Below are positions 1-64,000 of a stretch of DNA of 64,000 nucleotides, piece by piece. The notes beneath the pieces are model-generated. The model did no database searches and was not told the DNA's origin. It saw only the letters and a list, made by a program, of their open reading frames with translations. Origin of the DNA: a virus (taxonomy: Duplodnaviria > Caudoviricetes). Every line of letters starts with the position of its first letter. Position 1 is the first letter of the stretch. A program made the translations under genes and the position numbers. Location: positions 53,523-117,522 of IMG/VR virus record IMGVR_UViG_2918987250_000001; one strand, written 5' to 3'.

Positions 1-1898
1 GCGCTGGCAAGCCCGATGTCACCCGACGAGCTGATCCCCGGCGCCGAGATGGCGCCCGTGAAGGCCTGGCCGGCGACGTTCGCCTTGGTGCCGGGGTTGA
101 AGTTGGCCGACGTGTGAATGGTCGCGCCCCCGATGGTCGGGGCGACGTTGAAGTCGTAGCGGTAGCCGTTCTCGGCTGCGATCGTGACGACGCCGGCCGT
201 GCCCCAGCCGATGTAGCCGTGACGCGTGCCGTCCGCGTGACGGAACTCGACATAGCCGGAGCGCTCCGCGTTGCCCTCGTTGAGACGCGACAAGCCGGTG
301 CCGGAGTTCTGCGCCGTGAAGCTGCCGATGGCCGAAACCGCGCCCGTGAAGGCCTGACCGGCGACGTTGGCCTTGGTGTTCGGGTCGAAGTTGCCCCGCG
401 TGAAGACCTCCTGGCCGCGTGCGAAAAACTTGCCCGAGACCGTGGAATATTCCCAGATCGAGCCGGCTAGGCTGTCATAGGTGCCGATGCTGCCCGCGTT
501 GGCATACTGGTAGACGTTGCGGTCGGCCAGGACATAACGCCAAGACTGCCTCTCGGCCACCGAGGCGTCCTGCACGAGAGTCGTGTTGGCGTTGTGCTTC
601 GCGCTCGGGTTGAAGTTCAGGCTCGTCCAGACGCGATACCAGGCACCCCAGACGGCACCCGACTGGTTGCGGACATAGATTTCCGGGGTGCCGGCGTTGA
701 GGCGCGTGGCGCGCTGCTGGACGTAACCGTTGTCGCTCTGGTGCCGCTGGACCTCGATGTAATACCAGCTCGCGTCCGGCGCGTTCACGAGCCCGTTGCC
801 GTCATAGAAGCCGGCCACCTTGACGGTGTCGAGGTCGGTGCCGACCGCGAGGTTCGTCGCGCGGGTGTAGGTGAGCCGGTCCGAGCGCACCATGCCCGTC
901 GCCGTCACGTCGCCCGAGACCGTGCCGCCCGCCTTGTCGAACTTGGTCGAGAGCGCCGCGTTCACGTCCGAGCGCAGGCCATCGAGCGCGCCCTGGAGCC
1001 CGGCCACGTCGCCGATGGCGATGCCGAGCGCCGCCTTCAGGCCGGCAGCCGTGATCGCGCCGGTGAGGCCCGCGACCGAGAGAACGGCGTCGGTCGGCGT
1101 CAGCAGCTCCTTCCAGTTGGCGAGCGTCGTCGCCGGCTCGCGCTGGAGGATGAAGCAGCGGTTGAGGTCCGAACGGATCGCGATGTCGCCGCGCTCGGCG
1201 TCGAGCGCCAGCATTGCGGCCTGGGTCGCGACCGGGAAGGTGTCGGTGATCGCCACAGCCGGGATCGTCGAGGCGTCGAGCTTGCCGTCGGCGCCGAGCA
1301 CCGGGAGCTGGCCTGCGGCGTTGCCGGCGTTGCGGGCCGCGGCCGTGCCGAGCTGCGCCTTCGTGGCGCGCGTGTCGATGTCGGCCTGGAGCGCGCTGCG
1401 GGCGCCGGAGAGGTCGCTCGCCAGCTTGTCGGTCGCGGTCTTCATGTCGGCGCGCACCTGCGCGTCGGCCGCGGCGAAGTCGGTGCGAACAGCGGTGTCC
1501 TTGGCCGCTTCCTCGGTCTTCGTGGCGCGGGTCGCCACATCGGCCGCGAGCGCGTCGATCTGGGTCTTCACCGAGCCATCGAGGCCGCCCAGCGCGTCAG
1601 CCAGCTCGGTCTTGGTCGCGCGCGTGTTCACGTCGTCCTGGAGCTCGGCCAGGCTCTCGGAGACGGAGCCGCCCATCGCGCCCAGCGCGTCCTGGAGCTC
1701 CTGGTGCGCCGTCGCGCCGATGGCATCGAGCGCCGCCTGGAGCTCGTTCACGTCCTCGATCTGGAGGACCGTGCGCAGCCACACGAGGATGTCGCCGACG
1801 CTGATGCGCACGTCGCCGTCGTTCTGGACCGCAGCCCAGAAGTCCTCCGACCCGAGCGCAACGACCGGGTTCTCTTCACTCGCCTTGCGATATGCCAC
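1..1898 (-). CDS. Tail fibre protein, 3' end truncated by window edge; pyocin-knob-like domain and internal repeat
   Basis: Manually translated from GTG at 1898 and open to the edge, so absent from the ORF track. Contains TDLDTVKVAGFYDGNGLVNAP...WGAW and two copies of NF(D/N)PxTKANVAGQAFTGA(V/I)SA. Confidence 0.8.
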   Translation of the reverse strand, partial: MAYRKASEENPVVALGSEDFWAAVQNDGDVRISVGDILVWLRTVLQIEDVNELQAALDAIGATAHQELQDALGAMGGSVSESLAELQDDVNTRATKTELADALGGLDGSVKTQIDALAADVATRATKTEEAAKDTAVRTDFAAADAQVRADMKTATDKLASDLSGARSALQADIDTRATKAQLGTAAARNAGNAAGQLPVLGADGKLDASTIPAVAITDTFPVATQAAMLALDAERGDIAIRSDLNRCFILQREPATTLANWKELLTPTDAVLSVAGLTGAITAAGLKAALGIAIGDVAGLQGALDGLRSDVNAALSTKFDKAGGTVSGDVTATGMVRSDRLTYTRATNLAVGTDLDTVKVAGFYDGNGLVNAPDASWYYIEVQRHQSDNGYVQQRATRLNAGTPEIYVRNQSGAVWGAWYRVWTSLNFNPSAKHNANTTLVQDASVAERQSWRYVLADRNVYQYANAGSIGTYDSLAGSIWEYSTVSGKFFARGQEVFTRGNFDPNTKANVAGQAFTGAVSAIGSFTAQNSGTGLSRLNEGNAERSGYVEFRHADGTRHGYIGWGTAGVVTIAAENGYRYDFNVAPTIGGATIHTSANFNPGTKANVAGQAFTGAISAPGISSSGDIGLAS

Positions 1899-1923
1899 CG
1901 CTCTTGTTCCTTTGTGTCGGGGT

Positions 1924-2796
1924 CTAGTTCACGTCGCGTTCGGTCTGCCGAACGTCGCCGCTCTGGGTCTCGCGGATGTCATCGGACTGGGTGCGCCGGT
2001 AGGTGATCGGCGGCTCCATGGTCGCGCTCACGATGGCGAGGCTCGAGGCCGTGCCGGTGAGCTGCTTGCGGATGCGCTCGTCGCCGGTCATGAGGCCCTG
2101 GCCGCTCGTCGCGGCGACCAGGAGCTTCGCGACGGTGAGTGCCCCGGCCGGTGCGCTCAGAGCGTGCGCAGAGCCCGTGAGCTGCTTTTCGGTGAGCAGG
2201 GTCGCGAGCGTGTGCGCGGACCCGTCTGAGAGCGCTCCCAGCAGCTTCTCGGTGCGCATCGTCGCGACAGCAGCAGCATGCCCGGCAGCGCGCGTCACGA
2301 ACAGCTTCTCGATCAGCGGGTTCGCCGCGACCGATGCGTAGCCATGCACGGTCGGAGCGCCGAGGATCTTCTCGACGGTGAGACGCACGTCGGCCGACGG
2401 GATACCGCGGGCGGTCGCCGTCAGCTCCTTGGCGATGTGAATGGTTGCGGCGCCCTCGGCCTGGCCTGCCGCCCAAGTGCGCAGGTTCTTGCGCACGAGG
2501 AGCTGGCTCGCGACCGTGGACTTGCCCGTCATCACGCCGTCGAAGACGCGCGGGCTCATCTCGGCGTAGACGTGCGCGGAGCCGCGCGCCGTCTCGCCCT
2601 TGAGGATCTTCTCGACCCGCAGGCGCAGGTCGAAGCGAGGGGCGCCACCGGCGCGGCCCTCGAGCATGTCGAAGCGCTTCTCGACGAGAAGGCGCCCCCT
2701 CGCCTCGCAGTAGCCCAGGGCGGCGCCGGACAGCGCAAAGCGACTGCCGTTGAACCGGCGCGCCGCAATTCCCTGGAAGCTGGAGGCGAGCATCAT
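1924..2796 (-). CDS. Virion/tail-fibre-associated protein with repeated (V/T)EKxL-G motifs
   Basis: 290-aa ORF in the late operon next to the fibre gene. Confidence 0.6.
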   Translation of the reverse strand: MMLASSFQGIAARRFNGSRFALSGAALGYCEARGRLLVEKRFDMLEGRAGGAPRFDLRLRVEKILKGETARGSAHVYAEMSPRVFDGVMTGKSTVASQLLVRKNLRTWAAGQAEGAATIHIAKELTATARGIPSADVRLTVEKILGAPTVHGYASVAANPLIEKLFVTRAAGHAAAVATMRTEKLLGALSDGSAHTLATLLTEKQLTGSAHALSAPAGALTVAKLLVAATSGQGLMTGDERIRKQLTGTASSLAIVSATMEPPITYRRTQSDDIRETQSGDVRQTERDVN

Positions 2797-2808
2797 CAGG
2801 CCGAAGGC

Positions 2809-3204
2809 TTAGTCTTCGGTGATCGAGAGGGAGCCGACCGGGAAGCTCACCGGGTTCGTGGTGTTGATGGTCTGCGTGCCACCCGTGAGCGGGCTCGTGT
2901 AGAGCAGGTTGCCGCCGTCCTGCTGCGAGAACAGGGCGAAGTGGGTGACGTTGGTGCCGCCCTTCGAGTTGCCGAAGTCCACGATCGCCGAGTTGGAGAT
3001 CGTCTTGTTGGCGATGGCGCCGAAGGTGGCCTGCACGCGGCCGGCGTCGCGGATCGACTTCGTGACCTCAGTGCCGCCCGAGGCGTCGTCCAGCGGGTCG
3101 CCGTTCCAGAGGGCGACAAAGACGCCGCCGGGCGCGGCCGGGAAGGCGACGCCCTTGACGTAGTTCAGCAGTGCATTTTCGAGAAAGGCGCTCTTGCCGG
3201 CCAT
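2809..3204 (-). CDS. Small conserved tail-fibre-associated virion protein
   Basis: MAGKSAFLENALLNY...ALWNGDP...GGTEVT...THFALFSQQDGGNLLY, a pattern common in siphophage tail modules. Confidence 0.7.
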   Translation of the reverse strand: MAGKSAFLENALLNYVKGVAFPAAPGGVFVALWNGDPLDDASGGTEVTKSIRDAGRVQATFGAIANKTISNSAIVDFGNSKGGTNVTHFALFSQQDGGNLLYTSPLTGGTQTINTTNPVSFPVGSLSITED

Positions 3205-3271
3205 CGAGTTCTCCATTGAGCCGGCGATGGCCGGCGATGCGCAGGGTTGGACTGCGCACCAGGATACTCGC

Positions 3272-3625
3272 TCAGGCGAGATAAGTCAGCACTGACTTAC
3301 CGAAGGGGCGATAAAGAAACCACCACGCGGCCAGGTAGACGAGCACCGAGGCAATCGTGGGCGTGATCCACTGCCAGCGGTTCGAGCCGGACCAGGCGAA
3401 GAAGAGCGCGGTGCCGAGCCAGGCCAGGAAGGGGTTCCAGCCCCGGCGCTTCAGGTCGTGCTCCCGCTGCCCGGCCTCCCGGCCGTAGAAGAAGGCGGAG
3501 ACGATGACGGCGCCGACCAGCGTGCCGTTGAGCTCGAACAGCGGGTAGAGACCGAGTCCGAGGAGCGCGGTGTAGAGGGCCGCGAGCAGAAAGTGGGTGA
3601 TGAGAGGGAACTTCAGAAGAAACAT
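3272..3625 (-). CDS. Multi-TM membrane protein, unknown function
   Basis: 117 aa with about four hydrophobic segments. Confidence 0.65.
   Translation of the reverse strand: MFLLKFPLITHFLLAALYTALLGLGLYPLFELNGTLVGAVIVSAFFYGREAGQREHDLKRRGWNPFLAWLGTALFFAWSGSNRWQWITPTIASVLVYLAAWWFLYRPFGKSVLTYLA
3282..3299. promoter_or_regulatory. 18-bp palindromic operator
   Basis: TAAGTCAGCACTGACTTA. Confidence 0.8.
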
Positions 3626-3653
3626 GGTTTAGCTCCGGGAGTGAAATCCAAGT

Positions 3654-3712
3654 CCATCGCGCTGTATATAGAATATATCTTATAGATATACTTACTACAT
3701 ACAGGCCGATGG
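3654..3712. repeat. AT-rich core (35 nt) flanked by 12-bp inverted repeat, copy 1
   Basis: CCATCGCGCTGT-[AT-rich]-ACAGGCCGATGG, preceded by CCAAGT; inverted relative to copies 2 and 3. Confidence 0.9.
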
Positions 3713-3730
3713 CGTTCTACGTCCGGCTCC

Positions 3731-4048
3731 TCACTGAGGCGTCCGGGCGAAATTTGCGCGCACATCTTCGATCCAGGACACGGCCCGGTCCCCGCACTGG
3801 GTCTTCGCCCGGTCCAGGATCTTGGCCTCCCCGATGATCCGCTTCACGTCGGCGCGGGTGAGCGCCCGGTCGGGGATCTCGGGGAAGGCCCGGTGCAGGC
3901 ATTCGGCGACGCCCTCGGGCGCGGCCGGCAGCGTGACGCGGAAGGTGGGGCCGAACGGATCGACCGCGGCCGGTCCGTTAGAGGTTACGCAGGCGGCGAG
4001 CGTCGTCGCCATCAAGGCACTCGCGAGCGCCATCCTTACCCTGTTCAT
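3731..4048 (-). CDS. o-spanin (Rz1-like lipoprotein)
   Basis: Signal peptide with lipobox LAAC, Pro-rich, overlaps the 3' end of the i-spanin. Confidence 0.8.
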   Translation of the reverse strand: MNRVRMALASALMATTLAACVTSNGPAAVDPFGPTFRVTLPAAPEGVAECLHRAFPEIPDRALTRADVKRIIGEAKILDRAKTQCGDRAVSWIEDVRANFARTPQ

Positions 4049-4418
4049 CGAGCATCCTCTTCAGCTTGGCGTTGTCGGCACGCTCACGCGCGAGGTCGCG
4101 GGTGAGGCGATCGGCCTGGGAGCGGTCGATCTTGTCGGAGCGGGCCTGGCGCTGATCCTCGGCGCTCTGAGCCCGGCTTGCGGCGAGCTCGGTGGCTTCG
4201 CGCGCACCCTGGATGTGCCCGGACCCAAAGGAAGCGCCGGCCACGATGAGCAAGGAGCCGAGCGCGATCAGACCGCGCCTGGCGAAGTTCGGGAGGAAGG
4301 CGAGGCCACCGAAGGCCAGCGCGATGAAGCCGAGCCCGGTGAGCACGGCGAGCATGGCCGGCGGCGAGAACGCCGCCCAGGCGTTGACCAGGCCGGGGAG
4401 ACCGAAGCGATCGAGCAT
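3978..4418 (-). CDS. i-spanin (Rz-like)
   Basis: N-terminal TM segments then coiled coil, directly after the endolysin. Confidence 0.75.
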   Translation of the reverse strand: MLDRFGLPGLVNAWAAFSPPAMLAVLTGLGFIALAFGGLAFLPNFARRGLIALGSLLIVAGASFGSGHIQGAREATELAASRAQSAEDQRQARSDKIDRSQADRLTRDLARERADNAKLKRMLDEQGKDGARECLDGDDARRLRNL

Positions 4419-4921
4419 CACTTCAGGCCCTCGAGGCACTTGGCCCGCTCACGCTCGCGACGCAGCGTCAGGCCGCGGACCGGCTGCATCTTGCCGTTCA
4501 CGCGGGCCTTGTTCCACATCAGGATCGCGTCGCAGGCGCCCTTGTAGTCGCCCGCGTTGTAGCGGCGCACGATGGTGGAGCCGCAGAACCCGCCCGAGCC
4601 GATGTTGTAGGCGGTGCCGGTGAAGGCCACGAGCGTCAGATCGCTCATGGGCTTCTTCACGCACTGCTCGACCTTGCCTGCGAACTCGTCGAGGCGCTTG
4701 AGAAGCAGCTCGTCGCACTGGGCCTTGGTGTAGGTCTGACCCATCTTGGCGTTCTGGGTCTCGCCGTAGCAGTAGGTCGGGACGCCGACGATGTCCTTGT
4801 AGGTCTTCAGGCGAAGGCCCTCGTCCTGCCCGACATCCTTGACGGCCATGGTGCCGGCGACGGTGGCCGCGAGAACGACCGCGCCGAAGAAGCCCCGCTT
4901 CTTGGTGACGAGGCGGCTCAC
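4418..4921 (-). CDS. GH24 lysozyme endolysin, probably SAR type
   Basis: E-x8-D-x5-T triad (DEGLRLKTYKDIVGVPT), AYNIG and GLTLRRERE; weakly hydrophobic N-terminal anchor. Confidence 0.92.
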   Translation of the reverse strand: MSRLVTKKRGFFGAVVLAATVAGTMAVKDVGQDEGLRLKTYKDIVGVPTYCYGETQNAKMGQTYTKAQCDELLLKRLDEFAGKVEQCVKKPMSDLTLVAFTGTAYNIGSGGFCGSTIVRRYNAGDYKGACDAILMWNKARVNGKMQPVRGLTLRRERERAKCLEGLK

Positions 4922-5163
4922 GACTGGGCCTCCTCATCCTTGGCCGGGATGCCGTCCAGCTCGTGCTGCTTCACGAGGCGAACCCACATCGACAGGGCCG
5001 TGAGCACGACGCCGATGACGGCGAAGTGGACGGGGTCGATCGGCGGCTTGCCGGCCAGCGTGTTGAAACCGACCTCGAGGCCGGCGAGCGCGACGCTCAG
5101 CGCATCGATGCGGATCGACCAAGCCCGCTTGAGGATCTTCTTCCAGTCGGGGTGCAGCTTCAT
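4918..5163 (-). CDS. Holin
   Basis: 81 aa, two TMs, WKKILKRAWSIR start, charged C-terminus, directly upstream of the endolysin. Confidence 0.75.
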   Translation of the reverse strand: MKLHPDWKKILKRAWSIRIDALSVALAGLEVGFNTLAGKPPIDPVHFAVIGVVLTALSMWVRLVKQHELDGIPAKDEEAQS

Positions 5164-5178
5164 CGTGTTCTCTCCTGA

Positions 5179-5196
5179 TGAGTCAGCGCTGACTTA
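5179..5196. promoter_or_regulatory. 18-bp palindromic operator
   Basis: TGAGTCAGCGCTGACTTA before the holin. Confidence 0.8.
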
Positions 5197-5544
5197 CTAC
5201 GGCACCCAGAACTTGAAGATGCCGATGGCCGTGGAGACCATTCCGAGGACGCCGCCGATCAGGGCGCCGAGGCCGGCGATGGCCGTCCAGCCGCCGCGGT
5301 AGCGGACGACCAGACCCTTAAGCTCGGCGATCTCGTTCTTGGCCGTGGTGAGTTCGGTCTTGGTCTTCTCGAGTTCGCCCTGCGTGCTGGCGAGCTTGAA
5401 GGAGGTCTCGACGAGCTGGAGCTTCACATCGACAAGCTCGCCGTTGACGGCCTTGATTTCATTGCGCGCCTCGGTGACGGAGGCGACGAGGATTTCCATC
5501 CGGGCGATCAGGCCGGCGAGATGGGCGTTGGGGTCGGCCGGCAT
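5197..5544 (-). CDS. Coiled-coil protein with C-terminal TM (lysis-cassette associated)
   Basis: ORF composition and position. Confidence 0.6.
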   Translation of the reverse strand: MPADPNAHLAGLIARMEILVASVTEARNEIKAVNGELVDVKLQLVETSFKLASTQGELEKTKTELTTAKNEIAELKGLVVRYRGGWTAIAGLGALIGGVLGMVSTAIGIFKFWVP

Positions 5545-5562
5545 GGTTGTCTCCCGAGGAGA

Positions 5563-5580
5563 TAAGTCAGTGATGACTTA
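5563..5580. promoter_or_regulatory. 18-bp palindromic operator
   Basis: TAAGTCAGTGATGACTTA. Confidence 0.8.
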
Positions 5581-5613
5581 TTATTGCACGGGAACCACGA
5601 GCGGCGAAACCCG

Positions 5614-5973
5614 TTACGCGGGCCACGGCACTCCGTGATGTTCGAGGATCTGCTTCATCTCGACATGGCTCTTGGCGCCGTCGATGGCGAGATTGACCCG
5701 CTGGCGCTCGAGTTCGATCGTCAGGGCGAGCGCGTCCGAGGCCTCGACGATGGTCCGCGCCAGCCAGTAGGGCGCCACACCCCGCAGATCGGCCTCGGCG
5801 ACGATGTAGGCCGACTCCTCCTCACGCAGCACCTTGTGCGCCTCGACCAGCTTCAGGGCGTCGGTGCGCGCGAGCGCGCTGTGCCGGGCCGCGTCCTGCT
5901 GGCCGGCGAAGTGCTCGATCGCGCTGGCGCGGGCGGCGAGCTTCAGGGCGTTGAGCGAGCGTCCGAAAATCAT
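5614..5973 (-). CDS. Putative tail-tip/fibre assembly protein
   Basis: Coupled ORF downstream of J. Confidence 0.55.
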   Translation of the reverse strand: MIFGRSLNALKLAARASAIEHFAGQQDAARHSALARTDALKLVEAHKVLREEESAYIVAEADLRGVAPYWLARTIVEASDALALTIELERQRVNLAIDGAKSHVEMKQILEHHGVPWPA

Positions 5974-6407
5974 GCCGTCACCGTGAGCGTGAGCGTTGCG
6001 GGCAGGTAGGGGAAGGGCTCGCAGGTGAGCGTGTAGTCGCCCGGCGAGGTGAACCCGACGACGAGATCCCCGCCCTCGTGCTCGTGGGAGCCGCTCTCAG
6101 GCCCCTCGTAGGTGATCGTGCAAGCCGGGAGCCCCGGAAGGGTCGCTTCGGTCTCCACGGGCACGCTGGCCGGCCCGAAGACCCCGTCGAACACAGGACG
6201 CTTCGTGACGATGGGCTCGCCCGAGCTCGTGTCCACGTAGTCGAGCATGCGGTCGGCGTCGGCGAAGAGGACGGACTGCCCCTTCGGGCAGTTCTCCTCG
6301 CTCGCCTTCCAGCCCTGAATGCCGGTGCCGTGGATCCGACCCTGCGCGTCGTAGAACGCGAAGGGCCGGAGTTCGAGGTAGCCGGGGTGGATGTCGTGCT
6401 TAGTCAT
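5970..6407 (-). CDS. Putative tail-tip accessory/chaperone protein
   Basis: FAFYDAQGRIHGTG motif, directly downstream of J. Confidence 0.6.
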   Translation of the reverse strand: MTKHDIHPGYLELRPFAFYDAQGRIHGTGIQGWKASEENCPKGQSVLFADADRMLDYVDTSSGEPIVTKRPVFDGVFGPASVPVETEATLPGLPACTITYEGPESGSHEHEGGDLVVGFTSPGDYTLTCEPFPYLPATLTLTVTA

Positions 6408-6422
6408 GTCAGCGCTGACTTA
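6405..6422. promoter_or_regulatory. 18-bp palindromic operator
   Basis: CATGTCAGCGCTGACTTA spanning the J stop and next start. Confidence 0.75.
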
Positions 6423-9400
6423 CTTCGTAAGCTCGATAATGGAAAGGTTCATCCCCTCGGCGTAACCGGTCGAGGATTCGATCGTGTAGGAGTGGTAGCC
6501 CGGCCCCGGCTGGTGGACCACCTCGATCGGCGTGGTGCCCCAGTAGTAGTTCAGGAACCGGTCCATCCAGAAGTTCTGGGCGACCGTGGCGATGATCCAA
6601 CGCCGGCTGCCGTCGTTGTCCGGGTTGAAGTAGATGTGCAGGTAGCCGGCGGACCGCGAGCCCCAGTTGGTGTTCGGGTTGTTCTGAGCGATGCCCCGGA
6701 TCTGGAGCTTGGCCTCGTGCGAGCGCACGCCAACGCCGAGCACCTGCGCGCCGCCCGCACCCCAAGAGCCGGCAAGGGCCTGCGAGACCGCGCCGTTCTT
6801 GATGTTCGCCATATCGACTTCGAGGTAGCCGATCTTGGCCGAGGTGATGGCGCCGTTCTCGATCTTGGCGTTGTTGATACTGGCGTCGTCGATCATCGCG
6901 CGGGTGACGCGCAGGTCGCGGATGTAGGCGGCCGCAATCGAGGCGCCGTGCTGATCGACCTGCATGACGTGGTTGCCGTCGGGCGCGCGGATGATGAGGC
7001 CGTGCCGGCCGTCGTCACCCTCGCCCCAGAAGCGGCCGATGTTGCCGATCGACACCATCTCCGTGCCGGACGGTGCGAAGACGCGCATCATCCGGGTCGG
7101 CACGTCGAGCGAGAACCGCGGCGAGCCGATGTAGATCGCGCTGGAAACCGTGATGGTGCCCGCACCGATCTTGTCGGCCGTGACCTGATGGGCGCCGATG
7201 TGCTCAGCCTTGATGGCGCCGGCGGCGATCTTGTCGGCCTGGATGGCGCCGGCCGAGATCTCGTTGGCCGTGATCGTGCCCGTCTGAATGCGCGTGCCAT
7301 CGATGATGGTCGAGCCCTTCAGGACGTTCAGCCCGAGGTAGCCGGAGTAGAACGCCATCGGCACAGCGTCCGGGTGCGCGTAGTCCCGGTTCCAGCCGCC
7401 GTTGCCGTCGTTCGACCAGTCGAGGTAGCCCCGACCCTTGAACCAGGTGACACCGAGCCAGCCGTTCCAGCCGACGGAGCCGGCGGCGATGGCCGTGTGC
7501 TGCTGGTTGCCGTTGTCATCGACCCAGGCGATGTGGCCCGAGGTCCAGGACAGCAGGCTGTCGGACTTGCGCGCCGTGAACTCGATGCCGAGGATCGTGA
7601 GCCCGCGGGCGCCGACCTTCAGCGAGTTGGCGGCGATCGAGTTGGCGGCGATGTAGCCGCCGTTCATCTGCGTGTTGTTGGGGCCGCCCAGCCAGGTCGT
7701 GAGCGAGTTTCCGCCCCCGATCTGGATGCGGTCGGCATAGATCGAGTTCGCGGCGATGTAGTCGCCCGTCAGGGTGTAGAAGGCGATCTGGTTGGCCGTG
7801 ATCGTGTGCGCGGCGATCTTGTCGGCCGTGATGGTGCCGGCGATGACCTTTTCGGCATGCAGCGAGTTGGTCGCGACGATGCCGCCGTCGATCACCGTCG
7901 AGGAGTTCGGGCTCCACGGCGAGAAAGCGCTCTGGTTGGCGTGCGCGTTGCCGAGGTAGAGGCCGGTCCAGAAGGTGTAGGGATCGACGCCACCATTCCA
8001 GGTGGTCCGGCAGATCGGCACCATCGTGACAGCGGTCGCCGGCGCGACGCCGAACACGGCCGAGCGCGGCCAGTTCGAGAGCACGCCGTTGGCGCCATTG
8101 GTCTCGAGCGTGTTGCCCCAGGCGATGCCGACTTCCTGGCCGGCCGCGTTGAGGAACTGGATCGCGACGGTCGCCTGGCAGCGGTGGACCGAGACGTAGG
8201 CCGAGAGCTCGTAGCGCCGGCCCGGCACGCACGGATAGTTGTTGACCCAGTCCGTCTGCGTGCGACGGCGCAGCACGTAGTCCGCGACCGAGCCGAAGCC
8301 CGGCGTGCCCGGACGGTGGACCATCGCCGAGCCCATGCCGGTCGGCGCCCAGTCACCGTTCCGGGAGACCGTCGGGGCGACACCGTCGCTCCACCAGTTC
8401 GCGACCCAGCCGCCGAGATTGTTCGTGAAGTCGGAGCCGAACAGCAGGTTGCCGTTACCGAGGCCCACGCCGATCTTGTCGGCCGTGATGGCGCCGGCCG
8501 CGATCTGCGCCGCCTGGATGGCGCCGGCCATGATCTGAGCGGACGTGATCGAATTGGCGACGATCCGGTCGGCCTGGATCGAGTTCGCGCGGATCTCGTT
8601 GCCGGTGAGCGTGCCGAAGGCGATGTTCTCGGCAGCGATCGTCCGGGCGGCGATCTGGCCCGCGGTGATCGAGTAGGCGACGATATGCCGGGCCTCGATC
8701 GCGCTCGCGCTGACATGGATGGCGCGGATCGCGTTCGCGCCGATCTGGTCGGCCGTGATCGAGTTGGCGATCAGACGGTCGGCGTGAACCGAGCCAGCCT
8801 GGATCTGGGCGGACGTGATCGTGCCGGCGACGATGTGCCAGGCCGCGATCTGGTTGGCGGCGATGTTGGTCGCCGTCAGCGAGTAGGCCGCGACCTCGTA
8901 GGCGGTGATCGCGCCAGCGGCGATGTTGCCGGCCTGGATCGAGCGGAACGCGAGGTTCTCACCCGTGATGGTGCGAGCGGCGATCTCGCCGGCCGTGATC
9001 GTCCCCGCGATCAGGTTCGACGCGGAGATCGTGCGGCCCGCGATGCGGTCGCCCGTGATCGCACCGGCCATGATCTCGCCGGCGGTGATGGTGCCGGCCA
9101 CGAGGTTGGCAGCCGTGATGGACCGGGCCGCGATGTTGGTGCCGGTGATGGTGTTGGCGGCGATGAGGTTGCCCGTCAGCGTGCCGACGGCGATCTGGTC
9201 GGCCGTGATGGCGCGCGCGGCGATCTGCTGAGCGGTGATCGAGTAGGCGATCAGGCGATCGGCATGGACCGAGCCGGCCTGGATCTGCGGCGACGCGATG
9301 GCGCCGTCGGTGATCTGGACGCGGGTGATCTTGCCGGCGAGCTTGCCGACGCCGACGGACGCGATCTGTCCATCGACCACCTGGCCGATGAGCTTCGAGG

Positions 9401-12400
9401 CCTCGATGCCGGCGAGCTGGGCGGCCGTGAGCTGGCCCGCGAGCTGCGCGGCGTTGATGCTCTCGATCTGCGCAGCCGTCAGCTTGCCGATCAGCTTCGT
9501 GGCTTCGATCGCCTCGAGCTGGGCGGCCGTCAGCCTGCCGATCAGCTTCGTTGCCTCGATGGCCTCGAGCTGGCTCGCCTTGAGCTGACCGATGAGCTGG
9601 TTGACGCCCAGGCTCTCGATCTGGTCGGCGACGACCTTGCCGATGAGCTTGTTGGTCGAGATCGCCTCGAGCTGCTCGTCGGAGAGCTGGCCGGCGACCT
9701 TCGCGGCGTCGATCGCCGCGATCATCTCGTCGGTGATGAGGCCCTTGATGTCATCGACCGACACCTCGGCGATGACGAGCTCCCACTTGCCGTTCGTCAG
9801 CCGGTAGAGCTTGCCGTCTTCCTCGTTGGCGATGATCGTCGGGCCGTCGTAGCCGGCGACCGGCGGCAGACCCTTGGACGTGCCGATGAGCGTCAGCCCG
9901 CGAGCAAAGCTCGTCTGGTCGAGAATGCCGGCCGCGATCTCCTGCTTGGTGATCTGCGGGGCGACGGCGCGGGCCGGGCCGACGAAGACCTTGCTCTCGG
10001 CATCCGACGTGTTGACCGTGCGGGCGAAGTAGAAGCGCTCGCCCGAGACCTGGAGCGTCGTGTCCCAGAAGGACTGCTGCCCCTTGCCGGCGCGGCCGAT
10101 CAGCCGGCGCTCGCCGGCCACGGTGTCGGCCGCCCACAGTTCGACGTAGGCGAGATCGACCTGCTTCGGGTCCACCCACGACAGGGAGACGGCGCCGAAG
10201 GTAGCCTCGGCCTCGAACTTCGTGACCGGGTCGGGCGGGACCTCGTTCTTGGCGAGGACGATCTCCTCGATCTCGGACCAGCCGCTCGGGTAGCCCGAGG
10301 TGTTGAGCGCGCGCACGCGCACCTGGAGGATCTCGCCGGCCGGCAGGCGCGAGCGCTCCCACTTGGCGTCCAGCACCGGGTCGCGCGCCCAGGAGAGGTC
10401 CTGCTTGCGCTTGAACTCGATCTCGTAGCTCGCGAAGTTCGGGCTCGGGTTCGCATCCCACTCGGCGATCACGCGGGCGCTCGTGAAGTCAGCGCTGACT
10501 TCACTAATCGTGCGCAGCTTGAGCCCGGTCGGGATCTCGGGCGCGACGTTGTCGATGACCTTGTTGGTGACGAGCACCCGCTGCTCGGGGCTGATATTCA
10601 GCCCTTCCTTGCCGAAGGCGTCGTAGGCGGCGAAGCGGACGTAGTAGTAGGTGTCCTTCAGCACCGGCAGGTTGATGAGCGTGTTCGGCCCGTCGTAGGT
10701 CGGCCGGGTCTTGAGCGGGTCGAAGCCCTGGTCGCGCTCCAGCCACACGAGGCCACCCATCCAGTCGAGATCGGCCGGGCGGTCGTAGGAGACGAACACG
10801 CTCTCGGTCGTCGGACGCACGTCCGGGATAATCATCTCCGGCGCCGGGTTCTCGCAGACGAGCGAGGCCGGCAGGCTCTCGCGCGAGATCGCGTCGCGGG
10901 CGCGGACCTGGACCCAGAACTTGCGGCGCGGGCCGCCGTCGGCGACGTTGCGGTCGAAGCCGTAGGTGAAGGTCGCGCTCGTCGAGAGGTGGTCCGACAG
11001 GAGCTCGCGGCTCTCCAGGTCGAAGACGCGGACCACGTAGTCGATCTCGTAGGGGATCGTGCCCTCGGGCCAGGCGACATCCCAGTCGAGGACGCAGTCG
11101 CGCGAGGAGAACCGACCGCCCTCGCCGCCGCGGACGCGCAGGTTGGTGATGGACGGGCCGGCCAGGCCCTCCCAGCCCTTGATCGTGAAGGCCTTCTCGG
11201 TGGCCTCGGAGCGCAGATTGCCCGCGCCGACGGCCGTGACGTAGACGGTGTAGTCGCCCGAGCGCAGGTCGATCAGCGTCATCGACGGCGCGGTCGTGGT
11301 GCCGAGATCCTGCTCGCCGTCCGGGCCGGCGAGGAAGACGCTGTAGGCGCTCGAGAGCCAGTCGTTGGCCGGCGACCAGGAGATCGTGGTCTCCGTGACC
11401 GGCACGCCGTTGCGGAACGTCTGGTGCTCGCGCACGTCGATGTTCGTGACCGGGCGGATGGTCGTCTTCGGGCGCGTGTAGCGGATCGGGTCGAGGACGA
11501 TGCCTTCCTCGACGCGGGCATACTTCTGGGGATCGTGGAACAGCGCCGCGATCTTGAAGGTGTTCTTCTTGGGCTCGGTGACGAGCAGCACGCGATACTG
11601 GCGCGGGGCGACATCGGTGCCGGTGATCGCCCACATGGCGCCGGGCACGATCGGGCCGGACAGGTCGCTCTCGAGGATGGCGACGAGGTTGTTCTCGGCC
11701 CAGCCGACGATGGCGCGGGTCTCGAGCTCGCCCGAGGCCAGCACGACGGACAGCCGGTAGCTGGAGCCGGCCAGCGGCACGAACGCCTTGTCGAGCGTGA
11801 TGCGGCGCCCGTCGCGGTCGGCCACACGGCCACCGATGCGGGTCTGAGCCTTGCGCGGATCGGCAACCGCGATGATGTCGCCGGGCTTGATCGGGTCCTT
11901 GGCGAGCGCGTCGAGACCCATCTCGAACTCGACCGTCTCGGTCGCCGTGTGCTCGGTGTCGAGCGTCCAGCGGCCGATGCGGTGCGCCATGCCGCGGCTC
12001 GTGCAGCCGTGCGCCTGGATGTCGGTCGAGCGCCAGCCGAAGCGGTCGAGCGCCTCGTCGTGCTGCACGACTTCGATCGCCGGGCGGTAGTAGTCCTCGG
12101 GATCGTTCCACGAGACCATCGCGACCGAGTTGCGGGTCTTCTTGGCCGTGCGGGAATACTTGAAGGCGCCGCCGAGCACGTTGGCCGGGGCGAGGATCTT
12201 CGTGTAGTCGGCCGGCATGTCGGCGACAGCGAAGACCTGCCCGACCGACCAGAAGGCCATGCCGCGGAAGCTCGTCGTGATCTGCTGGAGCACCTTGAAG
12301 GCGTCGTCACGCGAGTTGATGACGCCGTTGTAGGTGTAGCGGGGTTCCTTGCCGCCCTTGCCGTCGTCCACGAGCTCATCGCACCAGCGCGCGATGGCGT

Positions 12401-13427
12401 AGAGGCCGAACTTGTCCACCTTCGAGGCGTCGATGAACTCGCCCAGACCGTAGCGGTTGTTCGTGAGCAGGTCGTAGAAGATCCACGCCGGGTTGTTGGT
12501 CCAGGCGCGCTTGAAGCCGCCCTGCCAGAAGCCGTCGTAGGTGCGGGTCTCCGGGTTGTAGTTGTCCGGGACCTGGATGATGAGGCCCTTGACGTGGAAG
12601 AACCGGCTCGGGATCGACGTGCCGAAGTTCTGCGCGTCCACGACGAGCTTCACGAGCGCCGTGTTCGGGTAGGTGAACTTGCCCTCGACGATCTGGGTGT
12701 AGCTCTCCCAGACCAGCGAGTTCTGGTGCCACTCGACGTTGGCGTCGGGGTTGATCTTGCGGACGCGGATCGACCACGGGAAGCCGTAATCCGGCAGCTC
12801 GATCACCGACGCCTTCTGGTAGGGCGAGGTGGTCTTCTGCTGCTGAAACAGCTCGCGCTTGACCGCTTCCCACTGGCCGCCGTTGGGCCGGCGCTCGATC
12901 ACGTAGTCGAGGTCGGTCGGCAGGAGCGAGCCGTTGTTCTGGTCCTGGATCACCAGGCTCGGGATCGAGGCGATGATGCGGACAGCCGTGGTGTTGCGGT
13001 CGGCGATGACGCGCACGGGCGGCTGCTGGGCCGACTTCACCTCGACGTTGACGGCGAAGGTGGTCTCCGCGGTCGCCGTGCCGGTGAGCATCTCCTGATC
13101 GGGCAGGCCGGTGCGCTGCTCCCAGTCCACGCCCTTGAAGTTGTAGCTGTCGTCCGAGGCGTTCTGGAGCGGCGTCTGGTCGAAGTAGATCGACTTGGCC
13201 CCGTTCACGAGGCCGACGATCTCGCCCTCGCCCAGGACCTCGATGATCTTGGCCTTGGCGTTGGAGCGCAGGGTGTTGTTGGCATCGGACTTCTGCGAGC
13301 CCTTGCCGCCCTTGCCGCCGCCACCCATGAGGCCGCCGGAGCCGACGATCTCGTTGAAATCGGTCGGGACGTTCGAAAAGTCAGTGCTGACTGACTCGTG
13401 AGGACGTGCGTCTTCCATCTCGCTCAT
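6420..13427 (-). CDS. Tail tip / host-specificity protein J (2335 aa) with FN3 domains and decapeptide repeat stalk
   Basis: Lambda J motifs GEGEIVGLVNG, AWTNNPAWIFYDLLTNNRYGLG, EPRYTYNG, GCTSRGMAHRIGRW. True start could be 13328. Confidence 0.93.
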   Translation of the reverse strand: MSEMEDARPHESVSTDFSNVPTDFNEIVGSGGLMGGGGKGGKGSQKSDANNTLRSNAKAKIIEVLGEGEIVGLVNGAKSIYFDQTPLQNASDDSYNFKGVDWEQRTGLPDQEMLTGTATAETTFAVNVEVKSAQQPPVRVIADRNTTAVRIIASIPSLVIQDQNNGSLLPTDLDYVIERRPNGGQWEAVKRELFQQQKTTSPYQKASVIELPDYGFPWSIRVRKINPDANVEWHQNSLVWESYTQIVEGKFTYPNTALVKLVVDAQNFGTSIPSRFFHVKGLIIQVPDNYNPETRTYDGFWQGGFKRAWTNNPAWIFYDLLTNNRYGLGEFIDASKVDKFGLYAIARWCDELVDDGKGGKEPRYTYNGVINSRDDAFKVLQQITTSFRGMAFWSVGQVFAVADMPADYTKILAPANVLGGAFKYSRTAKKTRNSVAMVSWNDPEDYYRPAIEVVQHDEALDRFGWRSTDIQAHGCTSRGMAHRIGRWTLDTEHTATETVEFEMGLDALAKDPIKPGDIIAVADPRKAQTRIGGRVADRDGRRITLDKAFVPLAGSSYRLSVVLASGELETRAIVGWAENNLVAILESDLSGPIVPGAMWAITGTDVAPRQYRVLLVTEPKKNTFKIAALFHDPQKYARVEEGIVLDPIRYTRPKTTIRPVTNIDVREHQTFRNGVPVTETTISWSPANDWLSSAYSVFLAGPDGEQDLGTTTAPSMTLIDLRSGDYTVYVTAVGAGNLRSEATEKAFTIKGWEGLAGPSITNLRVRGGEGGRFSSRDCVLDWDVAWPEGTIPYEIDYVVRVFDLESRELLSDHLSTSATFTYGFDRNVADGGPRRKFWVQVRARDAISRESLPASLVCENPAPEMIIPDVRPTTESVFVSYDRPADLDWMGGLVWLERDQGFDPLKTRPTYDGPNTLINLPVLKDTYYYVRFAAYDAFGKEGLNISPEQRVLVTNKVIDNVAPEIPTGLKLRTISEVSADFTSARVIAEWDANPSPNFASYEIEFKRKQDLSWARDPVLDAKWERSRLPAGEILQVRVRALNTSGYPSGWSEIEEIVLAKNEVPPDPVTKFEAEATFGAVSLSWVDPKQVDLAYVELWAADTVAGERRLIGRAGKGQQSFWDTTLQVSGERFYFARTVNTSDAESKVFVGPARAVAPQITKQEIAAGILDQTSFARGLTLIGTSKGLPPVAGYDGPTIIANEEDGKLYRLTNGKWELVIAEVSVDDIKGLITDEMIAAIDAAKVAGQLSDEQLEAISTNKLIGKVVADQIESLGVNQLIGQLKASQLEAIEATKLIGRLTAAQLEAIEATKLIGKLTAAQIESINAAQLAGQLTAAQLAGIEASKLIGQVVDGQIASVGVGKLAGKITRVQITDGAIASPQIQAGSVHADRLIAYSITAQQIAARAITADQIAVGTLTGNLIAANTITGTNIAARSITAANLVAGTITAGEIMAGAITGDRIAGRTISASNLIAGTITAGEIAARTITGENLAFRSIQAGNIAAGAITAYEVAAYSLTATNIAANQIAAWHIVAGTITSAQIQAGSVHADRLIANSITADQIGANAIRAIHVSASAIEARHIVAYSITAGQIAARTIAAENIAFGTLTGNEIRANSIQADRIVANSITSAQIMAGAIQAAQIAAGAITADKIGVGLGNGNLLFGSDFTNNLGGWVANWWSDGVAPTVSRNGDWAPTGMGSAMVHRPGTPGFGSVADYVLRRRTQTDWVNNYPCVPGRRYELSAYVSVHRCQATVAIQFLNAAGQEVGIAWGNTLETNGANGVLSNWPRSAVFGVAPATAVTMVPICRTTWNGGVDPYTFWTGLYLGNAHANQSAFSPWSPNSSTVIDGGIVATNSLHAEKVIAGTITADKIAAHTITANQIAFYTLTGDYIAANSIYADRIQIGGGNSLTTWLGGPNNTQMNGGYIAANSIAANSLKVGARGLTILGIEFTARKSDSLLSWTSGHIAWVDDNGNQQHTAIAAGSVGWNGWLGVTWFKGRGYLDWSNDGNGGWNRDYAHPDAVPMAFYSGYLGLNVLKGSTIIDGTRIQTGTITANEISAGAIQADKIAAGAIKAEHIGAHQVTADKIGAGTITVSSAIYIGSPRFSLDVPTRMMRVFAPSGTEMVSIGNIGRFWGEGDDGRHGLIIRAPDGNHVMQVDQHGASIAAAYIRDLRVTRAMIDDASINNAKIENGAITSAKIGYLEVDMANIKNGAVSQALAGSWGAGGAQVLGVGVRSHEAKLQIRGIAQNNPNTNWGSRSAGYLHIYFNPDNDGSRRWIIATVAQNFWMDRFLNYYWGTTPIEVVHQPGPGYHSYTIESSTGYAEGMNLSIIELTK
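8460..9720 (-). repeat. Coding tandem repeats (I-T-A-x-x-I-A-A-x-x and ASKLIGQLTAAQLE units) within J
   Basis: Visible in the translation; degenerate 30-nt and 48-nt periodicity. Confidence 0.85.
10483..10504. promoter_or_regulatory. Intragenic operator copy (perfect 22-bp palindrome) in J
   Basis: GTGAAGTCAGCGCTGACTTCAC. Confidence 0.75.
13377..13394. promoter_or_regulatory. 18-bp palindromic operator
   Basis: AAAGTCAGTGCTGACTGA. Confidence 0.7.
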
Positions 13428-13431
13428 CGGC

Positions 13432-14073
13432 CTACTGCTGCGTCCAAGTCGTCACGTCACCCATCGGAATGTCTTCGGCGTCGATGCTGGTCGAGCCGGG
13501 GATCGAGCCCGTCATCACTTCCCCGTAGATCAGCGCGACCGGGTTGCCCTGCGCCTGCGCGTTGCCGGGGCCGTTGAGCGAGAAGGAATCCTCCTTCTTG
13601 ACCTCGTCCTTGGCCTCGTCCTTCTTCGCCATCATCTGCGCGGCGCCGGAGACGGCCATGCCGAGACCGAGCATCGCCACCGTGCCCCACATGCCGCCGC
13701 CGGCCAGGCCCGCGAGCGGGGCGGCGAGCGTGCCGCCCGAGGCGAAGATCGCGATGCCGACGAGGGCGACGCCGAGGATCATCTTGAGCATGCCGCCGCC
13801 CTTGCCGCCGCTCTTCTTCGAGCCGGCCACGACCGGCACGAGGTGCAGGTCGGCATTGCCGAGGCGGAACTCGTTGATGTCGCCCTCACCCAGCCGCAGG
13901 CCGGACTTGCGCTTGCCGCGGATGACCTCGTAGGCGCCCTTCTTCAGCTCCTCGAGGAAGCCGGGCACCTGGAGCGCGATCCCGCGGATGCACTCACCTA
14001 CGGTCGCGGCGTCGAGCTTGAACTCGGGGCCGAACATGCGCTTGAGGCGGCCGTAGAGGATGACCCTACGCAT
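13432..14073 (-). CDS. Tail assembly protein I
   Basis: MRRVILYGRLKRMFG...VPVVAG...QGNPVALIYGEVMTGS. Confidence 0.9.
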   Translation of the reverse strand: MRRVILYGRLKRMFGPEFKLDAATVGECIRGIALQVPGFLEELKKGAYEVIRGKRKSGLRLGEGDINEFRLGNADLHLVPVVAGSKKSGGKGGGMLKMILGVALVGIAIFASGGTLAAPLAGLAGGGMWGTVAMLGLGMAVSGAAQMMAKKDEAKDEVKKEDSFSLNGPGNAQAQGNPVALIYGEVMTGSIPGSTSIDAEDIPMGDVTTWTQQ

Positions 14074-14881
14074 GGGAGCGTTCCTGTTCTTCGAGGTAGC
14101 GGTCGAGGCTCTCGTGGCGCAGCCACTTCTCGACGGCGCGCAGCCAGACGCCGATCGGCTCGCGGCGCGAGACACGGGTCGGCAGGTGATGCAGGATGAG
14201 GTTCGAGCCGACGTAGATGCCGCCGTGGTTGAGCGTTGCGAACTTGTGCCCGAGCTTCATCAGGAAGCAGTCGCCGGGCAGGACCTCGCTCTGCTTGATC
14301 TCGCGGAAGCCGACGTTGCGGAAATCGTCGTAGAGGGAGCGGTGCGTCGCCTCGACGCTCGCATCCCACCAGCCGTCCGCGCGGGCCTGCGGGCGCAGCT
14401 CCACGGGCTCGAGCATCCACTCGCTCGTGACGCCCTGGCGCGCGAGCTCGTCCTTGCCGGCGGCGAAGGTGTGGCGCACGAGCTCGTAGCAGTCGGTGAC
14501 GCCGTGCCGGAACGGGCGCTCAAGGATCGGCCCCTGATCGACGGTGTCGCCCCAGATGATCGGGTCGGCGCATTCCTCGCCGTTGGTCGGGATGATGACC
14601 CACGGCAGATCCATGGAGATCTGGCCGATCATGTCGCTCTCGGACGGGAACAGCGGCCCGTCCGGGTGCGAGTGGATGACGGCCTGGATCTCGCGGCCCT
14701 CTTCGCGCAGCTTCTTCTGGATGAAGGCGGCGATGACGAAGTCGCGCTCGGGGTCGGTCGCATAGTTGATGCAGGGCAGGTAGGCGCCATCCACGAGCAG
14801 ACCGCAGGCCTCCTTGGGGTAGTCGCGTAGAGCATGCGCCTGGGCGGCTTCGCGCGCCGCCAACGGGAGAACGAAGCTCAC
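14066..14881 (-). CDS. Tail assembly protein K (JAB/MPN + NlpC/P60)
   Basis: YPKEACG, IHSHP...PSESD, RPFRHGVTDCYELVR, NHGGIY...ILHH; GTG start overlaps the L stop. Confidence 0.92.
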   Translation of the reverse strand: MSFVLPLAAREAAQAHALRDYPKEACGLLVDGAYLPCINYATDPERDFVIAAFIQKKLREEGREIQAVIHSHPDGPLFPSESDMIGQISMDLPWVIIPTNGEECADPIIWGDTVDQGPILERPFRHGVTDCYELVRHTFAAGKDELARQGVTSEWMLEPVELRPQARADGWWDASVEATHRSLYDDFRNVGFREIKQSEVLPGDCFLMKLGHKFATLNHGGIYVGSNLILHHLPTRVSRREPIGVWLRAVEKWLRHESLDRYLEEQERSHA

Positions 14882-15591
14882 GACTGCCGCACCCGCGCCA
14901 TGCCGGGGAAAGACCAGGTCGGCAGGCTGTTGCCCTTGCCGAAGCGCTTCTCGCAGTCCGACAGGCGCCGGCCGCAGGCGTCCTTGGACGGGTCGTTGGT
15001 CGGCTCGCCCATGCGGGTGAAGCAGGCGCCGCCCGTGTAGGGGCAGCTCGCCTTGGAATAGTCGAACGCGCCGCCCTTGAAGGCGCGGTAGCGGGCAAGG
15101 CAGGTGTCGCGGAGCATCTGCCGGCCCGGCAGCTTGCGGCCCTGCTGGTCGAAGGCGGCCGAGAGCTCGAACTCGATGTAGACCGGGTTCTCGTCCGAGA
15201 GCTGCTCGATCTCGAAGGTGTCCGGGCCGTAGAAGGCCTGCGGGTCGGCCTCCTCGGCGCCGTCGAGATACTGGGCGTAGGTGCGCACGCGCTGGACCGG
15301 GCAGCCGATCAGCCCGTCGCCGAACGTGTTGACGAGGCCCTGGATGACCTCGTTGGTGTTGGAGAAGCGGATCTTGGGCTGGGGCAGCGCGCCCTGGGCG
15401 CTGGTCTCGTAGTTGTCGAAGTCGAAATCGACGGCCGTGTATTCCACGCCGCCGAACTTGACGTTGCCGTCGGCGTGCGCCGCCTGGGCGAAGTAGTAGA
15501 CCCGGCCACCGATCGCAGTCGCGTCCATGCGGAACAGGAACACCTGGTTCCCGAACGAGCCGCTCTGAACATTTGCGTGGATCGACGACAT
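14878..15591 (-). CDS. Minor tail protein L
   Basis: RVRTYAQYLD, FELSAAFD, C-terminal Cys cluster DACGRRLSDCEKRFG. Confidence 0.92.
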   Translation of the reverse strand: MSSIHANVQSGSFGNQVFLFRMDATAIGGRVYYFAQAAHADGNVKFGGVEYTAVDFDFDNYETSAQGALPQPKIRFSNTNEVIQGLVNTFGDGLIGCPVQRVRTYAQYLDGAEEADPQAFYGPDTFEIEQLSDENPVYIEFELSAAFDQQGRKLPGRQMLRDTCLARYRAFKGGAFDYSKASCPYTGGACFTRMGEPTNDPSKDACGRRLSDCEKRFGKGNSLPTWSFPGMARVRQS

Positions 15592-15615
15592 GGATGCCCT
15601 CAAAGGAAGGCATCC

Positions 15616-15644
15616 ATAATAAGTCAGCGCTGACTTACCTACAA
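15616..15644 (-). promoter_or_regulatory. Sigma70-like promoter with operator in spacer (upstream of L)
   Basis: TTGTAG-17(gtaagtcagcgctgact)-TATTAT. Confidence 0.75.
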
Positions 15645-15645
15645 G

Positions 15646-15987
15646 CTAGACCAAAAGGAACGACTGGCGCAGCGTGCATTCGAAGGTGTTCGGGGTCTTC
15701 TCGCTCCGCTGCCAGTCCTTGCAGGTCGCCTTGATCCGCTGGCCGTTGGCGCGGGTGAAGTAGAACGGCTGCGTTCCGCCGTGCTCTTCCATGAACCGCT
15801 CCAGCGCGTCGGCCTGCTCGACGGTGAGGACCTCCCACGACAGGGAGACCACCTTGCGAATGTGGTTCATCCCGTCATGGCCGGCCTGGGTGTAGCCCTC
15901 GCCGAACTCCGACTCGAGGAGCTTCAGCTCGGGCTTGTTGGTGGCCTCGGACGGCCGGGGCTGGGGATCGAAGGTCTTGAGTGCCAT
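15646..15987 (-). CDS. Minor tail protein M
   Basis: FGEGYTQ...DGMN...FMEEHGGTQPF. Confidence 0.88.
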   Translation of the reverse strand: MALKTFDPQPRPSEATNKPELKLLESEFGEGYTQAGHDGMNHIRKVVSLSWEVLTVEQADALERFMEEHGGTQPFYFTRANGQRIKATCKDWQRSEKTPNTFECTLRQSFLLV

Positions 15988-16008
15988 GTCGTGTCAGTCC
16001 TAACTTGC

Positions 16009-19000
16009 TTACTGGTTGAGCATGTTGCCGGGGCGCATCTGCGAGCGAAGCTCGTTCGCGACGATGCCCCGGATCATCCCTTCAGCGGCCTTGGCCGTCT
16101 GCTGGGCGAGATCCGCGTTCTGTTCGGGCGTTCCCCCGCTCGCGTTGACGGTGATCGCAGGGGCGATCGTGACGATGTTGGGCGCGGACGCTCCACCCAT
16201 CGCCGCCATCTGCGCCTTGGTGAACACCCCCTCCCCGCGCTGGGCGATGATCGGCACCTCGTCGTGACCGATGACGCCGCCCGTGTGGAAGCGGGGCGCG
16301 CCGGAGAAGACCGACGGCGAGACGTTGCGGGTCATCGAGAAGCCGTCGCCCACCACGCCACCGGTGTGCATCGCGCCGAACAGCATGCTCAAACCGCCAG
16401 CGCCCTTGCTGGCGCCTCCGGTAGCCGCCGCCGTGCCAGCCTTGAGAAGCCCACCCATGCCGCCGCCGGCGCCGCCCTTCGCGCCGCCGAACATCTGGCT
16501 CATCATATACTTAAGGCCCATCTTGGTGATGTCCTTCGCGATGCTCTGGAAGAGCGAAGCGAAGTCGGCCTTACCCGTGGTGATGAAGTCGGCGAGGCCG
16601 TCGGCGGCGCTGTCCATCCAGCCCGTCATGGCCTTTTCCATGTTGTTGCCGAGGTCGGCCCACTCCTTCATCTGCCGCTGGACCGGCGAGGCGTTGGCGA
16701 GCTTGGCGCGCTCGGCCGCGATGCGCCGGGAGGCGTTCACCTCAGCCTGCGCGCGCGCCTCGGTCCCCTCCTCCGTCATGGAGACGAGACCGTTCTGGCG
16801 CCGGACCTCGGCCTCGTAGGCAGCCTGGCGCGCCTGGTCGGCCGTCATGTTCTCGCGCTCGACCGCCTCGGTCTTCTTGCGCTCGGCCTGGAGCATCTCC
16901 GAGACCTCGACATCGCGCAGCTTGCGCATGCTGTCGGCCTGGCTCTGCGCGAGCGCGGAGACCTTGTCCTCGGTGAAGTCCTTGTGGCCGTCGGCCTGGA
17001 GACGCTTGGCCGCCTCGAGCACGCGCTCGTTCTCGGCCATCTTCCGGTAGTAGCTGTCCGACAGGGAGACATCGGTGCCGTTGGCCGCGTTGCGCTTCAG
17101 CGCAGCCGCCCGCTCGGCGAGCTCGATGCTCTCACGCTCGCGCGCCTCTTCGTTGGACGCGATCCGGGACCGGTCCTTCTGGTTCTTGGCGCGCTTGGCC
17201 TCGGCCTCGTCGAGGAGCTCGGCCGCCTGCAATGCCTTCTTGTAGCGCTCGCTCTCCGGGCTCTTGTCCGCGCCGTAGTCGCCGCGCTCGATCTGCTTGC
17301 GCAGCGCCGAGACACGCTTGCCGTAGCCGTCGGCGACGGACTCGGCCTCCTTCATGTTCTCGGTGAGCGTCTTCACCGCGTCCACGAGGCCGTTGTCGAA
17401 CTCCGCCTGGTTGCGGCTCTGGATGAGCTTGCGCGCCTCGTCGAGCTTGCGCGCCTCGATCGGCGCGATGTTCTCCGGGATCGCCTGGACCGGGTCGTTG
17501 GCGTTGCGCGGCCGGTAGCTGCTGTCGCGCTGGACCGTGTTGCGGTCGCCCTGCGTGTCCCACTGGCCGTTCCAGATGTTGCGCGACTTCTGGGCGCCCT
17601 TGCCCGACTGGAGCGCCTCCCAGGTGCCCTGGAGCGCCTGGACGATCTTTTCGGAGAAGCCGTTGGCGACGAGCTCAGCCTCGAGGTCGCCACCGCCCGT
17701 GTTGCGGCGGTAGTCCTGCTTGGCGAGCTTCCACGCGGCCATGTCCTGGTTCTCGGGCGTGAAGGGCTGGCCTTCCATCCCGAGGGACTTCCAGGTGTCG
17801 TAGACGATCTGGTAGCGGCCGGCGGCCGAGGAGCGCTTACCGTCCTTGGTGCGCTCGTAGATGCGCGGGTGCTGGTCGTAGCTGTCGAAGGTGGCGCCGC
17901 CCGACGGCGTGTAGCGGACGTTGTAGCGCCCACCCGACTCCGGCCCGGAGATCGCGTTCAAGAAGACGCGCGCGGCTGCCGACAGGTTCTTGGAGACGGC
18001 ATCCATCGTGCCGGCGCCACCGACGCCGGTCGAGCCCGCGCCGGTGACGGCGCCTGCGATGTTCGGGAAGCTGACGCTGCCCGCGCCCGCGCCGATCCCC
18101 TTGAAGGCATTGGCGACGCCCTCGGCCTTCTCCTTGAGGGTGTCGAGCGTCTGGGCGGCCGTGGTGCCGAAGGAGGTGCGGATCGAGTTGCCGGCCGCGA
18201 CCGCAGCCTCGCCGACGGCGTTGACCGTCGTGCGCATGGCGATCATGGCGCGCTCCATCGGGGTCGCACCGTTGCCGACGCCCGCGTAGCCGCCCGAGTT
18301 GAGCTTGATGATGAGCTTGTCGTAGGCCGTGGCGTTGCGGTTCTGGGCCTCGAAGAGGTCCTGCTCGGCCTTCAGGCGAAGCGAGGACACGTCCTTGTCG
18401 AACGCCTGCTTGCCGGCCAGCAGCTCGTCCAGCTTCGACTTCTCGGCCTGGGCCTGGATGAGCTGCGCGATGAGCTCCTGGACCTTGCCGTTATCGACCG
18501 GGCCGAACTTGCCGTCCGCGAGCTTCGTCTGGAGCTCGTAGACCTCGGCCGACATGCCAGCCAGCGCCGCGCGCGAGCCGGCGATCCCCGCCTTGAGGTT
18601 GTCGAGCGCCTTGCCGCCCTTCTCGAGGAGCTTCTGCTCATCGACGAGCTTGGACGTGATCGGCACGCCGCGGGCGCGCGCCTCTTCGGCCTCGCGCTGA
18701 GCGCGCAGGGTCTCGAGCTGGCGCTTGGCGCCGTCCACCACGGCCTGCTGCTGCTGGAGCTCGATGCCGGTCTTGCCGACAGCCGCCTTCTGGGCCTCTT
18801 CCAGGCCGCGCTGGTAGATCGTGATCTGGTCGTCGAGGACGGCGAGCGCGCGCGCCTTGGTCTGGTTCTTGTAGTCCTCCTCGAGCTTCGACGTAGAGCG
18901 CTTGGCCGCGGTCTCGCGGGCGAGCGCGTCACGCTGCGTCTCCTCGGCCTTGGTCGCCTCGAGGTCGCGCATACGGCGCACCTGGGTCGCCTGGTTGGCG

Positions 19001-20649
19001 AGCGCGTCGAGGCGGGTCCGGGCCAGCCGCTCGCCGGCGGCGACCTCGGCGTTGAACGAAGCGTCGCGGAGGAGCTGCTCGGCCTTGGCGAGCTCCTTCT
19101 CCTTGGCGCTGATCTCGCCGCCATAGACCACGTCGCCCGTGCGCCGGGCGTTTCCGGCCGGGGCCGCGGTTCCATTGAGGCGGTCGCGGCGCGCCTTCAG
19201 GCGATCGAGCTCGGCGCCGGCCTCGGCGACCGACTTGCGGAAGATGTCGAGGCTCTGCTTCGAGGCAGCGCCGCCGAACTTCTCCACGTCGTCGCGCGCC
19301 TCGCGCGCCTTCTGGCCGAACACGTCGAAGTAGTAGGCCGCGGCCATGATGCCGGCGCCGGCAATCGCCAGGATCGGGGCGAGCTCGGCGACCATGACCA
19401 CGAGGCCGCGCACACCGATGCCGGCGCCGCGGGCGATGGCCGAGAAGCCTTCCATGTGGGTGCCGGCGCCCGCGAACGCCGTCTGGGCGAGGGCGAACTC
19501 GGCCCGCATCGCGCCCAGCTCACGCCGGAACACGCCGGCCTGGGTTGCGGCCACGTTGAGCGAGGAGGCCATGGCGTTGAGCGCCTGGAAGGTCTTGGTC
19601 GCACCGAAGGCATAGACCAGCACCGTGCCGGCCTCGAGGATCTCGCCCCGGAACTCGACCACCTTGCGGATGGCACCGTCGATGAAGCCCACGAGCGAGG
19701 CCAGGCCCGAGCCGACCTGCTGCGACAGGCCGCCGGCCAGGAGGTTGCCCTGCTTGTCGTAGAGGCCCTTGATCTGCGGGCTCTCCATGAGAGCGATCAG
19801 GTCGCGCGCGCCCTTCTTGGCAGCGTCGAAGAAACCGGCCTCGCCGGTGTTCTCGGCCAAATTCTGCATGCCCGTGGCGAGACGCGCCATCAGGCCGTTC
19901 CAGGTGTCCATCTGGGCCTGGGCCGCGCCGCCGAAGGTGCGCTCGAACTCGGCGTTGAGGCCTTCCAGGGCGCGCTTGGACTCGACGGTGCCGGTGGAGA
20001 TCGCCTTGACGAGCTGGCCGTAGGTGACGCCCATCGAGCGGGCGAGAAGCTCGGTCGCGCGCGGCACGGCCTCGCCGAGCTGCTGGCGCAGCTCTTCCAT
20101 CTGGATCACGCCCTTGCCGGCCATCTGCGTGATGGCGAGCGAGGCGCGCTTCATCACCTCCTCGGAGCCACCGAAGGAGGCCACGGCGTCCACCAGGCCC
20201 TTCATGCCGCCCTTGAGCGGGTCGATGCCGGCCGCCTTCATCTGGGTGAAGACGCCGGTGATGGCCTGGAGCGAATAGGGGGTGGTGCGGGCGAACTCGC
20301 GCAGGTCGCGGAGCTGCTGGTTGGCGTCCTTGAGCGGGTCGGCCGCGGTGGACATGCCGCGCAGCAGCGTGCGCAGGCGCTCGAACTCGGCGTTGACCTT
20401 GATGATCTCGGAGGCCCAGCCGGTCGTGGCCGAGCGCACGAAGTTGATCGCGGACGAAGCCTGGCCGAGCACGACGGTCACGTCGCGCAGGGTGCCGAGG
20501 AAGCTGCCGCTCGCGCCCTGGAGCGCGTTGATCGACGTGACGCCCTGGCCGACCTGACGTTCGAACGTCTGGATCGACTGGCCGGCACGCAGCATCCGGG
20601 TCGTAAAGGAGCCGTCATCGAGCTCCAGCTCAACCCGGATCGCGGTCAT
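16009..20649 (-). CDS. Tape measure protein with internal lambda-lysozyme-like domain
   Basis: GKGVIQMEELRQQLGE; FLNAISGPES...SSAAGRYQ...FTPENQD; C-terminal FHTGG...EVPIIAQRGEGV. Confidence 0.93.
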   Translation of the reverse strand: MTAIRVELELDDGSFTTRMLRAGQSIQTFERQVGQGVTSINALQGASGSFLGTLRDVTVVLGQASSAINFVRSATTGWASEIIKVNAEFERLRTLLRGMSTAADPLKDANQQLRDLREFARTTPYSLQAITGVFTQMKAAGIDPLKGGMKGLVDAVASFGGSEEVMKRASLAITQMAGKGVIQMEELRQQLGEAVPRATELLARSMGVTYGQLVKAISTGTVESKRALEGLNAEFERTFGGAAQAQMDTWNGLMARLATGMQNLAENTGEAGFFDAAKKGARDLIALMESPQIKGLYDKQGNLLAGGLSQQVGSGLASLVGFIDGAIRKVVEFRGEILEAGTVLVYAFGATKTFQALNAMASSLNVAATQAGVFRRELGAMRAEFALAQTAFAGAGTHMEGFSAIARGAGIGVRGLVVMVAELAPILAIAGAGIMAAAYYFDVFGQKAREARDDVEKFGGAASKQSLDIFRKSVAEAGAELDRLKARRDRLNGTAAPAGNARRTGDVVYGGEISAKEKELAKAEQLLRDASFNAEVAAGERLARTRLDALANQATQVRRMRDLEATKAEETQRDALARETAAKRSTSKLEEDYKNQTKARALAVLDDQITIYQRGLEEAQKAAVGKTGIELQQQQAVVDGAKRQLETLRAQREAEEARARGVPITSKLVDEQKLLEKGGKALDNLKAGIAGSRAALAGMSAEVYELQTKLADGKFGPVDNGKVQELIAQLIQAQAEKSKLDELLAGKQAFDKDVSSLRLKAEQDLFEAQNRNATAYDKLIIKLNSGGYAGVGNGATPMERAMIAMRTTVNAVGEAAVAAGNSIRTSFGTTAAQTLDTLKEKAEGVANAFKGIGAGAGSVSFPNIAGAVTGAGSTGVGGAGTMDAVSKNLSAAARVFLNAISGPESGGRYNVRYTPSGGATFDSYDQHPRIYERTKDGKRSSAAGRYQIVYDTWKSLGMEGQPFTPENQDMAAWKLAKQDYRRNTGGGDLEAELVANGFSEKIVQALQGTWEALQSGKGAQKSRNIWNGQWDTQGDRNTVQRDSSYRPRNANDPVQAIPENIAPIEARKLDEARKLIQSRNQAEFDNGLVDAVKTLTENMKEAESVADGYGKRVSALRKQIERGDYGADKSPESERYKKALQAAELLDEAEAKRAKNQKDRSRIASNEEARERESIELAERAAALKRNAANGTDVSLSDSYYRKMAENERVLEAAKRLQADGHKDFTEDKVSALAQSQADSMRKLRDVEVSEMLQAERKKTEAVERENMTADQARQAAYEAEVRRQNGLVSMTEEGTEARAQAEVNASRRIAAERAKLANASPVQRQMKEWADLGNNMEKAMTGWMDSAADGLADFITTGKADFASLFQSIAKDITKMGLKYMMSQMFGGAKGGAGGGMGGLLKAGTAAATGGASKGAGGLSMLFGAMHTGGVVGDGFSMTRNVSPSVFSGAPRFHTGGVIGHDEVPIIAQRGEGVFTKAQMAAMGGASAPNIVTIAPAITVNASGGTPEQNADLAQQTAKAAEGMIRGIVANELRSQMRPGNMLNQ

Positions 20650-20999
20650 GTTCGTGCCCTTCCCATCGCCTTGAGTTCAGCGAGGCCGGCGCGATCGAGC
20701 TGCTCTTCCTGTGCGATCTCGGCGATGGCGTCGGGCGACTGCCGGACGATGGTTCCCACCTGCCTCTGCAACCGTTCGATGAGCGCCCCGTAGGCCTCAC
20801 CGCTCGATGCAGCCGACATCACCTGGAGGAGCCGAAGGTCGAGTTCGGCCTGAAGGCGGTCGATGTTCTTGGAGAAGAGCCAGAAGGTCTTGAGCGGCAT
20901 GCTCATGACCTCCCGGAAGCTCATCCCGTAGTGCTTGGAGACGCGCGAGACGAGAAAGCCGAAATCGACCGCCTCTACGCCTGCGCCGCGGGCTTTCCC
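20646..20999 (-). CDS. Tail assembly chaperone T segment, expressed as GT by -1 frameshift
   Basis: The -1 frame is open from the slippery site: KARGAGVEAVDFGFLVSRVSKHYGMSF... Confidence 0.8.
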   Translation of the reverse strand, partial: GKARGAGVEAVDFGFLVSRVSKHYGMSFREVMSMPLKTFWLFSKNIDRLQAELDLRLLQVMSAASSGEAYGALIERLQRQVGTIVRQSPDAIAEIAQEEQLDRAGLAELKAMGRART

Positions 21000-21334
21000 T
21001 CGGCGACCGCCTGGGCCTCGGCCTCGCCCTGCACCTGGTTGGTGCCGTCGTGACCCTGGGCCACGCCCACGAGCTTGTTCAGGTTGACCAGCGGCACCTT
21101 GCCGAGGAGCTCGATGTCCATGGTCGGGAAGGCCCGGACGATGATCTCCTTCAGGCCCTTCACCTCGGCCTCGAGATCGCCACCCTTGCCGAGCGCGGCG
21201 AGCAGCTTGGTGTTCTTGACGAAGTCGTCCACCGACACGGGCACGAGCTTGTGCTCCTTGCCGCCGAGCAGGACGGTCACGTCGGGGAAGTTATCGACCG
21301 CGTCGAGGTCGATCAGGTTGGTCTGCGAGGCCAT
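20975..21334 (-). CDS. Tail assembly chaperone G
   Basis: Lies between the major tail and tape measure genes and carries the slippery site. Confidence 0.85.
   Translation of the reverse strand: MASQTNLIDLDAVDNFPDVTVLLGGKEHKLVPVSVDDFVKNTKLLAALGKGGDLEAEVKGLKEIIVRAFPTMDIELLGKVPLVNLNKLVGVAQGHDGTNQVQGEAEAQAVAEGKPAAQA
20993..20999 (-). other. -1 programmed frameshift heptamer GGGAAAG
   Basis: G-GGA-AAG near the end of chaperone G; same heptamer as the lambda G/T slippery site. Confidence 0.85.
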
Positions 21335-21385
21335 GGTGTCCTGGGTGTTTCCGAGGGGTTGCGACTTGCCCCAGGCGATCCGGGG

Positions 21386-21403
21386 CAAGTCAGTGGTGAC
21401 TTA
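21386..21403. promoter_or_regulatory. 18-bp palindromic operator between two hairpins
   Basis: CAAGTCAGTGGTGACTTA. Confidence 0.75.
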
Positions 21404-21425
21404 TCTTGCCCCGCAGGGCAAGAGG

Positions 21426-21956
21426 TTAGGCAGCGGAGACGGTCTCGTCGCCGGCGATGAACAGCGTGCCGTCCGTCGCGTTCGGGTAGCCCTTGAACGT
21501 GCAGTTGAAGATCCGCTCGTTCTCGAGCTGGTAGGCGAACTGGAGGCCGCCCGCGGTCGCTGCCAGCGGAATGGTGAAGTCGTCCGACAGGTCGTCGAGC
21601 GCATTCGCCTTCGGATGGAAGCGCAGCTCCTTGGCGATCTTCAGGAGCGAGGTGCCGACGGCGTTCGGGACCACGACCTTCTTGCGGTTCGGGTCGGCCT
21701 TGTCCGCCACCAGCTTCGCGCCCGGCATGATCTTGACCATGTTGTCGAGCGTGGTCTCGGCGAGCGGCACCTTCGCCGTCACCGTGCGGCCCATGATGAC
21801 CTCGTCGATCGGCGACTTGCCGAACTGGTCCACCTGGACCTCGTGGGTTTCGGTCGCGACTTCCACCTCGACGCCACCCTTGGTGTAGCCGAGATCGGTG
21901 TCGCCGAAGAAGACAAGGCAGACGCCCAGCTTCACGTTCTTGGTGTCAGAGGCCAT
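21426..21956 (-). CDS. Major tail (tube) protein
   Basis: NVKLGVC...DLGYTKGGVEVEV...VPLAETT. Confidence 0.88.
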   Translation of the reverse strand: MASDTKNVKLGVCLVFFGDTDLGYTKGGVEVEVATETHEVQVDQFGKSPIDEVIMGRTVTAKVPLAETTLDNMVKIMPGAKLVADKADPNRKKVVVPNAVGTSLLKIAKELRFHPKANALDDLSDDFTIPLAATAGGLQFAYQLENERIFNCTFKGYPNATDGTLFIAGDETVSAA

Positions 21957-22017
21957 CGTAAACTCTCCTGCGCTGAGCCCGTCAGTCGGTTTTGGATCCA
22001 AACCTGCTCACGCAAAG

Positions 22018-22035
22018 TGAGTCAGTGCTGACTTA
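22018..22035. promoter_or_regulatory. 18-bp palindromic operator
   Basis: TGAGTCAGTGCTGACTTA. Confidence 0.8.
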
Positions 22036-22037
22036 TT

Positions 22038-22436
22038 CTAGCGGAGCACGTAGGAGGCGTCCATATTGATCGACCACTCCTTCCCGTTTCCTTCGGAGCG
22101 CGGATAGATGATCGGCAGGGTCTTGGGCCGCATGTGGTTGATGAAGAGCACCTCGCGGCCTTCCTTATCGACCAGACCGTGCCGGTAGAGCGTGAGCGCA
22201 TCCATCACCCGCTTTGCCAGCCGGTCGCCATCCTCGGCCTTCTGGGCGCGCACGATCGCCTGGACCTTGCCGCGGAAGTAGCCCGGCAGCTCGTGGTCGA
22301 TGTCGATGCCCTGGAGCGGCAGCTTCAGGAGCACGCCGGTGCGGCAGTCGGCCGGCATCTGGTCCTCGAAGATGTCGATGCCGGGCGTGCCGATGCCGCG
22401 CAGCTCGAGGAAGTCGGCGAGGAGATCGAGGCGCAT
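22038..22436 (-). CDS. Tail terminator / minor capsid-like protein
   Basis: Position and IDHELPGY...QAIVR motif. Confidence 0.7.
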   Translation of the reverse strand: MRLDLLADFLELRGIGTPGIDIFEDQMPADCRTGVLLKLPLQGIDIDHELPGYFRGKVQAIVRAQKAEDGDRLAKRVMDALTLYRHGLVDKEGREVLFINHMRPKTLPIIYPRSEGNGKEWSINMDASYVLR

Positions 22437-22894
22437 CAGATGCTCTTTCCGTTGATGCCGCGCAGGACGGCCTGGATCAGGGAGGGGCGAAGCTTGCCCT
22501 CGACGGCCTCGACGGCGCGCTCGAGGAACTTCTCGCCGATGAAGCGGCCGGGGTTGGCGTCGCGCTTGGCGATCGTGCCCTTGCCGGGGTTCATCGAGCC
22601 GTAGTTCTCGTGGATCTGCATGGCGTATTCGTCCACGTTCACGCCGTTGACGATGCCGCCGACCTCGATGTCGATCTTGAGCCGCTTGCGGAAGGTGCTC
22701 TGGTAGGAGATGCGCTTGCGGATCGCCTGCTCGAGGTTGTGCTTGTCCACGGGCGCGTTGAGCACCGCCTCCTCGATGATCTTGTCGGCGTTGCGGTGCA
22801 TCACCTTGCGGGCGTTGTCGGGCACCTTCTCACCGATGTTGAGGAGCTCGGCGAGCAGGCTCTTGGTGCCTGCCACCTGCATCTTCATCCTCAC
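22436..22894 (-). CDS. HK97 gp10-like tail completion protein
   Basis: APVDKHNLEQAI...YAMQIHE...KFLERA; GTG start overlaps the upstream stop. Confidence 0.8.
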   Translation of the reverse strand: MRMKMQVAGTKSLLAELLNIGEKVPDNARKVMHRNADKIIEEAVLNAPVDKHNLEQAIRKRISYQSTFRKRLKIDIEVGGIVNGVNVDEYAMQIHENYGSMNPGKGTIAKRDANPGRFIGEKFLERAVEAVEGKLRPSLIQAVLRGINGKSI

Positions 22895-23268
22895 AGCTCG
22901 TTCCCCCGGTCGTCGGCGTCCCAGAACACGAGGGCGACCTCGTAGTGGTCGAGCTTGCCGAAGGTGTCGAAGCGCGGCGTGACAGCCTCGATACGCAGCA
23001 CGGTCTCGGCCACGACGAAGCGATCTCCCCTCCCCGGCTTGGCCGCGACCTGGAACAGGATCTTGGCGGCGGCGACCTCCTCCTCCGCGTTGCCGCGGCT
23101 GGCCGAGGAATCCGTGCGCACGCTCGTCTTCTCGATCTTGGGCGTCAGGCTCAGCACATCGACCCGGCAGCGGATCGCGCTCTCGGAGTAGCGCGGCTCG
23201 CCCCGGCGCGTGGAGCCGATCAGACGGGTGAGGAAGCCGGTGTTGTTGCCGACCAGGGAGAAGCTCAT
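22891..23268 (-). CDS. Head closure / head-tail joining protein
   Basis: Position, size and PRFDTFGKLDHYEV. Confidence 0.65.
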   Translation of the reverse strand: MSFSLVGNNTGFLTRLIGSTRRGEPRYSESAIRCRVDVLSLTPKIEKTSVRTDSSASRGNAEEEVAAAKILFQVAAKPGRGDRFVVAETVLRIEAVTPRFDTFGKLDHYEVALVFWDADDRGNEL

Positions 23269-23274
23269 GGGGCT

Positions 23275-24048
23275 CTAGCTCCGGTGCTGCTCGGGCACGC
23301 GCAGGACGGCCTCGGCGTTGGGGTGGAAGATGTCGTTGCGAATCTCGCCGTAGGCCGGCAGCGCCGTGTTCGAGCCGAGCGCGACGAGCTGGCCGTGGAC
23401 GCCGGCCTTGGCGTGAGCGTGCTCGATCTGCGCGGTGCCGATGCCGTGGGCGGCCAGCACCGTGAGCGTGACCTCGTTGAAGACCGACAGGAGCGCCTGG
23501 CGCCAGGTCGAGCGCACGAACAGGCGCGAGGGCCACTTGCCGTTGCGCCGGTCCCGGAAATGGAAAGCCGGGGCCTCGCGCGAGGAGAACTGGTGCTCCA
23601 GCAGCGCCCGGCGCAGCGAGGTGCCGGCCGCCTGGGCGTTGAGGCGCGCGTGCAGGAAGGTCTGCCGAATGGCCTGCTGAAGCTGCGCGATGTCGCGCTC
23701 GATCTGAATGGTGATCTCGCGCAGGAGATAGCTCGCCGTCGCGCTCAGCGTCTCGCTGGCAGCGTCCTCGAGTTCGAGCGTGTCGTCGCTCCCCAGGTCG
23801 TCGTTTGCCGCTGAGAGAGCGTCTGACGCGATCTCCCCGAACGCTGCCTTCACGGCCTCGGTCTCCTTCTCGAGGAAGAGCCGCGACAGGTCGTAGGCGC
23901 GCGTCGCCGCGCGGGCGATGACGGAGGCGTTGCCGGCGTCGCGGGCGCCGATCGCTTCGGCGTAGATGATGGACAGGCCGTCCACGAAGGTCTGGTAGCG
24001 GGCACCCGCGGCGTCGGCCGCGGGCGTCATCTTCTGGGTCGTAATCAC
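23275..24048 (-). CDS. Head morphogenesis (minor head-like) protein
   Basis: FRDRRNGKW...FHPN motifs and position. Confidence 0.55.
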   Translation of the reverse strand: MITTQKMTPAADAAGARYQTFVDGLSIIYAEAIGARDAGNASVIARAATRAYDLSRLFLEKETEAVKAAFGEIASDALSAANDDLGSDDTLELEDAASETLSATASYLLREITIQIERDIAQLQQAIRQTFLHARLNAQAAGTSLRRALLEHQFSSREAPAFHFRDRRNGKWPSRLFVRSTWRQALLSVFNEVTLTVLAAHGIGTAQIEHAHAKAGVHGQLVALGSNTALPAYGEIRNDIFHPNAEAVLRVPEQHRS

Positions 24049-24857
24049 GAGCGGCTGATCCGGGCGCGGATCTCGATGAAGCCGGACAGGTGCTCCAGCG
24101 TCTCGCGCGAGACGCCGAGATCCAGCGGCTTGCCCGAGCGGAACATCGCCGAGCTCTCACCCGTGGTCTTCGACAGGAGCCCGGAGGCGCGGTGATCCTC
24201 GGCCGTGCCGACGGTGAGGATGGCGTTGGCCTCCTGCACCTGCGCGCGGGCGAGCGCCTTGCGGAACTGCGGGTTGAAGCGCTCGAAGTCGTCGGGCGTC
24301 ATCGCCTGCCACTCGCGCGGCGCGACGTGCTCGATCGGCCCGGAGATGGCGTTGAAGTTGACCTCGTCGCCGTCGTCGTAGCCGGCCGGGTAGACCCGGT
24401 AGCCGAAGCGCGTGAGCCGGTTGTAGGCCTCGATCAGCGCCGGCTCGCGCTGGCTCTGCTCGGCCATGACCCATGCGTCGAGCCGCGGCAGGTCCTCGGC
24501 GACCACGAGCAGACGCTCGTAGGTGGCGAAGGAGTTGACGAGGTGGCGCAGCCGCAGCGCGGCCCGGATCATGTAGCTGTGGCGCAGGTCGAACGCGCCG
24601 TCGGCCGTGGTGAGCTCGACCTCGAGGGTGCGCACGCCGACGGCCTCGCCGGGCGCGAGCACGTTGGCTGCGGCCGGCACGACGTAGACGAGCTCCTCGT
24701 CCTCGAGCGAGGCCGTGGGGATCTCAGGCCCATGCAGAATGCGGCCGTCCTCATCGAGGACGGTCACGATGATCCCGGTCGGCGTCACCGCGACGCCCGA
24801 GGCGTTCTGGAACGGGACCGTGAGAGTGGTGGCGATGCCGGCCGGGAGGTTCTTCAT
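24045..24857 (-). CDS. Head-tail adaptor protein
   Basis: NSFATY...ALIEAY...ALARAQVQEA...GLLSKTTGESS. Confidence 0.65.
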   Translation of the reverse strand: MKNLPAGIATTLTVPFQNASGVAVTPTGIIVTVLDEDGRILHGPEIPTASLEDEELVYVVPAAANVLAPGEAVGVRTLEVELTTADGAFDLRHSYMIRAALRLRHLVNSFATYERLLVVAEDLPRLDAWVMAEQSQREPALIEAYNRLTRFGYRVYPAGYDDGDEVNFNAISGPIEHVAPREWQAMTPDDFERFNPQFRKALARAQVQEANAILTVGTAEDHRASGLLSKTTGESSAMFRSGKPLDLGVSRETLEHLSGFIEIRARISRS

Positions 24858-24863
24858 CGGAGC

Positions 24864-25613
24864 TTACGCCTCGCTGTCCGCGCCGGGGCCGGCGTCGGAG
24901 TTCTGCGGGTCGCGGTCGGCCGGCGGCGTGGCGTTGGCCTTCTCCGCCTCGACAGCCAGGCGCGCCTTCTCGGCTTCCGCCTCAGCCTCAGCCTGCTTGG
25001 CGGCGTTCTCGGCCTCGAGCGCCTCGCGAGCGGCCTTCTGCTCGTCGGTCTCGGCCGGCTCGCTGCCGGTGCCGGTCTCGTCGGTCTCGACGACCTCGTC
25101 GGGCGCGTCCGTCTTGGTCGCGTCCTCGCGCACCAGGGCGCCGGAAGCCTCGAGCTGCGCCTTGCGCTTCAGCTCTTCCTTCAGGATGACCTGGATCGCC
25201 TTGTTGATCGACGTGGCCTTGAGGCCGAGCGGCTCCATCACGGCGCGCAGGCCGATGATGCCCCTGGCCTCGGCGATCTTCTCCAGGTCCTCCTTGGTGT
25301 GGAAGACGATCTCGGAGGTGTCGGCCTTCGCCGGGGCGGCCGGGGCCGGTGCGTCGGTGGCGCGGGCGAGCTCGACCAGCATGGGCGCGGCCATCGACAT
25401 GGTGCCGTTGGTGAGCATCTGGTGCTGGAGCGCCGGGTTCACGCCGGTCTCTTCGCCGATCTCATCGACCGTCACGAGCGAGAGCGAGGCGCCGATGATC
25501 GCGATGTGGCGCGCGTTGACGGACTCGACCGAGATCCCGCCCTCGAACAGGGTGGTCCCGATTTCGCCGGTGAAGCCGTCCCAGCCGGGCTGGGTGATCT
25601 TGATGCGCGGCAT
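24864..25613 (-). CDS. Head-module protein with acidic low-complexity C-terminus
   Basis: ORF in the late operon. Confidence 0.6.
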   Translation of the reverse strand: MPRIKITQPGWDGFTGEIGTTLFEGGISVESVNARHIAIIGASLSLVTVDEIGEETGVNPALQHQMLTNGTMSMAAPMLVELARATDAPAPAAPAKADTSEIVFHTKEDLEKIAEARGIIGLRAVMEPLGLKATSINKAIQVILKEELKRKAQLEASGALVREDATKTDAPDEVVETDETGTGSEPAETDEQKAAREALEAENAAKQAEAEAEAEKARLAVEAEKANATPPADRDPQNSDAGPGADSEA

Positions 25614-25617
25614 GGGC

Positions 25618-25878
25618 TTATTCGCCTCCAATCATCTGCTGGAGCTCGCCGGAATTGTCGGCCAGGGCGAGCTGGGTGAAGCCGCCGACCAGCCGGTCGC
25701 CGACGAAGATCTGCGGGACGGGGAACTTGTCGGCCCCGAGGCGCTCGACGAGCGCGGCGCGCGCGGCGCTGTCCTGGGTGAGGTCCGTGTAGGAGTGGTC
25801 GTAGGCGCGGGTCTCGCAGAGAGCCTTCGCGCGGGCGCACCAGACGCAGTCCGGCTGGCCGAAGATGCGGATCTGCAT
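25618..25878 (-). CDS. Glutaredoxin
   Basis: CVWC active site and VPQIFVGDRLVGGF. Confidence 0.9.
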   Translation of the reverse strand: MQIRIFGQPDCVWCARAKALCETRAYDHSYTDLTQDSAARAALVERLGADKFPVPQIFVGDRLVGGFTQLALADNSGELQQMIGGE

Positions 25879-25903
25879 CTGGGGTCCTTGGGTTCGAGGC
25901 ACA

Positions 25904-25933
25904 GAAAAGGGGCGAGGATTGCTCCCCGCCCCT
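25904..25933 (-). terminator. Rho-independent terminator after the major capsid gene
   Basis: AGGGGCGGGGAGCAATCCTCGCCCCTTTTC on the minus strand. Confidence 0.75.
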
Positions 25934-25935
25934 CA

Positions 25936-25964
25936 ATAGTAAGTCAGTGGTGACTTACCTTCAA
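25936..25964 (-). promoter_or_regulatory. Sigma70-like promoter with operator in spacer (upstream of glutaredoxin)
   Basis: TTGAAG-17(gtaagtcaccactgact)-TACTAT. Confidence 0.75.
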
Positions 25965-25966
25965 GC

Positions 25967-26869
25967 TTAGACGTTCGTGATGCCCTTCAGGCGAGCCACG
26001 GAGTGAGTGGCCTTGAGGGCGGTGCCGCAATACCACTTCAGACGCCAGCGCTGGGCGTCCTTGCCCTGGAGCTTGCCGATCTCCTCGACCCGCAGGCCGG
26101 CCGACGCGCCGCCGTAGAGACCGTGGATGCCGTCCACCTCGTTCAGACGCAGAGCGTAGATCGAGCAGGTCGTCTCGTTGGTGCCCTGGACCTCGTCGGC
26201 GGTCATGAAGTCGTTGATGATGATCGGCGTGCCATCGAACGCCGGCAGGGCCTTGCCGAAGTCCTTGACGATGATGGTGCCGGCGTCGTTGCCGCCCATG
26301 GCGCGCAGGAGCGCCTTGATCGAACGCCAGGTGCCACGACGCATCATGAGCACGTCACAGCCGTTCTTGACCACGTCACGCAGCTCGTCGAGCATGGTGA
26401 AGGAGACCGCGGCGCCGTCCTTGCCGGCGATGAGGGTCTGCTTGGCCGGGACCAGCTTCTTGACGCCGTCGAACTCCTTGCGGTTCACGCTGGAGTCGCC
26501 GTTGACCAGGGTGCGGCGGAACTGGCGACCGATACCCTTCGCCTTGGCGGCGAGCTGGATCGCGAGCTGGTCGTGGGTGTCGGACTGGGTCTCGACGAGG
26601 AAGTTGTCCAGATCGACGTGGCCCGCGAGAATGCGCAGCTTGGCCTGCACTTCCTCGAACGTGGCCGCGCCTTCCTTGATGTCCTCGTAGGGATCCAGGA
26701 AGTCGCCTTCGGAGAGCGTGCTCTCGCGAATGTAGTCGTAGGCCTTACCGTTGACCTGCATGAACGGGAACAGAGCAAAAAGCTCGTCCACGTCGATGAT
26801 CTCTTCGATGACGCCGCGCTCGAGCTGATTGACGCTCAGCTTCGCGGCCTCTTCCACAAGCAGGGGCAT
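25967..26869 (-). CDS. Major capsid protein
   Basis: 300 aa following the scaffold; strong codon bias; EFDGVKKL, RWRLKWYCGTAL...ARLKGITN. Confidence 0.88.
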   Translation of the reverse strand: MPLLVEEAAKLSVNQLERGVIEEIIDVDELFALFPFMQVNGKAYDYIRESTLSEGDFLDPYEDIKEGAATFEEVQAKLRILAGHVDLDNFLVETQSDTHDQLAIQLAAKAKGIGRQFRRTLVNGDSSVNRKEFDGVKKLVPAKQTLIAGKDGAAVSFTMLDELRDVVKNGCDVLMMRRGTWRSIKALLRAMGGNDAGTIIVKDFGKALPAFDGTPIIINDFMTADEVQGTNETTCSIYALRLNEVDGIHGLYGGASAGLRVEEIGKLQGKDAQRWRLKWYCGTALKATHSVARLKGITNV

Positions 26870-26901
26870 TTCTTTTCTCCTGAAGACTGCCCGTGCCGGG
26901 C

Positions 26902-26977
26902 CAAGTCAGTGGTGACTGACAATAGTATGACCCGGCACGGGCGGTGCTGCCAAGAGAAAACAGTCAGCACTGACTTA
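26902..26977. promoter_or_regulatory. Two operator copies upstream of the capsid gene
   Basis: CAAGTCAGTGGTGACTGA (26902-19) and ACAGTCAGCACTGACTTA (26960-77). Confidence 0.75.
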
Positions 26978-27000
26978 CTTTTTTGCCCCTGACAAGGGCG

Positions 27001-27978
27001 TTACGCGCGAGCGGCGTCCTTCGCGGCCTGGAGCGCGGCGCGAATACGGGCCGTTCCCTTCAGCTCGGACGGGTCGTTGCCGTTGGTCTTGCCGGCCTTG
27101 GTGTCGTCGGTGGTGTTCGACTTCACGCCCGGTGCCATCTTCGAGCGCAGGACGTGATCCTTCTCGGGATCGGCCTGCACCAGCTTCTCGACAGCCGCGT
27201 CGAAGCCCAGATGGTTGCCGGCGGCGTCCACCAGCGGCGTGCGGTTCTCGGCGCCGCGCGGCTTGTCGTAGGCGACGACCTTGGTGCCGACGGTGTCGAA
27301 GTGCGCGCCGTAGATGGTGCGGGCCTTGGACGGCGTGAGCACGGTGCTCTCGCGGATGAAGTTCGAGCCCGAGAACGCGGCGCCGACGGTCAGCTCCGAG
27401 ATCGTGGACTGGGCGGCCGAGAGCTCGGTGTCCTTGGCGGCGATCAGCTCGTCCTTGGCGGTGAGCGCCTGGGTGTGCTGCTCGGTCATGGACGCCTTCA
27501 CCCGGTCGAACTCACCGCGGGCCTCGGCCTGGCTCAGCTCGTCGGCAGCGCGGGCCTCCTCAGCGGCGCGACGCTCGGCCAGCATCTCCTGCACCTGCTC
27601 GGGCGTCACCTGGCCGAAGAGGTTCAGACGCTCCTGCGCGGTGCGCGCGGCCGCCTTGTGCTTCATCGTGTCCTTGAGCAGGCGCGCCACCTCGTCGGTG
27701 ATGGGATCGCCGATCTTCGGCTCGCCCGGCGTCGCGTCCGGCTGGGTGTTCGCGGGCGGGTTCGCCGGGTCGGCCGGCGGATTGGCAGGCGGGTTGGCCG
27801 GGGGATCAGCGGGCGGGTTCGCCGGAGCGCCGCCACCACCGCCCTCGCCCGGCGCGTCGAACACGGGACGCGGGCCGAAGGGCACGGAGAAGATGGAGTG
27901 CAGCGGGAAGCTGCGGGCCGGGGCTTCGTAGACGACGCCTTCGATGCCGGCGCGGGTGTTGGTCTTGGTCACTGTCAT
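27001..27978 (-). CDS. Capsid scaffold protein
   Basis: Pro-rich N-terminus and coiled coil, between portal and MCP. Confidence 0.75.
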   Translation of the reverse strand: MTVTKTNTRAGIEGVVYEAPARSFPLHSIFSVPFGPRPVFDAPGEGGGGGAPANPPADPPANPPANPPADPANPPANTQPDATPGEPKIGDPITDEVARLLKDTMKHKAAARTAQERLNLFGQVTPEQVQEMLAERRAAEEARAADELSQAEARGEFDRVKASMTEQHTQALTAKDELIAAKDTELSAAQSTISELTVGAAFSGSNFIRESTVLTPSKARTIYGAHFDTVGTKVVAYDKPRGAENRTPLVDAAGNHLGFDAAVEKLVQADPEKDHVLRSKMAPGVKSNTTDDTKAGKTNGNDPSELKGTARIRAALQAAKDAARA

Positions 27979-28031
27979 GCTCCTTGCGCCACAGTCTCTC
28001 GGGCGCGCGGGGTGGGTGCCGGGCCTGGGGA

Positions 28032-29639
28032 TCAGGCCGCGGTCTTCTTCTGGGTCTTGTCCGTCACCTGCCCCTGGCGCTTTTCCTTGGGCGCCTTGGT
28101 CTTCTCGGTGGACTTGGACTTCGAACCCGAAGCGGGGAAATTCGTGGGCGGCCCGGCGTCGGGAGGCGAGGTCGCCTCCATCATCTTCCGGGCCTGCTCG
28201 ATCGGATCGGCCGGCCAGTCCTCGAGCTCCTTCTCGAGCTTCTCGCGGACCGCGGCCTTGATGCCGGGGAACAGCTTGTCCATGACCTGACGCATCTGCT
28301 CGGAGCGGATGCCGCGCGGGGCGTCGATCAGGGCGAGACGCTCGGCGACGGTGAACTCGTCGAAGAGGGAGCGCACGTCGAAGGTCTCGGGGTAGGCGAC
28401 CAGGTCCTCCTTGGGCGCCTCGGCGCCGTTCCAGAGGGCGACGAGCTCGGCGATCTTGTTCTCGGTCTGCTGGAGCGACTGGGCCTTCGAGGTGAGCAGG
28501 CTGTTGAGCTTGTCGAAGTCGTAGGCCTTGGCGACGCCCGACGAGTTGTCGATGCCGACCGAGTTGTCCTGCTTGGTGCGCTCACCGGCGGCGCCGGCCG
28601 TGTGGTAGATCTCGGCGATCACCTTGTTGATGACCTCCATGATGAGCTGCGCCTGCTTGGGATCGGGCGACAGGTATTCCGGCGCGCCACCCTCGCTGTC
28701 GTAGAGGAAGGTGCGCTTGGTGCCGGCCTCGATCAGGGCGTCGTAGTCCTTCTCGCCCGGCAGCACGGACTGGGCCGGCATCGCGAGCTGGGAGAAGGTC
28801 TGATCCTGGATGATGGCGTCGAGGTTCGAGAGGTAGTTGGCCGTGGCCCGGTCCAGGTAGGCGATCTCGTCGATCAGGCCGGCGGCCGTGTAGAGGTTCT
28901 CGCCGAGCAGGTGGTCCGAGAAGAAGCACGGGACGCGGCCGATCGCGACCGGGCCGGTGCCCGTGATCTCGACACGCGCGGTCCCGCGCCGGTCCTCGCG
29001 CACCTCGAAGAGCATCCACTCCTCGCGCGTCCAGAGCCGGTAGCGCACCTTCACCTTGCCGGTGGCCGTGATCGGGTTCTTGTCGTCGCGGTAGGTCTCG
29101 GCGACGAGGATCCAGAGGAGCTCGCCGTCGTCGTCGTGGAAGCCCATGTCCAGGATGTTCTGGGGCTTGACGATGTAGGCGTAGACGCGCGCGCCCTGGG
29201 CCTTCTCGTCAGCGAGCGAGACGGCGGCGTCGGTCTTCGTGGAGTCCACGAACACGGCAACGCGCCCGAGCTGCGACGTGGCGCCGGAGACGAGGCGGAC
29301 GAACTGGTCGATGTTGAGGTTGGAGCGCGTGCAGCGCTTCCAGAAATCCTTGAGGAACTCGGGCGCATCCTCGGAGCGGATGATCTTGCCCTTGAACAGA
29401 TACTTCTGGACGAGCTCGACGATCTCGCGGGTGTGGTTGAAGCGGTAGGCCCGCGCCACGCGATCGTTGAACTCCTTCCGCCCCTCCTTGAGATACTTGA
29501 AGATGTTCGCCTTGAACCACGCGCGCGAGCCTTCATAGGTCGCTTCGAGGAAGTTCCAGTGCTTGATCTTCTCGTCGTATTCAGGGTGGCGGCGCTTCAG
29601 GAACTCCTGGAGCACCTTCTGACTGGCTCCAGAGAGCAT
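28032..29639 (-). CDS. Portal protein
   Basis: 535 aa after TerL; RHPEY...YRFNHTREIV, SGVAKAYDF. Confidence 0.88.
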   Translation of the reverse strand: MLSGASQKVLQEFLKRRHPEYDEKIKHWNFLEATYEGSRAWFKANIFKYLKEGRKEFNDRVARAYRFNHTREIVELVQKYLFKGKIIRSEDAPEFLKDFWKRCTRSNLNIDQFVRLVSGATSQLGRVAVFVDSTKTDAAVSLADEKAQGARVYAYIVKPQNILDMGFHDDDGELLWILVAETYRDDKNPITATGKVKVRYRLWTREEWMLFEVREDRRGTARVEITGTGPVAIGRVPCFFSDHLLGENLYTAAGLIDEIAYLDRATANYLSNLDAIIQDQTFSQLAMPAQSVLPGEKDYDALIEAGTKRTFLYDSEGGAPEYLSPDPKQAQLIMEVINKVIAEIYHTAGAAGERTKQDNSVGIDNSSGVAKAYDFDKLNSLLTSKAQSLQQTENKIAELVALWNGAEAPKEDLVAYPETFDVRSLFDEFTVAERLALIDAPRGIRSEQMRQVMDKLFPGIKAAVREKLEKELEDWPADPIEQARKMMEATSPPDAGPPTNFPASGSKSKSTEKTKAPKEKRQGQVTDKTQKKTAA

Positions 29640-29674
29640 CCTCGCGCCTCGTCCAAGTGTGGCTGTCTGGCTCC

Positions 29675-29703
29675 ATGATAAGTCAGTGGTGACTTACCTT
29701 CAA
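29675..29703 (-). promoter_or_regulatory. Sigma70-like promoter with operator in spacer (upstream of portal)
   Basis: TTGAAG-17(gtaagtcaccactgact)-TATCAT. Confidence 0.75.
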
Positions 29704-29704
29704 G

Positions 29705-30988
29705 CTAGACAGAAACACCCAGCACCTTGATCTTGCGGACGGGGAACTTGAAGTCGATGCAGTAGCCCAGCGCGTCGGCCGGGTGCTCGACGCCGGCAGA
29801 CTTGTCCACCTCGCGCGAGCCCGGCTTGTAGATCGTCTGCTCGAAGGCCGAGATCGTGTGCTTGCAGCCCCGGTCCACCCGCAGCTTGATCGTGCCGTCG
29901 GCCGCCTTGAGCATCCGGTTCACCGCGTTGACGCGATCCGACACGGGCGGGTGCTTGCGCTTATACTGGAGCTTGCGGAAGCCGCCCTGGCGCAGGATGT
30001 CGAGGTCGCTCTCGCCGCGGCCGTGCCCGCGCTGCGCGCCGGCCGGGTCGGGGAAGATGATGACCTGCTTCTGCTGCTTGAAGAAGCGCCGATCGAGCTC
30101 CGTGCAGACCTCGGCCGTCGAGGAGCCGAACAGGATCGCCTCGCCGACGATCCAGACCTCGCCGTTGTCCTGCGGCTGCATGATGACCGAGGACATCGGG
30201 TCGATGTTGAAGTCCTGGCCCACCCAGATCGGCAGGTGCGGGTTGAAGGCGTAGTCGCCGACATGCTGGTTGCGGTCGAAGGCGTAGTAGACCCGGCCCG
30301 ACATCGTCTCGAAGGACGCCTCGAACTCCTGACGGAAGCTCTTCTCGTCGAGGTTCTGGCGCGCGGCCGCGATCTCCTCGACCGGGATGAACGGCGAGGT
30401 GATGGTCGGGAACTGCCAGCTCTTGTGGTCGTTGCGGCGCAGCCGGCCCTTGCTGTCGCGGTAGGTCTCCCCGCGCTGGCCCTTCATGTAGACATCGTAG
30501 AGCCAGTTGTAGGCCTTCGGCGTCCCGATGATGATGGCCTTGCCGCGCGTCGAGGTGAGCGTCGGGTAGAGGACCTTGAACCAGGTGTCCGGCTCGATGT
30601 CCTGGGCCTCGTCGATGATGACCAGGTTGAGCGCGACGCCGCGCAGCGAGTCCGGCTTGTCCGCGCCCTTGAGCACGATGCGTGAGCCGTTCACGAGCCG
30701 GATGGTGAGCCGGGTCTCGTTGACCGAGCGGATCCACTTGGCCGGGATCGAGTCCTTGATCTCGTCCCACATGATGCCGCGGGCCATCCCGTAGGTCGGC
30801 GCCACATACCAGATGAGCTGCTTGGGCTTGGCGGCAGCGGCCTGGACCGCGAGGATGCGCGCGAGCTGCGTCTTGCCCCAACGACGGCCGGCAACGACCA
30901 CACGCACGCGGCGCGGGTCGTTGAAGACCTTCGACTGCCCCTTGTGGAGCGTGAACGTGTTGGGCGCGACGGTGAGCAGGCTACTCAT
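29705..30988 (-). CDS. terL: Terminase large subunit
   Basis: Walker A AGRRWGKT, Walker B IIDE, coupling motif GTP, nuclease GQDFN...HPADALGY. Confidence 0.96.
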   Translation of the reverse strand: MSSLLTVAPNTFTLHKGQSKVFNDPRRVRVVVAGRRWGKTQLARILAVQAAAAKPKQLIWYVAPTYGMARGIMWDEIKDSIPAKWIRSVNETRLTIRLVNGSRIVLKGADKPDSLRGVALNLVIIDEAQDIEPDTWFKVLYPTLTSTRGKAIIIGTPKAYNWLYDVYMKGQRGETYRDSKGRLRRNDHKSWQFPTITSPFIPVEEIAAARQNLDEKSFRQEFEASFETMSGRVYYAFDRNQHVGDYAFNPHLPIWVGQDFNIDPMSSVIMQPQDNGEVWIVGEAILFGSSTAEVCTELDRRFFKQQKQVIIFPDPAGAQRGHGRGESDLDILRQGGFRKLQYKRKHPPVSDRVNAVNRMLKAADGTIKLRVDRGCKHTISAFEQTIYKPGSREVDKSAGVEHPADALGYCIDFKFPVRKIKVLGVSV

Positions 30989-31676
30989 CGTCGTCGTCCT
31001 CGATCACCGCCTCGTCGTCATCCTCGCCGGCGAGCGCGGCGATGGCCGCGTCGTCGCTCTCGTCGAGGATCTCGGCGTCGTCCTGCTCCTGGGCGTCGCG
31101 GCGCGCCTTGACCTCGGCATCGGTGAGGTCGCGGATCGTGAGGGCCGGCAGCTCCTTGTCATCGACCTCGCCATGCGCATCGAGCAGGGTGAAGCGCTCG
31201 TCGCGGGCGGCGATGAGGATCTTCATCGTCCGCTCGAGGGTCTTGATGTTCTTCTCCTCGGTGGCGAACGGCCGGTCTTCCTTCTTGGCGTTGGCGATCA
31301 GCGCCATGGCCTGCCGGGCGATGGTCTCGGTCCAGAGCAGGTGCTCGCCCTTGGCCTTGTCGATCTTCTCCTTGCGCTCGCGCGTGAGCTCCTCGGCCGA
31401 GCGCTCGACGGCCTTCTTGGCCGCCTCGGTGGAGGCGGCCTTGACCTCGTGCGCCCGCGAGCCCCGGCGGATGCCGGCGCGCTTGATGCGCTTCATCAGC
31501 GTCTCGGGCTTGATCGAGAACCGGGAGCAGATCTCGGCAGCACTCGCGGTGCCGAGCTCCCAGATGTCCACGATCTGAGCCCACTCGGCCGGGGTGAGAC
31601 GACGCGCGGAACCGGCCGCATCCTCGTCACCGAGGGCAGCATCGTCTTCCGGGTCCTTCGTCACCTCAGTCAGCAC
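30981..31676 (-). CDS. Terminase small subunit
   Basis: N-terminal HTH directly upstream of TerL; GGAGGAG RBS with a GTG start inside a palindrome copy. Confidence 0.75.
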   Translation of the reverse strand: MLTEVTKDPEDDAALGDEDAAGSARRLTPAEWAQIVDIWELGTASAAEICSRFSIKPETLMKRIKRAGIRRGSRAHEVKAASTEAAKKAVERSAEELTRERKEKIDKAKGEHLLWTETIARQAMALIANAKKEDRPFATEEKNIKTLERTMKILIAARDERFTLLDAHGEVDDKELPALTIRDLTDAEVKARRDAQEQDDAEILDESDDAAIAALAGEDDDEAVIEDDDDE

Positions 31677-31683
31677 TGACTTA
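31666..31683. promoter_or_regulatory. Operator overlapping the terS start
   Basis: TCAGTCAGCACTGACTTA. Confidence 0.75.
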
Positions 31684-31713
31684 CTCCTCCGGGCATGGCT
31701 CGGGCATCCGGTG

Positions 31714-31779
31714 CCATCGCCCTGTTATATGTATTATATAGATACTACTCTAATAGTAATAGTATCTACAGCGCGATGG
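31714..31779. repeat. AT-rich core (42 nt) flanked by 12-bp inverted repeat, copy 2
   Basis: CCATCGCCCTGT-[AT-rich]-ACAGCGCGATGG-ACTTGG. Confidence 0.9.
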
Positions 31780-31795
31780 ACTTGGATCCGGCTCA

Positions 31796-32065
31796 TCACA
31801 CCGATGATCCGGGGCGGAACTCCCGGTAAGCCTTCAGCGTCGGAGCGATGTAGAGCTTCCGCTTCTCTCCATACTTCCGGGAGAGGAAGCCGTGCTGCTC
31901 CAGATACCGGATGGAGAACTGAAGGGCCTGGGGCGTCACCGCCGGCCCGTAGCTCAGCGACGCCTTGAGGTCGTGAAAGGCGATGTCGCTGCCGGCGTCG
32001 GCCGCGGCGAGCACCAGACCCATGATCTCGTGCTGCTTGTCGGTGCCGGCGAAGGTCTCAGGCAT
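31796..32065 (-). CDS. Small winged-helix DNA-binding protein
   Basis: TPQALQFSIRYLEQHGFLSRK...YIAPTLKA wHTH pattern. Confidence 0.65.
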   Translation of the reverse strand: MPETFAGTDKQHEIMGLVLAAADAGSDIAFHDLKASLSYGPAVTPQALQFSIRYLEQHGFLSRKYGEKRKLYIAPTLKAYREFRPGSSV

Positions 32066-33014
32066 CGAACGGCACCTTCAGCTTCTCGGTCGGCTTCTGC
32101 CAGTCGAAGGCGGACAGCGGCAGGCGCTCCGGCATCTCCCGGCCGTGGTCGGGGTTCATCCAGACGCCGTAGAGCGGCGAGGCGAGCGTCATCTGGGCGA
32201 TCGACTTCAACACCTCGCGCGGGGTCATGGCAGCGACACGCTCCCGGCCCTTGCCGCGGTTGTTGCCGGTCTTCTCGAGCGCCGAGTGCCGGTAGTAGAA
32301 GGCGCGGGCGTCGGCGACGATCACCTCGGCCTGCTCCGCGGGCAGGCGCGCCAGCTCCTCGACCATCCCCTCGAAGTCGCCGGGGCTGCTCTCGAAGTGG
32401 CTGCGGAAGAACTTGAGCCCCTTGTCGAACCGGTTGGCGTTCATCGGCTTGACGAACCGGAACCCTGCCTTCTGGCCGAAGTGGTTGAACTTCGACATCG
32501 ACGACTGGATCTCCATGATCCGGTTGCCCTCGAGGCGCGAGACCAGGTTCATCATCCGGTAGCCGGCGCCGATCCCGCGGAACATCGTGTCGATCACGAA
32601 GCGGGAGATGACGCGGAAGTTCTGGTTGATGAAGAGGTAGCGGTCGGTGTTGGTGATGACCGTGTCGCCACCGCCCGGCTTGATCTTCGGGAACGCGACG
32701 TGGCGCTCCTTCAGCAGGCCCTTCGGGTTGGCCGTGACCAGGACGCCGATCGTCTGGCCGTCGAGCGTGAGCTTCCAGAAGCGCGGCCCGATGGAGAGGT
32801 TCTCGGCCTTGTAGTGCAGGTCGTGCAGGAGGTCCCAGTCGGCCTTGGTGCCCCGCTCCACGAACATCTGGTCGATCAGCGAAAACCGGGGCGCAGGGCT
32901 CTCGATGCGCTCGATCAGCGTCTCTGGTGCTTCGAACGCGCGGACGCGCTCACCGGGCAACGTCGCGAAGCCCAGCGCATCTCCGGCGTCGAAGTTGATC
33001 GTGTCGAGCGACAT
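32058..33014 (-). CDS. GNAT-fold (Mom-like) acyltransferase, putative DNA-modifying
   Basis: LHDLHY, ISRFVIDTMFRGIGAG (acyl-CoA motif A), SSMSKFNHFGQKAGF; ATG at 33014. Confidence 0.75.
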   Translation of the reverse strand: MSLDTINFDAGDALGFATLPGERVRAFEAPETLIERIESPAPRFSLIDQMFVERGTKADWDLLHDLHYKAENLSIGPRFWKLTLDGQTIGVLVTANPKGLLKERHVAFPKIKPGGGDTVITNTDRYLFINQNFRVISRFVIDTMFRGIGAGYRMMNLVSRLEGNRIMEIQSSMSKFNHFGQKAGFRFVKPMNANRFDKGLKFFRSHFESSPGDFEGMVEELARLPAEQAEVIVADARAFYYRHSALEKTGNNRGKGRERVAAMTPREVLKSIAQMTLASPLYGVWMNPDHGREMPERLPLSAFDWQKPTEKLKVPFDA

Positions 33015-33100
33015 CAGTGCGTTCCCGACGCTGCAAGGCCGATGGTGATGAGGAGAGCGAGCCCGGCGAGCCAGGCCCAGTCGAGGGCGCGAAGGTGCAT
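33014..33100 (-). CDS. 28-aa single-TM peptide (not in ORF track)
   Basis: MHLRALDWAWLAGLALLITIGLAASGTH with TGATG coupling at both ends. Confidence 0.6.
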   Translation of the reverse strand: MHLRALDWAWLAGLALLITIGLAASGTH

Positions 33101-33465
33101 CAGGCGTTCGGGTCCGGCCGGGTCCAGCGGGTGACGACCGGGCAGGACACGCCCTCGCGGCCGCGCAGCACGTCCCGGAGCTCCGGCGGCAGGTCATCCG
33201 CGCGCAGGTCCTCGAGGATCACCGTGCCGATGAGGAGCCCGCGCAGCATCGCCACCGCCGACGGCTTCATGGCGAGCTGCTCGAGCGAGGTCTCGACGAA
33301 GTGGGTGCCGGGGAGCTGCGCGGAGTAGGCCAGCCCCTTGCGACGCACCACGACCACGGAAACGGGCACCGGCACGGAGATCTTCTCGACCGGGATGCTG
33401 CCGACCGGGATATACGCCGCGGTGACGCTGCCGAAGTTGAGCCCGGAAAGGACGGAGTCGCTCAC
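33100..33465 (-). CDS. Hypothetical protein
   Basis: GTG start overlaps the upstream stop. Confidence 0.55.
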   Translation of the reverse strand: MSDSVLSGLNFGSVTAAYIPVGSIPVEKISVPVPVSVVVVRRKGLAYSAQLPGTHFVETSLEQLAMKPSAVAMLRGLLIGTVILEDLRADDLPPELRDVLRGREGVSCPVVTRWTRPDPNA

Positions 33466-33839
33466 GACACGACCTCCCAGTCCTGGGCCAGCAGGTCGGA
33501 CTGCGAGCACAGCCACGGCACCCGGTTCTTGCAGGCCGTGAACATGAAGACGTAGGGCAGGCTCATCTTCGAGTGGGCGTCCGGCACCTGGAGCTCGAGA
33601 TACATCCCCTTGCCGTTCCAGCCGGCGCGGGCGACACGCAGGCCGGCCCGGAGCGCGGCGACAGCCTGCCCGATGTTGAGCGCGCCGTTCTTCTCGACCG
33701 CGGCGTCCTCGAAGGAGACCTTCGTCACCTTGCGCACGAGCCCGAGCTCCTCGACGGGCGGCCGAGCGTTGCGCGGGGCGAACGTGATGCTGCCGATCGT
33801 CAGATCGCCGCCGGCCTTGACCTTCATGTCCACGTTCAT
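33462..33839 (-). CDS. DUF2829 / Tad2-like anti-defence nucleotide-signal sponge
   Basis: IGQAVAALRAGLRVARAGWNGKGMYL...PWLCSQSDLLAQDW. Confidence 0.85.
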   Translation of the reverse strand: MNVDMKVKAGGDLTIGSITFAPRNARPPVEELGLVRKVTKVSFEDAAVEKNGALNIGQAVAALRAGLRVARAGWNGKGMYLELQVPDAHSKMSLPYVFMFTACKNRVPWLCSQSDLLAQDWEVVS

Positions 33840-34492
33840 GCTGCTGCCTTCTCGACTTCGACGCGCTCGCGGAAGCGCTTGGTGAGGGTGAGGGAGGGAC
33901 CGAGCTCTTCCTTGAGGTCGGTGTGGGTGGTCGCGACCATCAGGGTCTTGCCGGAGCGGCGCGCGATCTTCTGGACGTTGGAGGCGACGACCTTCGCGGT
34001 GACGCGGTCGAGGACGGCGCCGAACTCGTCGGCAATCCAGACATCGGCGCCGGATTCCAGCACCTTCGCGAGCTTGAGGCGGTAGCGCTGGCCGTCGGAG
34101 AGCTCGGACGGCTTGCGGATGTAGATCCAGGCGTCGGAGATGCCGGCGAGCGCGAGGAGGTAGGTCGCCTCCTGGGTGTTCTTGCCGACCTGCTCGATCA
34201 CCGGGCGCTCGTCGAGGCTGACGCCGTCGATGTCGGCGACGACCTTGCCCTCGGCGCGCATCATCGCCGTGAGCTCACGCAGCAGCAGCGACTTGCCCGA
34301 GCCCGACTGGCCCTGGATGTAGACGACATCGCCGGCCCGGATCTCGACCTGGAGCCCGTCGTAGATGACGAACTCCTTGTCGGAGAGGCCCAGGCCGAAG
34401 CTCTCGGCGATCTCGAGCACGCGCGGGGTGCGCTCCACCGACGAGGTGAAGCTCTTGGAGATCGTGTAGGTGTTCTGGGTGATGATGGTCAT
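33836..34492 (-). CDS. Stand-alone ABC-type ATPase
   Basis: GQSGSGKS, LSDGQRYR, WIADEF, ATTH; no permease gene nearby. Confidence 0.92.
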   Translation of the reverse strand: MTIITQNTYTISKSFTSSVERTPRVLEIAESFGLGLSDKEFVIYDGLQVEIRAGDVVYIQGQSGSGKSLLLRELTAMMRAEGKVVADIDGVSLDERPVIEQVGKNTQEATYLLALAGISDAWIYIRKPSELSDGQRYRLKLAKVLESGADVWIADEFGAVLDRVTAKVVASNVQKIARRSGKTLMVATTHTDLKEELGPSLTLTKRFRERVEVEKAAA

Positions 34493-34962
34493 TCGTCGTC
34501 CGGCTGCTCGGCGTCGAGGTCGATGAAGACCGGCTGGTCAGACGCCTCGAAGGCGGCCGCGGTCGGGCTGTCGATGCGCGAGAGCACCTCGACCTTGCCC
34601 TCGCAGAGGTCGGTGAGGCTCCGCTCCAGCACCTTCAGGGAGCCGAGCATCCGGGCGGCGCCGTCGGCGACCGAGAGCCCGATGGGGAGCGAGACGTGCG
34701 CCTCGAACACCTTGTCGGCCTCGTTCCAGACGATCGCCGCGATGCCGCGGCAGAGACCCTGCTCGAAATCCTCGGCCAGGCCGGTGGCGACCTTCAGCGC
34801 CTCCTCGTCCACGGCGTCGGGCGCGACCTCTTCGATCTCGTCCTCGGCCGGCGGCGGCTCGTAGGGCGCGCGCGTGAAGATGTGGAACACCTTCGGGGCG
34901 TCCGGGTCGGCCGGCACCTCGGTGAAATACTTCTTGCGGATCTCGTCCAGGGCGTCGCTCAT
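34489..34962 (-). CDS. Hypothetical acidic protein
   Basis: Coupled ORF. Confidence 0.6.
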   Translation of the reverse strand: MSDALDEIRKKYFTEVPADPDAPKVFHIFTRAPYEPPPAEDEIEEVAPDAVDEEALKVATGLAEDFEQGLCRGIAAIVWNEADKVFEAHVSLPIGLSVADGAARMLGSLKVLERSLTDLCEGKVEVLSRIDSPTAAAFEASDQPVFIDLDAEQPDDE

Positions 34963-34965
34963 GGG

Positions 34966-34983
34966 CGTGTCAGTCCTGACTTA
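34966..34983. promoter_or_regulatory. Degenerate operator
   Basis: CGTGTCAGTCCTGACTTA. Confidence 0.6.
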
Positions 34984-34985
34984 CC

Positions 34986-35663
34986 TCAGATGCCGAACTC
35001 GGTGAGGAACGCCATGAAGGCTTCCGCACCCTTCTTGCCGGTCTCCGTCTGGATACGGCTCATGAAGGCCTTCACGCGCCGGCTGTCGGCGACCGTGACC
35101 TTGGAGAAGCCGAAGGCCTCGGCGACGCGCTGGGGCGCCTCGTCCACGGCGATGGCCGCGGCCTCGTTCTCTTCCTTCTGCTCCTCGACCGCCTCGGCGA
35201 TGTCGTCCACGAAGGCGTCATCGAGCGTGGCCGCGAGGTCGTCGGTCATGAAGGAGAGCTCCTTCTCGTCGAACCCGAGCCAGTCCATCTCGAGCCCGGC
35301 GTCGGAGAGCGCCGTGAGGCCCTCGCGCACGAGGTCGGTGTCGTAGATCTGGTGCTGGACCCGGTTGTCCGAGAGGCGCAGCGCGTCGGCCTCGGCATCG
35401 GTGATGCCGTGCATGACGACGACCGGCACGGTCTTGCGCCCGAGCTCGATCGCAGCCAGGCGGCGCCCGTGGCCGGCGATGATCTCGCCATCCTCGCGCA
35501 CGACGATCGGCTGCGTCCAGCGGCCGGAGCCCTTGATCGCGGCAGCGAGCTTCTTCGTGCTGTCCTTGGAGTGCTTCTTCGCGTTCTTGGCGTAGGGCAC
35601 CAGGCGCTCAACCGGCCAGTGCTCGACGACCATCTCACCGGGCGGGGTCTTAGGCGTCGTCAC
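34986..35663 (-). CDS. ParB/Srx N-terminal domain protein
   Basis: LVPYAKNAKKH...QPIVV...IIAGHGRRLAA...LSDN. Confidence 0.9.
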   Translation of the reverse strand: MTTPKTPPGEMVVEHWPVERLVPYAKNAKKHSKDSTKKLAAAIKGSGRWTQPIVVREDGEIIAGHGRRLAAIELGRKTVPVVVMHGITDAEADALRLSDNRVQHQIYDTDLVREGLTALSDAGLEMDWLGFDEKELSFMTDDLAATLDDAFVDDIAEAVEEQKEENEAAAIAVDEAPQRVAEAFGFSKVTVADSRRVKAFMSRIQTETGKKGAEAFMAFLTEFGI

Positions 35664-35838
35664 GGGACCATTCCTTCAGCATGTCGTAGAGATCGGCATC
35701 GCTCGGTTCGGTCTCATCGACCGTGGGCTCGAAGTTCTCTCCGGCCCGGCACCCGAGGCATTCCCGCTTGATGCGGGTCGGGTCGAAGTGCTCGCACTGG
35801 GAGCACTCATCGAAGCGAGGCTCGATCCTGATCTTCAC
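35650..35838 (-). CDS. Small Cys-rich protein
   Basis: CxxC...CxxC, coupled ORF. Confidence 0.6.
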   Translation of the reverse strand: MKIRIEPRFDECSQCEHFDPTRIKRECLGCRAGENFEPTVDETEPSDADLYDMLKEWSRDDA

Positions 35839-36551
35839 AGGGGCGCTCCGAAGCCGTCGTCCTCGCTGGGCTCGTCGTCTTCGACGGCCGGCGCAGCAGT
35901 CGCGCCCGAGAGCAGGAGGAAGCAGAGAGCGTCGCCGGCATTCATGAGGGCGGTGGCGCCCTCGAAACCCTGGCGCTTGGCCGTCCGGGTGATGAGGTCC
36001 GTCAGGCGCTCCGCATCGGCGAGCGGCACCTGGAAGCGCATCATCGCGTGGGTCTTGGGAGCGGCCGCCGCGGGAGCGACTTCTTCCGGCTCGCTCGTTT
36101 CGGACTCGGTCTCGAGCAAATCGAGATCATCGAGCGCTATAGAAGACGACGAGAAGATCGACGTGATCTCCTCATCAGAGAAAGGCATCGTGTCCTGGAT
36201 TTCCTCCCCGTTCACCAGCGTCTTGAGAAGAGCAGCCAGCTCGCTCGCGTCGTCCTCGCCGTAGCGGGCGTTGTCGATGAGCCCGATCTTCTTGGCCTGA
36301 TCGTCTGCGATCGGCCCGACGTTGATGACGGGGATCTCCTTCAGTCCCAGATCCAGGCAGACCTTCCAGCGGTGCTCGCCCCCGATAATCTCGAGGTCGC
36401 CGCCGGCCTCCCGCACCACGACGGGCTTGAACAGTCCGTGCTGACGAACGGACGCGGTGAGACGCGCCTCGTTGTCGGGGCTCATGTGGTTGGTGTTCCA
36501 CGGATTCGGCCGCAGGGCCGTCGGCGGAAGGGTCAGGGCCTTGGGATACAT
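35835..36551 (-). CDS. ParB/Srx N-terminal domain protein
   Basis: LRPNPWNTN...KPVVVRE...IIGGEHRW; likely start MYPK at 36551. Confidence 0.9.
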   Translation of the reverse strand: MYPKALTLPPTALRPNPWNTNHMSPDNEARLTASVRQHGLFKPVVVREAGGDLEIIGGEHRWKVCLDLGLKEIPVINVGPIADDQAKKIGLIDNARYGEDDASELAALLKTLVNGEEIQDTMPFSDEEITSIFSSSSIALDDLDLLETESETSEPEEVAPAAAAPKTHAMMRFQVPLADAERLTDLITRTAKRQGFEGATALMNAGDALCFLLLSGATAAPAVEDDEPSEDDGFGAPL

Positions 36552-36563
36552 GGGAGGACGTGG

Positions 36564-36590
36564 TAAGTCAGCGCTGACTGACTTGTCAAT
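36564..36590 (-). promoter_or_regulatory. Operator and TTGACA promoter at the head of the late operon
   Basis: TTGACA-agtcagtcagcgctgact-TACCAC, divergent from the helicase. Confidence 0.7.
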
Positions 36591-36615
36591 GCCTATCGGA
36601 GCGAAATGAGCGCCT

Positions 36616-38307
36616 ATGACTGAACTGGTCCGCATGGGTGTGGGCGTCGTGAACGCCCGCATCGAGAGCCCCTCGAAGGCCGTGAAGGCTCTCGTCCACA
36701 AGACCCTCTCCTACGTCGTCGAGGGCGCCGAGTTCTCCGGGGCCGGCAACGGGCAGTGGGACGGGCGCTCCTCCTTCTTCTCCAACCTGAAGCACACCTT
36801 CCCGGCCGGCTTCGCGCACATGGTCCACGCCGAGCTCAAGCGGGCCGGCCACAAGGTCCACATCGTCAAGCACCCGCTGCCGGAGCCGCTCGGGCCTGAG
36901 AACCCGATCGTGGATGAGTTCGGCAACGACGACCCGCGCTACGACTACCAGATGCGGACGGTGAACCAGCTCATCCGTCACGGCCGCGGCATCGCCCAGG
37001 TCGCCACCGGCGGCGGCAAGTCGAAGATCGCCAAGCTCGCGGTCGCCCGCATCCGGCGCCCGACCCTGTTCCTGACGACCCGCGGCGTGCTCATGCACCA
37101 GATGGCCGACGGCTTCCGCGACGCCGGCTTCACCGTCGGGCTGATCGGCGACGGCGAGTGGTCCCCGGTGCGCGGCGTCAACTGCGCGATGGTGCAGACG
37201 CTCGTGGCCCGGCTCGAGGAGACCGATGTCGCCAAGGAGCTCTTGAAGGCTGTCGAGCGCCGGGCCGCGGCCGAGGAGCGGGCCAAGAATGCGCTCAAGG
37301 CGAAGATGAAGCGCGAGAAGGCCAAGAACGCCGAGATCTACCGGGCGCTCGACGCGCTGGGCGCCCAGCAGGAGGCGGCTCGGCCGTCCGACGAGCAGAT
37401 GGCGAAGGAGGCTCAGAGCCGCGCCGTGACCCAGATGGCGACCCGCGCCCGGACCATCAAGTTCCTCGAGCTGATCGAGCTGGTGATCGGCGAGGAGGCG
37501 CACGAGGTCGGCGGCACCAGCTACAACGAGATCATGCGCCACTGCACCAAGGCGCGCTACCGCCTGGCGCTCACCGCGACCCCGTTCATGCGCGCCGACG
37601 CGGCCGACAACATGCGCCTGATGGGTGCCTTCGGCCCGATCCTGATCCAGGTCACGGAGAAGGAGCTGATCGACAAGGGCATCCTGGCGAAGCCCTTCTT
37701 CCGCTTCGTCGAGACGCGGGACACCAAGAAGCTGTTCAAGACGACCGACTTCCAGCGCGCCTACAAGGCCGGCTACGTCGAGAACGAGGTCATGCACGCC
37801 GAGATCATCCGGGAGGCCAAGATCGCGGCCTCGCTCGGGCAGCCGGTGATGACGCTGATCCAGCGCACCGCGCACGGCGAGATCCTCGCGACGAAGATGG
37901 CCGCGGCCGGGCTGCGGGTCGAGTTCCTGAAGGGCGAGGACAACCAGAAGGCCCGCAAGCGCGCGCTCGCCCAGCTCAAGGCCGGCGCGATCGACGTGCT
38001 GATCGGGACGACCATCCTCGATGTCGGCGTGGACGTGCCGGCCGTCGGGATCGTGCAGCTCGCCGGCGGCGGCAAGGCCGAGGTCGCGCTGCGGCAGCGG
38101 ATCGGCCGCGGGCTTCGCGCCAAGAAGGGCGGCCCGAACATCTGCTTCGTGTCCGACTACTCGGCCCACCCCAACGCGCACCTCGCCGGCCACGCGCGGG
38201 AGCGCCGCTCGATCATCGAGAGCACGCCCGGTTTCGTCGAGGGAATCCTCAAGCCCGGCAGCCAGCACCCCTGGCACATGCTTTCGGCGTCAAAGCTCGC
38301 AGCCTGA
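36616..38307 (+). CDS. SF2 (UvsW/ResIII-like) helicase
   Basis: ATGGGKS, EEAH, LTATP, ILDVGVDVP, QRIGRGLR. Confidence 0.93.
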   Translation: MTELVRMGVGVVNARIESPSKAVKALVHKTLSYVVEGAEFSGAGNGQWDGRSSFFSNLKHTFPAGFAHMVHAELKRAGHKVHIVKHPLPEPLGPENPIVDEFGNDDPRYDYQMRTVNQLIRHGRGIAQVATGGGKSKIAKLAVARIRRPTLFLTTRGVLMHQMADGFRDAGFTVGLIGDGEWSPVRGVNCAMVQTLVARLEETDVAKELLKAVERRAAAEERAKNALKAKMKREKAKNAEIYRALDALGAQQEAARPSDEQMAKEAQSRAVTQMATRARTIKFLELIELVIGEEAHEVGGTSYNEIMRHCTKARYRLALTATPFMRADAADNMRLMGAFGPILIQVTEKELIDKGILAKPFFRFVETRDTKKLFKTTDFQRAYKAGYVENEVMHAEIIREAKIAASLGQPVMTLIQRTAHGEILATKMAAAGLRVEFLKGEDNQKARKRALAQLKAGAIDVLIGTTILDVGVDVPAVGIVQLAGGGKAEVALRQRIGRGLRAKKGGPNICFVSDYSAHPNAHLAGHARERRSIIESTPGFVEGILKPGSQHPWHMLSASKLAA

Positions 38308-38323
38308 TCCCTATAGAGAGCCC

Positions 38324-38530
38324 ATGAGCACGAAGTCCCGCCTTGTCGATCCCGTCCACCTCTTCGATGAGCGCGGGCACGCCCTCTCCTCCTACGACGT
38401 GCAGGAGGAGAGGATCCGCGTGCTCGAAGCCGAGAATACCCGGCTGAAGGGCGAGCTGGCGCGCATCAACGCGATCATCGCCAAGTCCCGCGCCGCCCGC
38501 ACCCGCGAAATCCCGCCCCGTCTGCACTGA
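38324..38530 (+). CDS. Hypothetical coiled-coil protein
   Basis: MSTKSRLVDP start following the helicase. Confidence 0.55.
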   Translation: MSTKSRLVDPVHLFDERGHALSSYDVQEERIRVLEAENTRLKGELARINAIIAKSRAARTREIPPRLH

Positions 38531-38581
38531 GCAGGCGGGTTTTCTTCACCGTTCACCAAGGGCGATGTGCGCCCAGAGAGA

Positions 38582-38599
38582 TAAGTCAGCACTGACATG
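38582..38599. promoter_or_regulatory. Operator overlapping the kinase ATG
   Basis: TAAGTCAGCACTGACATG. Confidence 0.75.
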
Positions 38600-39187
38600 A
38601 CCTTTGCACTCGACATCCCCCGCTACATCGCCCTGTGCGGCAATCCCGGCTCCGGCAAGAGCACCGTCCAGGAGATCCTGCGCGCGAATTACGGCGTCGA
38701 GCCCGTCGATGACGGCTTTGCCCTGCGCAAGATCGCGGTCGAGCAGTTCGGGCTCACCTGGGACCAGGTGATGACCCAGGAGGGCAAGCGCGAGACCGTC
38801 ACGGTCGCCGGCAAGGCCTGGATCGTGCGCGACCTGCTGGGCCAGCTCGGCAACCGCATCGAGGACCTGCTCGGCCCTCACGGCATCCCGTTCCTGTCCG
38901 AGCGCCAGGTGGCCGACAAGCCCGGCTGCTTCTCCTTCGGCAGCGTCCGGCGCGACCAGGGCCGGTTCTACCAGGACCGCGGCGGCGTCGTGATCGGCGT
39001 GCGCAGCCCGAAGGCCGGCCCGTCGGAGTTCGAGTTCGACCGCTTCGACGAGGCCTGCGTGGATCTCTGGATCGACAACGACGGCGAGGACCTGCGCCGG
39101 CTTGAATGGTCGGTCTGGACCGCGATCAAGGAGCTCGAGGCGCGGCGCCGGGTCTTCGTGACCCAGATCACGGAGCGCGCCGCCTGA
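38597..39187 (+). CDS. Deoxynucleoside monophosphate kinase-like P-loop protein
   Basis: IALCGNPGSGKST, RDLLGQLG, SVR...GGVVIGV. Confidence 0.75.
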   Translation: MTFALDIPRYIALCGNPGSGKSTVQEILRANYGVEPVDDGFALRKIAVEQFGLTWDQVMTQEGKRETVTVAGKAWIVRDLLGQLGNRIEDLLGPHGIPFLSERQVADKPGCFSFGSVRRDQGRFYQDRGGVVIGVRSPKAGPSEFEFDRFDEACVDLWIDNDGEDLRRLEWSVWTAIKELEARRRVFVTQITERAA

Positions 39188-40036
39188 TGGTCGCCTGGTT
39201 CGACTTCTGGCTCCGGGCGGCGACGACCGCCCACGGCCTCACCTGTGCCTACTGGCTCGCGATCTCGAGCGAGGCCACCGATCTCACCTTGGAGCAGACC
39301 CGTGTTCGGCCCGACCAGCATTAACGGCACCCACGCGCCTCTCAACCACCTCGAAGTGCGCTGCGATGCGACGGACCGGCTTCTGGGCTGGCTCACCGGC
39401 ATCGAGGCGGCGAAGGTGCCGGCGACCGAGCCGCTGGTGTTCGAGGGCGCCAGCGACGACGAGATGGTGATCGAGGACGAGCACGGCGTGAGCATGCTCG
39501 GGATCGCCACCGAGATCCGGGTGGATGAGTTCTCGGCGATCTTCCCGCGCCACAACGACTTCGCCGGGCTCGAGGCAATCCACCAGGCGGTGCCAAGCTA
39601 CGCCAAGCGCACGCACATCAAGGCTGATGACAGCCTGAAGTGCCTCTACACTTGGACCGCGGCCGTGGTGACGCCCGAGGAGCACGAGGAGCTATTCGAT
39701 TTCGACAACTTCCTCCCCTACGGCGAGGAGAACCGCGAGCTGATCGAGGACGAGCTCGACTTCCATGCCCGGAAGATCGGCGCCGGTGGCGACGCCATGA
39801 TCGACGACCTCATGTCCGAGCCGGGCCTGATGACGGGCAAGTTCATGACCGGGGTCGGCACCATCCGTCCGGCCGGCATCGTCAGGGCCGAGGACCTGAT
39901 CGCCAACACGATCTCGGCCAAGAGCCTGGCTGCGACGAGCACCTCCTTCTCGGCGGCGATGAAGGCCGCGGGCCGGGCGCTGGAGCGGGCGAAGGATGTC
40001 ACCTTCCCCACGCTGATGCCGAAGATCGGGCCGTAG
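39187..40036 (+). CDS. Hypothetical protein, apparently frameshifted near 39290
   Basis: The coupled ATG at 39187 stops at 39324, while the long frame 39245-40036 lacks a good start. Confidence 0.45.
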
Positions 40037-40080
40037 GTTCGGGGTCCGTTCCCCTAGCCGTTAATGGTCTAGTTACCTAT

Positions 40081-40136
40081 CCATGGCCGTTATCCGCTAA
40101 AGCGCCATGTCTCCATGGCGCCAAGGCACCAAGAGG
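40081..40136. repeat. 8-bp-period array (CCWWGGCG-like) upstream of parA; candidate centromere/operator
   Basis: ccatggcc gttatccg ctaaagcg ccatgtct ccatggcg ccaaggca ccaagagg. Confidence 0.7.
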
Positions 40137-40145
40137 ATGACGGCC

Positions 40146-40799
40146 ATGCAGACCCTCGCCGTGCTCTCCCAGAAGGGAGGCGTAGGCAAATCCACGATCG
40201 CTCGCCTCATGGCGACCGCCTATGCCGGCGCCCAGTGGCGCGTGAAGATCGCCGACTTCAACGTGAAGCAGCTCACCAGCGTGGACTGGTCCGCGAGCCG
40301 CATGGCCGCCGAGATCCAGCCCGAGGTGCCGGCCGAGGCCTTCTCCAGCGTCAAGCAGGCGCTCCGGCAGAACCTCCACTACGACCTCATGGTCTTCGAC
40401 GGGAAGCCCGACTCCGACGTGACCAGCCTGGAGATCGCCCGCGAGAGCGACGTGATCCTCCTGCCGGCCGGCGTGAGCGGTGACGACCTGCGCCCGCAGG
40501 TGAAGTTCGCCCACGAGCTCGTGTCCCGCGGCGTGGACCGGGCGCGCATCCACTTCGTCATCAACAAGACCCTCGAGAGCGCAGCCTCGATCTCCGACGC
40601 CCGCGGCTTCATCGAAGCGGCCGGCTACCGGGTGCTCGCGACGGATCTACCCTCCAAGACGGGCTACCAGCTCGCGCAGAACATGGGCCGCGCCATCTCC
40701 GAGAGCGCCTTTGCCACCCTGAACGAGCGGGCCGATGCTCTGGCCCAAGAGGTCGTGGATCTCATGACCACGCACGCCGGCACGAAGAGGGTCGCCTGA
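40146..40799 (+). CDS. parA: ParA (type Ib, ParF-like) partition ATPase
   Basis: QKGGVGKST deviant Walker A; short protein with no N-terminal HTH. Confidence 0.93.
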   Translation: MQTLAVLSQKGGVGKSTIARLMATAYAGAQWRVKIADFNVKQLTSVDWSASRMAAEIQPEVPAEAFSSVKQALRQNLHYDLMVFDGKPDSDVTSLEIARESDVILLPAGVSGDDLRPQVKFAHELVSRGVDRARIHFVINKTLESAASISDARGFIEAAGYRVLATDLPSKTGYQLAQNMGRAISESAFATLNERADALAQEVVDLMTTHAGTKRVA

Positions 40800-41056
40800 T
40801 GGTCACGGCTCCCCCTCCCCCGCGCACGCTCGCCAATGCGGGTCGTCTCAAGCCCGAGAGCGCCCCGGCGCCGGCGGAAGCGCCCAAGAACCTGTCCACG
40901 TCCAACCAGGGCAAGTGGGTGCCGCTCACCTTCAAGGTCACGGAGGACGAGCGCTACGCCTACCGGCTCGAGGCTGCGAAACGGCGCATGAACCTCAAGG
41001 AGCTATTCGAGGCCGCGCTCAAGACCTACCGCGAGCAATACCCGCTCCAGGAGTGA
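40799..41056 (+). CDS. Ribbon-helix-helix centromere-binding protein (ParG-like)
   Basis: Coupled to parA; disordered N-tail plus VPLTFKV...EAAKRRMNLKELFEAAL. Confidence 0.8.
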   Translation: MVTAPPPPRTLANAGRLKPESAPAPAEAPKNLSTSNQGKWVPLTFKVTEDERYAYRLEAAKRRMNLKELFEAALKTYREQYPLQE

Positions 41057-41060
41057 CGCC

Positions 41061-41285
41061 ATGCACATGACCCACGCCGACCTGTGCGCGATCTACGCGA
41101 GGATGACGCCCGCGGAGCGGGCGGAAGCCCAAGCGGAGGCGCGCTCCAAGGGTGTTGAGGTTCACGAGCTCCTGGCCCGAGCGGTCGAGAGCCTCATCCA
41201 AGGGTATGATCGCCAGACCGTCGCGGTGCTGAAATCCTGGCATACGAGCGCCGAGCGACCGAGCGCCGTGGTGTCGAGCGTCTGA
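41061..41285 (+). CDS. Hypothetical protein
   Basis: AGGAG RBS; follows the RHH gene. Confidence 0.55.
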   Translation: MHMTHADLCAIYARMTPAERAEAQAEARSKGVEVHELLARAVESLIQGYDRQTVAVLKSWHTSAERPSAVVSSV

Positions 41286-41455
41286 GCGACCGAGAGCCGA
41301 GCGACTGAGCGCCAAGGGTCCGATCACCGGGAGTTCCGGGGCCTATCCCAAGGGTCCGGGAATATGTGCTGCCGAGACCCGAGGCATAGCCCTCGAGCAG
41401 ACGCGATTTATCTAAGACTTCGTAACTTTACGCTAACTTTTCCGCAAAACACTAT

Positions 41456-41483
41456 GCGAGCGCGCTAATGTTAACGCGCTCGC
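41456..41483 (-). terminator. Hairpin after the first GG-free gene
   Basis: GCGAGCGCG-loop-CGCGCTCGC, built without GG/CC. Confidence 0.55.
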
Positions 41484-41491
41484 TTCTAATG

Positions 41492-42187
41492 TTATGCGAA
41501 GTCTTCAAACATTAGATCATTGCACACTGCGAGAAACTGCTTTAACAGTGCGAACTCTTCGAAGCGATAATAGACGATATGTGCATTTGCGGTGCGTTGC
41601 GCTTCGCTTACATCATGCGTCTTATTCGCTAGATGCTTGACGATAGCGACGTGATAATCTTGCGCATCTTTGGTGCAAGCGAGCACTTCGACATAAACGT
41701 CTTGCATGATAAGCGCAGTGTAGCGCTCTGACATAGCGTCAACGTTATCGAGTTGCGTCGCGTCAGTGCGCATGTCAGAGAAAGCGTTAAACGCTTCTTC
41801 GTTAAAGCTGCAATCTATGCGATATTGCGCTTCGACGTTGCTAAGCGCGCGCTCTAGCGTGTGATGCACCGACGAAAGCAACACATTGATGCTTGACGCT
41901 TCGCTGTCGTTTTCGACGTAGCACGTCTCACAGATAAACGCGATGTGTTCAGCGTCGCTGAAAGTCACCGCAAAATAGTTGCTGTCGTTTTCGTTAGAGA
42001 ACGTCGCGACAGAGCACAAGTCGTTATAGTCTTGAAGCGACAGCATCACAGGTGTTTTTGTGTCGTTGAGCTTGTTATGAATGAAGCGCGCGAAGTCTAG
42101 CGCGACAACATCACGTTGCGCTTTCAGCGGTGCATCAGCGATCTCGAAAGAGACAGCATTCATCTCATGAATATCAGCGAGCGTCAT
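41492..42187 (-). CDS. Acidic early protein lacking Gly and Trp
   Basis: 231 aa with its own promoter and leader. Confidence 0.8.
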   Translation of the reverse strand: MTLADIHEMNAVSFEIADAPLKAQRDVVALDFARFIHNKLNDTKTPVMLSLQDYNDLCSVATFSNENDSNYFAVTFSDAEHIAFICETCYVENDSEASSINVLLSSVHHTLERALSNVEAQYRIDCSFNEEAFNAFSDMRTDATQLDNVDAMSERYTALIMQDVYVEVLACTKDAQDYHVAIVKHLANKTHDVSEAQRTANAHIVYYRFEEFALLKQFLAVCNDLMFEDFA

Positions 42188-42208
42188 AGCGTGTGCTTTC
42201 TGTGGTGC

Positions 42209-42267
42209 GTTGTTGACTAGAGAGTTTTACTGTCGTGCTTGTGCGGTGTCAAGTCAGCGCTGACTTA
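42209..42267 (-). promoter_or_regulatory. Early promoter with abutting operator
   Basis: Operator 42250-67, then TTGACA-17-TAAAAC-6-GTCAACAAC. Confidence 0.75.
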
Positions 42268-42681
42268 TTTCTGCGCTTCAAGCACTTTCTTCGCGCGATC
42301 AATGCGCATCACATGCGTGTGACGCTCGCGCTTGAAGCGCTCGACGTTTGCAAGATGCGCTTTATGCGTCACGTCTAGTTCAGCGGAAATCTCAGCTAGA
42401 CGCTTTTGCGATGCGTCAAGCATCGCTTGCGCGCGCTCGACTGTAAGCGCATTCTTGCGCTTGATATTGTTCGCTTCGTTTTGTTCGCGTGTCTGGTAGC
42501 GCGCGAGCTGTATTTCAGCTTTGCGCAGCATATCGACAAGCTCTTTTTGCGGTAGCGTCATCAGCTCAGCGGTGCGAGCGTTCAGCGTCAACGCGCTTGT
42601 CGCGCTCGCATTCGCTTTGCGACATTGCTCGATCATCGCTTGTTTGCGATGCGCTTTCGATGCGTTGCAGCGCTCAGTCAT
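42265..42681 (-). CDS. Coiled-coil early protein lacking Gly and Trp
   Basis: 138 aa; 33-nt leader/start duplicated with the downstream gene. Confidence 0.75.
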   Translation of the reverse strand: MTERCNASKAHRKQAMIEQCRKANASATSALTLNARTAELMTLPQKELVDMLRKAEIQLARYQTREQNEANNIKRKNALTVERAQAMLDASQKRLAEISAELDVTHKAHLANVERFKRERHTHVMRIDRAKKVLEAQK

Positions 42682-42800
42682 AGCGTTCGCTTTCTGTGGT
42701 GCGTTATTGCGCTCAGAGCGTCACACAGCGCGATGCGTGCGCGTGTCGCTTCGTCGGTGCGCAGAGACGCGCGAAGCGTCTCTGCGGTCGAATGTGAGCG

Positions 42801-43421
42801 CTAGAGCGCGACGCTCAGAGCTTTCGCGAGACGCTTCGTCGTCGGTGCGTCTTTGTTGAGCGTGTAAGCAACTTCGTTCTTGTCGTCGCGCGTCTCTTTG
42901 AGCACGTCGAACATTTGCAGAGCGTTGATGCTAGAGCTTGATTGCGTGTCTGCGGTGCTCGCTGCGATCGAACGCGCATAGCGCACGATATGCGCAGACT
43001 TGTGCGCGTCGCACCGCAAATCAGAGCAGAGCGACGCTTGCGCGTCAGCGTGCGTCATCGACAGCTTTTCTTTGGTCAGCTTCAGCGCAGTGAGAAACAC
43101 ACAGCGCGTGTAATTGTTGAGCGTGTCAGCTTGCGCAGCGCTTCGCGCAATGTTTGCGACTTTCTGCGCAGCGTAGACGTTGAAGCGCTTGTTCTTACGC
43201 TCATGTCTGTTGATGAAGTCAGCGTTGACGTTTGCGGTGTGCATCACGCTAACGACAGCTTCGTGCGAGAAATCTTTCGCGAGATTGCTGAGCGTCTTTT
43301 GAATGTTGTCGTTGTCGGTGTTCTGCGCTTTCTCGTAAGCAGCGCGTGCGCTGATCGAAGTCTGAAGCGCGACGCTGTAGTTATTGAGCGCGTCGATCTG
43401 CTGCGCGTTGAGCTTCGTCAT
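42801..43421 (-). CDS. Early protein lacking Gly and Trp; paralog of 45667-46593
   Basis: Shares NIQKTL, ANV..FINR, R(F/Y)NVYA..KVA and TA.TQ.SS...AL with the paralog. Confidence 0.85.
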   Translation of the reverse strand: MTKLNAQQIDALNNYSVALQTSISARAAYEKAQNTDNDNIQKTLSNLAKDFSHEAVVSVMHTANVNADFINRHERKNKRFNVYAAQKVANIARSAAQADTLNNYTRCVFLTALKLTKEKLSMTHADAQASLCSDLRCDAHKSAHIVRYARSIAASTADTQSSSSINALQMFDVLKETRDDKNEVAYTLNKDAPTTKRLAKALSVAL

Positions 43422-44075
43422 AACTGTGTCTCTCTCTCGTTTGTGGTGTGTTTGTCGTGTCGTTGTTGACGAGAGTTAGAATAGCGATCTGCGAGAGAGG
43501 CACAAGCGTCAAATGATAGAAAAACCGAAAAAAGTCAGTTCGCGCTGATTTTTTCCGAAAAACGCATTTTCTCGCGTTTTCGGTCAAAAAGTCAGTTGAC
43601 GCTGATCTGCGTGCGTGTATACTCAAGACATCAGAGAGAGACAGAGAGCTAGACAGATGAAACGAAGTTGACCGCAGAGCACCGCAGAAGAAAATCAGAA
43701 AAAGCGACGCGCTCGACTAGACAACAAGCGAGCAAGCGTGTAGCTTGACCATAGAGCAGACGACTCGACAGCGACGCACGACCCCAGACTGGGGCCGGGT
43801 GCGGGCGCGGCTGGCTCGGCGCCGCCCGCCCATGGGGCAGCCATGGGAAGCCGTGGCTCAGGCCGTTCCGAATTTTCCCGACAGCCGTTCCTAATTTCCG
43901 CGCCCCAGATTTTCGCACCGGTCCCATGGCATCCCGAGGCGCTCCACGGCGACCGGACCCATGGCGCCCCACGCGACACCCATGGGAGAGCCGGAGATGG
44001 TCCATGGCGCCCCATGCAGCTCCACGGGTCTCCCATGGCGTCCCATACTCTCCCATGGGGGAATGCACGCACGCG

Positions 44076-44101
44076 AAAAGCGCGCTGGGGCTCAGCGCGC
44101 T
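44076..44101 (-). terminator. Rho-independent terminator
   Basis: AGCGCGCTGAGCCCCAGCGCGCTTTT on the minus strand. Confidence 0.7.
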
Positions 44102-44112
44102 CATCTGGGGCT

Positions 44113-44409
44113 CTACTCGGCGAGCAGGGCTTGCTGGCGCATCAGCTTCGCGTGACGCTGCTGCGAGCGGTTCATGCGGCGATCGAGGCGCGACTTGGCG
44201 TAGAGCATCTTCTGGCGATGCGCGCGCAGCGCTGCGGGGCAGGTCTCGTCGGTGGTGATGAGCGAGAGCTCGTGCTTGGCGCGACGCATGGCGACTTGCA
44301 GCTCGTTCGAGTGGGCTCGCTGGGCGCGCACGGTCTCGTCGTTGACGACTTCGAGGTAATCGGCGCACTGGGCGAAGCGAAGGGCGATCTGCTTGATGAA
44401 CTTCGTCAT
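44113..44409 (-). CDS. Basic early protein lacking Gly and Trp
   Basis: 98 aa with own promoter and terminator; no GG on the coding strand. Confidence 0.75.
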   Translation of the reverse strand: MTKFIKQIALRFAQCADYLEVVNDETVRAQRAHSNELQVAMRRAKHELSLITTDETCPAALRAHRQKMLYAKSRLDRRMNRSQQRHAKLMRQQALLAE

Positions 44410-44449
44410 GGTCGGCACTTGCTCTCTTGTCTAGCAGCGGTGTCGCTGC

Positions 44450-44492
44450 GTTGTTGACAAGTATGTTTTAGCAAGTGCGCAGAGTTTTGTGC
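44450..44492 (-). promoter_or_regulatory. Early promoter, GCACAA class
   Basis: GCACAA-16-TAAAAC-6-GTCAACAAC. Confidence 0.75.
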
Positions 44493-44695
44493 GCGGAGCG
44501 TTATGGCAATACTTGCACGGCACTGGGGCTGTATGGGCGTCCGGGAGCGGATGTGCGGCTGTGGGGTTGCTCGAGGCCGAGAGGCAGTGGACCGCGTCGA
44601 GGCCTAGCGGATCGAGGTCCTCCCATGGCCGGTAGGCCTACAGGCCTGGCCTAGAGGCCTGCATCCATGGCCTGCCATGGGGAGGCTTGGTCACG

Positions 44696-44724
44696 AGAAG
44701 AGAGCGCACGGGGCGCTCTCTCTT
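44696..44724 (-). terminator. Hairpin terminator
   Basis: AGAGAGCGC-loop-GCGCTCTCT directly after the stop at 44730. Confidence 0.6.
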
Positions 44725-44729
44725 GGGGC

Positions 44730-45344
44730 TTAGGCAGCAGCGGTGCGGTAGTCTTGCGGAATCGTCTCGTGGACGACGAGCGCGTTCGCGTCGCTCTCGG
44801 TCACGAGGATCTGCGACAGACCCCAGGTCGTGCTCTCGAGGGAGATGTAGGTGACGGGCTCGTTCACAGCGGGGTCGAAGTCGCTGTTGACGCGCACGGC
44901 GGTCGTCGGGTCTGCGAGGAACGCATTGGCGATGCGATCGACTTCACCGGAGAGCTGGGCGCGCAAGCTGGGCGCATACTGGGGATCGTTCTTGTAGATG
45001 GGGTCGCTCTCGGCGTGCATCTTCTCTTCGCAGTCGAAGACGATCGTCATGGACTCGCGGAGCTGCGCGACAGCTTCTTCGACGGTCTCGAACGCGAGGA
45101 TCGTCGTGTTGTCAGGACCGCAGTCGAGATAGGCGAACAGCGTCTTGGACGCGCTCGCAGCGATCAGCGCATGGGTGCGCTCGTTGGTCTCGTAGATGCA
45201 CTCGTCGTCGCTCAGGTCTTCGTGGGGCGACGTGTTGCAGGTCACGCTCGGGCACGCATTCTCGCGCTCTGTGAGCGTCACGCTGATGTCGAGGTAGGTG
45301 AAGGTCTCGGCGTTGGTGATGGTGGTGTTCTTGGTGATCGTCAT
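44730..45344 (-). CDS. Acidic early protein (only 3 Gly, all GGT)
   Basis: 204 aa with own promoter and terminator. Confidence 0.8.
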   Translation of the reverse strand: MTITKNTTITNAETFTYLDISVTLTERENACPSVTCNTSPHEDLSDDECIYETNERTHALIAASASKTLFAYLDCGPDNTTILAFETVEEAVAQLRESMTIVFDCEEKMHAESDPIYKNDPQYAPSLRAQLSGEVDRIANAFLADPTTAVRVNSDFDPAVNEPVTYISLESTTWGLSQILVTESDANALVVHETIPQDYRTAAA

Positions 45345-45366
45345 GTCGCTCTCTCTGGTGCAGCTC

Positions 45367-45409
45367 GTTGCTGACAATCTCGTTATAGCGATGCTCTCTT
45401 GCTTTGTGC
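45367..45409 (-). promoter_or_regulatory. Early promoter, GCACAA class
   Basis: GCACAA-16-TATAAC-6-GTCAGCAAC. Confidence 0.75.
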
Positions 45410-45630
45410 GCGGCGAGGTATGGGCGCTCTAGGATCGCTCAGGAGCGCTGGGACCGGTCTGGGAGCGGGGAACGCCGCCCCATGGGGCTCCTCGGGGCTC
45501 CACGGCCGCCCACGGCGATCCATGGACGCCTCCCATGGGGAGCCACGGGCGGCCCACGGGCTCCCATGGGTCTCGTGCGCTGGGGCGCCCCAGCCGTTCC
45601 TATTTTTCCCATGGGCGGATTCGATCACGA

Positions 45631-45656
45631 GAAAGGGGAGCCCCGTGAGGCTCCCC
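45631..45656 (-). terminator. Rho-independent terminator
   Basis: GGGGAGCCTCACGGGGCTCCCCTTTC on the minus strand. Confidence 0.75.
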
Positions 45657-45666
45657 AGACTGTCGA

Positions 45667-46593
45667 TCAGGCGGCGCGGGCGAAGAGCACTTCCTCGAGA
45701 CGCTGCACGATGGGGCTGTCCGTCAGCGTGAAGGTGGGGTTGCGGCTCGATCCCTCGCGCTTGACGATCCCGAGGGTCTCGAGGGCCTGCATGGTGGAGG
45801 ATGCCTGGGTCGGCGCGGTGCCGGCGCTCACGGTGTGCCGGACCAGGTGCTTGCGGATCGCGAGGTCGATGTGGTGCTTGTCGGAGGCGCACGCCTTGGC
45901 GACCTCACCGGTGAAGGGCAGCCCTGCCTTTCGCATCTGGAAGAGCGAGACCATGCAGGCCCGGTTGATCGCGTTGGAGACGACCCCGTCCGCCAGCGCC
46001 TTCACAGCGTCCGCGACCTTGTCGATGGCGTAGACGTTGTAGCGGCTGCCGTCGTGGAGCGTGCGGTTGATGAAGGACGGATCCACGTTCGCAGCGAGCA
46101 TCACGCGGCTCGTGTCCTTCCACATGAGCTGCTTGCGGACCTTGTTGAGGGTCTTCTGGATGTTGTGGCCCGCGCCCTTCTTCGCCAGCTCGAAGCTCTC
46201 ACGGGCGTTGATCGAGGCGGTGATGGAGAGCGTCATGCTCTGGACCGCAGCGTCATCGAAGGCACGCATCGCCTCGGCGAAGGTCTTGGGCTCTTCAGCG
46301 GTGTCGGGCTCGTCGCTCACGGCCGGCTCCTCGTGGACCTCCTCGGCCTGCTCTTGGAGGAGATCGGCCTCGGCCGAGAGGACCTGCGCCTCGGTGTCGT
46401 CGAGATCGCTCATGGAGAGCGAGGCGAGGGCGGCGTCCAGCTCGTCGGTGACGGCGAAGGTCTGGGCGAGAGAGGCGGCGCGGTCCTCGTAGCGCATGTG
46501 GTCGGTGAAGTCGGAGACGTGCTGGGCGAACGAACCCTCGAGCACGACAGCGGCGACCGGGGCGAGCTTCTTGGAAACAGACTTGCGAGCCAT
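45667..46593 (-). CDS. Early protein with acidic N-extension and C-terminal domain paralogous to 42801-43421 (possible wHTH)
   Basis: MARKSVSKK start; normal genome codon usage. Confidence 0.85.
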   Translation of the reverse strand: MARKSVSKKLAPVAAVVLEGSFAQHVSDFTDHMRYEDRAASLAQTFAVTDELDAALASLSMSDLDDTEAQVLSAEADLLQEQAEEVHEEPAVSDEPDTAEEPKTFAEAMRAFDDAAVQSMTLSITASINARESFELAKKGAGHNIQKTLNKVRKQLMWKDTSRVMLAANVDPSFINRTLHDGSRYNVYAIDKVADAVKALADGVVSNAINRACMVSLFQMRKAGLPFTGEVAKACASDKHHIDLAIRKHLVRHTVSAGTAPTQASSTMQALETLGIVKREGSSRNPTFTLTDSPIVQRLEEVLFARAA

Positions 46594-46797
46594 TTGTTTG
46601 TCGATCCTTATCTGATGAAGCACTGCGCTTCGTTTCGACAAGTATCGTTATGACGACTCCAATACCCGGTTGCACTTGGCACGTTATGGGGATTTGCGAT
46701 TACTTATGGGAGCCGGAGCCCTCGGCAGCCCATGGCGTTCCATGGGGAGGCGCGGATCGTGAGGGGCCGGGAATAGTCGTGCCCTAGCTCCAAAACG

Positions 46798-46856
46798 CCA
46801 TCGGCCTGTTCTTAGATATATACCTTTAGAGAAGTAGATACATAACAGGCCGATGG
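46798..46856. repeat. AT-rich core (35 nt) flanked by 12-bp inverted repeat, copy 3
   Basis: CCATCGGCCTGT-[AT-rich]-ACAGGCCGATGG-ACTTGG. Confidence 0.9.
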
Positions 46857-47619
46857 ACTTGGGAATCCAACCCCGGCTCGGGAATCCATGGGTCTCGGTG
46901 AGGGAGAGATGGGTCCGGCTCTGAGTGAGCGGCACCGGTCCATGGAGACCCGAGGGCTCCCATGGCTTGCGAGGCTCCGGCACCCGCGGCCGTTCCTAAA
47001 TTCGGGAAGGCTTGACCGGGACCGGACCGGGTCTCTGACATTCGAGGGGCGCCAATCCCTCGCACTCACCGGTCCGGTCGCAGCGTCAACAACGCCAGAG
47101 CACCACAGAGAGACAGGGTGCAGGAGCGCATCGGCGAACGCGCTCAACTGACGCTGTGATCTATGACGACCCCGCGCGAATTTTTCAAATGGCGTCGCAA
47201 GGCGTGAAAACGGGCTCGTGCGTGGAGATTGGGTGCGGCCGGCCTCTCGCGTGTTTCCCAGGCTCTCGATCTCTCTAGGCACTCTCTGCGCATTCTCTGT
47301 GAGGCACCTCTCTATGGGCTCACACAGGCACACGGGCTCTCTCTAGGGGCTGCCTCTCTCACACACCTGTCCCCGTATGCGCTCTATGCGTCGGAGCTGC
47401 TCTCTAGGGGTCGTGTGTGCTCTTCTCTCTCTGTGACGCGCTCTCTGGTGCGTGCTCTCGCTCTCTATGCGGGCGTGCTCTCTGGTGCGCGACGTTGCTC
47501 TGTGAGCGCTCTCTCTAGCGTCGTGCGTGTCGTTGCTCGTTCTCGTGCGTGCTGATGCTCAGCGGTCGATTTTGGTGAGGGTGGTCGGTTTGTCCAGAAA
47601 TGCGCAAAACGGGTTTCTG

Positions 47620-47737
47620 ACCGGACAAATGGGGGACATCCAGGGGACATCTGGGGGACGTTTTGGGGACAAGTGCCCGATGTTCGTATTGGACGCTCGG
47701 GGGACGTTTGAGGGACAGCTTGTCCCCTGGTTGTCCG
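47620..47737. repeat. GGGGAC-type repeats at 11-bp period (iteron-like)
   Basis: GGAC at 47623/34/45/56/67 and 47691/702/713; inverted GTCC at 47722/33. Confidence 0.75.
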
Positions 47738-47786
47738 GTGGCCTGCAGGTGGTGGACGGCCTCTCTTGGCCGGGACCTGCCTCGAC

Positions 47787-47999
47787 CTAGCTGGACTGTT
47801 GGCGTGCGAGCTCCACGGCTCTGGCGAGGATGCGCTCCTCGTTCTCTAGGCCGGCGATGATCTTGGGGATGGCGTAGGGGCTGCGTGCTCTCTGGCGCGG
47901 CTTCTCCAGAGAGAGAGTCGTGAGGGCGAGCCGCAGCGAGTGGTCGATCATGCCCGGTGAGCCCGTGGACATCATCTCTCGGAGGCGCTGAGGCGTCAT
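47787..47999 (-). CDS. Hypothetical protein
   Basis: ORF following 48003-48353. Confidence 0.45.
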   Translation of the reverse strand: MTPQRLREMMSTGSPGMIDHSLRLALTTLSLEKPRQRARSPYAIPKIIAGLENEERILARAVELARQQSS

Positions 48000-48002
48000 G
48001 GC

Positions 48003-48353
48003 TCACTCGGCCGGTAGGGCGATCCCCCAGTAGCAGACGGCGTAGCCGCTGGGGCGGAAGCATTCCATGGCTGTCACAGATCCCTGTGAACTGTCGCTTA
48101 CCGTGAGCCGCTCGCCGGCGTCCTCATAGCGACAGGATGAGCCGCGGCCGGGGATGTTCTCGCGTTCCCGCTCTCGGATGAAGGCGGTGAAGGCCACGGC
48201 GTCGCCATGGGCTGCCAGGCGTGCGAACTGATCCGCATCCGAGAGGCGCTGGCAGAGGAAGTGGGGCTGCGTGAGCAGGACGGTCTTGGCTTGGGCCTGG
48301 GCTGCGCAGGGAGCGGCCAGGAGCGCCAGGGCGAGGAGGAGACGGGTCTTCAT
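48003..48353 (-). CDS. Secreted/periplasmic protein
   Basis: Sec signal peptide MKTRLLLALALLAAPCAAQA; four further Cys in the mature part. Confidence 0.65.
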   Translation of the reverse strand: MKTRLLLALALLAAPCAAQAQAKTVLLTQPHFLCQRLSDADQFARLAAHGDAVAFTAFIRERERENIPGRGSSCRYEDAGERLTVSDSSQGSVTAMECFRPSGYAVCYWGIALPAE

Positions 48354-48386
48354 GCCCGTCTCATAGCTCGGGCGTGGTGGGACGTT

Positions 48387-48758
48387 CTAGGGGCTGTGAC
48401 GCTTCCACTCGAAGTAGGGCATCCCCTTGTCGTCCTTGTTGTGCTCGCCGAGGAAGACGGTGCCGATCGGCTCATCCACGATGATGTTGGCGAGCTGGCG
48501 CTGGACGGACAGCGGCATCGTCATGGATGGGTTGCCGAAGGCGATGTCTCCCCGCTCGGCCGGACGCCATTGGAGCTCGTAGCGTCGCTCGGGGCCGCGG
48601 CGCGGGTAGTGGACGATCACCAGGTCGATCTTGTCCTCGGCGACCTTCTCCGCGCGCAGCTCCACGTCCGGTGCTCTGGGGATGAACTCGACGCGGGGCG
48701 GGCGCTCGGCATCGCGCTGAGCCTCCATCGCCGCGCGGATGCGATCTATGACGCTCAC
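48387..48758 (-). CDS. Hypothetical protein
   Basis: Coupled ORF in early operon. Confidence 0.6.
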   Translation of the reverse strand: MSVIDRIRAAMEAQRDAERPPRVEFIPRAPDVELRAEKVAEDKIDLVIVHYPRRGPERRYELQWRPAERGDIAFGNPSMTMPLSVQRQLANIIVDEPIGTVFLGEHNKDDKGMPYFEWKRHSP

Positions 48759-49006
48759 CGGCCGCGACCCTTCGCCATGAAGATCTGGAGCTCGCCCCGC
48801 TTGAAGCCCTCACCGAAGACCGGGTCGATGCCGAGGCTGAACGGCCTGACGATCTCGGGCTTGCGCACGTCGGGCTGGATGGAGGTGAGCGTCACCGGCC
48901 CGTGCTCCTTCGCGATCTCCCGCAGCTCGTCGTAGATGGCGCGGATCTTCGGATCCTCGTCGCGGGAGAGGCCGATGTAGCGACCGGTGGCTTGGTTCTC
49001 GCTCAT
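48755..49006 (-). CDS. Hypothetical protein
   Basis: ATGA overlap; ends in GELQIFMAKGRGR, resembling a DnaB-type fragment. Confidence 0.55.
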   Translation of the reverse strand: MSENQATGRYIGLSRDEDPKIRAIYDELREIAKEHGPVTLTSIQPDVRKPEIVRPFSLGIDPVFGEGFKRGELQIFMAKGRGR

Positions 49007-49329
49007 GCTGCTTCCTTCTCCTCGAAATCCAGCGGGTCGAAAAGGTAGAGGCACTCGTTCGCATCCTCGAGGATGTCGTCGCCCACGTAGACCCAGCGCT
49101 CGATCGCGGCCGAGACGGTGAAGGGCAGCGCCTTGAGGGCGGTCACGAGGCCGGCGATCTCTGCCAGCGTCGGCGCCACGTCGCGCGAGAACTCCAGGTC
49201 GCGCTGCCCGAAGCCTGCGCCGGCCCCGCTGAACTCGAAGCCGAACTCATCGGCGATGGCATAGATCGGGTCGTCCTCACCCTCGCCGTAGAAGCGGTGG
49301 ACGTAGAGATCGTGGGTGACGGTTTGCAT
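49003..49329 (-). CDS. Hypothetical acidic protein
   Basis: First gene after an early promoter; SGAGAGFGQRDLEF. Confidence 0.65.
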   Translation of the reverse strand: MQTVTHDLYVHRFYGEGEDDPIYAIADEFGFEFSGAGAGFGQRDLEFSRDVAPTLAEIAGLVTALKALPFTVSAAIERWVYVGDDILEDANECLYLFDPLDFEEKEAA

Positions 49330-49349
49330 CGAGTCGCTCTCGCTATGTC

Positions 49350-49392
49350 GTTGCTGACACTGCATTTATAGCAATGCCAGCACGACTTGTGC
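49350..49392 (-). promoter_or_regulatory. Early promoter, GCACAA class
   Basis: GCACAA-16-TATAAA-6-GTCAGCAAC. Confidence 0.75.
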
Positions 49393-49409
49393 GCGGCGTG
49401 TCGTGGCGC

Positions 49410-49595
49410 TCAGATGTTCCTCTGCACGTCCACGAACTCTTCCATCGCCTGCCGGCCGCGGGCGATGATCTCCTCGGCTTTGACGCTGGCGTCGTGCTGG
49501 AGATCCTCCAGCACGCCCTCATCCTCGGTGTAGCTCGCCGTGTTCATCACGGCGATCAGCGCGTATTCCCGCACGAGCTCCGCGAGCTGTTCCAT
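49410..49595 (-). CDS. Hypothetical protein
   Basis: TGATG coupling. Confidence 0.55.
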   Translation of the reverse strand: MEQLAELVREYALIAVMNTASYTEDEGVLEDLQHDASVKAEEIIARGRQAMEEFVDVQRNI

Positions 49596-49969
49596 CAGAC
49601 GATCCCCGCGCGCTCGAGGACGGCTCTGCGGGCGCTCTCGCCGACCCGCTCGGCCTCCTGCCGGATCTCGCGCTCGCGGCGCTCCTTGGCCTTCTTCTCG
49701 TGGTAGTTCGGGTCCTTGGTCTCCGAGACGCCGATGTTGCGCCAGTAGACCCGCACCTCGCCAATGGCGCTGCCGTAGCTGTGGACCTGAAAGCCGACGG
49801 GCGCATGGATCGGCTTCCGCTCGCCCATGATGTCGATGAGCTTGTTGGCGTCCTCCCAGTCGAGCAACCGGATCTGGAACTCGCCGATGCCAGCCTCGGC
49901 GAGGGCGGCTTTGAGGGAGAGGGTCGCCTTGGCGACCTTCTCGACGGGTGTGAGCTTCTTGGCGGACAT
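49595..49969 (-). CDS. Hypothetical protein
   Basis: TGATG coupling. Confidence 0.6.
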   Translation of the reverse strand: MSAKKLTPVEKVAKATLSLKAALAEAGIGEFQIRLLDWEDANKLIDIMGERKPIHAPVGFQVHSYGSAIGEVRVYWRNIGVSETKDPNYHEKKAKERREREIRQEAERVGESARRAVLERAGIV

Positions 49970-50244
49970 CAGGCGTTTCCCTCGGCCGGCTGCATCAGGA
50001 TCTCGCGGGCTTGCTCGATCGCCGTCTCGACCTCGTGGATCTGGTCCTCGGGCACGGTGTCATCGAACAACACGGCGAGGTCGAGGAGCGTCTGGAGCGA
50101 GCGCAGGTCGATCTGCACGGTGCCGGGCATGAGGCGCACGTAGTCGCTGCCGTCGGCGCGCTCGATGGTCTGGGCGATCTGGCCGCCCGGAGCGTCGGTC
50201 TGCTCGATGATGCGCTCGCCGCGCTGCATACGGGTGATGGTCAT
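49969..50244 (-). CDS. Hypothetical protein
   Basis: GAGGA RBS; MTITRMQ start. Confidence 0.6.
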   Translation of the reverse strand: MTITRMQRGERIIEQTDAPGGQIAQTIERADGSDYVRLMPGTVQIDLRSLQTLLDLAVLFDDTVPEDQIHEVETAIEQAREILMQPAEGNA

Positions 50245-50252
50245 GGCGATCC

Positions 50253-50537
50253 TCAGTCGTTGATGGTGAGCATGGCGAACAGATCGGCCTCGGCTTCGGC
50301 GAGGCTGGGCGAGGTCTCGACGCCGCCCATGCCCCAGCACCACTCAAAGCGGCCGTCGATCTCGATGACGGTGACGGCGAAGGTCTCGGCGCCGGAGACG
50401 CGGGCGTAGAGGTGGGGCACGGCGCGCGGCGCGGCCTCGGAACCGACGAGGCCGGCGACGCTGCTACCCGTCAGCGTCTCGAAGTCAGCGGGGTTGAAGT
50501 GATTGCTCGTCGCGCGGAAGTCTTCGAGGGTCTGCAT
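50253..50537 (-). CDS. Hypothetical protein
   Basis: First gene after an early promoter; MQTLEDF start. Confidence 0.65.
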   Translation of the reverse strand: MQTLEDFRATSNHFNPADFETLTGSSVAGLVGSEAAPRAVPHLYARVSGAETFAVTVIEIDGRFEWCWGMGGVETSPSLAEAEADLFAMLTIND

Positions 50538-50557
50538 CTGTTGTCTCGCTGCATGTC

Positions 50558-50600
50558 GTTGCTGACACTGTATTGATAACAGTGCCAACAGCACTTGTGC
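50558..50600 (-). promoter_or_regulatory. Early promoter, GCACAA class
   Basis: GCACAA-16-TATCAA-6-GTCAGCAAC. Confidence 0.75.
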
Positions 50601-50608
50601 GAGGCGTG

Positions 50609-50824
50609 TTACGGGAGCTCGTGCTCCTCGACGTAGAAGTTCTCACCCTCGCTCGAGATGGTCTTGGCGAGGCTGAAGGGGTTCCAGTCCTCGCTCCACG
50701 GGCTGTCGTCCCAGAGCTTCAGTAGGGCGATGCAGGCGTCCCGCTCCGAGGTCGCCACGCGGGTCTCGACGATCGGCTCCGGCTCGTCGCCCTCGACGAC
50801 CTTCACGCATACCCAGATCTTCAT
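50609..50824 (-). CDS. Hypothetical protein
   Basis: ATGA coupling. Confidence 0.55.
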   Translation of the reverse strand: MKIWVCVKVVEGDEPEPIVETRVATSERDACIALLKLWDDSPWSEDWNPFSLAKTISSEGENFYVEEHELP

Positions 50825-51123
50825 GCTGCCTTCTCCTCGAGATTGTGTCTGAGGAGCTGGGCGATCGAGTGGACGCCGACGGACGCGGCCGCTTCCTCGT
50901 TGAGGATGACCGTGATGCAGGTGATGTTGTCCTCGTCGATCAGGTGCAGCGCGAACGGGTCGGTGCCGCTCGTGACCTGGAGGCCGCCCTTCACCTGCAT
51001 CACGGAGCCGGCGACGACGCTCGGGGCGAAGCGCTGGTGGATGACCAGGCTGGCGATCAGGTCGCTCCTGGACGGGTCGGCGGCGACGGCCAGCCGCATG
51101 AAGTCCTTGGTGATCTGCCTCAT
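50821..51123 (-). CDS. Hypothetical protein
   Basis: ATGA coupling. Confidence 0.6.
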   Translation of the reverse strand: MRQITKDFMRLAVAADPSRSDLIASLVIHQRFAPSVVAGSVMQVKGGLQVTSGTDPFALHLIDEDNITCITVILNEEAAASVGVHSIAQLLRHNLEEKAA

Positions 51124-51659
51124 CGACGGCGCCCTCCCCGCTCGCGCTGCTTCCAGTCCTGCCGCTGCACCCAGTGCTTCTTGGGCCTGACAGGTCCCAG
51201 GAGGCAGGCGTCCTTCATGGGCTCCTCGGCCTTGTTGAGCAGCCGATGCATCGCCCGGTAGTTTCGCTCGGGCATGAGCGTGGTCATCTCCTCCTGGAAC
51301 TCGTCCACGACCGCGAGCACCAGCTCCTTGCCGATCGCGGCGATCCGCTCGTCGTCCACGACGACCGTGCCCGACCGGATGGCCGGCATCATCTCCTCGA
51401 TCATCGACTGCACCATCAGGCTCTTGCCCTGCCGCTGCCCGAGGACGAACGCCGTCTCGCCGATCCCCACGCCGGTGGCGCCGGCGAGGATCAGGATGTC
51501 GCTGTAGTCGATGCCAACGCCGTTGCCGGTGGCGAGCACGGCCGCGGCCCGCTCGGCGATCTCACGGGCGGTGCCCTCGGCCGCGTTGATGACGATGAAG
51601 GGCTGGTGCGGGTTGCTCACCCGCTCCTCGACGCCCGCGTCGTAGTGCTCGGGGTCCAT
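51120..51659 (-). CDS. Hypothetical protein
   Basis: TGATG coupling; ATGNGVGIDYS resembles a ribonucleotide-reductase fragment. Confidence 0.55.
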   Translation of the reverse strand: MDPEHYDAGVEERVSNPHQPFIVINAAEGTAREIAERAAAVLATGNGVGIDYSDILILAGATGVGIGETAFVLGQRQGKSLMVQSMIEEMMPAIRSGTVVVDDERIAAIGKELVLAVVDEFQEEMTTLMPERNYRAMHRLLNKAEEPMKDACLLGPVRPKKHWVQRQDWKQRERGGRRR

Positions 51660-51982
51660 CACGACGGCTCTCCCGCGAGAACGATCTCGACCTCGTCGCG
51701 CAGCCGGTCGGGCACGACCTCGCACCGCGGCGCCTTGCCCTGCGACCTGTCATAGGAGTTGAACAGGTTGGCGCAGGTGTCGCAGTAGTGGTGGAAGAGG
51801 TTCTCGAAGCCGACGGCCTTCATGCGCCACTGCTTCCGACCGCGCAGCGGCGCCTGGCAGGCCGTGCGGTTGCAGTTGCCGTCCTTCTGGCCCTTGAGCA
51901 CGCGGCGCTCGACAGAGGCCACGGCTGCCGGCGGCAGCGGGTTGCGGAGCCGCTTGCGCAGCATGTCGGTGTAGCGGCCCAT
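51659..51982 (-). CDS. Cys-rich (Zn-finger-like) protein
   Basis: KGQKDGNCNRTACQ...HYCDTCA. Confidence 0.65.
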   Translation of the reverse strand: MGRYTDMLRKRLRNPLPPAAVASVERRVLKGQKDGNCNRTACQAPLRGRKQWRMKAVGFENLFHHYCDTCANLFNSYDRSQGKAPRCEVVPDRLRDEVEIVLAGEPS

Positions 51983-52233
51983 CAGAAACCTCTCTGGTCG
52001 TAGGGGATCACGGGGAAGACGGCCTGGTGCCAGTTGCCGTAGGGCTCCCAGGTCACGCCGGGGACGCGGAAGCTCCCCAGAAAGCGCTCGATGTCGGGCC
52101 GGCGCTCGGACGGCACGCGGATGCGGCCGTGGAAGGTCGGCTTCTCGCCTTCGAGATTGACCACGACATCGAAGGTGGCGATGTCGAGGTAGCGGCCCAT
52201 GTCAGCGACGAGGCTGCGTAGGTGGACGGCCAT
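51982..52233 (-). CDS. Hypothetical protein
   Basis: TGATG coupling; MAVHLRS start. Confidence 0.55.
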   Translation of the reverse strand: MAVHLRSLVADMGRYLDIATFDVVVNLEGEKPTFHGRIRVPSERRPDIERFLGSFRVPGVTWEPYGNWHQAVFPVIPYDQRGF

Positions 52234-52829
52234 CAGGCGGCCAGCGATGCGCGCAGCTCGGCGAGCCAGCGGTTGCGAGCCTCGGTGCGCTCGATCTCCT
52301 CGCACCGCGCCTTGGTGTGGTAGTCGAGGTTCCACTGGGCGCTCTCGATCTCGCCCTTGAGCCACTTCGACGGGCTCAGCTCCTTCACCTCGGTCTCGCG
52401 CGGCGTGCAGTCCCACTCGATGGAGCTGGTGAGCTGCTGGACCATGAAGTCCTTGAAGCCGACGTGTTCGGACGTGGGTGGCTGCCAGGCCTGCACCTTG
52501 TTCAGCATCGCCTCGTAGCGCTGGCGCTGCTCGGCCTTCTTCGCCTCGTAGCCGTCGTGGCTCTTCTTGGCCTCGACGCAATCCGCGTGGGTGGCCTGCT
52601 GGAGCTCGTCCAGGGTCATATTGGCGAGCTCGGTGAGACGAGCCTTCGCGTCCTCGATCTGCCGGTCGTGATAGTCGGTGCTCGGCTCGAAGCGCTCGGG
52701 GATCGGCGCGCTCGACGGCAGGTCGCGCATCATGATGAGAGCGCCCATCGCCCGCGCACAGCTCCAGGCGAAGTCGGTGAACTCGGTGATCTCCCCATCC
52801 TGGACGGGTGCGGTGTAGCCGGACGGCAT
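52233..52829 (-). CDS. Conserved phage coiled-coil protein
   Basis: MPSGYTA...FAWSCARAMGALIMMRD...WQPPTSEHVGFKDFMVQQL. Confidence 0.75.
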   Translation of the reverse strand: MPSGYTAPVQDGEITEFTDFAWSCARAMGALIMMRDLPSSAPIPERFEPSTDYHDRQIEDAKARLTELANMTLDELQQATHADCVEAKKSHDGYEAKKAEQRQRYEAMLNKVQAWQPPTSEHVGFKDFMVQQLTSSIEWDCTPRETEVKELSPSKWLKGEIESAQWNLDYHTKARCEEIERTEARNRWLAELRASLAA

Positions 52830-52832
52830 GTG

Positions 52833-53069
52833 TCAGTTCCTTTCGTGAGGCTGGAGTTCGTCGTAGAGGTCGCACCAGTCCTGCCCGCAGGGGCCGCGGC
52901 TCGCGCGGGTGTTCTGCATGGTCTCGTTCTGGTGGAGCGCGAGGTCGGCGGCGCTGCGGAAGCGGCGCGCGTGGCGCCGGTCCTTGTCGTGCCGAATGGA
53001 GGCGATGAGAGTGGCGACCAGGCCACCGGCCAGCAGGCCGGCGGCGAAGCCGAGGGCGTGCAGGTCCAT
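52833..53069 (-). CDS. Small membrane protein
   Basis: N-terminal TM; coupled. Confidence 0.55.
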   Translation of the reverse strand: MDLHALGFAAGLLAGGLVATLIASIRHDKDRRHARRFRSAADLALHQNETMQNTRASRGPCGQDWCDLYDELQPHERN

Positions 53070-53269
53070 CAGCGTTCGTCCGCCAGGAACTTGCGGGTCT
53101 CTTCCACGCCCCACTGCTCGACCAGGAAGGCGATCTGCCCCTCGAGGCCGGCGTTGTTGATGGTGCTGGCGTAGGAGGAGGCGGCGTCATGGACGGAATC
53201 GTCCAGGTCCTCGGGCTTCAGGTTGTGCCGGTGAGCGAGCGCCACGAGCTCCTTCATGCTCTCGGCCAT
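53069..53269 (-). CDS. Hypothetical protein
   Basis: GGAGG RBS; coupled. Confidence 0.6.
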   Translation of the reverse strand: MAESMKELVALAHRHNLKPEDLDDSVHDAASSYASTINNAGLEGQIAFLVEQWGVEETRKFLADER

Positions 53270-53670
53270 CAGTGGCCTCCCTTCAGCACTTCGTCGCGGA
53301 AGCTGTCCTGGGTGAGCGCATCCTCGGCGCGCAGCGCGTGGATCATGCCGTCGGCGATCCAGACCTTCGTCGGGCACAGCTCGGGATCGAGCTGCTCGCC
53401 GGCGACGGTGAAGCGGATCCAGGCGTTGTCGCGCGGCTCCCAGCCGGCCTCAGCCGCGGCGATCTCGTCGTGGTGATCGTCGATCTCCTCGACCGCCTCG
53501 TTGAGCAGGCGGACGGACGGCGCGAGCTGGCCGAACTTGTTCCAGTTCGAGAGCACCAGGCGCGCGGCCTCGTAGAGCTTGGTGTTGAGCAGCTCGAGCT
53601 CCTCGGCGCGCTTCTCGGCGCTCATGAGGAGGGTCGCCATCTTGTCGGTCGTGGTCTTTTCGGGTGTCAT
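53269..53670 (-). CDS. Hypothetical protein
   Basis: GGAG RBS directly after a palindrome copy. Confidence 0.6.
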   Translation of the reverse strand: MTPEKTTTDKMATLLMSAEKRAEELELLNTKLYEAARLVLSNWNKFGQLAPSVRLLNEAVEEIDDHHDEIAAAEAGWEPRDNAWIRFTVAGEQLDPELCPTKVWIADGMIHALRAEDALTQDSFRDEVLKGGH

Positions 53671-53682
53671 GCTCGTCTCCGG

Positions 53683-53700
53683 TGAGTCAGCACTGACTGA
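53683..53700. promoter_or_regulatory. 18-bp palindromic operator
   Basis: TGAGTCAGCACTGACTGA. Confidence 0.7.
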
Positions 53701-53716
53701 CAATTATGTTTATAAC

Positions 53717-53965
53717 TCAAGCACTTACGGGTAGCTCTTGGGGTCTCGTGGCAGCTTCGCGGAAGCGTTCGTAGTGGGGCTCGAGGTGCCCGCACACGCT
53801 CTTGTCGAGACTGGCGTCGGCGAGCGGCGCCCAACCGGGGCCGTAGCAGGCGATGCAGAGGAAGCGGTCGTAGTCCCCGCTCTCCCAGTCACCATCCGAG
53901 GGTTTGGCGTCGATCAGCTCGACGTGTTCGGCACACCCGCAGCCGGCGCAGGTGAGGAGCGCCAT
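53717..53965 (-). CDS. Small Cys-rich protein
   Basis: CxxC...CxxC. Confidence 0.5.
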   Translation of the reverse strand: MALLTCAGCGCAEHVELIDAKPSDGDWESGDYDRFLCIACYGPGWAPLADASLDKSVCGHLEPHYERFREAATRPQELPVSA

Positions 53966-53966
53966 C

Positions 53967-54680
53967 TCAGGCGCTCACCGTCATCGCGTGCTGAGCGTGG
54001 TCGGCTTCCTCGGCGTCCTCGTGCTCACCCTTGCACGCCAGGTCCGCGAGATACTGGGTCGCCAACTCCTGAAAGTGCTTCGGCAGCGGGGCGAAGAGCA
54101 GCCCGCGAAGCTGGTTGAGGACCTCCCAGACCTCGCCGGAGTCGGTGCGCTCGTCGCGGATGCACTTCACGGCGAAGTCGTCGATGATCTTGATGGCGTC
54201 GTCGCAGGCGTCGCGCGCCTTGAGCAGGTCGGGGACGACGACGCCGTCATGCCCGTGCTCTTCGCCGAAGGCGCACTCGTCGCCCTCGTGATTGATGACA
54301 TCGGTGACGTAGGGAAGCGCGTCGTCGCGGGAGCACATGCCCTGCTGCATGCCGATGGCGCCGTTGACGATCCGCTCCCGCATGATGCCGGCGGCGTCGT
54401 CGGGTGTGGCTGCCTCGATCAGCGCCTCGTAGCGGGAATAGACCGTGTCCTCGATCGCGACGACGCGGTGCGTGGTGACGACCTCGAACTTGTCCACGCC
54501 GAAGACGAGCATGAGGGAGCGACCGTTGTCCCATTTCACGCTGATCTGGTGCCGGCCGTGGAACGGGTCCTTGTTGATCCCGGTGACGGTGCCGAGGGTG
54601 CCGGCCTCGACCGGGCACGGGTCGTTCGGCATCTCGATCAGGCGGATACGCTGGCCCGGCTCGGGGAGATGGTGTGTCAT
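53967..54680 (-). CDS. DUF4314-domain protein
   Basis: PGQRIRLIEMPNDP...GTLGTV...VKWDNGRSL. Confidence 0.7.
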   Translation of the reverse strand: MTHHLPEPGQRIRLIEMPNDPCPVEAGTLGTVTGINKDPFHGRHQISVKWDNGRSLMLVFGVDKFEVVTTHRVVAIEDTVYSRYEALIEAATPDDAAGIMRERIVNGAIGMQQGMCSRDDALPYVTDVINHEGDECAFGEEHGHDGVVVPDLLKARDACDDAIKIIDDFAVKCIRDERTDSGEVWEVLNQLRGLLFAPLPKHFQELATQYLADLACKGEHEDAEEADHAQHAMTVSA

Positions 54681-54779
54681 CGCTGACTGACTTTCTGTGT
54701 GCGCGTTGTCGATAGACAGACAGTAGCGCAGAGCGACGCGCTTGTGCGTGGCGTCGCTTGGCAAGTCAGTGATGACTTA
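54673..54779 (-). promoter_or_regulatory. Early promoter bracketed by two operators
   Basis: Operator 54762-79; GCACAA-16-TACTGT-6-ATCGACAAC (54705-47); degenerate operator 54673-90 over the ATG. Confidence 0.7.
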
Positions 54780-54793
54780 TCATAGCCATTAAG

Positions 54794-54979
54794 TCAAGCG
54801 GCTTCGGGGAACAGGATCACCCGCCCATGGGGACCGGCCAGCCGGCGCGCGAGGCGCTCGGCTGCACGCTGGGTCTCTTTGCGGGCGACGACGGACGGAC
54901 TGGTAAAGGTCCGTCCGTCGGTGTGCTCCACCGTCACCGTCCAGCCCTTCGAGGTGTTCAGGACGGCGTAGGTGGTCAT
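54794..54979 (-). CDS. Hypothetical protein
   Basis: ATGA coupling. Confidence 0.5.
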   Translation of the reverse strand: MTTYAVLNTSKGWTVTVEHTDGRTFTSPSVVARKETQRAAERLARRLAGPHGRVILFPEAA

Positions 54980-55206
54980 GCTTCGCGCCTCGCGATCACG
55001 GCGGCCACGTTGTCGGGCTGAGCGGCGGTGAAAGCGGCCTTGACCGCCTTCATCATGTGGTGCTGCTCGGCCGGCGAGTATTCCTCCCATGCCCGGATGG
55101 GGCACGGGACATGCGGGCACCGCTTGATCCAGACCTTGCGCCACTCGGCGAGCCAGGCCTGAGTGGCGATCTCGAGCGCCTGGAGCGAGAGGTTGAGCTT
55201 GCTCAC
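54976..55206 (-). CDS. Hypothetical protein
   Basis: GTGA coupling. Confidence 0.55.
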   Translation of the reverse strand: MSKLNLSLQALEIATQAWLAEWRKVWIKRCPHVPCPIRAWEEYSPAEQHHMMKAVKAAFTAAQPDNVAAVIARREA

Positions 55207-55772
55207 GCAGCCCGCTCGAGATCCGAGGCGCGCCCGATGGTGCCGGGGCCGTAGTTGACGGCCGCCTTCAGCTTCGCTTCCGTGCGGATGAGGCTGTCGA
55301 GGTGGGCGTCGTCGGTCTTCGGGGACGCGAGGGTGAGCGGGACCGCCTGGTTGTTGAGCTTGTAGGTGAGCGCCGAGATCACGTCGTCGGCGCCGGCCAG
55401 CTCCTTCGAGTAGGCGTCGGCCACGCGGCTGTGCTCGGCGGCATCGACCTTGAGGGCGGCGATCTCCGTGGACAGGTCGTCGCGCTCCTCGCGCAGCTCC
55501 GCGACCATCTCCTCGAGGCTCTCGTTCTCGACCAGGAGCTCGCCGAAGCGTTCCAGCACCGAGCGGCTGGTGCGCATGGCGACGGACCGGATGCGGTCGT
55601 AGTTGGTGAGGATCTCGTGGGCGCGGTTGTCGATAGTCTCCTCGGCGCGCGCCTCGTATTCCTCGACCCGCTGCTTGGCCTGGATCATGAGGATCTTGGA
55701 CACGCCGGCCGCGGCGCCGACCATGCCGGTGCAGACGAGGCCGGTGACGAGGATGGTGCTGAAGGGTTCCAT
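55203..55772 (-). CDS. Membrane-anchored coiled-coil protein
   Basis: N-terminal TM followed by heptads. Confidence 0.7.
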   Translation of the reverse strand: MEPFSTILVTGLVCTGMVGAAAGVSKILMIQAKQRVEEYEARAEETIDNRAHEILTNYDRIRSVAMRTSRSVLERFGELLVENESLEEMVAELREERDDLSTEIAALKVDAAEHSRVADAYSKELAGADDVISALTYKLNNQAVPLTLASPKTDDAHLDSLIRTEAKLKAAVNYGPGTIGRASDLERAA

Positions 55773-55790
55773 GTGTCTCTCTGGTGCGAG

Positions 55791-55834
55791 TAAGTCAGTG
55801 CTGACTTCATATAGCGAAGACGCTTCGGGGTTTC
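55791..55834 (-). promoter_or_regulatory. Promoter with operator directly downstream of -10
   Basis: GAAACCCCGA-9-GC-TATATG-AAGTCAGCACTGACTTA. Confidence 0.7.
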
Positions 55835-56746
55835 TCAGAACAGCTTCGGGAGCACGCAGAAGAAGGCGAGCGCGCCGGCGATGCAGAGGCCGACGACCAC
55901 GTTCAGAGTCCCCTCCCCTCCCCTCTTGTGCGTGCTGCGCATGGCTGCGGGCACTTCGATCGGCTGCGGCTTGAAGCTCTGTCCCAGCGTCATGTGCTGG
56001 GTCTTCGTGGCCGCGATGGTGAGGAGCTCGGGCGTGGGTGAGAGCGCGACGCCGAAGCCCCAGAACTGGCCCGGCCGGAGCGTGCGGAGACCGGCCGCCT
56101 CGTCGCTGCCGTTCGAGAAGCCGAGGTTGTTGGCCGCGGCGCGCATGTCCGTCACCTGCCCCACCCGGCCGACGAGCCAGGTGTTCGCCTCGCCGCTGGC
56201 GTTCTTGTTCAGCTTGGCGAGACGCTGTGTGGCGAGGATGCCCGTGAAGCCGCGCTTGCGACCCTGGCTCATGAGCGTGGAGATCGGGCGCAGGGAGAGG
56301 GCGCCGCCGGCCTGGGGCGCGTAGCGGTGCGCCTCGTCGATGACGAGGAAGACGGGGCGCCAGAGCGCGCGCGGCAGCATCATCAGCCCGTCGATGAAGG
56401 CGGCGATGAACGCCTGCTGCGCCTCGAGGTGCTGGTGCTCGGCGAACTGGATGATGGTCGAGCTGCCCGACTCGACGATGGAGCGAGCGAGCGCGGCAGG
56501 GTGGCCGTGCGGCACGTCGGCATTGGGGCCGCCCGCGATGACGTAGGGCTGCGCCTGGCGCAGCGTGTGGAACTCCATCTCCGGGTCGATGACGATGTGG
56601 ATCGCCTCGCCCCAGCTCTCCTCCAGGAGCTTGCGGATCGTGTGGGTCTTGCCCGACCCCGTGTTGCCGATGATGCAGGCGTGGGTGCCGATCAGCGCTT
56701 TCGCGTTGAGCGACACCCCCTGCCCTGCCTCGTTGTGACCGATCAT
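55835..56746 (-). CDS. HerA/DUF87-like ATPase with C-terminal TM
   Basis: HACIIGNTGSGKT, IDPEMEF, VIDEAH, GRKRG...ATQR. Confidence 0.85.
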   Translation of the reverse strand: MIGHNEAGQGVSLNAKALIGTHACIIGNTGSGKTHTIRKLLEESWGEAIHIVIDPEMEFHTLRQAQPYVIAGGPNADVPHGHPAALARSIVESGSSTIIQFAEHQHLEAQQAFIAAFIDGLMMLPRALWRPVFLVIDEAHRYAPQAGGALSLRPISTLMSQGRKRGFTGILATQRLAKLNKNASGEANTWLVGRVGQVTDMRAAANNLGFSNGSDEAAGLRTLRPGQFWGFGVALSPTPELLTIAATKTQHMTLGQSFKPQPIEVPAAMRSTHKRGGEGTLNVVVGLCIAGALAFFCVLPKLF

Positions 56747-56799
56747 GTGCGCTCTCTCGTCTCTGATGACGAGAGAATGCGTGTTCCTAGAGCGCTAAG

Positions 56800-56994
56800 C
56801 TACTGGCACGTCTCGGCTTCTTCGACTGCCGTGTGCAGCTCGGACTTGGAGCGAGCGCGGGCGCGCTGGTGCTGGACCTTGGTGTCCCGTGCCTGCGCCC
56901 GCTTGCTGCGCCGGTTGTTGTAGGTCTCGGACGGGAAGGTGTCGTGGCCGGGGCAGCAACCGCTGTCCCCGCGCACGCGGCCGTAGGGCTTCAC
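56800..56994 (-). CDS. Small basic protein
   Basis: GTGA coupling; VKPYG...CCPGHD. Confidence 0.55.
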   Translation of the reverse strand: MKPYGRVRGDSGCCPGHDTFPSETYNNRRSKRAQARDTKVQHQRARARSKSELHTAVEEAETCQ

Positions 56995-57506
56995 GCCGCT
57001 CCCTCCTTCGGCTTCCGCACCGGCGGCTTGGGCTTCGGCATCCAATGCGTCACCTGCGGCTCGAGCCGCCCGTGAACCCGGAAGCACCGCTTCTCCGCAT
57101 CGTAGAAGCCCGAGCGGTCTCCCCAGGCGCCACCCTGCCGGCACTCGCTATCGAGGATGTCGCAGTGCCCGTTGATGAAGACATACACGTCCTCGCTGTC
57201 GCAGCCCTGCTCGCCCGGCAGCCGATCCTCGACCGAGATCCACGGGTCCGGCCGGGCGTCGAGCATGGCGCGGTAGATCACGACCGCAACCGTGCCCTTC
57301 GACGGCACATGGTTGACCTTGGGGATCTCGGTCGCGAGCCAATCGGGGATCGGGATGCCGCTCCGCTCCAGGTGCTCATGGAGACCCTTGCCCGTCCGGT
57401 CGCTCATGCGCATCCACATGACGATCTGACGGGCAAGGCCGCCCCACATCGCCTCAGTCGGCTCCTCGGGCACCGTGACCCAGCAGTCCCCCTTTCCCGC
57501 GCTCAC
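56991..57506 (-). CDS. DUF551-domain protein
   Basis: WISVEDRLP...VTHWMPKPKPP. Confidence 0.75.
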   Translation of the reverse strand: MSAGKGDCWVTVPEEPTEAMWGGLARQIVMWMRMSDRTGKGLHEHLERSGIPIPDWLATEIPKVNHVPSKGTVAVVIYRAMLDARPDPWISVEDRLPGEQGCDSEDVYVFINGHCDILDSECRQGGAWGDRSGFYDAEKRCFRVHGRLEPQVTHWMPKPKPPVRKPKEGAA

Positions 57507-57509
57507 GGC

Positions 57510-58775
57510 TCAGCCCTTCACGTTGATGAGGGTGCGGAGACGCTCGTGGACCGTGATGAGCGATCCCTCCTGCGCCGCGATGACCGAGTTCACGTCCTTG
57601 TAGGCCGCGGGGCTCTCGTCGAGGACCTCGGCGTCACGGCGGCACTCGATCCCCTCGACGGCCGCGGCGTGCGACTCGAGCGTGATGGTCTTGAACGCCT
57701 GGGTCCGGCTCATGGCCCGGCCGGCGCCGTGCGAGCAGCTCATGAAGCTGTCGCGGTTCCCCAGGCCCTTCACGATGAACGACCCGGTCCCCATCGAGCC
57801 GGGGATGATGCCGAACTCGTCGCGGCGCGCGCTCGTGGCGCCCTTGCGGGTGATCCAGAGATGCTTGCCGTCGTGCCGCTCCCGCTGCGTGAAGTTGTGG
57901 TGGCAGTCGATACGGAAGAGCACGTCGCCCTTCTCCATCTCTCCTTCGGGGCGCGGGTCGAAGCCGAGCGCCCGGATCGTGGCGTTCATCATCAGGTTGC
58001 GGTTGGCGCGGGCGAAATCCTGCGCCCAGTGCATCCCGTCGATGTAGCGCCGGAACTCGACCGTCCCCTCGACCAGGTAGGCGAGGTCGGGATCGGGGAG
58101 CTTGATGAACCACTTCTTCATCAGCTCCTTCGCCACCTTCATCCAGTGGCCGGCGATCTTGGCGCCGGGGCCGCGCGAGCCCGAGTGCAGCATCAGCCAC
58201 ACATACCCGTCCGAGCCCTCCTGGACCTCGATGAAGTGGTTGCCGGAGCCGAGCGTGCCGAGGTGCCGCACCGTGTTGTTGATGCGGAGCTCGTTCGTCT
58301 CGACGCAGAGCTGACCCCAGCGCACGCCGAGGCTGTCGAGGGAGCCGTTCGGATGCCAGACCTGGGCGACGGCGTCCGGGATGTCGTGCCAGGCGCCGCG
58401 GTCGTTCGGGCCACCGTTGTCGGTGCGGCCATGCGGCACCGCCTTCTCGATGCTCTGGCGCATGTAGGCACGCAGCTTCGGATCGGAGATCTCCGAGGCC
58501 AGGAGATTGAGCTTCACGGCCTGCATCCCGCAGCCGATGTCCACGCCGATCGCCGCCGGCACGATGGCGCCGTCGGTGGCGATCACCGAGCCGATCGTGG
58601 CGCCCTTGCCGTAATGCACGTCGGGCATCGCGGCGACGTGGCCGTGAATGAACGGGAGCTGGCCCACGTTCTTGAGCTGCTGGAGCGCGCTCTCCTCGAC
58701 GTGAACGCCCCGCGTCCAGGTCTTGAGCGGCCGGCCGCCCGGATTGTCGTGGTAGACGAATGATGCCTCGGACAA
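57510..58775 (-). CDS. rtcB: RtcB RNA ligase
   Basis: MPDVHYGKG, GVDIGCGM, GTLGSGNHFIE, HSGSRG, HHN, PGSMG, SHGAGR, ESPAAYKD; TTG start after AGGAGG. Confidence 0.96.
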   Translation of the reverse strand: MSEASFVYHDNPGGRPLKTWTRGVHVEESALQQLKNVGQLPFIHGHVAAMPDVHYGKGATIGSVIATDGAIVPAAIGVDIGCGMQAVKLNLLASEISDPKLRAYMRQSIEKAVPHGRTDNGGPNDRGAWHDIPDAVAQVWHPNGSLDSLGVRWGQLCVETNELRINNTVRHLGTLGSGNHFIEVQEGSDGYVWLMLHSGSRGPGAKIAGHWMKVAKELMKKWFIKLPDPDLAYLVEGTVEFRRYIDGMHWAQDFARANRNLMMNATIRALGFDPRPEGEMEKGDVLFRIDCHHNFTQRERHDGKHLWITRKGATSARRDEFGIIPGSMGTGSFIVKGLGNRDSFMSCSHGAGRAMSRTQAFKTITLESHAAAVEGIECRRDAEVLDESPAAYKDVNSVIAAQEGSLITVHERLRTLINVKG

Positions 58776-58776
58776 G

Positions 58777-58977
58777 TCAGTCCTCCTGTGTGACGAAGTT
58801 GATGGGAAAGGGGCAGTCCACGCCCTCCTTGAGGGCCTTCTGGACCGCGTCATCGAGGTTCTTGGCCGGCCCCTGCCACCGCGCGCCCTTGCGCGGCAGC
58901 TTGAACCGCACGTCCTTCTTCGCGCCCGTCAGATCGACGAGCCGGACGTGCATCGCGAGGCGCTCAGCCTTCGCCAT
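58777..58977 (-). CDS. Hypothetical protein
   Basis: ORF directly upstream of rtcB; start uncertain. Confidence 0.5.
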   Translation of the reverse strand: MAKAERLAMHVRLVDLTGAKKDVRFKLPRKGARWQGPAKNLDDAVQKALKEGVDCPFPINFVTQED

Positions 58978-59034
58978 CGAAGGGACGGCTCTCGCCGCTC
59001 TCGATGACGGTGCCGTCCTGGGTGACGATACGGC

Positions 59035-59469
59035 TCATGCGGCCAGCTCGTCGGTGACGATGCCCGAGGCGATCTTGGCCTTGAGCTTCTCGGCCAGCTC
59101 CTCGGGGTTCTTGGTCGCCAGCCGGTCGAGTTCGCGCCGCTCCAGATGATCGGCCGAGCGACCCTTCACCTCGCAGTAGGACAGCAGGCAGACCGAAACG
59201 CCGCCGGCCTCCTGGTCCGGGTCGCCCTTCGGGGCGGCGTAGGCGAGCTGCACGATGCGCAGCGCGTCCTCGAGCGGGAAGTCCTCGGCCTGCGCGAGCT
59301 CCGCGACCTCCTCGATCAGCCGCTCCACGCGATTGCGGAGTGTGAGGAACCGGGCGCCGAAGAGCCGGGCCACCTGGTAGTTGATCTCGCGCTGGCGACG
59401 ATTCCGTGAGTAGCGAACCGTGTCGCGCGTCACCGGCGTTTCAGGGGTGGGGACGCCAAAGTCCATCAC
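59035..59469 (-). CDS. MazG-like (NTP pyrophosphohydrolase fold) protein
   Basis: RLIEEVAEL...QEAGGV EExxE pattern. Confidence 0.55.
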   Translation of the reverse strand: MMDFGVPTPETPVTRDTVRYSRNRRQREINYQVARLFGARFLTLRNRVERLIEEVAELAQAEDFPLEDALRIVQLAYAAPKGDPDQEAGGVSVCLLSYCEVKGRSADHLERRELDRLATKNPEELAEKLKAKIASGIVTDELAA

Positions 59470-59481
59470 TCGTTCCTCGGG

Positions 59482-59499
59482 TAAGTCAGTGCTGACTGT
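59482..59499. promoter_or_regulatory. 18-bp palindromic operator
   Basis: TAAGTCAGTGCTGACTGT. Confidence 0.75.
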
Positions 59500-59541
59500 T
59501 GCGGGTAGGCAACACGAAGCCCACGCGGGGCCTCGCTTGCC

Positions 59542-59820
59542 TCAGTTCAGGGTGCCGAGGTCGATGCCGTCGCCGACGATGTTCGGATCGACCGACATCT
59601 GCTCGAGGATCGCCATCACCTCCGGGAACTTCAGCGCCACCGCGAGCGCCAGCAGCGTCTTGCCCTGGCGTTCCTGCTCCGGGGTGAGGTTGGCGCCGTC
59701 GATCTCGCCGGTCGAGAAAATCTTGAACGAGCCGTCGGGCTTGAGGATCACGCCGGCATCGCCGTGCTCGACGGGGGCGGAAACGAAATCTTCCTGCTTG
59801 AGGAGGGACTGTCGGGACAC
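59542..59820 (-). CDS. Hypothetical protein
   Basis: Only the 3' part of the ORF looks coding; GTG start at 59820. Confidence 0.55.
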   Translation of the reverse strand: MSRQSLLKQEDFVSAPVEHGDAGVILKPDGSFKIFSTGEIDGANLTPEQERQGKTLLALAVALKFPEVMAILEQMSVDPNIVGDGIDLGTLN

Positions 59821-60363
59821 TGAGCGCCTTTCTGTGGATGACCTGTGGAAAGCGTCGCTGTTCGCGTTCGCTGTGACAGCTCTATAGCGCGTGCGCGCTT
59901 GTTTTTGTTCGGGTCCTGTAGGAAGAAAATCGGAGAGAACAAACGGAGAACGGAGGCGTTGACCCTGCGACCGAGACGACATGGTTGCAAAACTCTTAAT
60001 GCCAATGCGCCAGGATCTCTTGACAAAGTGCCCATGGAGCACGGGGCAAGCTTGGCAAGACGCGACCCTACGGGTTTCCGTAGGTTGACGGCGCGGGAGG
60101 CCGTCACTCAGCAATGTGAACGGACGCCAACAGCCCGTTCATTTGTTATTTAAGTGACTGTAAATTATGGGGTTTTAGCCGTGATCGACGTGCTCAAATG
60201 GCTGCGACATTTTGGCATGATGCCGCCGATCCCGAAACCTCATAGCAAAGCCCCGCTGTCCGATAATCGGAAACTGAGCGGCGCTGAGAAGAGCCGCGGC
60301 GCCCTCGCCTACGGGGTCGCCACACCTGCGCAAAATTCGCTGGCCTGGGAGCCTGAAACCGAA

Positions 60364-60933
60364 ATGACCGAGGTCCCCGCTCACCGTTTCGACTCGATGG
60401 CCGCGGAACTGCACGCGCGGATCGAGACTGTCTTAGGAGAATTTGCCCAAGCGCACGACACCACCCTCGATCTCGCGAGCATGGCGCAGGGGCACTGTGA
60501 CATCGGCGAGCTGGTCCAGGACGCCATGACCTTCGGCATGAACATCTGGCCGGCTTACGAGGGCGAGGAGGTCGCGCCTGCGGACAACGTCGTGCGCTTC
60601 GAACCGAAGCCTCAGCCCGGTCCGGTCGCGCGAATCCTTAAGGCCACGGCCGCGACCGTCGGCGCCGTCGTTGGCACCACGCTGGTCGCCTCGGCAACCA
60701 CGGATGCGATCAACTTCCCCTTCCTCGGGGACGCGATCGAGCTGGTCGCGCGCCACAACCCGCCCAAGCTCGCGGAGCGGATCGTGGAGCACAAAGGCCG
60801 GCTGATGCGGATCTCCTACTCCCACAGCCCCGGCAAGCCGGGGCACCACGTCGTCGTCAAGGACATCGAGTTGATCGGGATGACCGACAAGCTCGACATG
60901 GCCGAGGTCAACGACGGGGTGGAGATCCACTAG
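60364..60933 (+). CDS. Hypothetical protein (rightward)
   Basis: Likely start MTEVPAH; genome-like codon usage. Confidence 0.55.
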   Translation: MTEVPAHRFDSMAAELHARIETVLGEFAQAHDTTLDLASMAQGHCDIGELVQDAMTFGMNIWPAYEGEEVAPADNVVRFEPKPQPGPVARILKATAATVGAVVGTTLVASATTDAINFPFLGDAIELVARHNPPKLAERIVEHKGRLMRISYSHSPGKPGHHVVVKDIELIGMTDKLDMAEVNDGVEIH

Positions 60934-60936
60934 GCG

Positions 60937-61263
60937 CTACCAGCTCCCCCAACGCCAGCGATCCACCTCGTCGGCCGAGAAGACCTCGGCCGGCTCCTCC
61001 AGCGGCTCCTGGGCCGGCGCGGGTGCGACCGCCCGGTTCGCGATCTCCACGAGCCGATCGAGATAGCCTGGCAGCGCCTTGCGGGCGCGCCGGTATTGCG
61101 GTGGCGTCATGTTGTCGTTGTAGAGGGGCAGCTTGCGGTGGATGTCCGCGAGAAACTCCCCGTCCGGCCCGTCGAAGCCGAAGGGCTCGAGCGCCTTGAT
61201 CGCTCGCTTCACCGCCCGGTCGCTGGTTTGGAGGAGCGCGAGGATCGTCTCGTGCGTGTGCAT
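60937..61263 (-). CDS. Hypothetical protein
   Basis: TGATG coupling; MHTHETI start. Confidence 0.6.
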   Translation of the reverse strand: MHTHETILALLQTSDRAVKRAIKALEPFGFDGPDGEFLADIHRKLPLYNDNMTPPQYRRARKALPGYLDRLVEIANRAVAPAPAQEPLEEPAEVFSADEVDRWRWGSW

Positions 61264-61547
61264 CAGCGCTTCTCCCACTGCCGCTTCATCTCCTCGACCT
61301 TCCGCGTGACGACCGCGGTCTCGAAGTTCGGGTGCTTGCGCCAGAACTCCAGCTTGCGCTCGCAGATCGTCAGCTCCTTGCGAGCCTGCGCGATCTCGGC
61401 GCGGTCCTTGGACGCGCGTGTGATGAAGTCGAGGACGAGATAGTTCTCGTAGTGGGTCAGGTAGCCTTTGTTCGCATTCCATTGAGAGTATGGAACGCTG
61501 ATGCTACCGCCTGAGCGCTCAGCATTGTCGCTGTAGAAGATCGCCAT
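61263..61547 (-). CDS. Conserved phage protein
   Basis: AGAGG RBS; ARKELTICERKLEFWRKHPNF. Confidence 0.7.
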   Translation of the reverse strand: MAIFYSDNAERSGGSISVPYSQWNANKGYLTHYENYLVLDFITRASKDRAEIAQARKELTICERKLEFWRKHPNFETAVVTRKVEEMKRQWEKR

Positions 61548-61630
61548 GTGCGCCTCTCTTCATGTCATCTATTGACTAGAGAGACTTTACTTGAGCCGAC
61601 TGCGCGTGTCGGGTGGCATGTTCTGGGGCG

Positions 61631-61694
61631 ACATGGCGCCTTAGCGGCTGTGCGCTTTGGCGCCATGTCTCCTTGGAGCCTTGGCTCCTTACGC
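61631..61694. repeat. 8-bp-period array, candidate centromere
   Basis: acatggcg ccttagcg gctgtgcg ctttggcg ccatgtct ccttggag ccttggct ccttacgc. Confidence 0.7.
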
Positions 61695-62084
61695 GGCGAC
61701 GGCCGGCGCCGGGGTCGGGATCATGCCGGGCGAGACGTAGGGCACGCTCACGTAGACGGCGGTGTAGATGGTGCGCGGGTCGAGCGCCTTCTCGTTGCCC
61801 TTCACCTTGGCCGGGTAGCGCTCCTCGAGGGCGTCCACGGTCGTGCGCACGTCGGGCGCGCGGCCGATGGCCGAGACGTGGGGCGCGCCCATGCCGAGGA
61901 ACTGACCCATCGGACCGATGGTGACGCTGGAGACGCTGCCCTCGACCGTGCCGTCCTTGGTGGTGATCTTCACCGTGTCGCCGACGCGGTTGGCGGAGTA
62001 GGCGTCGATGCCGAGGAACAGCTCGAAGAAGCCCATGCCGTTCTGCACGGCCGACGAGTTGGCGTTCGGGAGATTGATGTCCAT
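61689..62084 (-). CDS. Hypothetical protein
   Basis: 131 aa, genome-like codon usage. Confidence 0.65.
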   Translation of the reverse strand: MDINLPNANSSAVQNGMGFFELFLGIDAYSANRVGDTVKITTKDGTVEGSVSSVTIGPMGQFLGMGAPHVSAIGRAPDVRTTVDALEERYPAKVKGNEKALDPRTIYTAVYVSVPYVSPGMIPTPAPAVAA

Positions 62085-62098
62085 GTTCTCTTTCGCTT

Positions 62099-62533
62099 TC
62101 AGAGGGAAGCCGAGCGCATGACGCGCCGGCCGTAAGCGGAGCAGCGCGGACGTGCGCCGACTCCGGTCTCGTAGAGGGAGACGCCAGCGCAGCCGGCCCC
62201 TCCCCGATTGATGGCGGCGCGCAGGTAGCGCATCGAGGCCGCGATGTTCTGGCGGCAGTCGAAGACGTTGCGCACGCCGAGGGAGCGAGCGGTCGCCGGC
62301 ATGAGCTGGCCGGCGCCGGCGGCACCGGAGCGGTTGCGGGCGCGGCAGTTGTAGCCGCTCTCCGTCTTGATGACGGCGTGGGCGATGCGCTGCGGCACCC
62401 CTGCCTTCGCCGCCTCGTGGGAGACGATTGCCGGAACGTGGCCGGTCTGGTGGTGACGACCGCGTGCGGCTGCGTCGCTGGCTGCGGTCACGGTCGCGAG
62501 GGCGACCAGGGCCGCGAAAGTCAGGTGGCGCAT
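62099..62533 (-). CDS. Secreted soluble lytic transglycosylase (SLT)
   Basis: Signal peptide; AVIKTES, GAGQLMPATA, QNIAASMRYL. Confidence 0.9.
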   Translation of the reverse strand: MRHLTFAALVALATVTAASDAAARGRHHQTGHVPAIVSHEAAKAGVPQRIAHAVIKTESGYNCRARNRSGAAGAGQLMPATARSLGVRNVFDCRQNIAASMRYLRAAINRGGAGCAGVSLYETGVGARPRCSAYGRRVMRSASL

Positions 62534-62560
62534 CGCCTTCCCCTTGTTGTTGCTCGTCGC

Positions 62561-62607
62561 TGATAAGTCAGCGCTGACTTATCATAGCGCGAACAGCTCG
62601 GGGTTTC
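62561..62607 (-). promoter_or_regulatory. Promoter with perfect 24-bp operator downstream of -10 (SLT gene)
   Basis: GAAACCCCGA-9-GC-TATGAT-AAGTCAGCGCTGACTTATCA. Confidence 0.75.
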
Positions 62608-62809
62608 CAAAGATCGAGCGGGGTGTTTTCGCGAATGGCCCCTGGCGTGCGCAGATTTGACCGCTGAGCGCGTGCGCTGAGAACTGCGAGCGCTGCACGC
62701 TCTCACGCGCGCCGAGTCTGTGCGAGCGTCTGAGCGCGTTCCTGCATCACGGGTTACGAGTGACGCTCGCGCTCGCTACAGAGACGCGACGACGATCGCG
62801 GGCCGGACG

Positions 62810-63277
62810 ATGGGGAAGCCGAAGAAGGCAGAGCGCAACAAGGAGATCCTGGAGCTGCGCGACAGCGGGATCACCTTGAAGGAGATCGGGTTGCGCTACG
62901 GGCTCGGCAAGCAGCGGGTGCTGGACATCGTGCGCTCGACCCGTGCCGAGCTCTACCCCGAGCCCAGGCCCCTCACCTGGCACGCCGACCTACCCGAGAA
63001 GCTGGAACAAGCCGTGCGCGCCTGCCTGCCCCGCTTCCGGCTCGATGATTTCCCGGCCGCCGAGGTCGCGCGGCTCGTCGCGCAGCACGATGAGGATTGG
63101 TGGGTCCGGTCCTTCATCGCCCTCCCCGGCCGGCACGGGGTGGCACGGCTGCGGCAGTTGAAGCAGTGGACCGAGCTCTACGGGCACCCGATCAAGCCCT
63201 CGAAGAAGTCGCGGACCCGGCTCTGGCTCTATCCGCCGAACCCGACCAGACGACGAAAGCCGCCCATCGAAGGATGA
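62810..63277 (+). CDS. HTH protein (sigma region-4-like N-terminus)
   Basis: ERNKEILELRDSGITLKEIGLRYGLGKQRVLDIV. Confidence 0.7.
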   Translation: MGKPKKAERNKEILELRDSGITLKEIGLRYGLGKQRVLDIVRSTRAELYPEPRPLTWHADLPEKLEQAVRACLPRFRLDDFPAAEVARLVAQHDEDWWVRSFIALPGRHGVARLRQLKQWTELYGHPIKPSKKSRTRLWLYPPNPTRRRKPPIEG

Positions 63278-63280
63278 GCG

Positions 63281-63336
63281 GCTTGGTGACTTGCAGGAAT
63301 GGAGCGTTGGTGGCTTAGCGCCAAAGCGCCTTGGTG
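63281..63336. repeat. 8-bp-period array, candidate centromere
   Basis: gcttggtg acttgcag gaatggag cgttggtg gcttagcg ccaaagcg ccttggtg. Confidence 0.6.
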
Positions 63337-63536
63337 AGTCGCTGCCGGATCTCGTCGTTGCGCTGCTTGAGGGTGCCCCAGGTCGTGCTGGTCTTGGCCT
63401 CCTCCTCGACCTCGGCGACGATGCGCTCGATCGTGGTGTCATCGATCCCGACGGACCGGGCCTGGGTCACAATCCGCTCACGCTCGACGGCGTGCGGGGT
63501 GATGTCGGGCATGAAGGCGTGGCTGAACATGGACAT
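63315..63536 (-). CDS. Hypothetical protein
   Basis: AAGGAG RBS. Confidence 0.6.
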   Translation of the reverse strand: MSMFSHAFMPDITPHAVERERIVTQARSVGIDDTTIERIVAEVEEEAKTSTTWGTLKQRNDEIRQRLTKALWR

Positions 63537-63542
63537 GGGGCT

Positions 63543-63574
63543 CCTTAGCGCATTGGCGTCTTGGCGCTAAGCCG
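63543..63574. repeat. 8-bp-period array, candidate centromere
   Basis: ccttagcg cattggcg tcttggcg ctaagccg. Confidence 0.55.
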
Positions 63575-64000
63575 CCTCGGGGCGGAGCAGACTGTCGCAG
63601 ACCGCCCTCGCCTCCTCCACGATCTGCCGGCGCTGGACGTAATCCTCGCGGTGCATCTGGCGCGGCGAGAGCGTGACCAGGCTGTCGGCGATGGCCGACA
63701 CGTTGTCGAGCATCTCGAGGAGCTCGGCGCGGGTCGGGCTCTCTTCCACGGCCGGCTGCTCGTCCTGCCAGGTGCGCGGGCCGGAGATGTGGGTGAAGCG
63801 GTGCCAGGGCTCGCCGATCTCGAAGCTGTCGAGGAAGCCGGCCCAGTCGTTCGACTCGGTGAAGAGAAGCGCGCGGGTCCAATCGTCACCGCCGGCGACC
63901 GGGCGGTAGGTCACGAGCCACTGATCCGGGTGCTCGCTGTGCCGGGACACGGCGATCACGACGTAGAAGGCACCCTTCTTGTGCTGCCACAGCGAGCCGC
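63567..64000 (-). CDS. DUF1653-domain protein (5' end truncated)
   Basis: GSLWQHKKGAFYVVIAVSRHSE...LVTYRP...WTR. Confidence 0.7.
   Translation of the reverse strand, partial: GSLWQHKKGAFYVVIAVSRHSEHPDQWLVTYRPVAGGDDWTRALLFTESNDWAGFLDSFEIGEPWHRFTHISGPRTWQDEQPAVEESPTRAELLEMLDNVSAIADSLVTLSPRQMHREDYVQRRQIVEEARAVCDSLLRPEAA

Follow-up and report, generated by a model that had tools for sequence, protein, structure and literature searches.

The window, a 64,000-nucleotide stretch of DNA, belongs to a 117.5-kb phage-plasmid genome of the RHEph10/V1VFA-S type, and the region described here contains the early genes g3, gA, gB and gC, all encoded on the minus strand. gA (44113-44409) codes for a basic, helical protein of 98 aa with neither glycine nor tryptophan, gB (44730-45344) for an acidic protein of 204 aa, and gC (45667-46593) for a protein of 308 aa whose N-terminus is variable and acidic and whose C-terminal domain is conserved, with a predicted winged-helix fold. 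A Gly- and Trp-free paralogue of this conserved domain is encoded by g3 (42801-43421), which sits inside a GG/CC-free island. Minus-strand terminator hairpins are at 44080-44100 for gA and 44698-44724 for gB (both read from the sequence), and at 45635-45656 for gC. The gA promoter (44465-44493, minus strand; -10 TAAAAC at 44465-44470, -35 CGCACA at 44488-44493) is of a design that recurs before gB (45382-45410, minus strand; -10 TATAAC at 45382-45387, -35 CGCACA at 45405-45410), and the -10 and start region are also present before g1. The gC promoter has a -10 of CATAAC (46647-46652, minus strand). The gaps between these promoter-terminator units are untranscribed spacers, and they carry rows of a symmetric CCATGG-like word, one per helical turn. 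The order within each gap is terminator, a conserved box, a track of repeated units and then a promoter. There are five separate arrays spread over four to five spacers, each with a terminator on one side and the next early promoter on the other, and the tracks are mostly 50-250 bp upstream. We note that the tracks adjoin a 1.2-kb gene-free, repeat-rich stretch and a block of presumably first-expressed genes, and that a different tandem repeat is present at 41245-41323, directly after the par operon.

The array unit is cCCATGGg, with the next CC at +10 or +11 and spacers of 4-5 bp, and its general form is CC-WW-GG, with CCRYGG and CCSSGG as variants; units with GC-rich centres (CCGCGG, CCGAGG, CCTCGG) are common track members. 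No strand asymmetry is evident in 126 sites, and a symmetric unit of this kind suits a dimer. Next to the edge of the GG/CC-free island, S0b (43830-43856) has three units, CCATGG, CCATGG and CCGTGG, starting at 43830/41/51 with steps of 11 and 10. The longest track, S0a (43924-44058), lies directly after the gA terminator and has 13 units with a mean step of 129/12 = 10.75 bp; nine are strict CCNNGG (starting at 43924/34/44/59/80 and 44002/22/33/53) and four are degenerate (43969 CCCACG, 43991 CCGGAG, 44012 CCCATG and 44043 CCCATA). S2 (45480-45569) is a nine-unit track starting at 45480/90/500/10/20/33/43/54/64, with steps of 10, 10, 10, 10, 13, 10, 11 and 10 and a mean of 84/8 = 10.5 bp. S3a (46720-46745) has three units at 46720/30/40, with steps of 10 and 10, just 5′ of the gC promoter, into which degenerate CCCATAA units extend, and S3b (46886-46965) has a lone CCATGG at 46886 and three units at 46940/50/60. 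The hexamer positions listed in the original prediction are thus all correct, with four of them being the degenerate units of S0a.

These arrays depart strongly from chance. Twenty-one of the 36 copies of CCATGG in the 117.5-kb genome fall within 964 bp of non-coding spacer, and the enrichment in the 3.1-kb region has a binomial P of 3e-24. When the periodic power of CCNNGG in each spacer was compared with 300 dinucleotide-preserving shuffles, the observed value was reached by none of the shuffles for S0 (43800-44070) or S2 (45440-45640) and by seven for S3 (46690-47010), and the phasing at about one helical turn proposed earlier is thereby supported. S1 is of a different type. The segment 44600-44680 does contain, as had been noted, seven GGCC (four of them AGGCCT; 0.88 expected, Poisson P 4e-5) and three CCATGG, but this is a cluster and not a phased array, since 81 of 300 shuffles reach the observed CCNNGG power in the S1 spacer (44530-44700) and the periodicity is not significant.

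The spacers were described originally as the compositional opposite of the genes, and this is correct. S2 includes the 150 bp that are densest in GG plus CC anywhere in the genome (34.7 per 100 bp, against 16.8 +/- 4.0), so that the tracks form the genome maximum and their direct neighbours are its least dense DNA. The description of the transcription units as GG-free applies to gA, with no GG on the sense strand, and nearly to gB, with five, but not to gC, with 55. The purge is strand-specific in both gA and gB, which have 28 and 59 sense-strand CC respectively, and it reaches about 50 to 80 bp 5′ of their promoters; because it extends upstream of the promoters, it acts on the DNA and not on the RNA. 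Avoidance of restriction sites does not account for the spacers, as was argued at the outset. The genome is completely purged of GTAC and a dozen palindromic hexamers, including CCCGGG, GGGCCC, CCTAGG and TCCGGA, whereas CCATGG is retained and concentrated in the spacers.

The arrays are joined to a conserved box, AAATTAGGAAYGGC, with four copies in the genome, all of them in array spacers. Two copies, AAATTCGGAACGGC and AAATTAGGAACGGC in the minus-strand reading, lie 22 bp apart at 43862-43896. A third, AAAAATAGGAACGGC (45593-45614, minus-strand reading), is flanked by a CCATGG at 45609 and has the first track unit 23 nt after it, and the fourth, AATTTAGGAACGGC (46989-47001, minus-strand reading), has its first unit 23 nt downstream. 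The distance from box to first unit is 22-24 nt in this window and in four related loci (L006, L007, L008 and L016), with steps of ~10 following. Centre-to-centre distances between box and track units peak at 30, 41, 52, 63 and 74, although a test of this phase is marginal, with 127 of 2000 re-phasings matching it. Between the arrays there is also a 13-bp inverted repeat (46798-46856) around a 33-bp AT-rich element (46811-46843), and the element is in the same place in relatives.

About 40 of 50 related loci, Rhizobium phage RHEph10 among them, have the array layout. In a comparison of 20 loci the density of CCATGG next to the gC gene was 11 times that found elsewhere (185 versus 87 sites, P 1e-82), and the 20 gC genes together contain a single site; an independent set of 30 metagenome loci agrees with this, and its most frequent step is 10. 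In one clade CCATGG is replaced in the corresponding spacers by CCTAGG at a strict 11-bp step, such that CC, GG and the spacing are kept and the centre of the unit is changed. Doublets of the form CCTAGG-N5-CCTAGG are present, and they match the one-turn spacing of half-sites that is usual for MarR/ArsR-type dimers. The spacers of relatives cannot be aligned, yet motif and step are preserved; the array sequence turns over fast, and selection therefore acts on the array rather than on its exact sequence.

Of the early genes, only gC and g3 are conserved throughout the family. The C-terminal winged helix of gC is predicted with a pLDDT of 81, and its fold matches AF1382, RosR, MarR- and ArsR-family proteins and Orc WH domains (VIA Z 9.2-7), although these scores are middling and the winged helix is a very common fold. 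The gC sequence has no match among PDB chains or Pfam families, and no Rep-like initiator with two winged helices is among the fold matches listed. The putative recognition helix (TQASSTM) is identical in loci with CCATGG tracks, in loci with CCTAGG tracks (L039-L042 and L052) and in loci lacking tracks (L021 and L022). The helix thus does not co-vary with the track motif; the box may be all that gC reads, or gC may recognise neither box nor track.

The explanation we favor, with about an even chance of being right, is that the arrays are docking tracks on which a protein assembles cooperatively to control or insulate the early units. Of the roles suggested originally (protein binding, bending, or dense modification) protein binding fits best, given the symmetric unit, the conserved motif and step, the box and the winged-helix gene. 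A dimeric protein would recognise the CC/GG pairs with little regard for the two central bases, and would occupy adjacent units cooperatively on one side of the helix, with the box as the probable starting point. The coated block could then control the nearby early promoter, insulate neighbouring units from each other's transcription, or both, and its effect might be repression, activation or insulation. The leading candidate for the binder is gC, with its short GG-free paralogue g3, and the winged-helix class of protein proposed earlier thereby gains circumstantial support; nothing ties the ParB-like or TerS proteins to the arrays. We note that the S2 track is 90-190 bp upstream of the -10, which is too far for a classical operator and counts against this model.

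The closest parallel is StbA of the IncW plasmid R388, a helix-turn-helix protein with one conserved DNA-binding and one non-conserved domain, which acts both as a regulator of multiple operons and as a centromere protein, and binds cooperatively, as dimers on repeat pairs, to the 11-bp-phased stbDR repeats present in 2 to 10 copies at five promoters of the leading/maintenance region (bioRxiv 10.1101/2022.04.29.490116). The arrays described here are similar in having short repeats phased at one helical turn (steps of 10-11 bp) upstream of several early promoters in a region that establishes a plasmid. There are also clear differences. stbDR is made up of 9-bp direct repeats, TTGCATCAT, separated by 2 bp and located within promoters, whereas these arrays contain no such direct repeat and consist of 6-bp palindromes mostly further upstream. 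StbA is a PadR-like HTH protein to which gC has no detectable sequence relation, and the gC fold scores Z 7-9 against MarR/ArsR/RosR-type chains. The extra conserved box and the purging of GG/CC from neighbouring genes are further departures from stbDR.

A different interpretation, which we regard as unlikely, is that whatever factor is evaded by the GG/CC-free early units acts massively on the tracks and makes them modification-dense or polar roadblocks. One possibility for this factor is a bulky mark on the C of CC carried by virion DNA, another is a protein reading the GG/CC step, and RNA polymerase or other translocases would then be halted at the tracks between units with no need for a dedicated sequence-specific regulator. 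Template-strand lesions and polar roadblocks both behave strand-specifically, as the purge in gA and gB does, and this purge, its extension 5′ of the promoters, the juxtaposition of GG+CC maximum and minimum, the terminator preceding every track and the fixed CC and GG around a changeable centre are all consistent with such an interpretation. However, a Pfam search for N6/N4 and C5 DNA methyltransferases found none, purging CCCGGG, GGGCCC, CCTAGG and TCCGGA would be needless were every CC protected by a mark, and a pile of modified sites requires neither one-turn phasing nor strict palindromy. Intrinsic DNA structure, which seems quite improbable as the explanation, would have a flexible CATG or CTAG core every 10-11 bp in stiff GC-rich DNA, forming an anisotropically bendable segment that could wrap RNA polymerase, HU/IHF or gyrase, boost strong early promoters, or isolate supercoiling domains. 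The mean step equals the helical repeat, the only A/T pairs of the array recur once per turn, the central dinucleotide can be either AT or TA, and the tandem units have strong promoters with the tracks 5′ of them. It is nonetheless the CC and GG that are invariant and not the flexible centre, the GC-only centres are common, and the asymmetric box at a fixed spacing suggests specific recognition.

The remaining interpretations are weak. The arrays are very unlikely to be a partition centromere for the neighbouring ParA (230 aa, PHROG 164, E 2e-26) and the 85-aa p85 that follows it ~3 kb from the arrays. p85 has a strand-helix-helix pattern by eye and no Pfam hit, ParA-type (Ib) and actin-type (II) partition systems do use short phased repeats, and in this genome two CCATGG sites flank the parA start. 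But upstream of parA in 17 relatives there are conserved GTTAAC/TTAGCGAAATCG-type words instead of CCWWGG; even the closest relative with data has no CCATGG there, and the small protein next to ParA does not fit as the array binder. The tracks accompany gC and not parA, five separate arrays would be unusual for a centromere, and the par operon is directly followed by the different tandem repeat mentioned above. A signal for stopping injection, for packaging or for a terminal-repeat boundary, comparable to the one that ends the first-step-transfer DNA of T5, has a very slim chance of being correct. T5 is a roughly 120-kb siphophage with terminal repeats, and its injection-stop region is non-coding, repeat-rich and beside first-expressed genes, as the tracks appear to be, with their gene-free neighbour. 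The relative B1VFA has fixed ends and a 3.6-kb direct terminal repeat (PMC12509600). The T5 signal is, however, one region at a defined distance from the end, whereas five arrays each between a terminator and a promoter, and not at one boundary, fit poorly, and the start of the B1VFA record lies elsewhere. It is extremely unlikely that gC is a replication initiator and the units its iterons, at an origin or a copy-control locus, in the manner of the P1 incC-repA-incA layout. gC does have arrays on either side, the conserved AT-rich element is between arrays 5′ of it, and there is a weak fold similarity to Orc1/Cdc6 winged-helix domains; against this, B1VFA has a RepC-type replication protein annotated at another place, gC is not similar to two-winged-helix Rep initiators, the units are 6-bp palindromes rather than 17-22-bp direct repeats, and the arrays span four to five spacers.

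Cooperative docking tracks of the kind we favor have several other counterparts, in that plasmids are known to regulate and position themselves by means of helix-phased tracks to which one small protein binds. In the ParR-parC systems of R1, pB171 and pSK41 and in TubR-tubC, repeats of 10-12 bp are bound side by side to give a continuous protein structure along one DNA face, and TubR is a winged-helix protein. Each of those systems has its repeats at one place, immediately 5′ of the partition operon to which they belong, and the repeats recruit ParM or TubZ, whereas the arrays here are distributed among spacers and absent from the parA promoter. Omega repressor of pSM19035 and KorB of RK2 each couple global regulation with partition through repeated sites upstream of several promoters, but Omega heptads are contiguous 7-bp units overlapping promoters and KorB sites are single 13-bp palindromes. 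The stoperators of mycobacteriophage L5 are many short intergenic sites at which one phage protein blocks transcription running across them; they are single, asymmetric 13-bp sites in one orientation in transcribed DNA, and no sites of that type are found here, where the units are symmetric, arrayed and behind terminators. No helix-phased repeat-track system in this group of alphaproteobacterial phage-plasmids, which is large and widespread, was found in the literature searched.

There is also a small chance that the tracks and the GG/CC-free genes make up the two complementary parts of a single code, in which one factor reads only the GG/CC step. This factor could be gC/g3, coating the DNA or forming a polar roadblock, or else a mark directed at CC in virion DNA. 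The step would be deleted where the factor must not act (in promoters and the template strands of first-expressed units), at the cost of glycine and tryptophan, and where it must act the step would be packed in both orientations, once per turn, as two-way insulators. On incoming DNA the source of the reader would be the GG-free copy g3, with the normal copy gC taking this role later or in the plasmid state. The tracks offer a practical handle for identifying the GG/CC reader in these elements, and knowing that reader could also account for the lack of glycine and tryptophan in early proteins. Three features are unusual: the conserved box, proposed to nucleate binding, precedes the first unit by 22-24 nt, the tracks directly abut genes from which GG/CC has been removed, and the centre of the 6-bp palindrome can be swapped from AT to TA, apparently to suit host restriction, with CC/GG and step kept.

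Rows of CCATGG-like (CCNNGG) units, about one per helical turn, are present in three spacers (S0, 43800–44070; S2, 45440–45640; S3, 46690–47010), and a fourth (S1, 44530–44700, between gB and gA) holds a cluster without significant period. These arrays lie within a row of six early promoter-gene-terminator units, all on the minus strand: g1 (41492–42187), g2 (42265–42681), g3 (42801–43421), gA (44113–44409), gB (44730–45344) and gC (45667–46593). Each unit carries a TAtAAC-type -10 element with TTGTCAACAAC after it; the -35 elements are CGCACA for gA and gB and TTGACA for g1. Every hexamer coordinate in the original prediction is correct, and 21 of the 36 genomic CCATGG copies fall in 964 bp of spacer (binomial P 3e-24 for enrichment in the 3.1-kb region). 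The S0 track (43924–44058) contains 13 units spaced 10.75 bp apart on average, and the S2 track (45480–45569) nine units with steps of 10, 10, 10, 10, 13, 10, 11 and 10 bp (mean 10.5 bp). The expected periodicity of about 10 bp is also borne out, as no dinucleotide-preserving shuffle out of 300 reaches the CCNNGG power of S0 or S2, and the S3 value is higher than that of 293. A cluster of GGCC sites at 44600–44680, described as part of the same pattern, is enriched (7 vs 0.88 expected, P 4e-5) but without significant period. Exact 6-mer and 8-mer screens for periodicity or conservation proved too strict to be informative. Across 126 array members in 20 loci the unit is symmetric, with flanks c-CCATGG-g and no strand bias, and the neighbouring units contribute a following CC at +10/+11 and a preceding GG at -6/-5.

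The spacers were proposed to be compositional opposites of the genes, and S2 does contain the genome maximum for GG plus CC (34.7 per 100 bp, vs 16.8 +/- 4.0 genome-wide), with these maximum spacers directly adjoining the genome GG/CC minimum. The g1–g3 island (41440–43790, 2.35 kb) is almost free of both dinucleotides, and its three proteins contain no Gly, no Trp and only one or two Pro. Of 23 related loci, 17 have a comparable GG/CC-poor segment at a distance of 1–5 kb (mostly 2–3 kb) from gC; in V1VFA-S this segment is inverted. The description of the transcription units as GG-free applies to gA, which has no sense-strand GG, and nearly to gB, which has five, but not to gC, whose GG composition is normal. 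The sense strands of gA and gB contain 28 and 59 CC, respectively. Plus-strand CC (that is, sense-strand GG) is absent from 44053–44541, the entire gA unit, and from 45118–45454, the 5′ third of gB; both stretches extend through the promoter to some 50 to 80 bp upstream of its -35, and sense-strand CC frequency within them is normal. The constraint is thus strand-specific and, since it also reaches upstream of the promoters, acts on DNA. Avoidance of UV or oxidation damage was rejected as its cause, since other dipyrimidines are plentiful on the template strand.

The spacers share a layout along the direction of transcription, with the terminator hairpin of the upstream unit followed by a conserved asymmetric box (AAATTAGGAACGGC), the track and then the promoter, and 40–100 bp with further degenerate CCCATA units between the last two. 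The box has four copies genome-wide, all in these spacers and all in gene orientation. There are two exceptions to the layout: S1 lacks a box, and the 13-unit S0 track is ahead of both boxes. The distance from the box to the first strict unit is 23 nt in two window spacers, and 22–24 nt, followed by steps of about 10, in the related loci L006 (three spacers), L007, L008 (three spacers) and L016. Box-to-unit centre distances peak at 30, 41, 52, 63 and 74 bp, corresponding to whole helical turns; a phase test pooling all 37 box-like words is marginal, with 127 of 2000 re-phasings matching. The phase of the units relative to the -10 gives a weak result, with few recognisable promoters. The possibility that the box is an ECF-type -35 (GGAAC) read by the phage's sigma-like protein was set aside, as it has no conserved -10 at 16–18 nt. 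A plus-strand sigma-70-like promoter at 43596–43623 (TTGACG-N16-TATACT) heads away from g3 and into the S0 track; the first ~155 nt downstream of it lack GG, contain just a 4-codon ORF, and end at a hairpin (CCCCAGACTGGGG, at 43782). The transcript of this element (43596–43797) is a candidate small RNA or leader. There is also a perfect 13-bp inverted repeat around a 33-bp AT-rich element (TCTAAAGGTATATATCTAAGA, minus strand) at 46798–46856, with similar AT-rich elements upstream of gC in V1VFA-S, L021 and L022; it is possibly an unwinding element, a promoter or a protein site.

The window is the final 64 kb of a single virus record of 117,522 bp with nearly all genes on the minus strand. Its helicase shares 52% identity with the helicase of the Rhizobium phages RHEph10, RHph_N1_15 and V1VFA-S/B1VFA, and the homologues of the local proteins have Methylobacterium and other Hyphomicrobiales as their source. 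These phages are siphophages carrying the plasmid-like genes parA, parB and repC, and B1VFA has a 3.6-kb direct terminal repeat (PMC12509600); the start of the B1VFA record does not fall in the track region. At the nucleotide level the region matches no phage record, and Rfam returned a single sub-threshold chance match, and nothing else, over both strands of 40500–49000. We also note an RtcB RNA ligase gene at 57510–58853 (E 4e-117), and a 213-aa protein (genome 33652–34293) with a marginal match to sigma-70 region 2; the corresponding B1VFA protein carries a sigma-factor annotation.

Conservation was assessed in 20 related loci (from phage records, one genome per species, and IMG/VR) and 30 metagenome loci. 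CCATGG pair distances in the related loci peak at 10 (26 pairs), 20 (14) and 30–31 (16), with only 1–2 pairs at neighbouring distances, and the peak at 10 is seen once more in the independent metagenome set. The density of CCATGG is 11-fold higher near gC (800 bp upstream plus 1500 bp downstream) than in the rest of the same loci (185 vs 87 copies, P 1e-82), and just one copy is within the 20 gC genes themselves. Among the sequencing runs, the region is present only in assembled contigs from close relatives, which break at the arrays. In relatives with gC 55–72% identical the spacers are unalignable save for the promoter and the units, yet the motif and step are kept, and the arrays therefore turn over; the B1VFA and V1VFA-S spacers are too alike to reveal selection. 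In the B1VFA/V1VFA-S clade and in metagenome loci L039–L042 and L052, CCATGG is replaced in the same spacers by CCTAGG, in arrays with a strict 11-bp step and often as CCTAGG-N5-CCTAGG doublets; B1VFA has 11 CCTAGG in 75 kb, and eight of them are in these spacers. The distant loci L021 and L022 retain gC and the box and have no tracks. Locus L020 has a second gC-family copy (11486–12886) that is not GG-free, with seven CCATGG within 250 bp ahead of it.

GTAC is absent from the source genome (340 expected) and from 75 kb of B1VFA (loci L024, L025 and L027), and a dozen palindromic hexamers are wholly missing from the source genome, those at zero including CACGTG, CAGCTG, CCCGGG, GGGCCC, CCTAGG, GACGTC, GTCGAC, GTGCAC, TCCGGA and GCTAGC, among others. 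These losses represent extreme restriction-site avoidance. Because the source genome lacks CCTAGG and B1VFA is depleted of CCATGG, the central pair of the unit seems to follow what host restriction permits, with CC, GG and the spacing fixed.

Among 23 local proteins compared across the 20 loci only gC, its paralogue g3, ParA and, partly, the 85-aa protein beside ParA (p85) are conserved; gA, gB, g1, g2 and the genes upstream vary between loci. No sequence relatives of gC are found in Pfam, PHROG or PDB, and AlphaFold predicts a winged helix at its C-terminal end (pLDDT 81). Its closest structural matches include the winged-helix DNA binders AF1382, RosR and MarR- and ArsR-family proteins, with others to the winged-helix domains of Orc/Cdc6 and the kleisin MukF; the VIA scores are middling (Z 9.2 to 7) and the fold is very common. 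The match of g3 is to the conserved domain of gC only (32% identity, E 2e-26). The gC helix does not co-vary with the array motif, since its presumed recognition helix, TQASSTM, is invariant across CCATGG-track, CCTAGG-track and trackless loci. The gC protein may read only CC/GG, or only the box, or neither. As track binder gC/g3 is the leading candidate, though less likely than not.

The most economical reading, to which we give an even chance, is that the tracks are docking tracks for a cooperatively binding dimeric protein, which would occupy the units in the fashion of StbA on stbDR. In plasmid R388, StbA is an HTH protein that binds 11-bp-phased stbDR repeats as dimers on repeat pairs, with sites at five promoters of the R388 leading/maintenance region and also in a centromere complex (bioRxiv 10.1101/2022.04.29.490116). 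That the tracks sit between a terminator and the promoter of the next unit suggests that they control the promoter and/or insulate tandem, strongly transcribed units, and the S0 track additionally faces the rightward promoter at 43596–43623. Action at the RNA level, as an SD-AUG decoy or protein sponge, was rejected on the basis of this position. The main rival is that the tracks could gather the factor that reads GG/CC and so act as roadblocks, which would tie them to the GG/CC purge; the strand-specific purge of gA and gB, which reaches upstream of their promoters and so acts on DNA, is in its favour, and the loss of GTAC and of the palindromic hexamers, CCCGGG and GGGCCC included, speaks against a mark that protects every CC. 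Pfam DNA methyltransferase profiles PF01555 and PF00145 gave no match.

For a centromere, a tandem repeat in the par region (40107–41323) is likelier than the CCATGG tracks. There a 230-aa ParA is followed, via overlapping stop and start codons, by p85, which has a strand-helix-helix pattern (ParG-like), and by a 74-aa protein whose NikA-like match is weak; beyond this is a 15-bp repeat (CGAGCGCCGAGCGAC) in 4.5 copies (41245–41323). Upstream of parA the relatives have conserved words other than the track motif, and in B1VFA the RepC protein is annotated away from the track region. A second phased array, built on a different word, is present at 47632–47717, with GGGGAC at 47632, 47643, 47654 and 47665 (exact 11-bp steps), a further copy at 47700 and then GAGGGAC. 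It is in a 1.2-kb gene-free stretch together with a CTCTCT(N)G repeat field (47240–47530), and at the corresponding place V1VFA-S has GACCTTTACA repeats.
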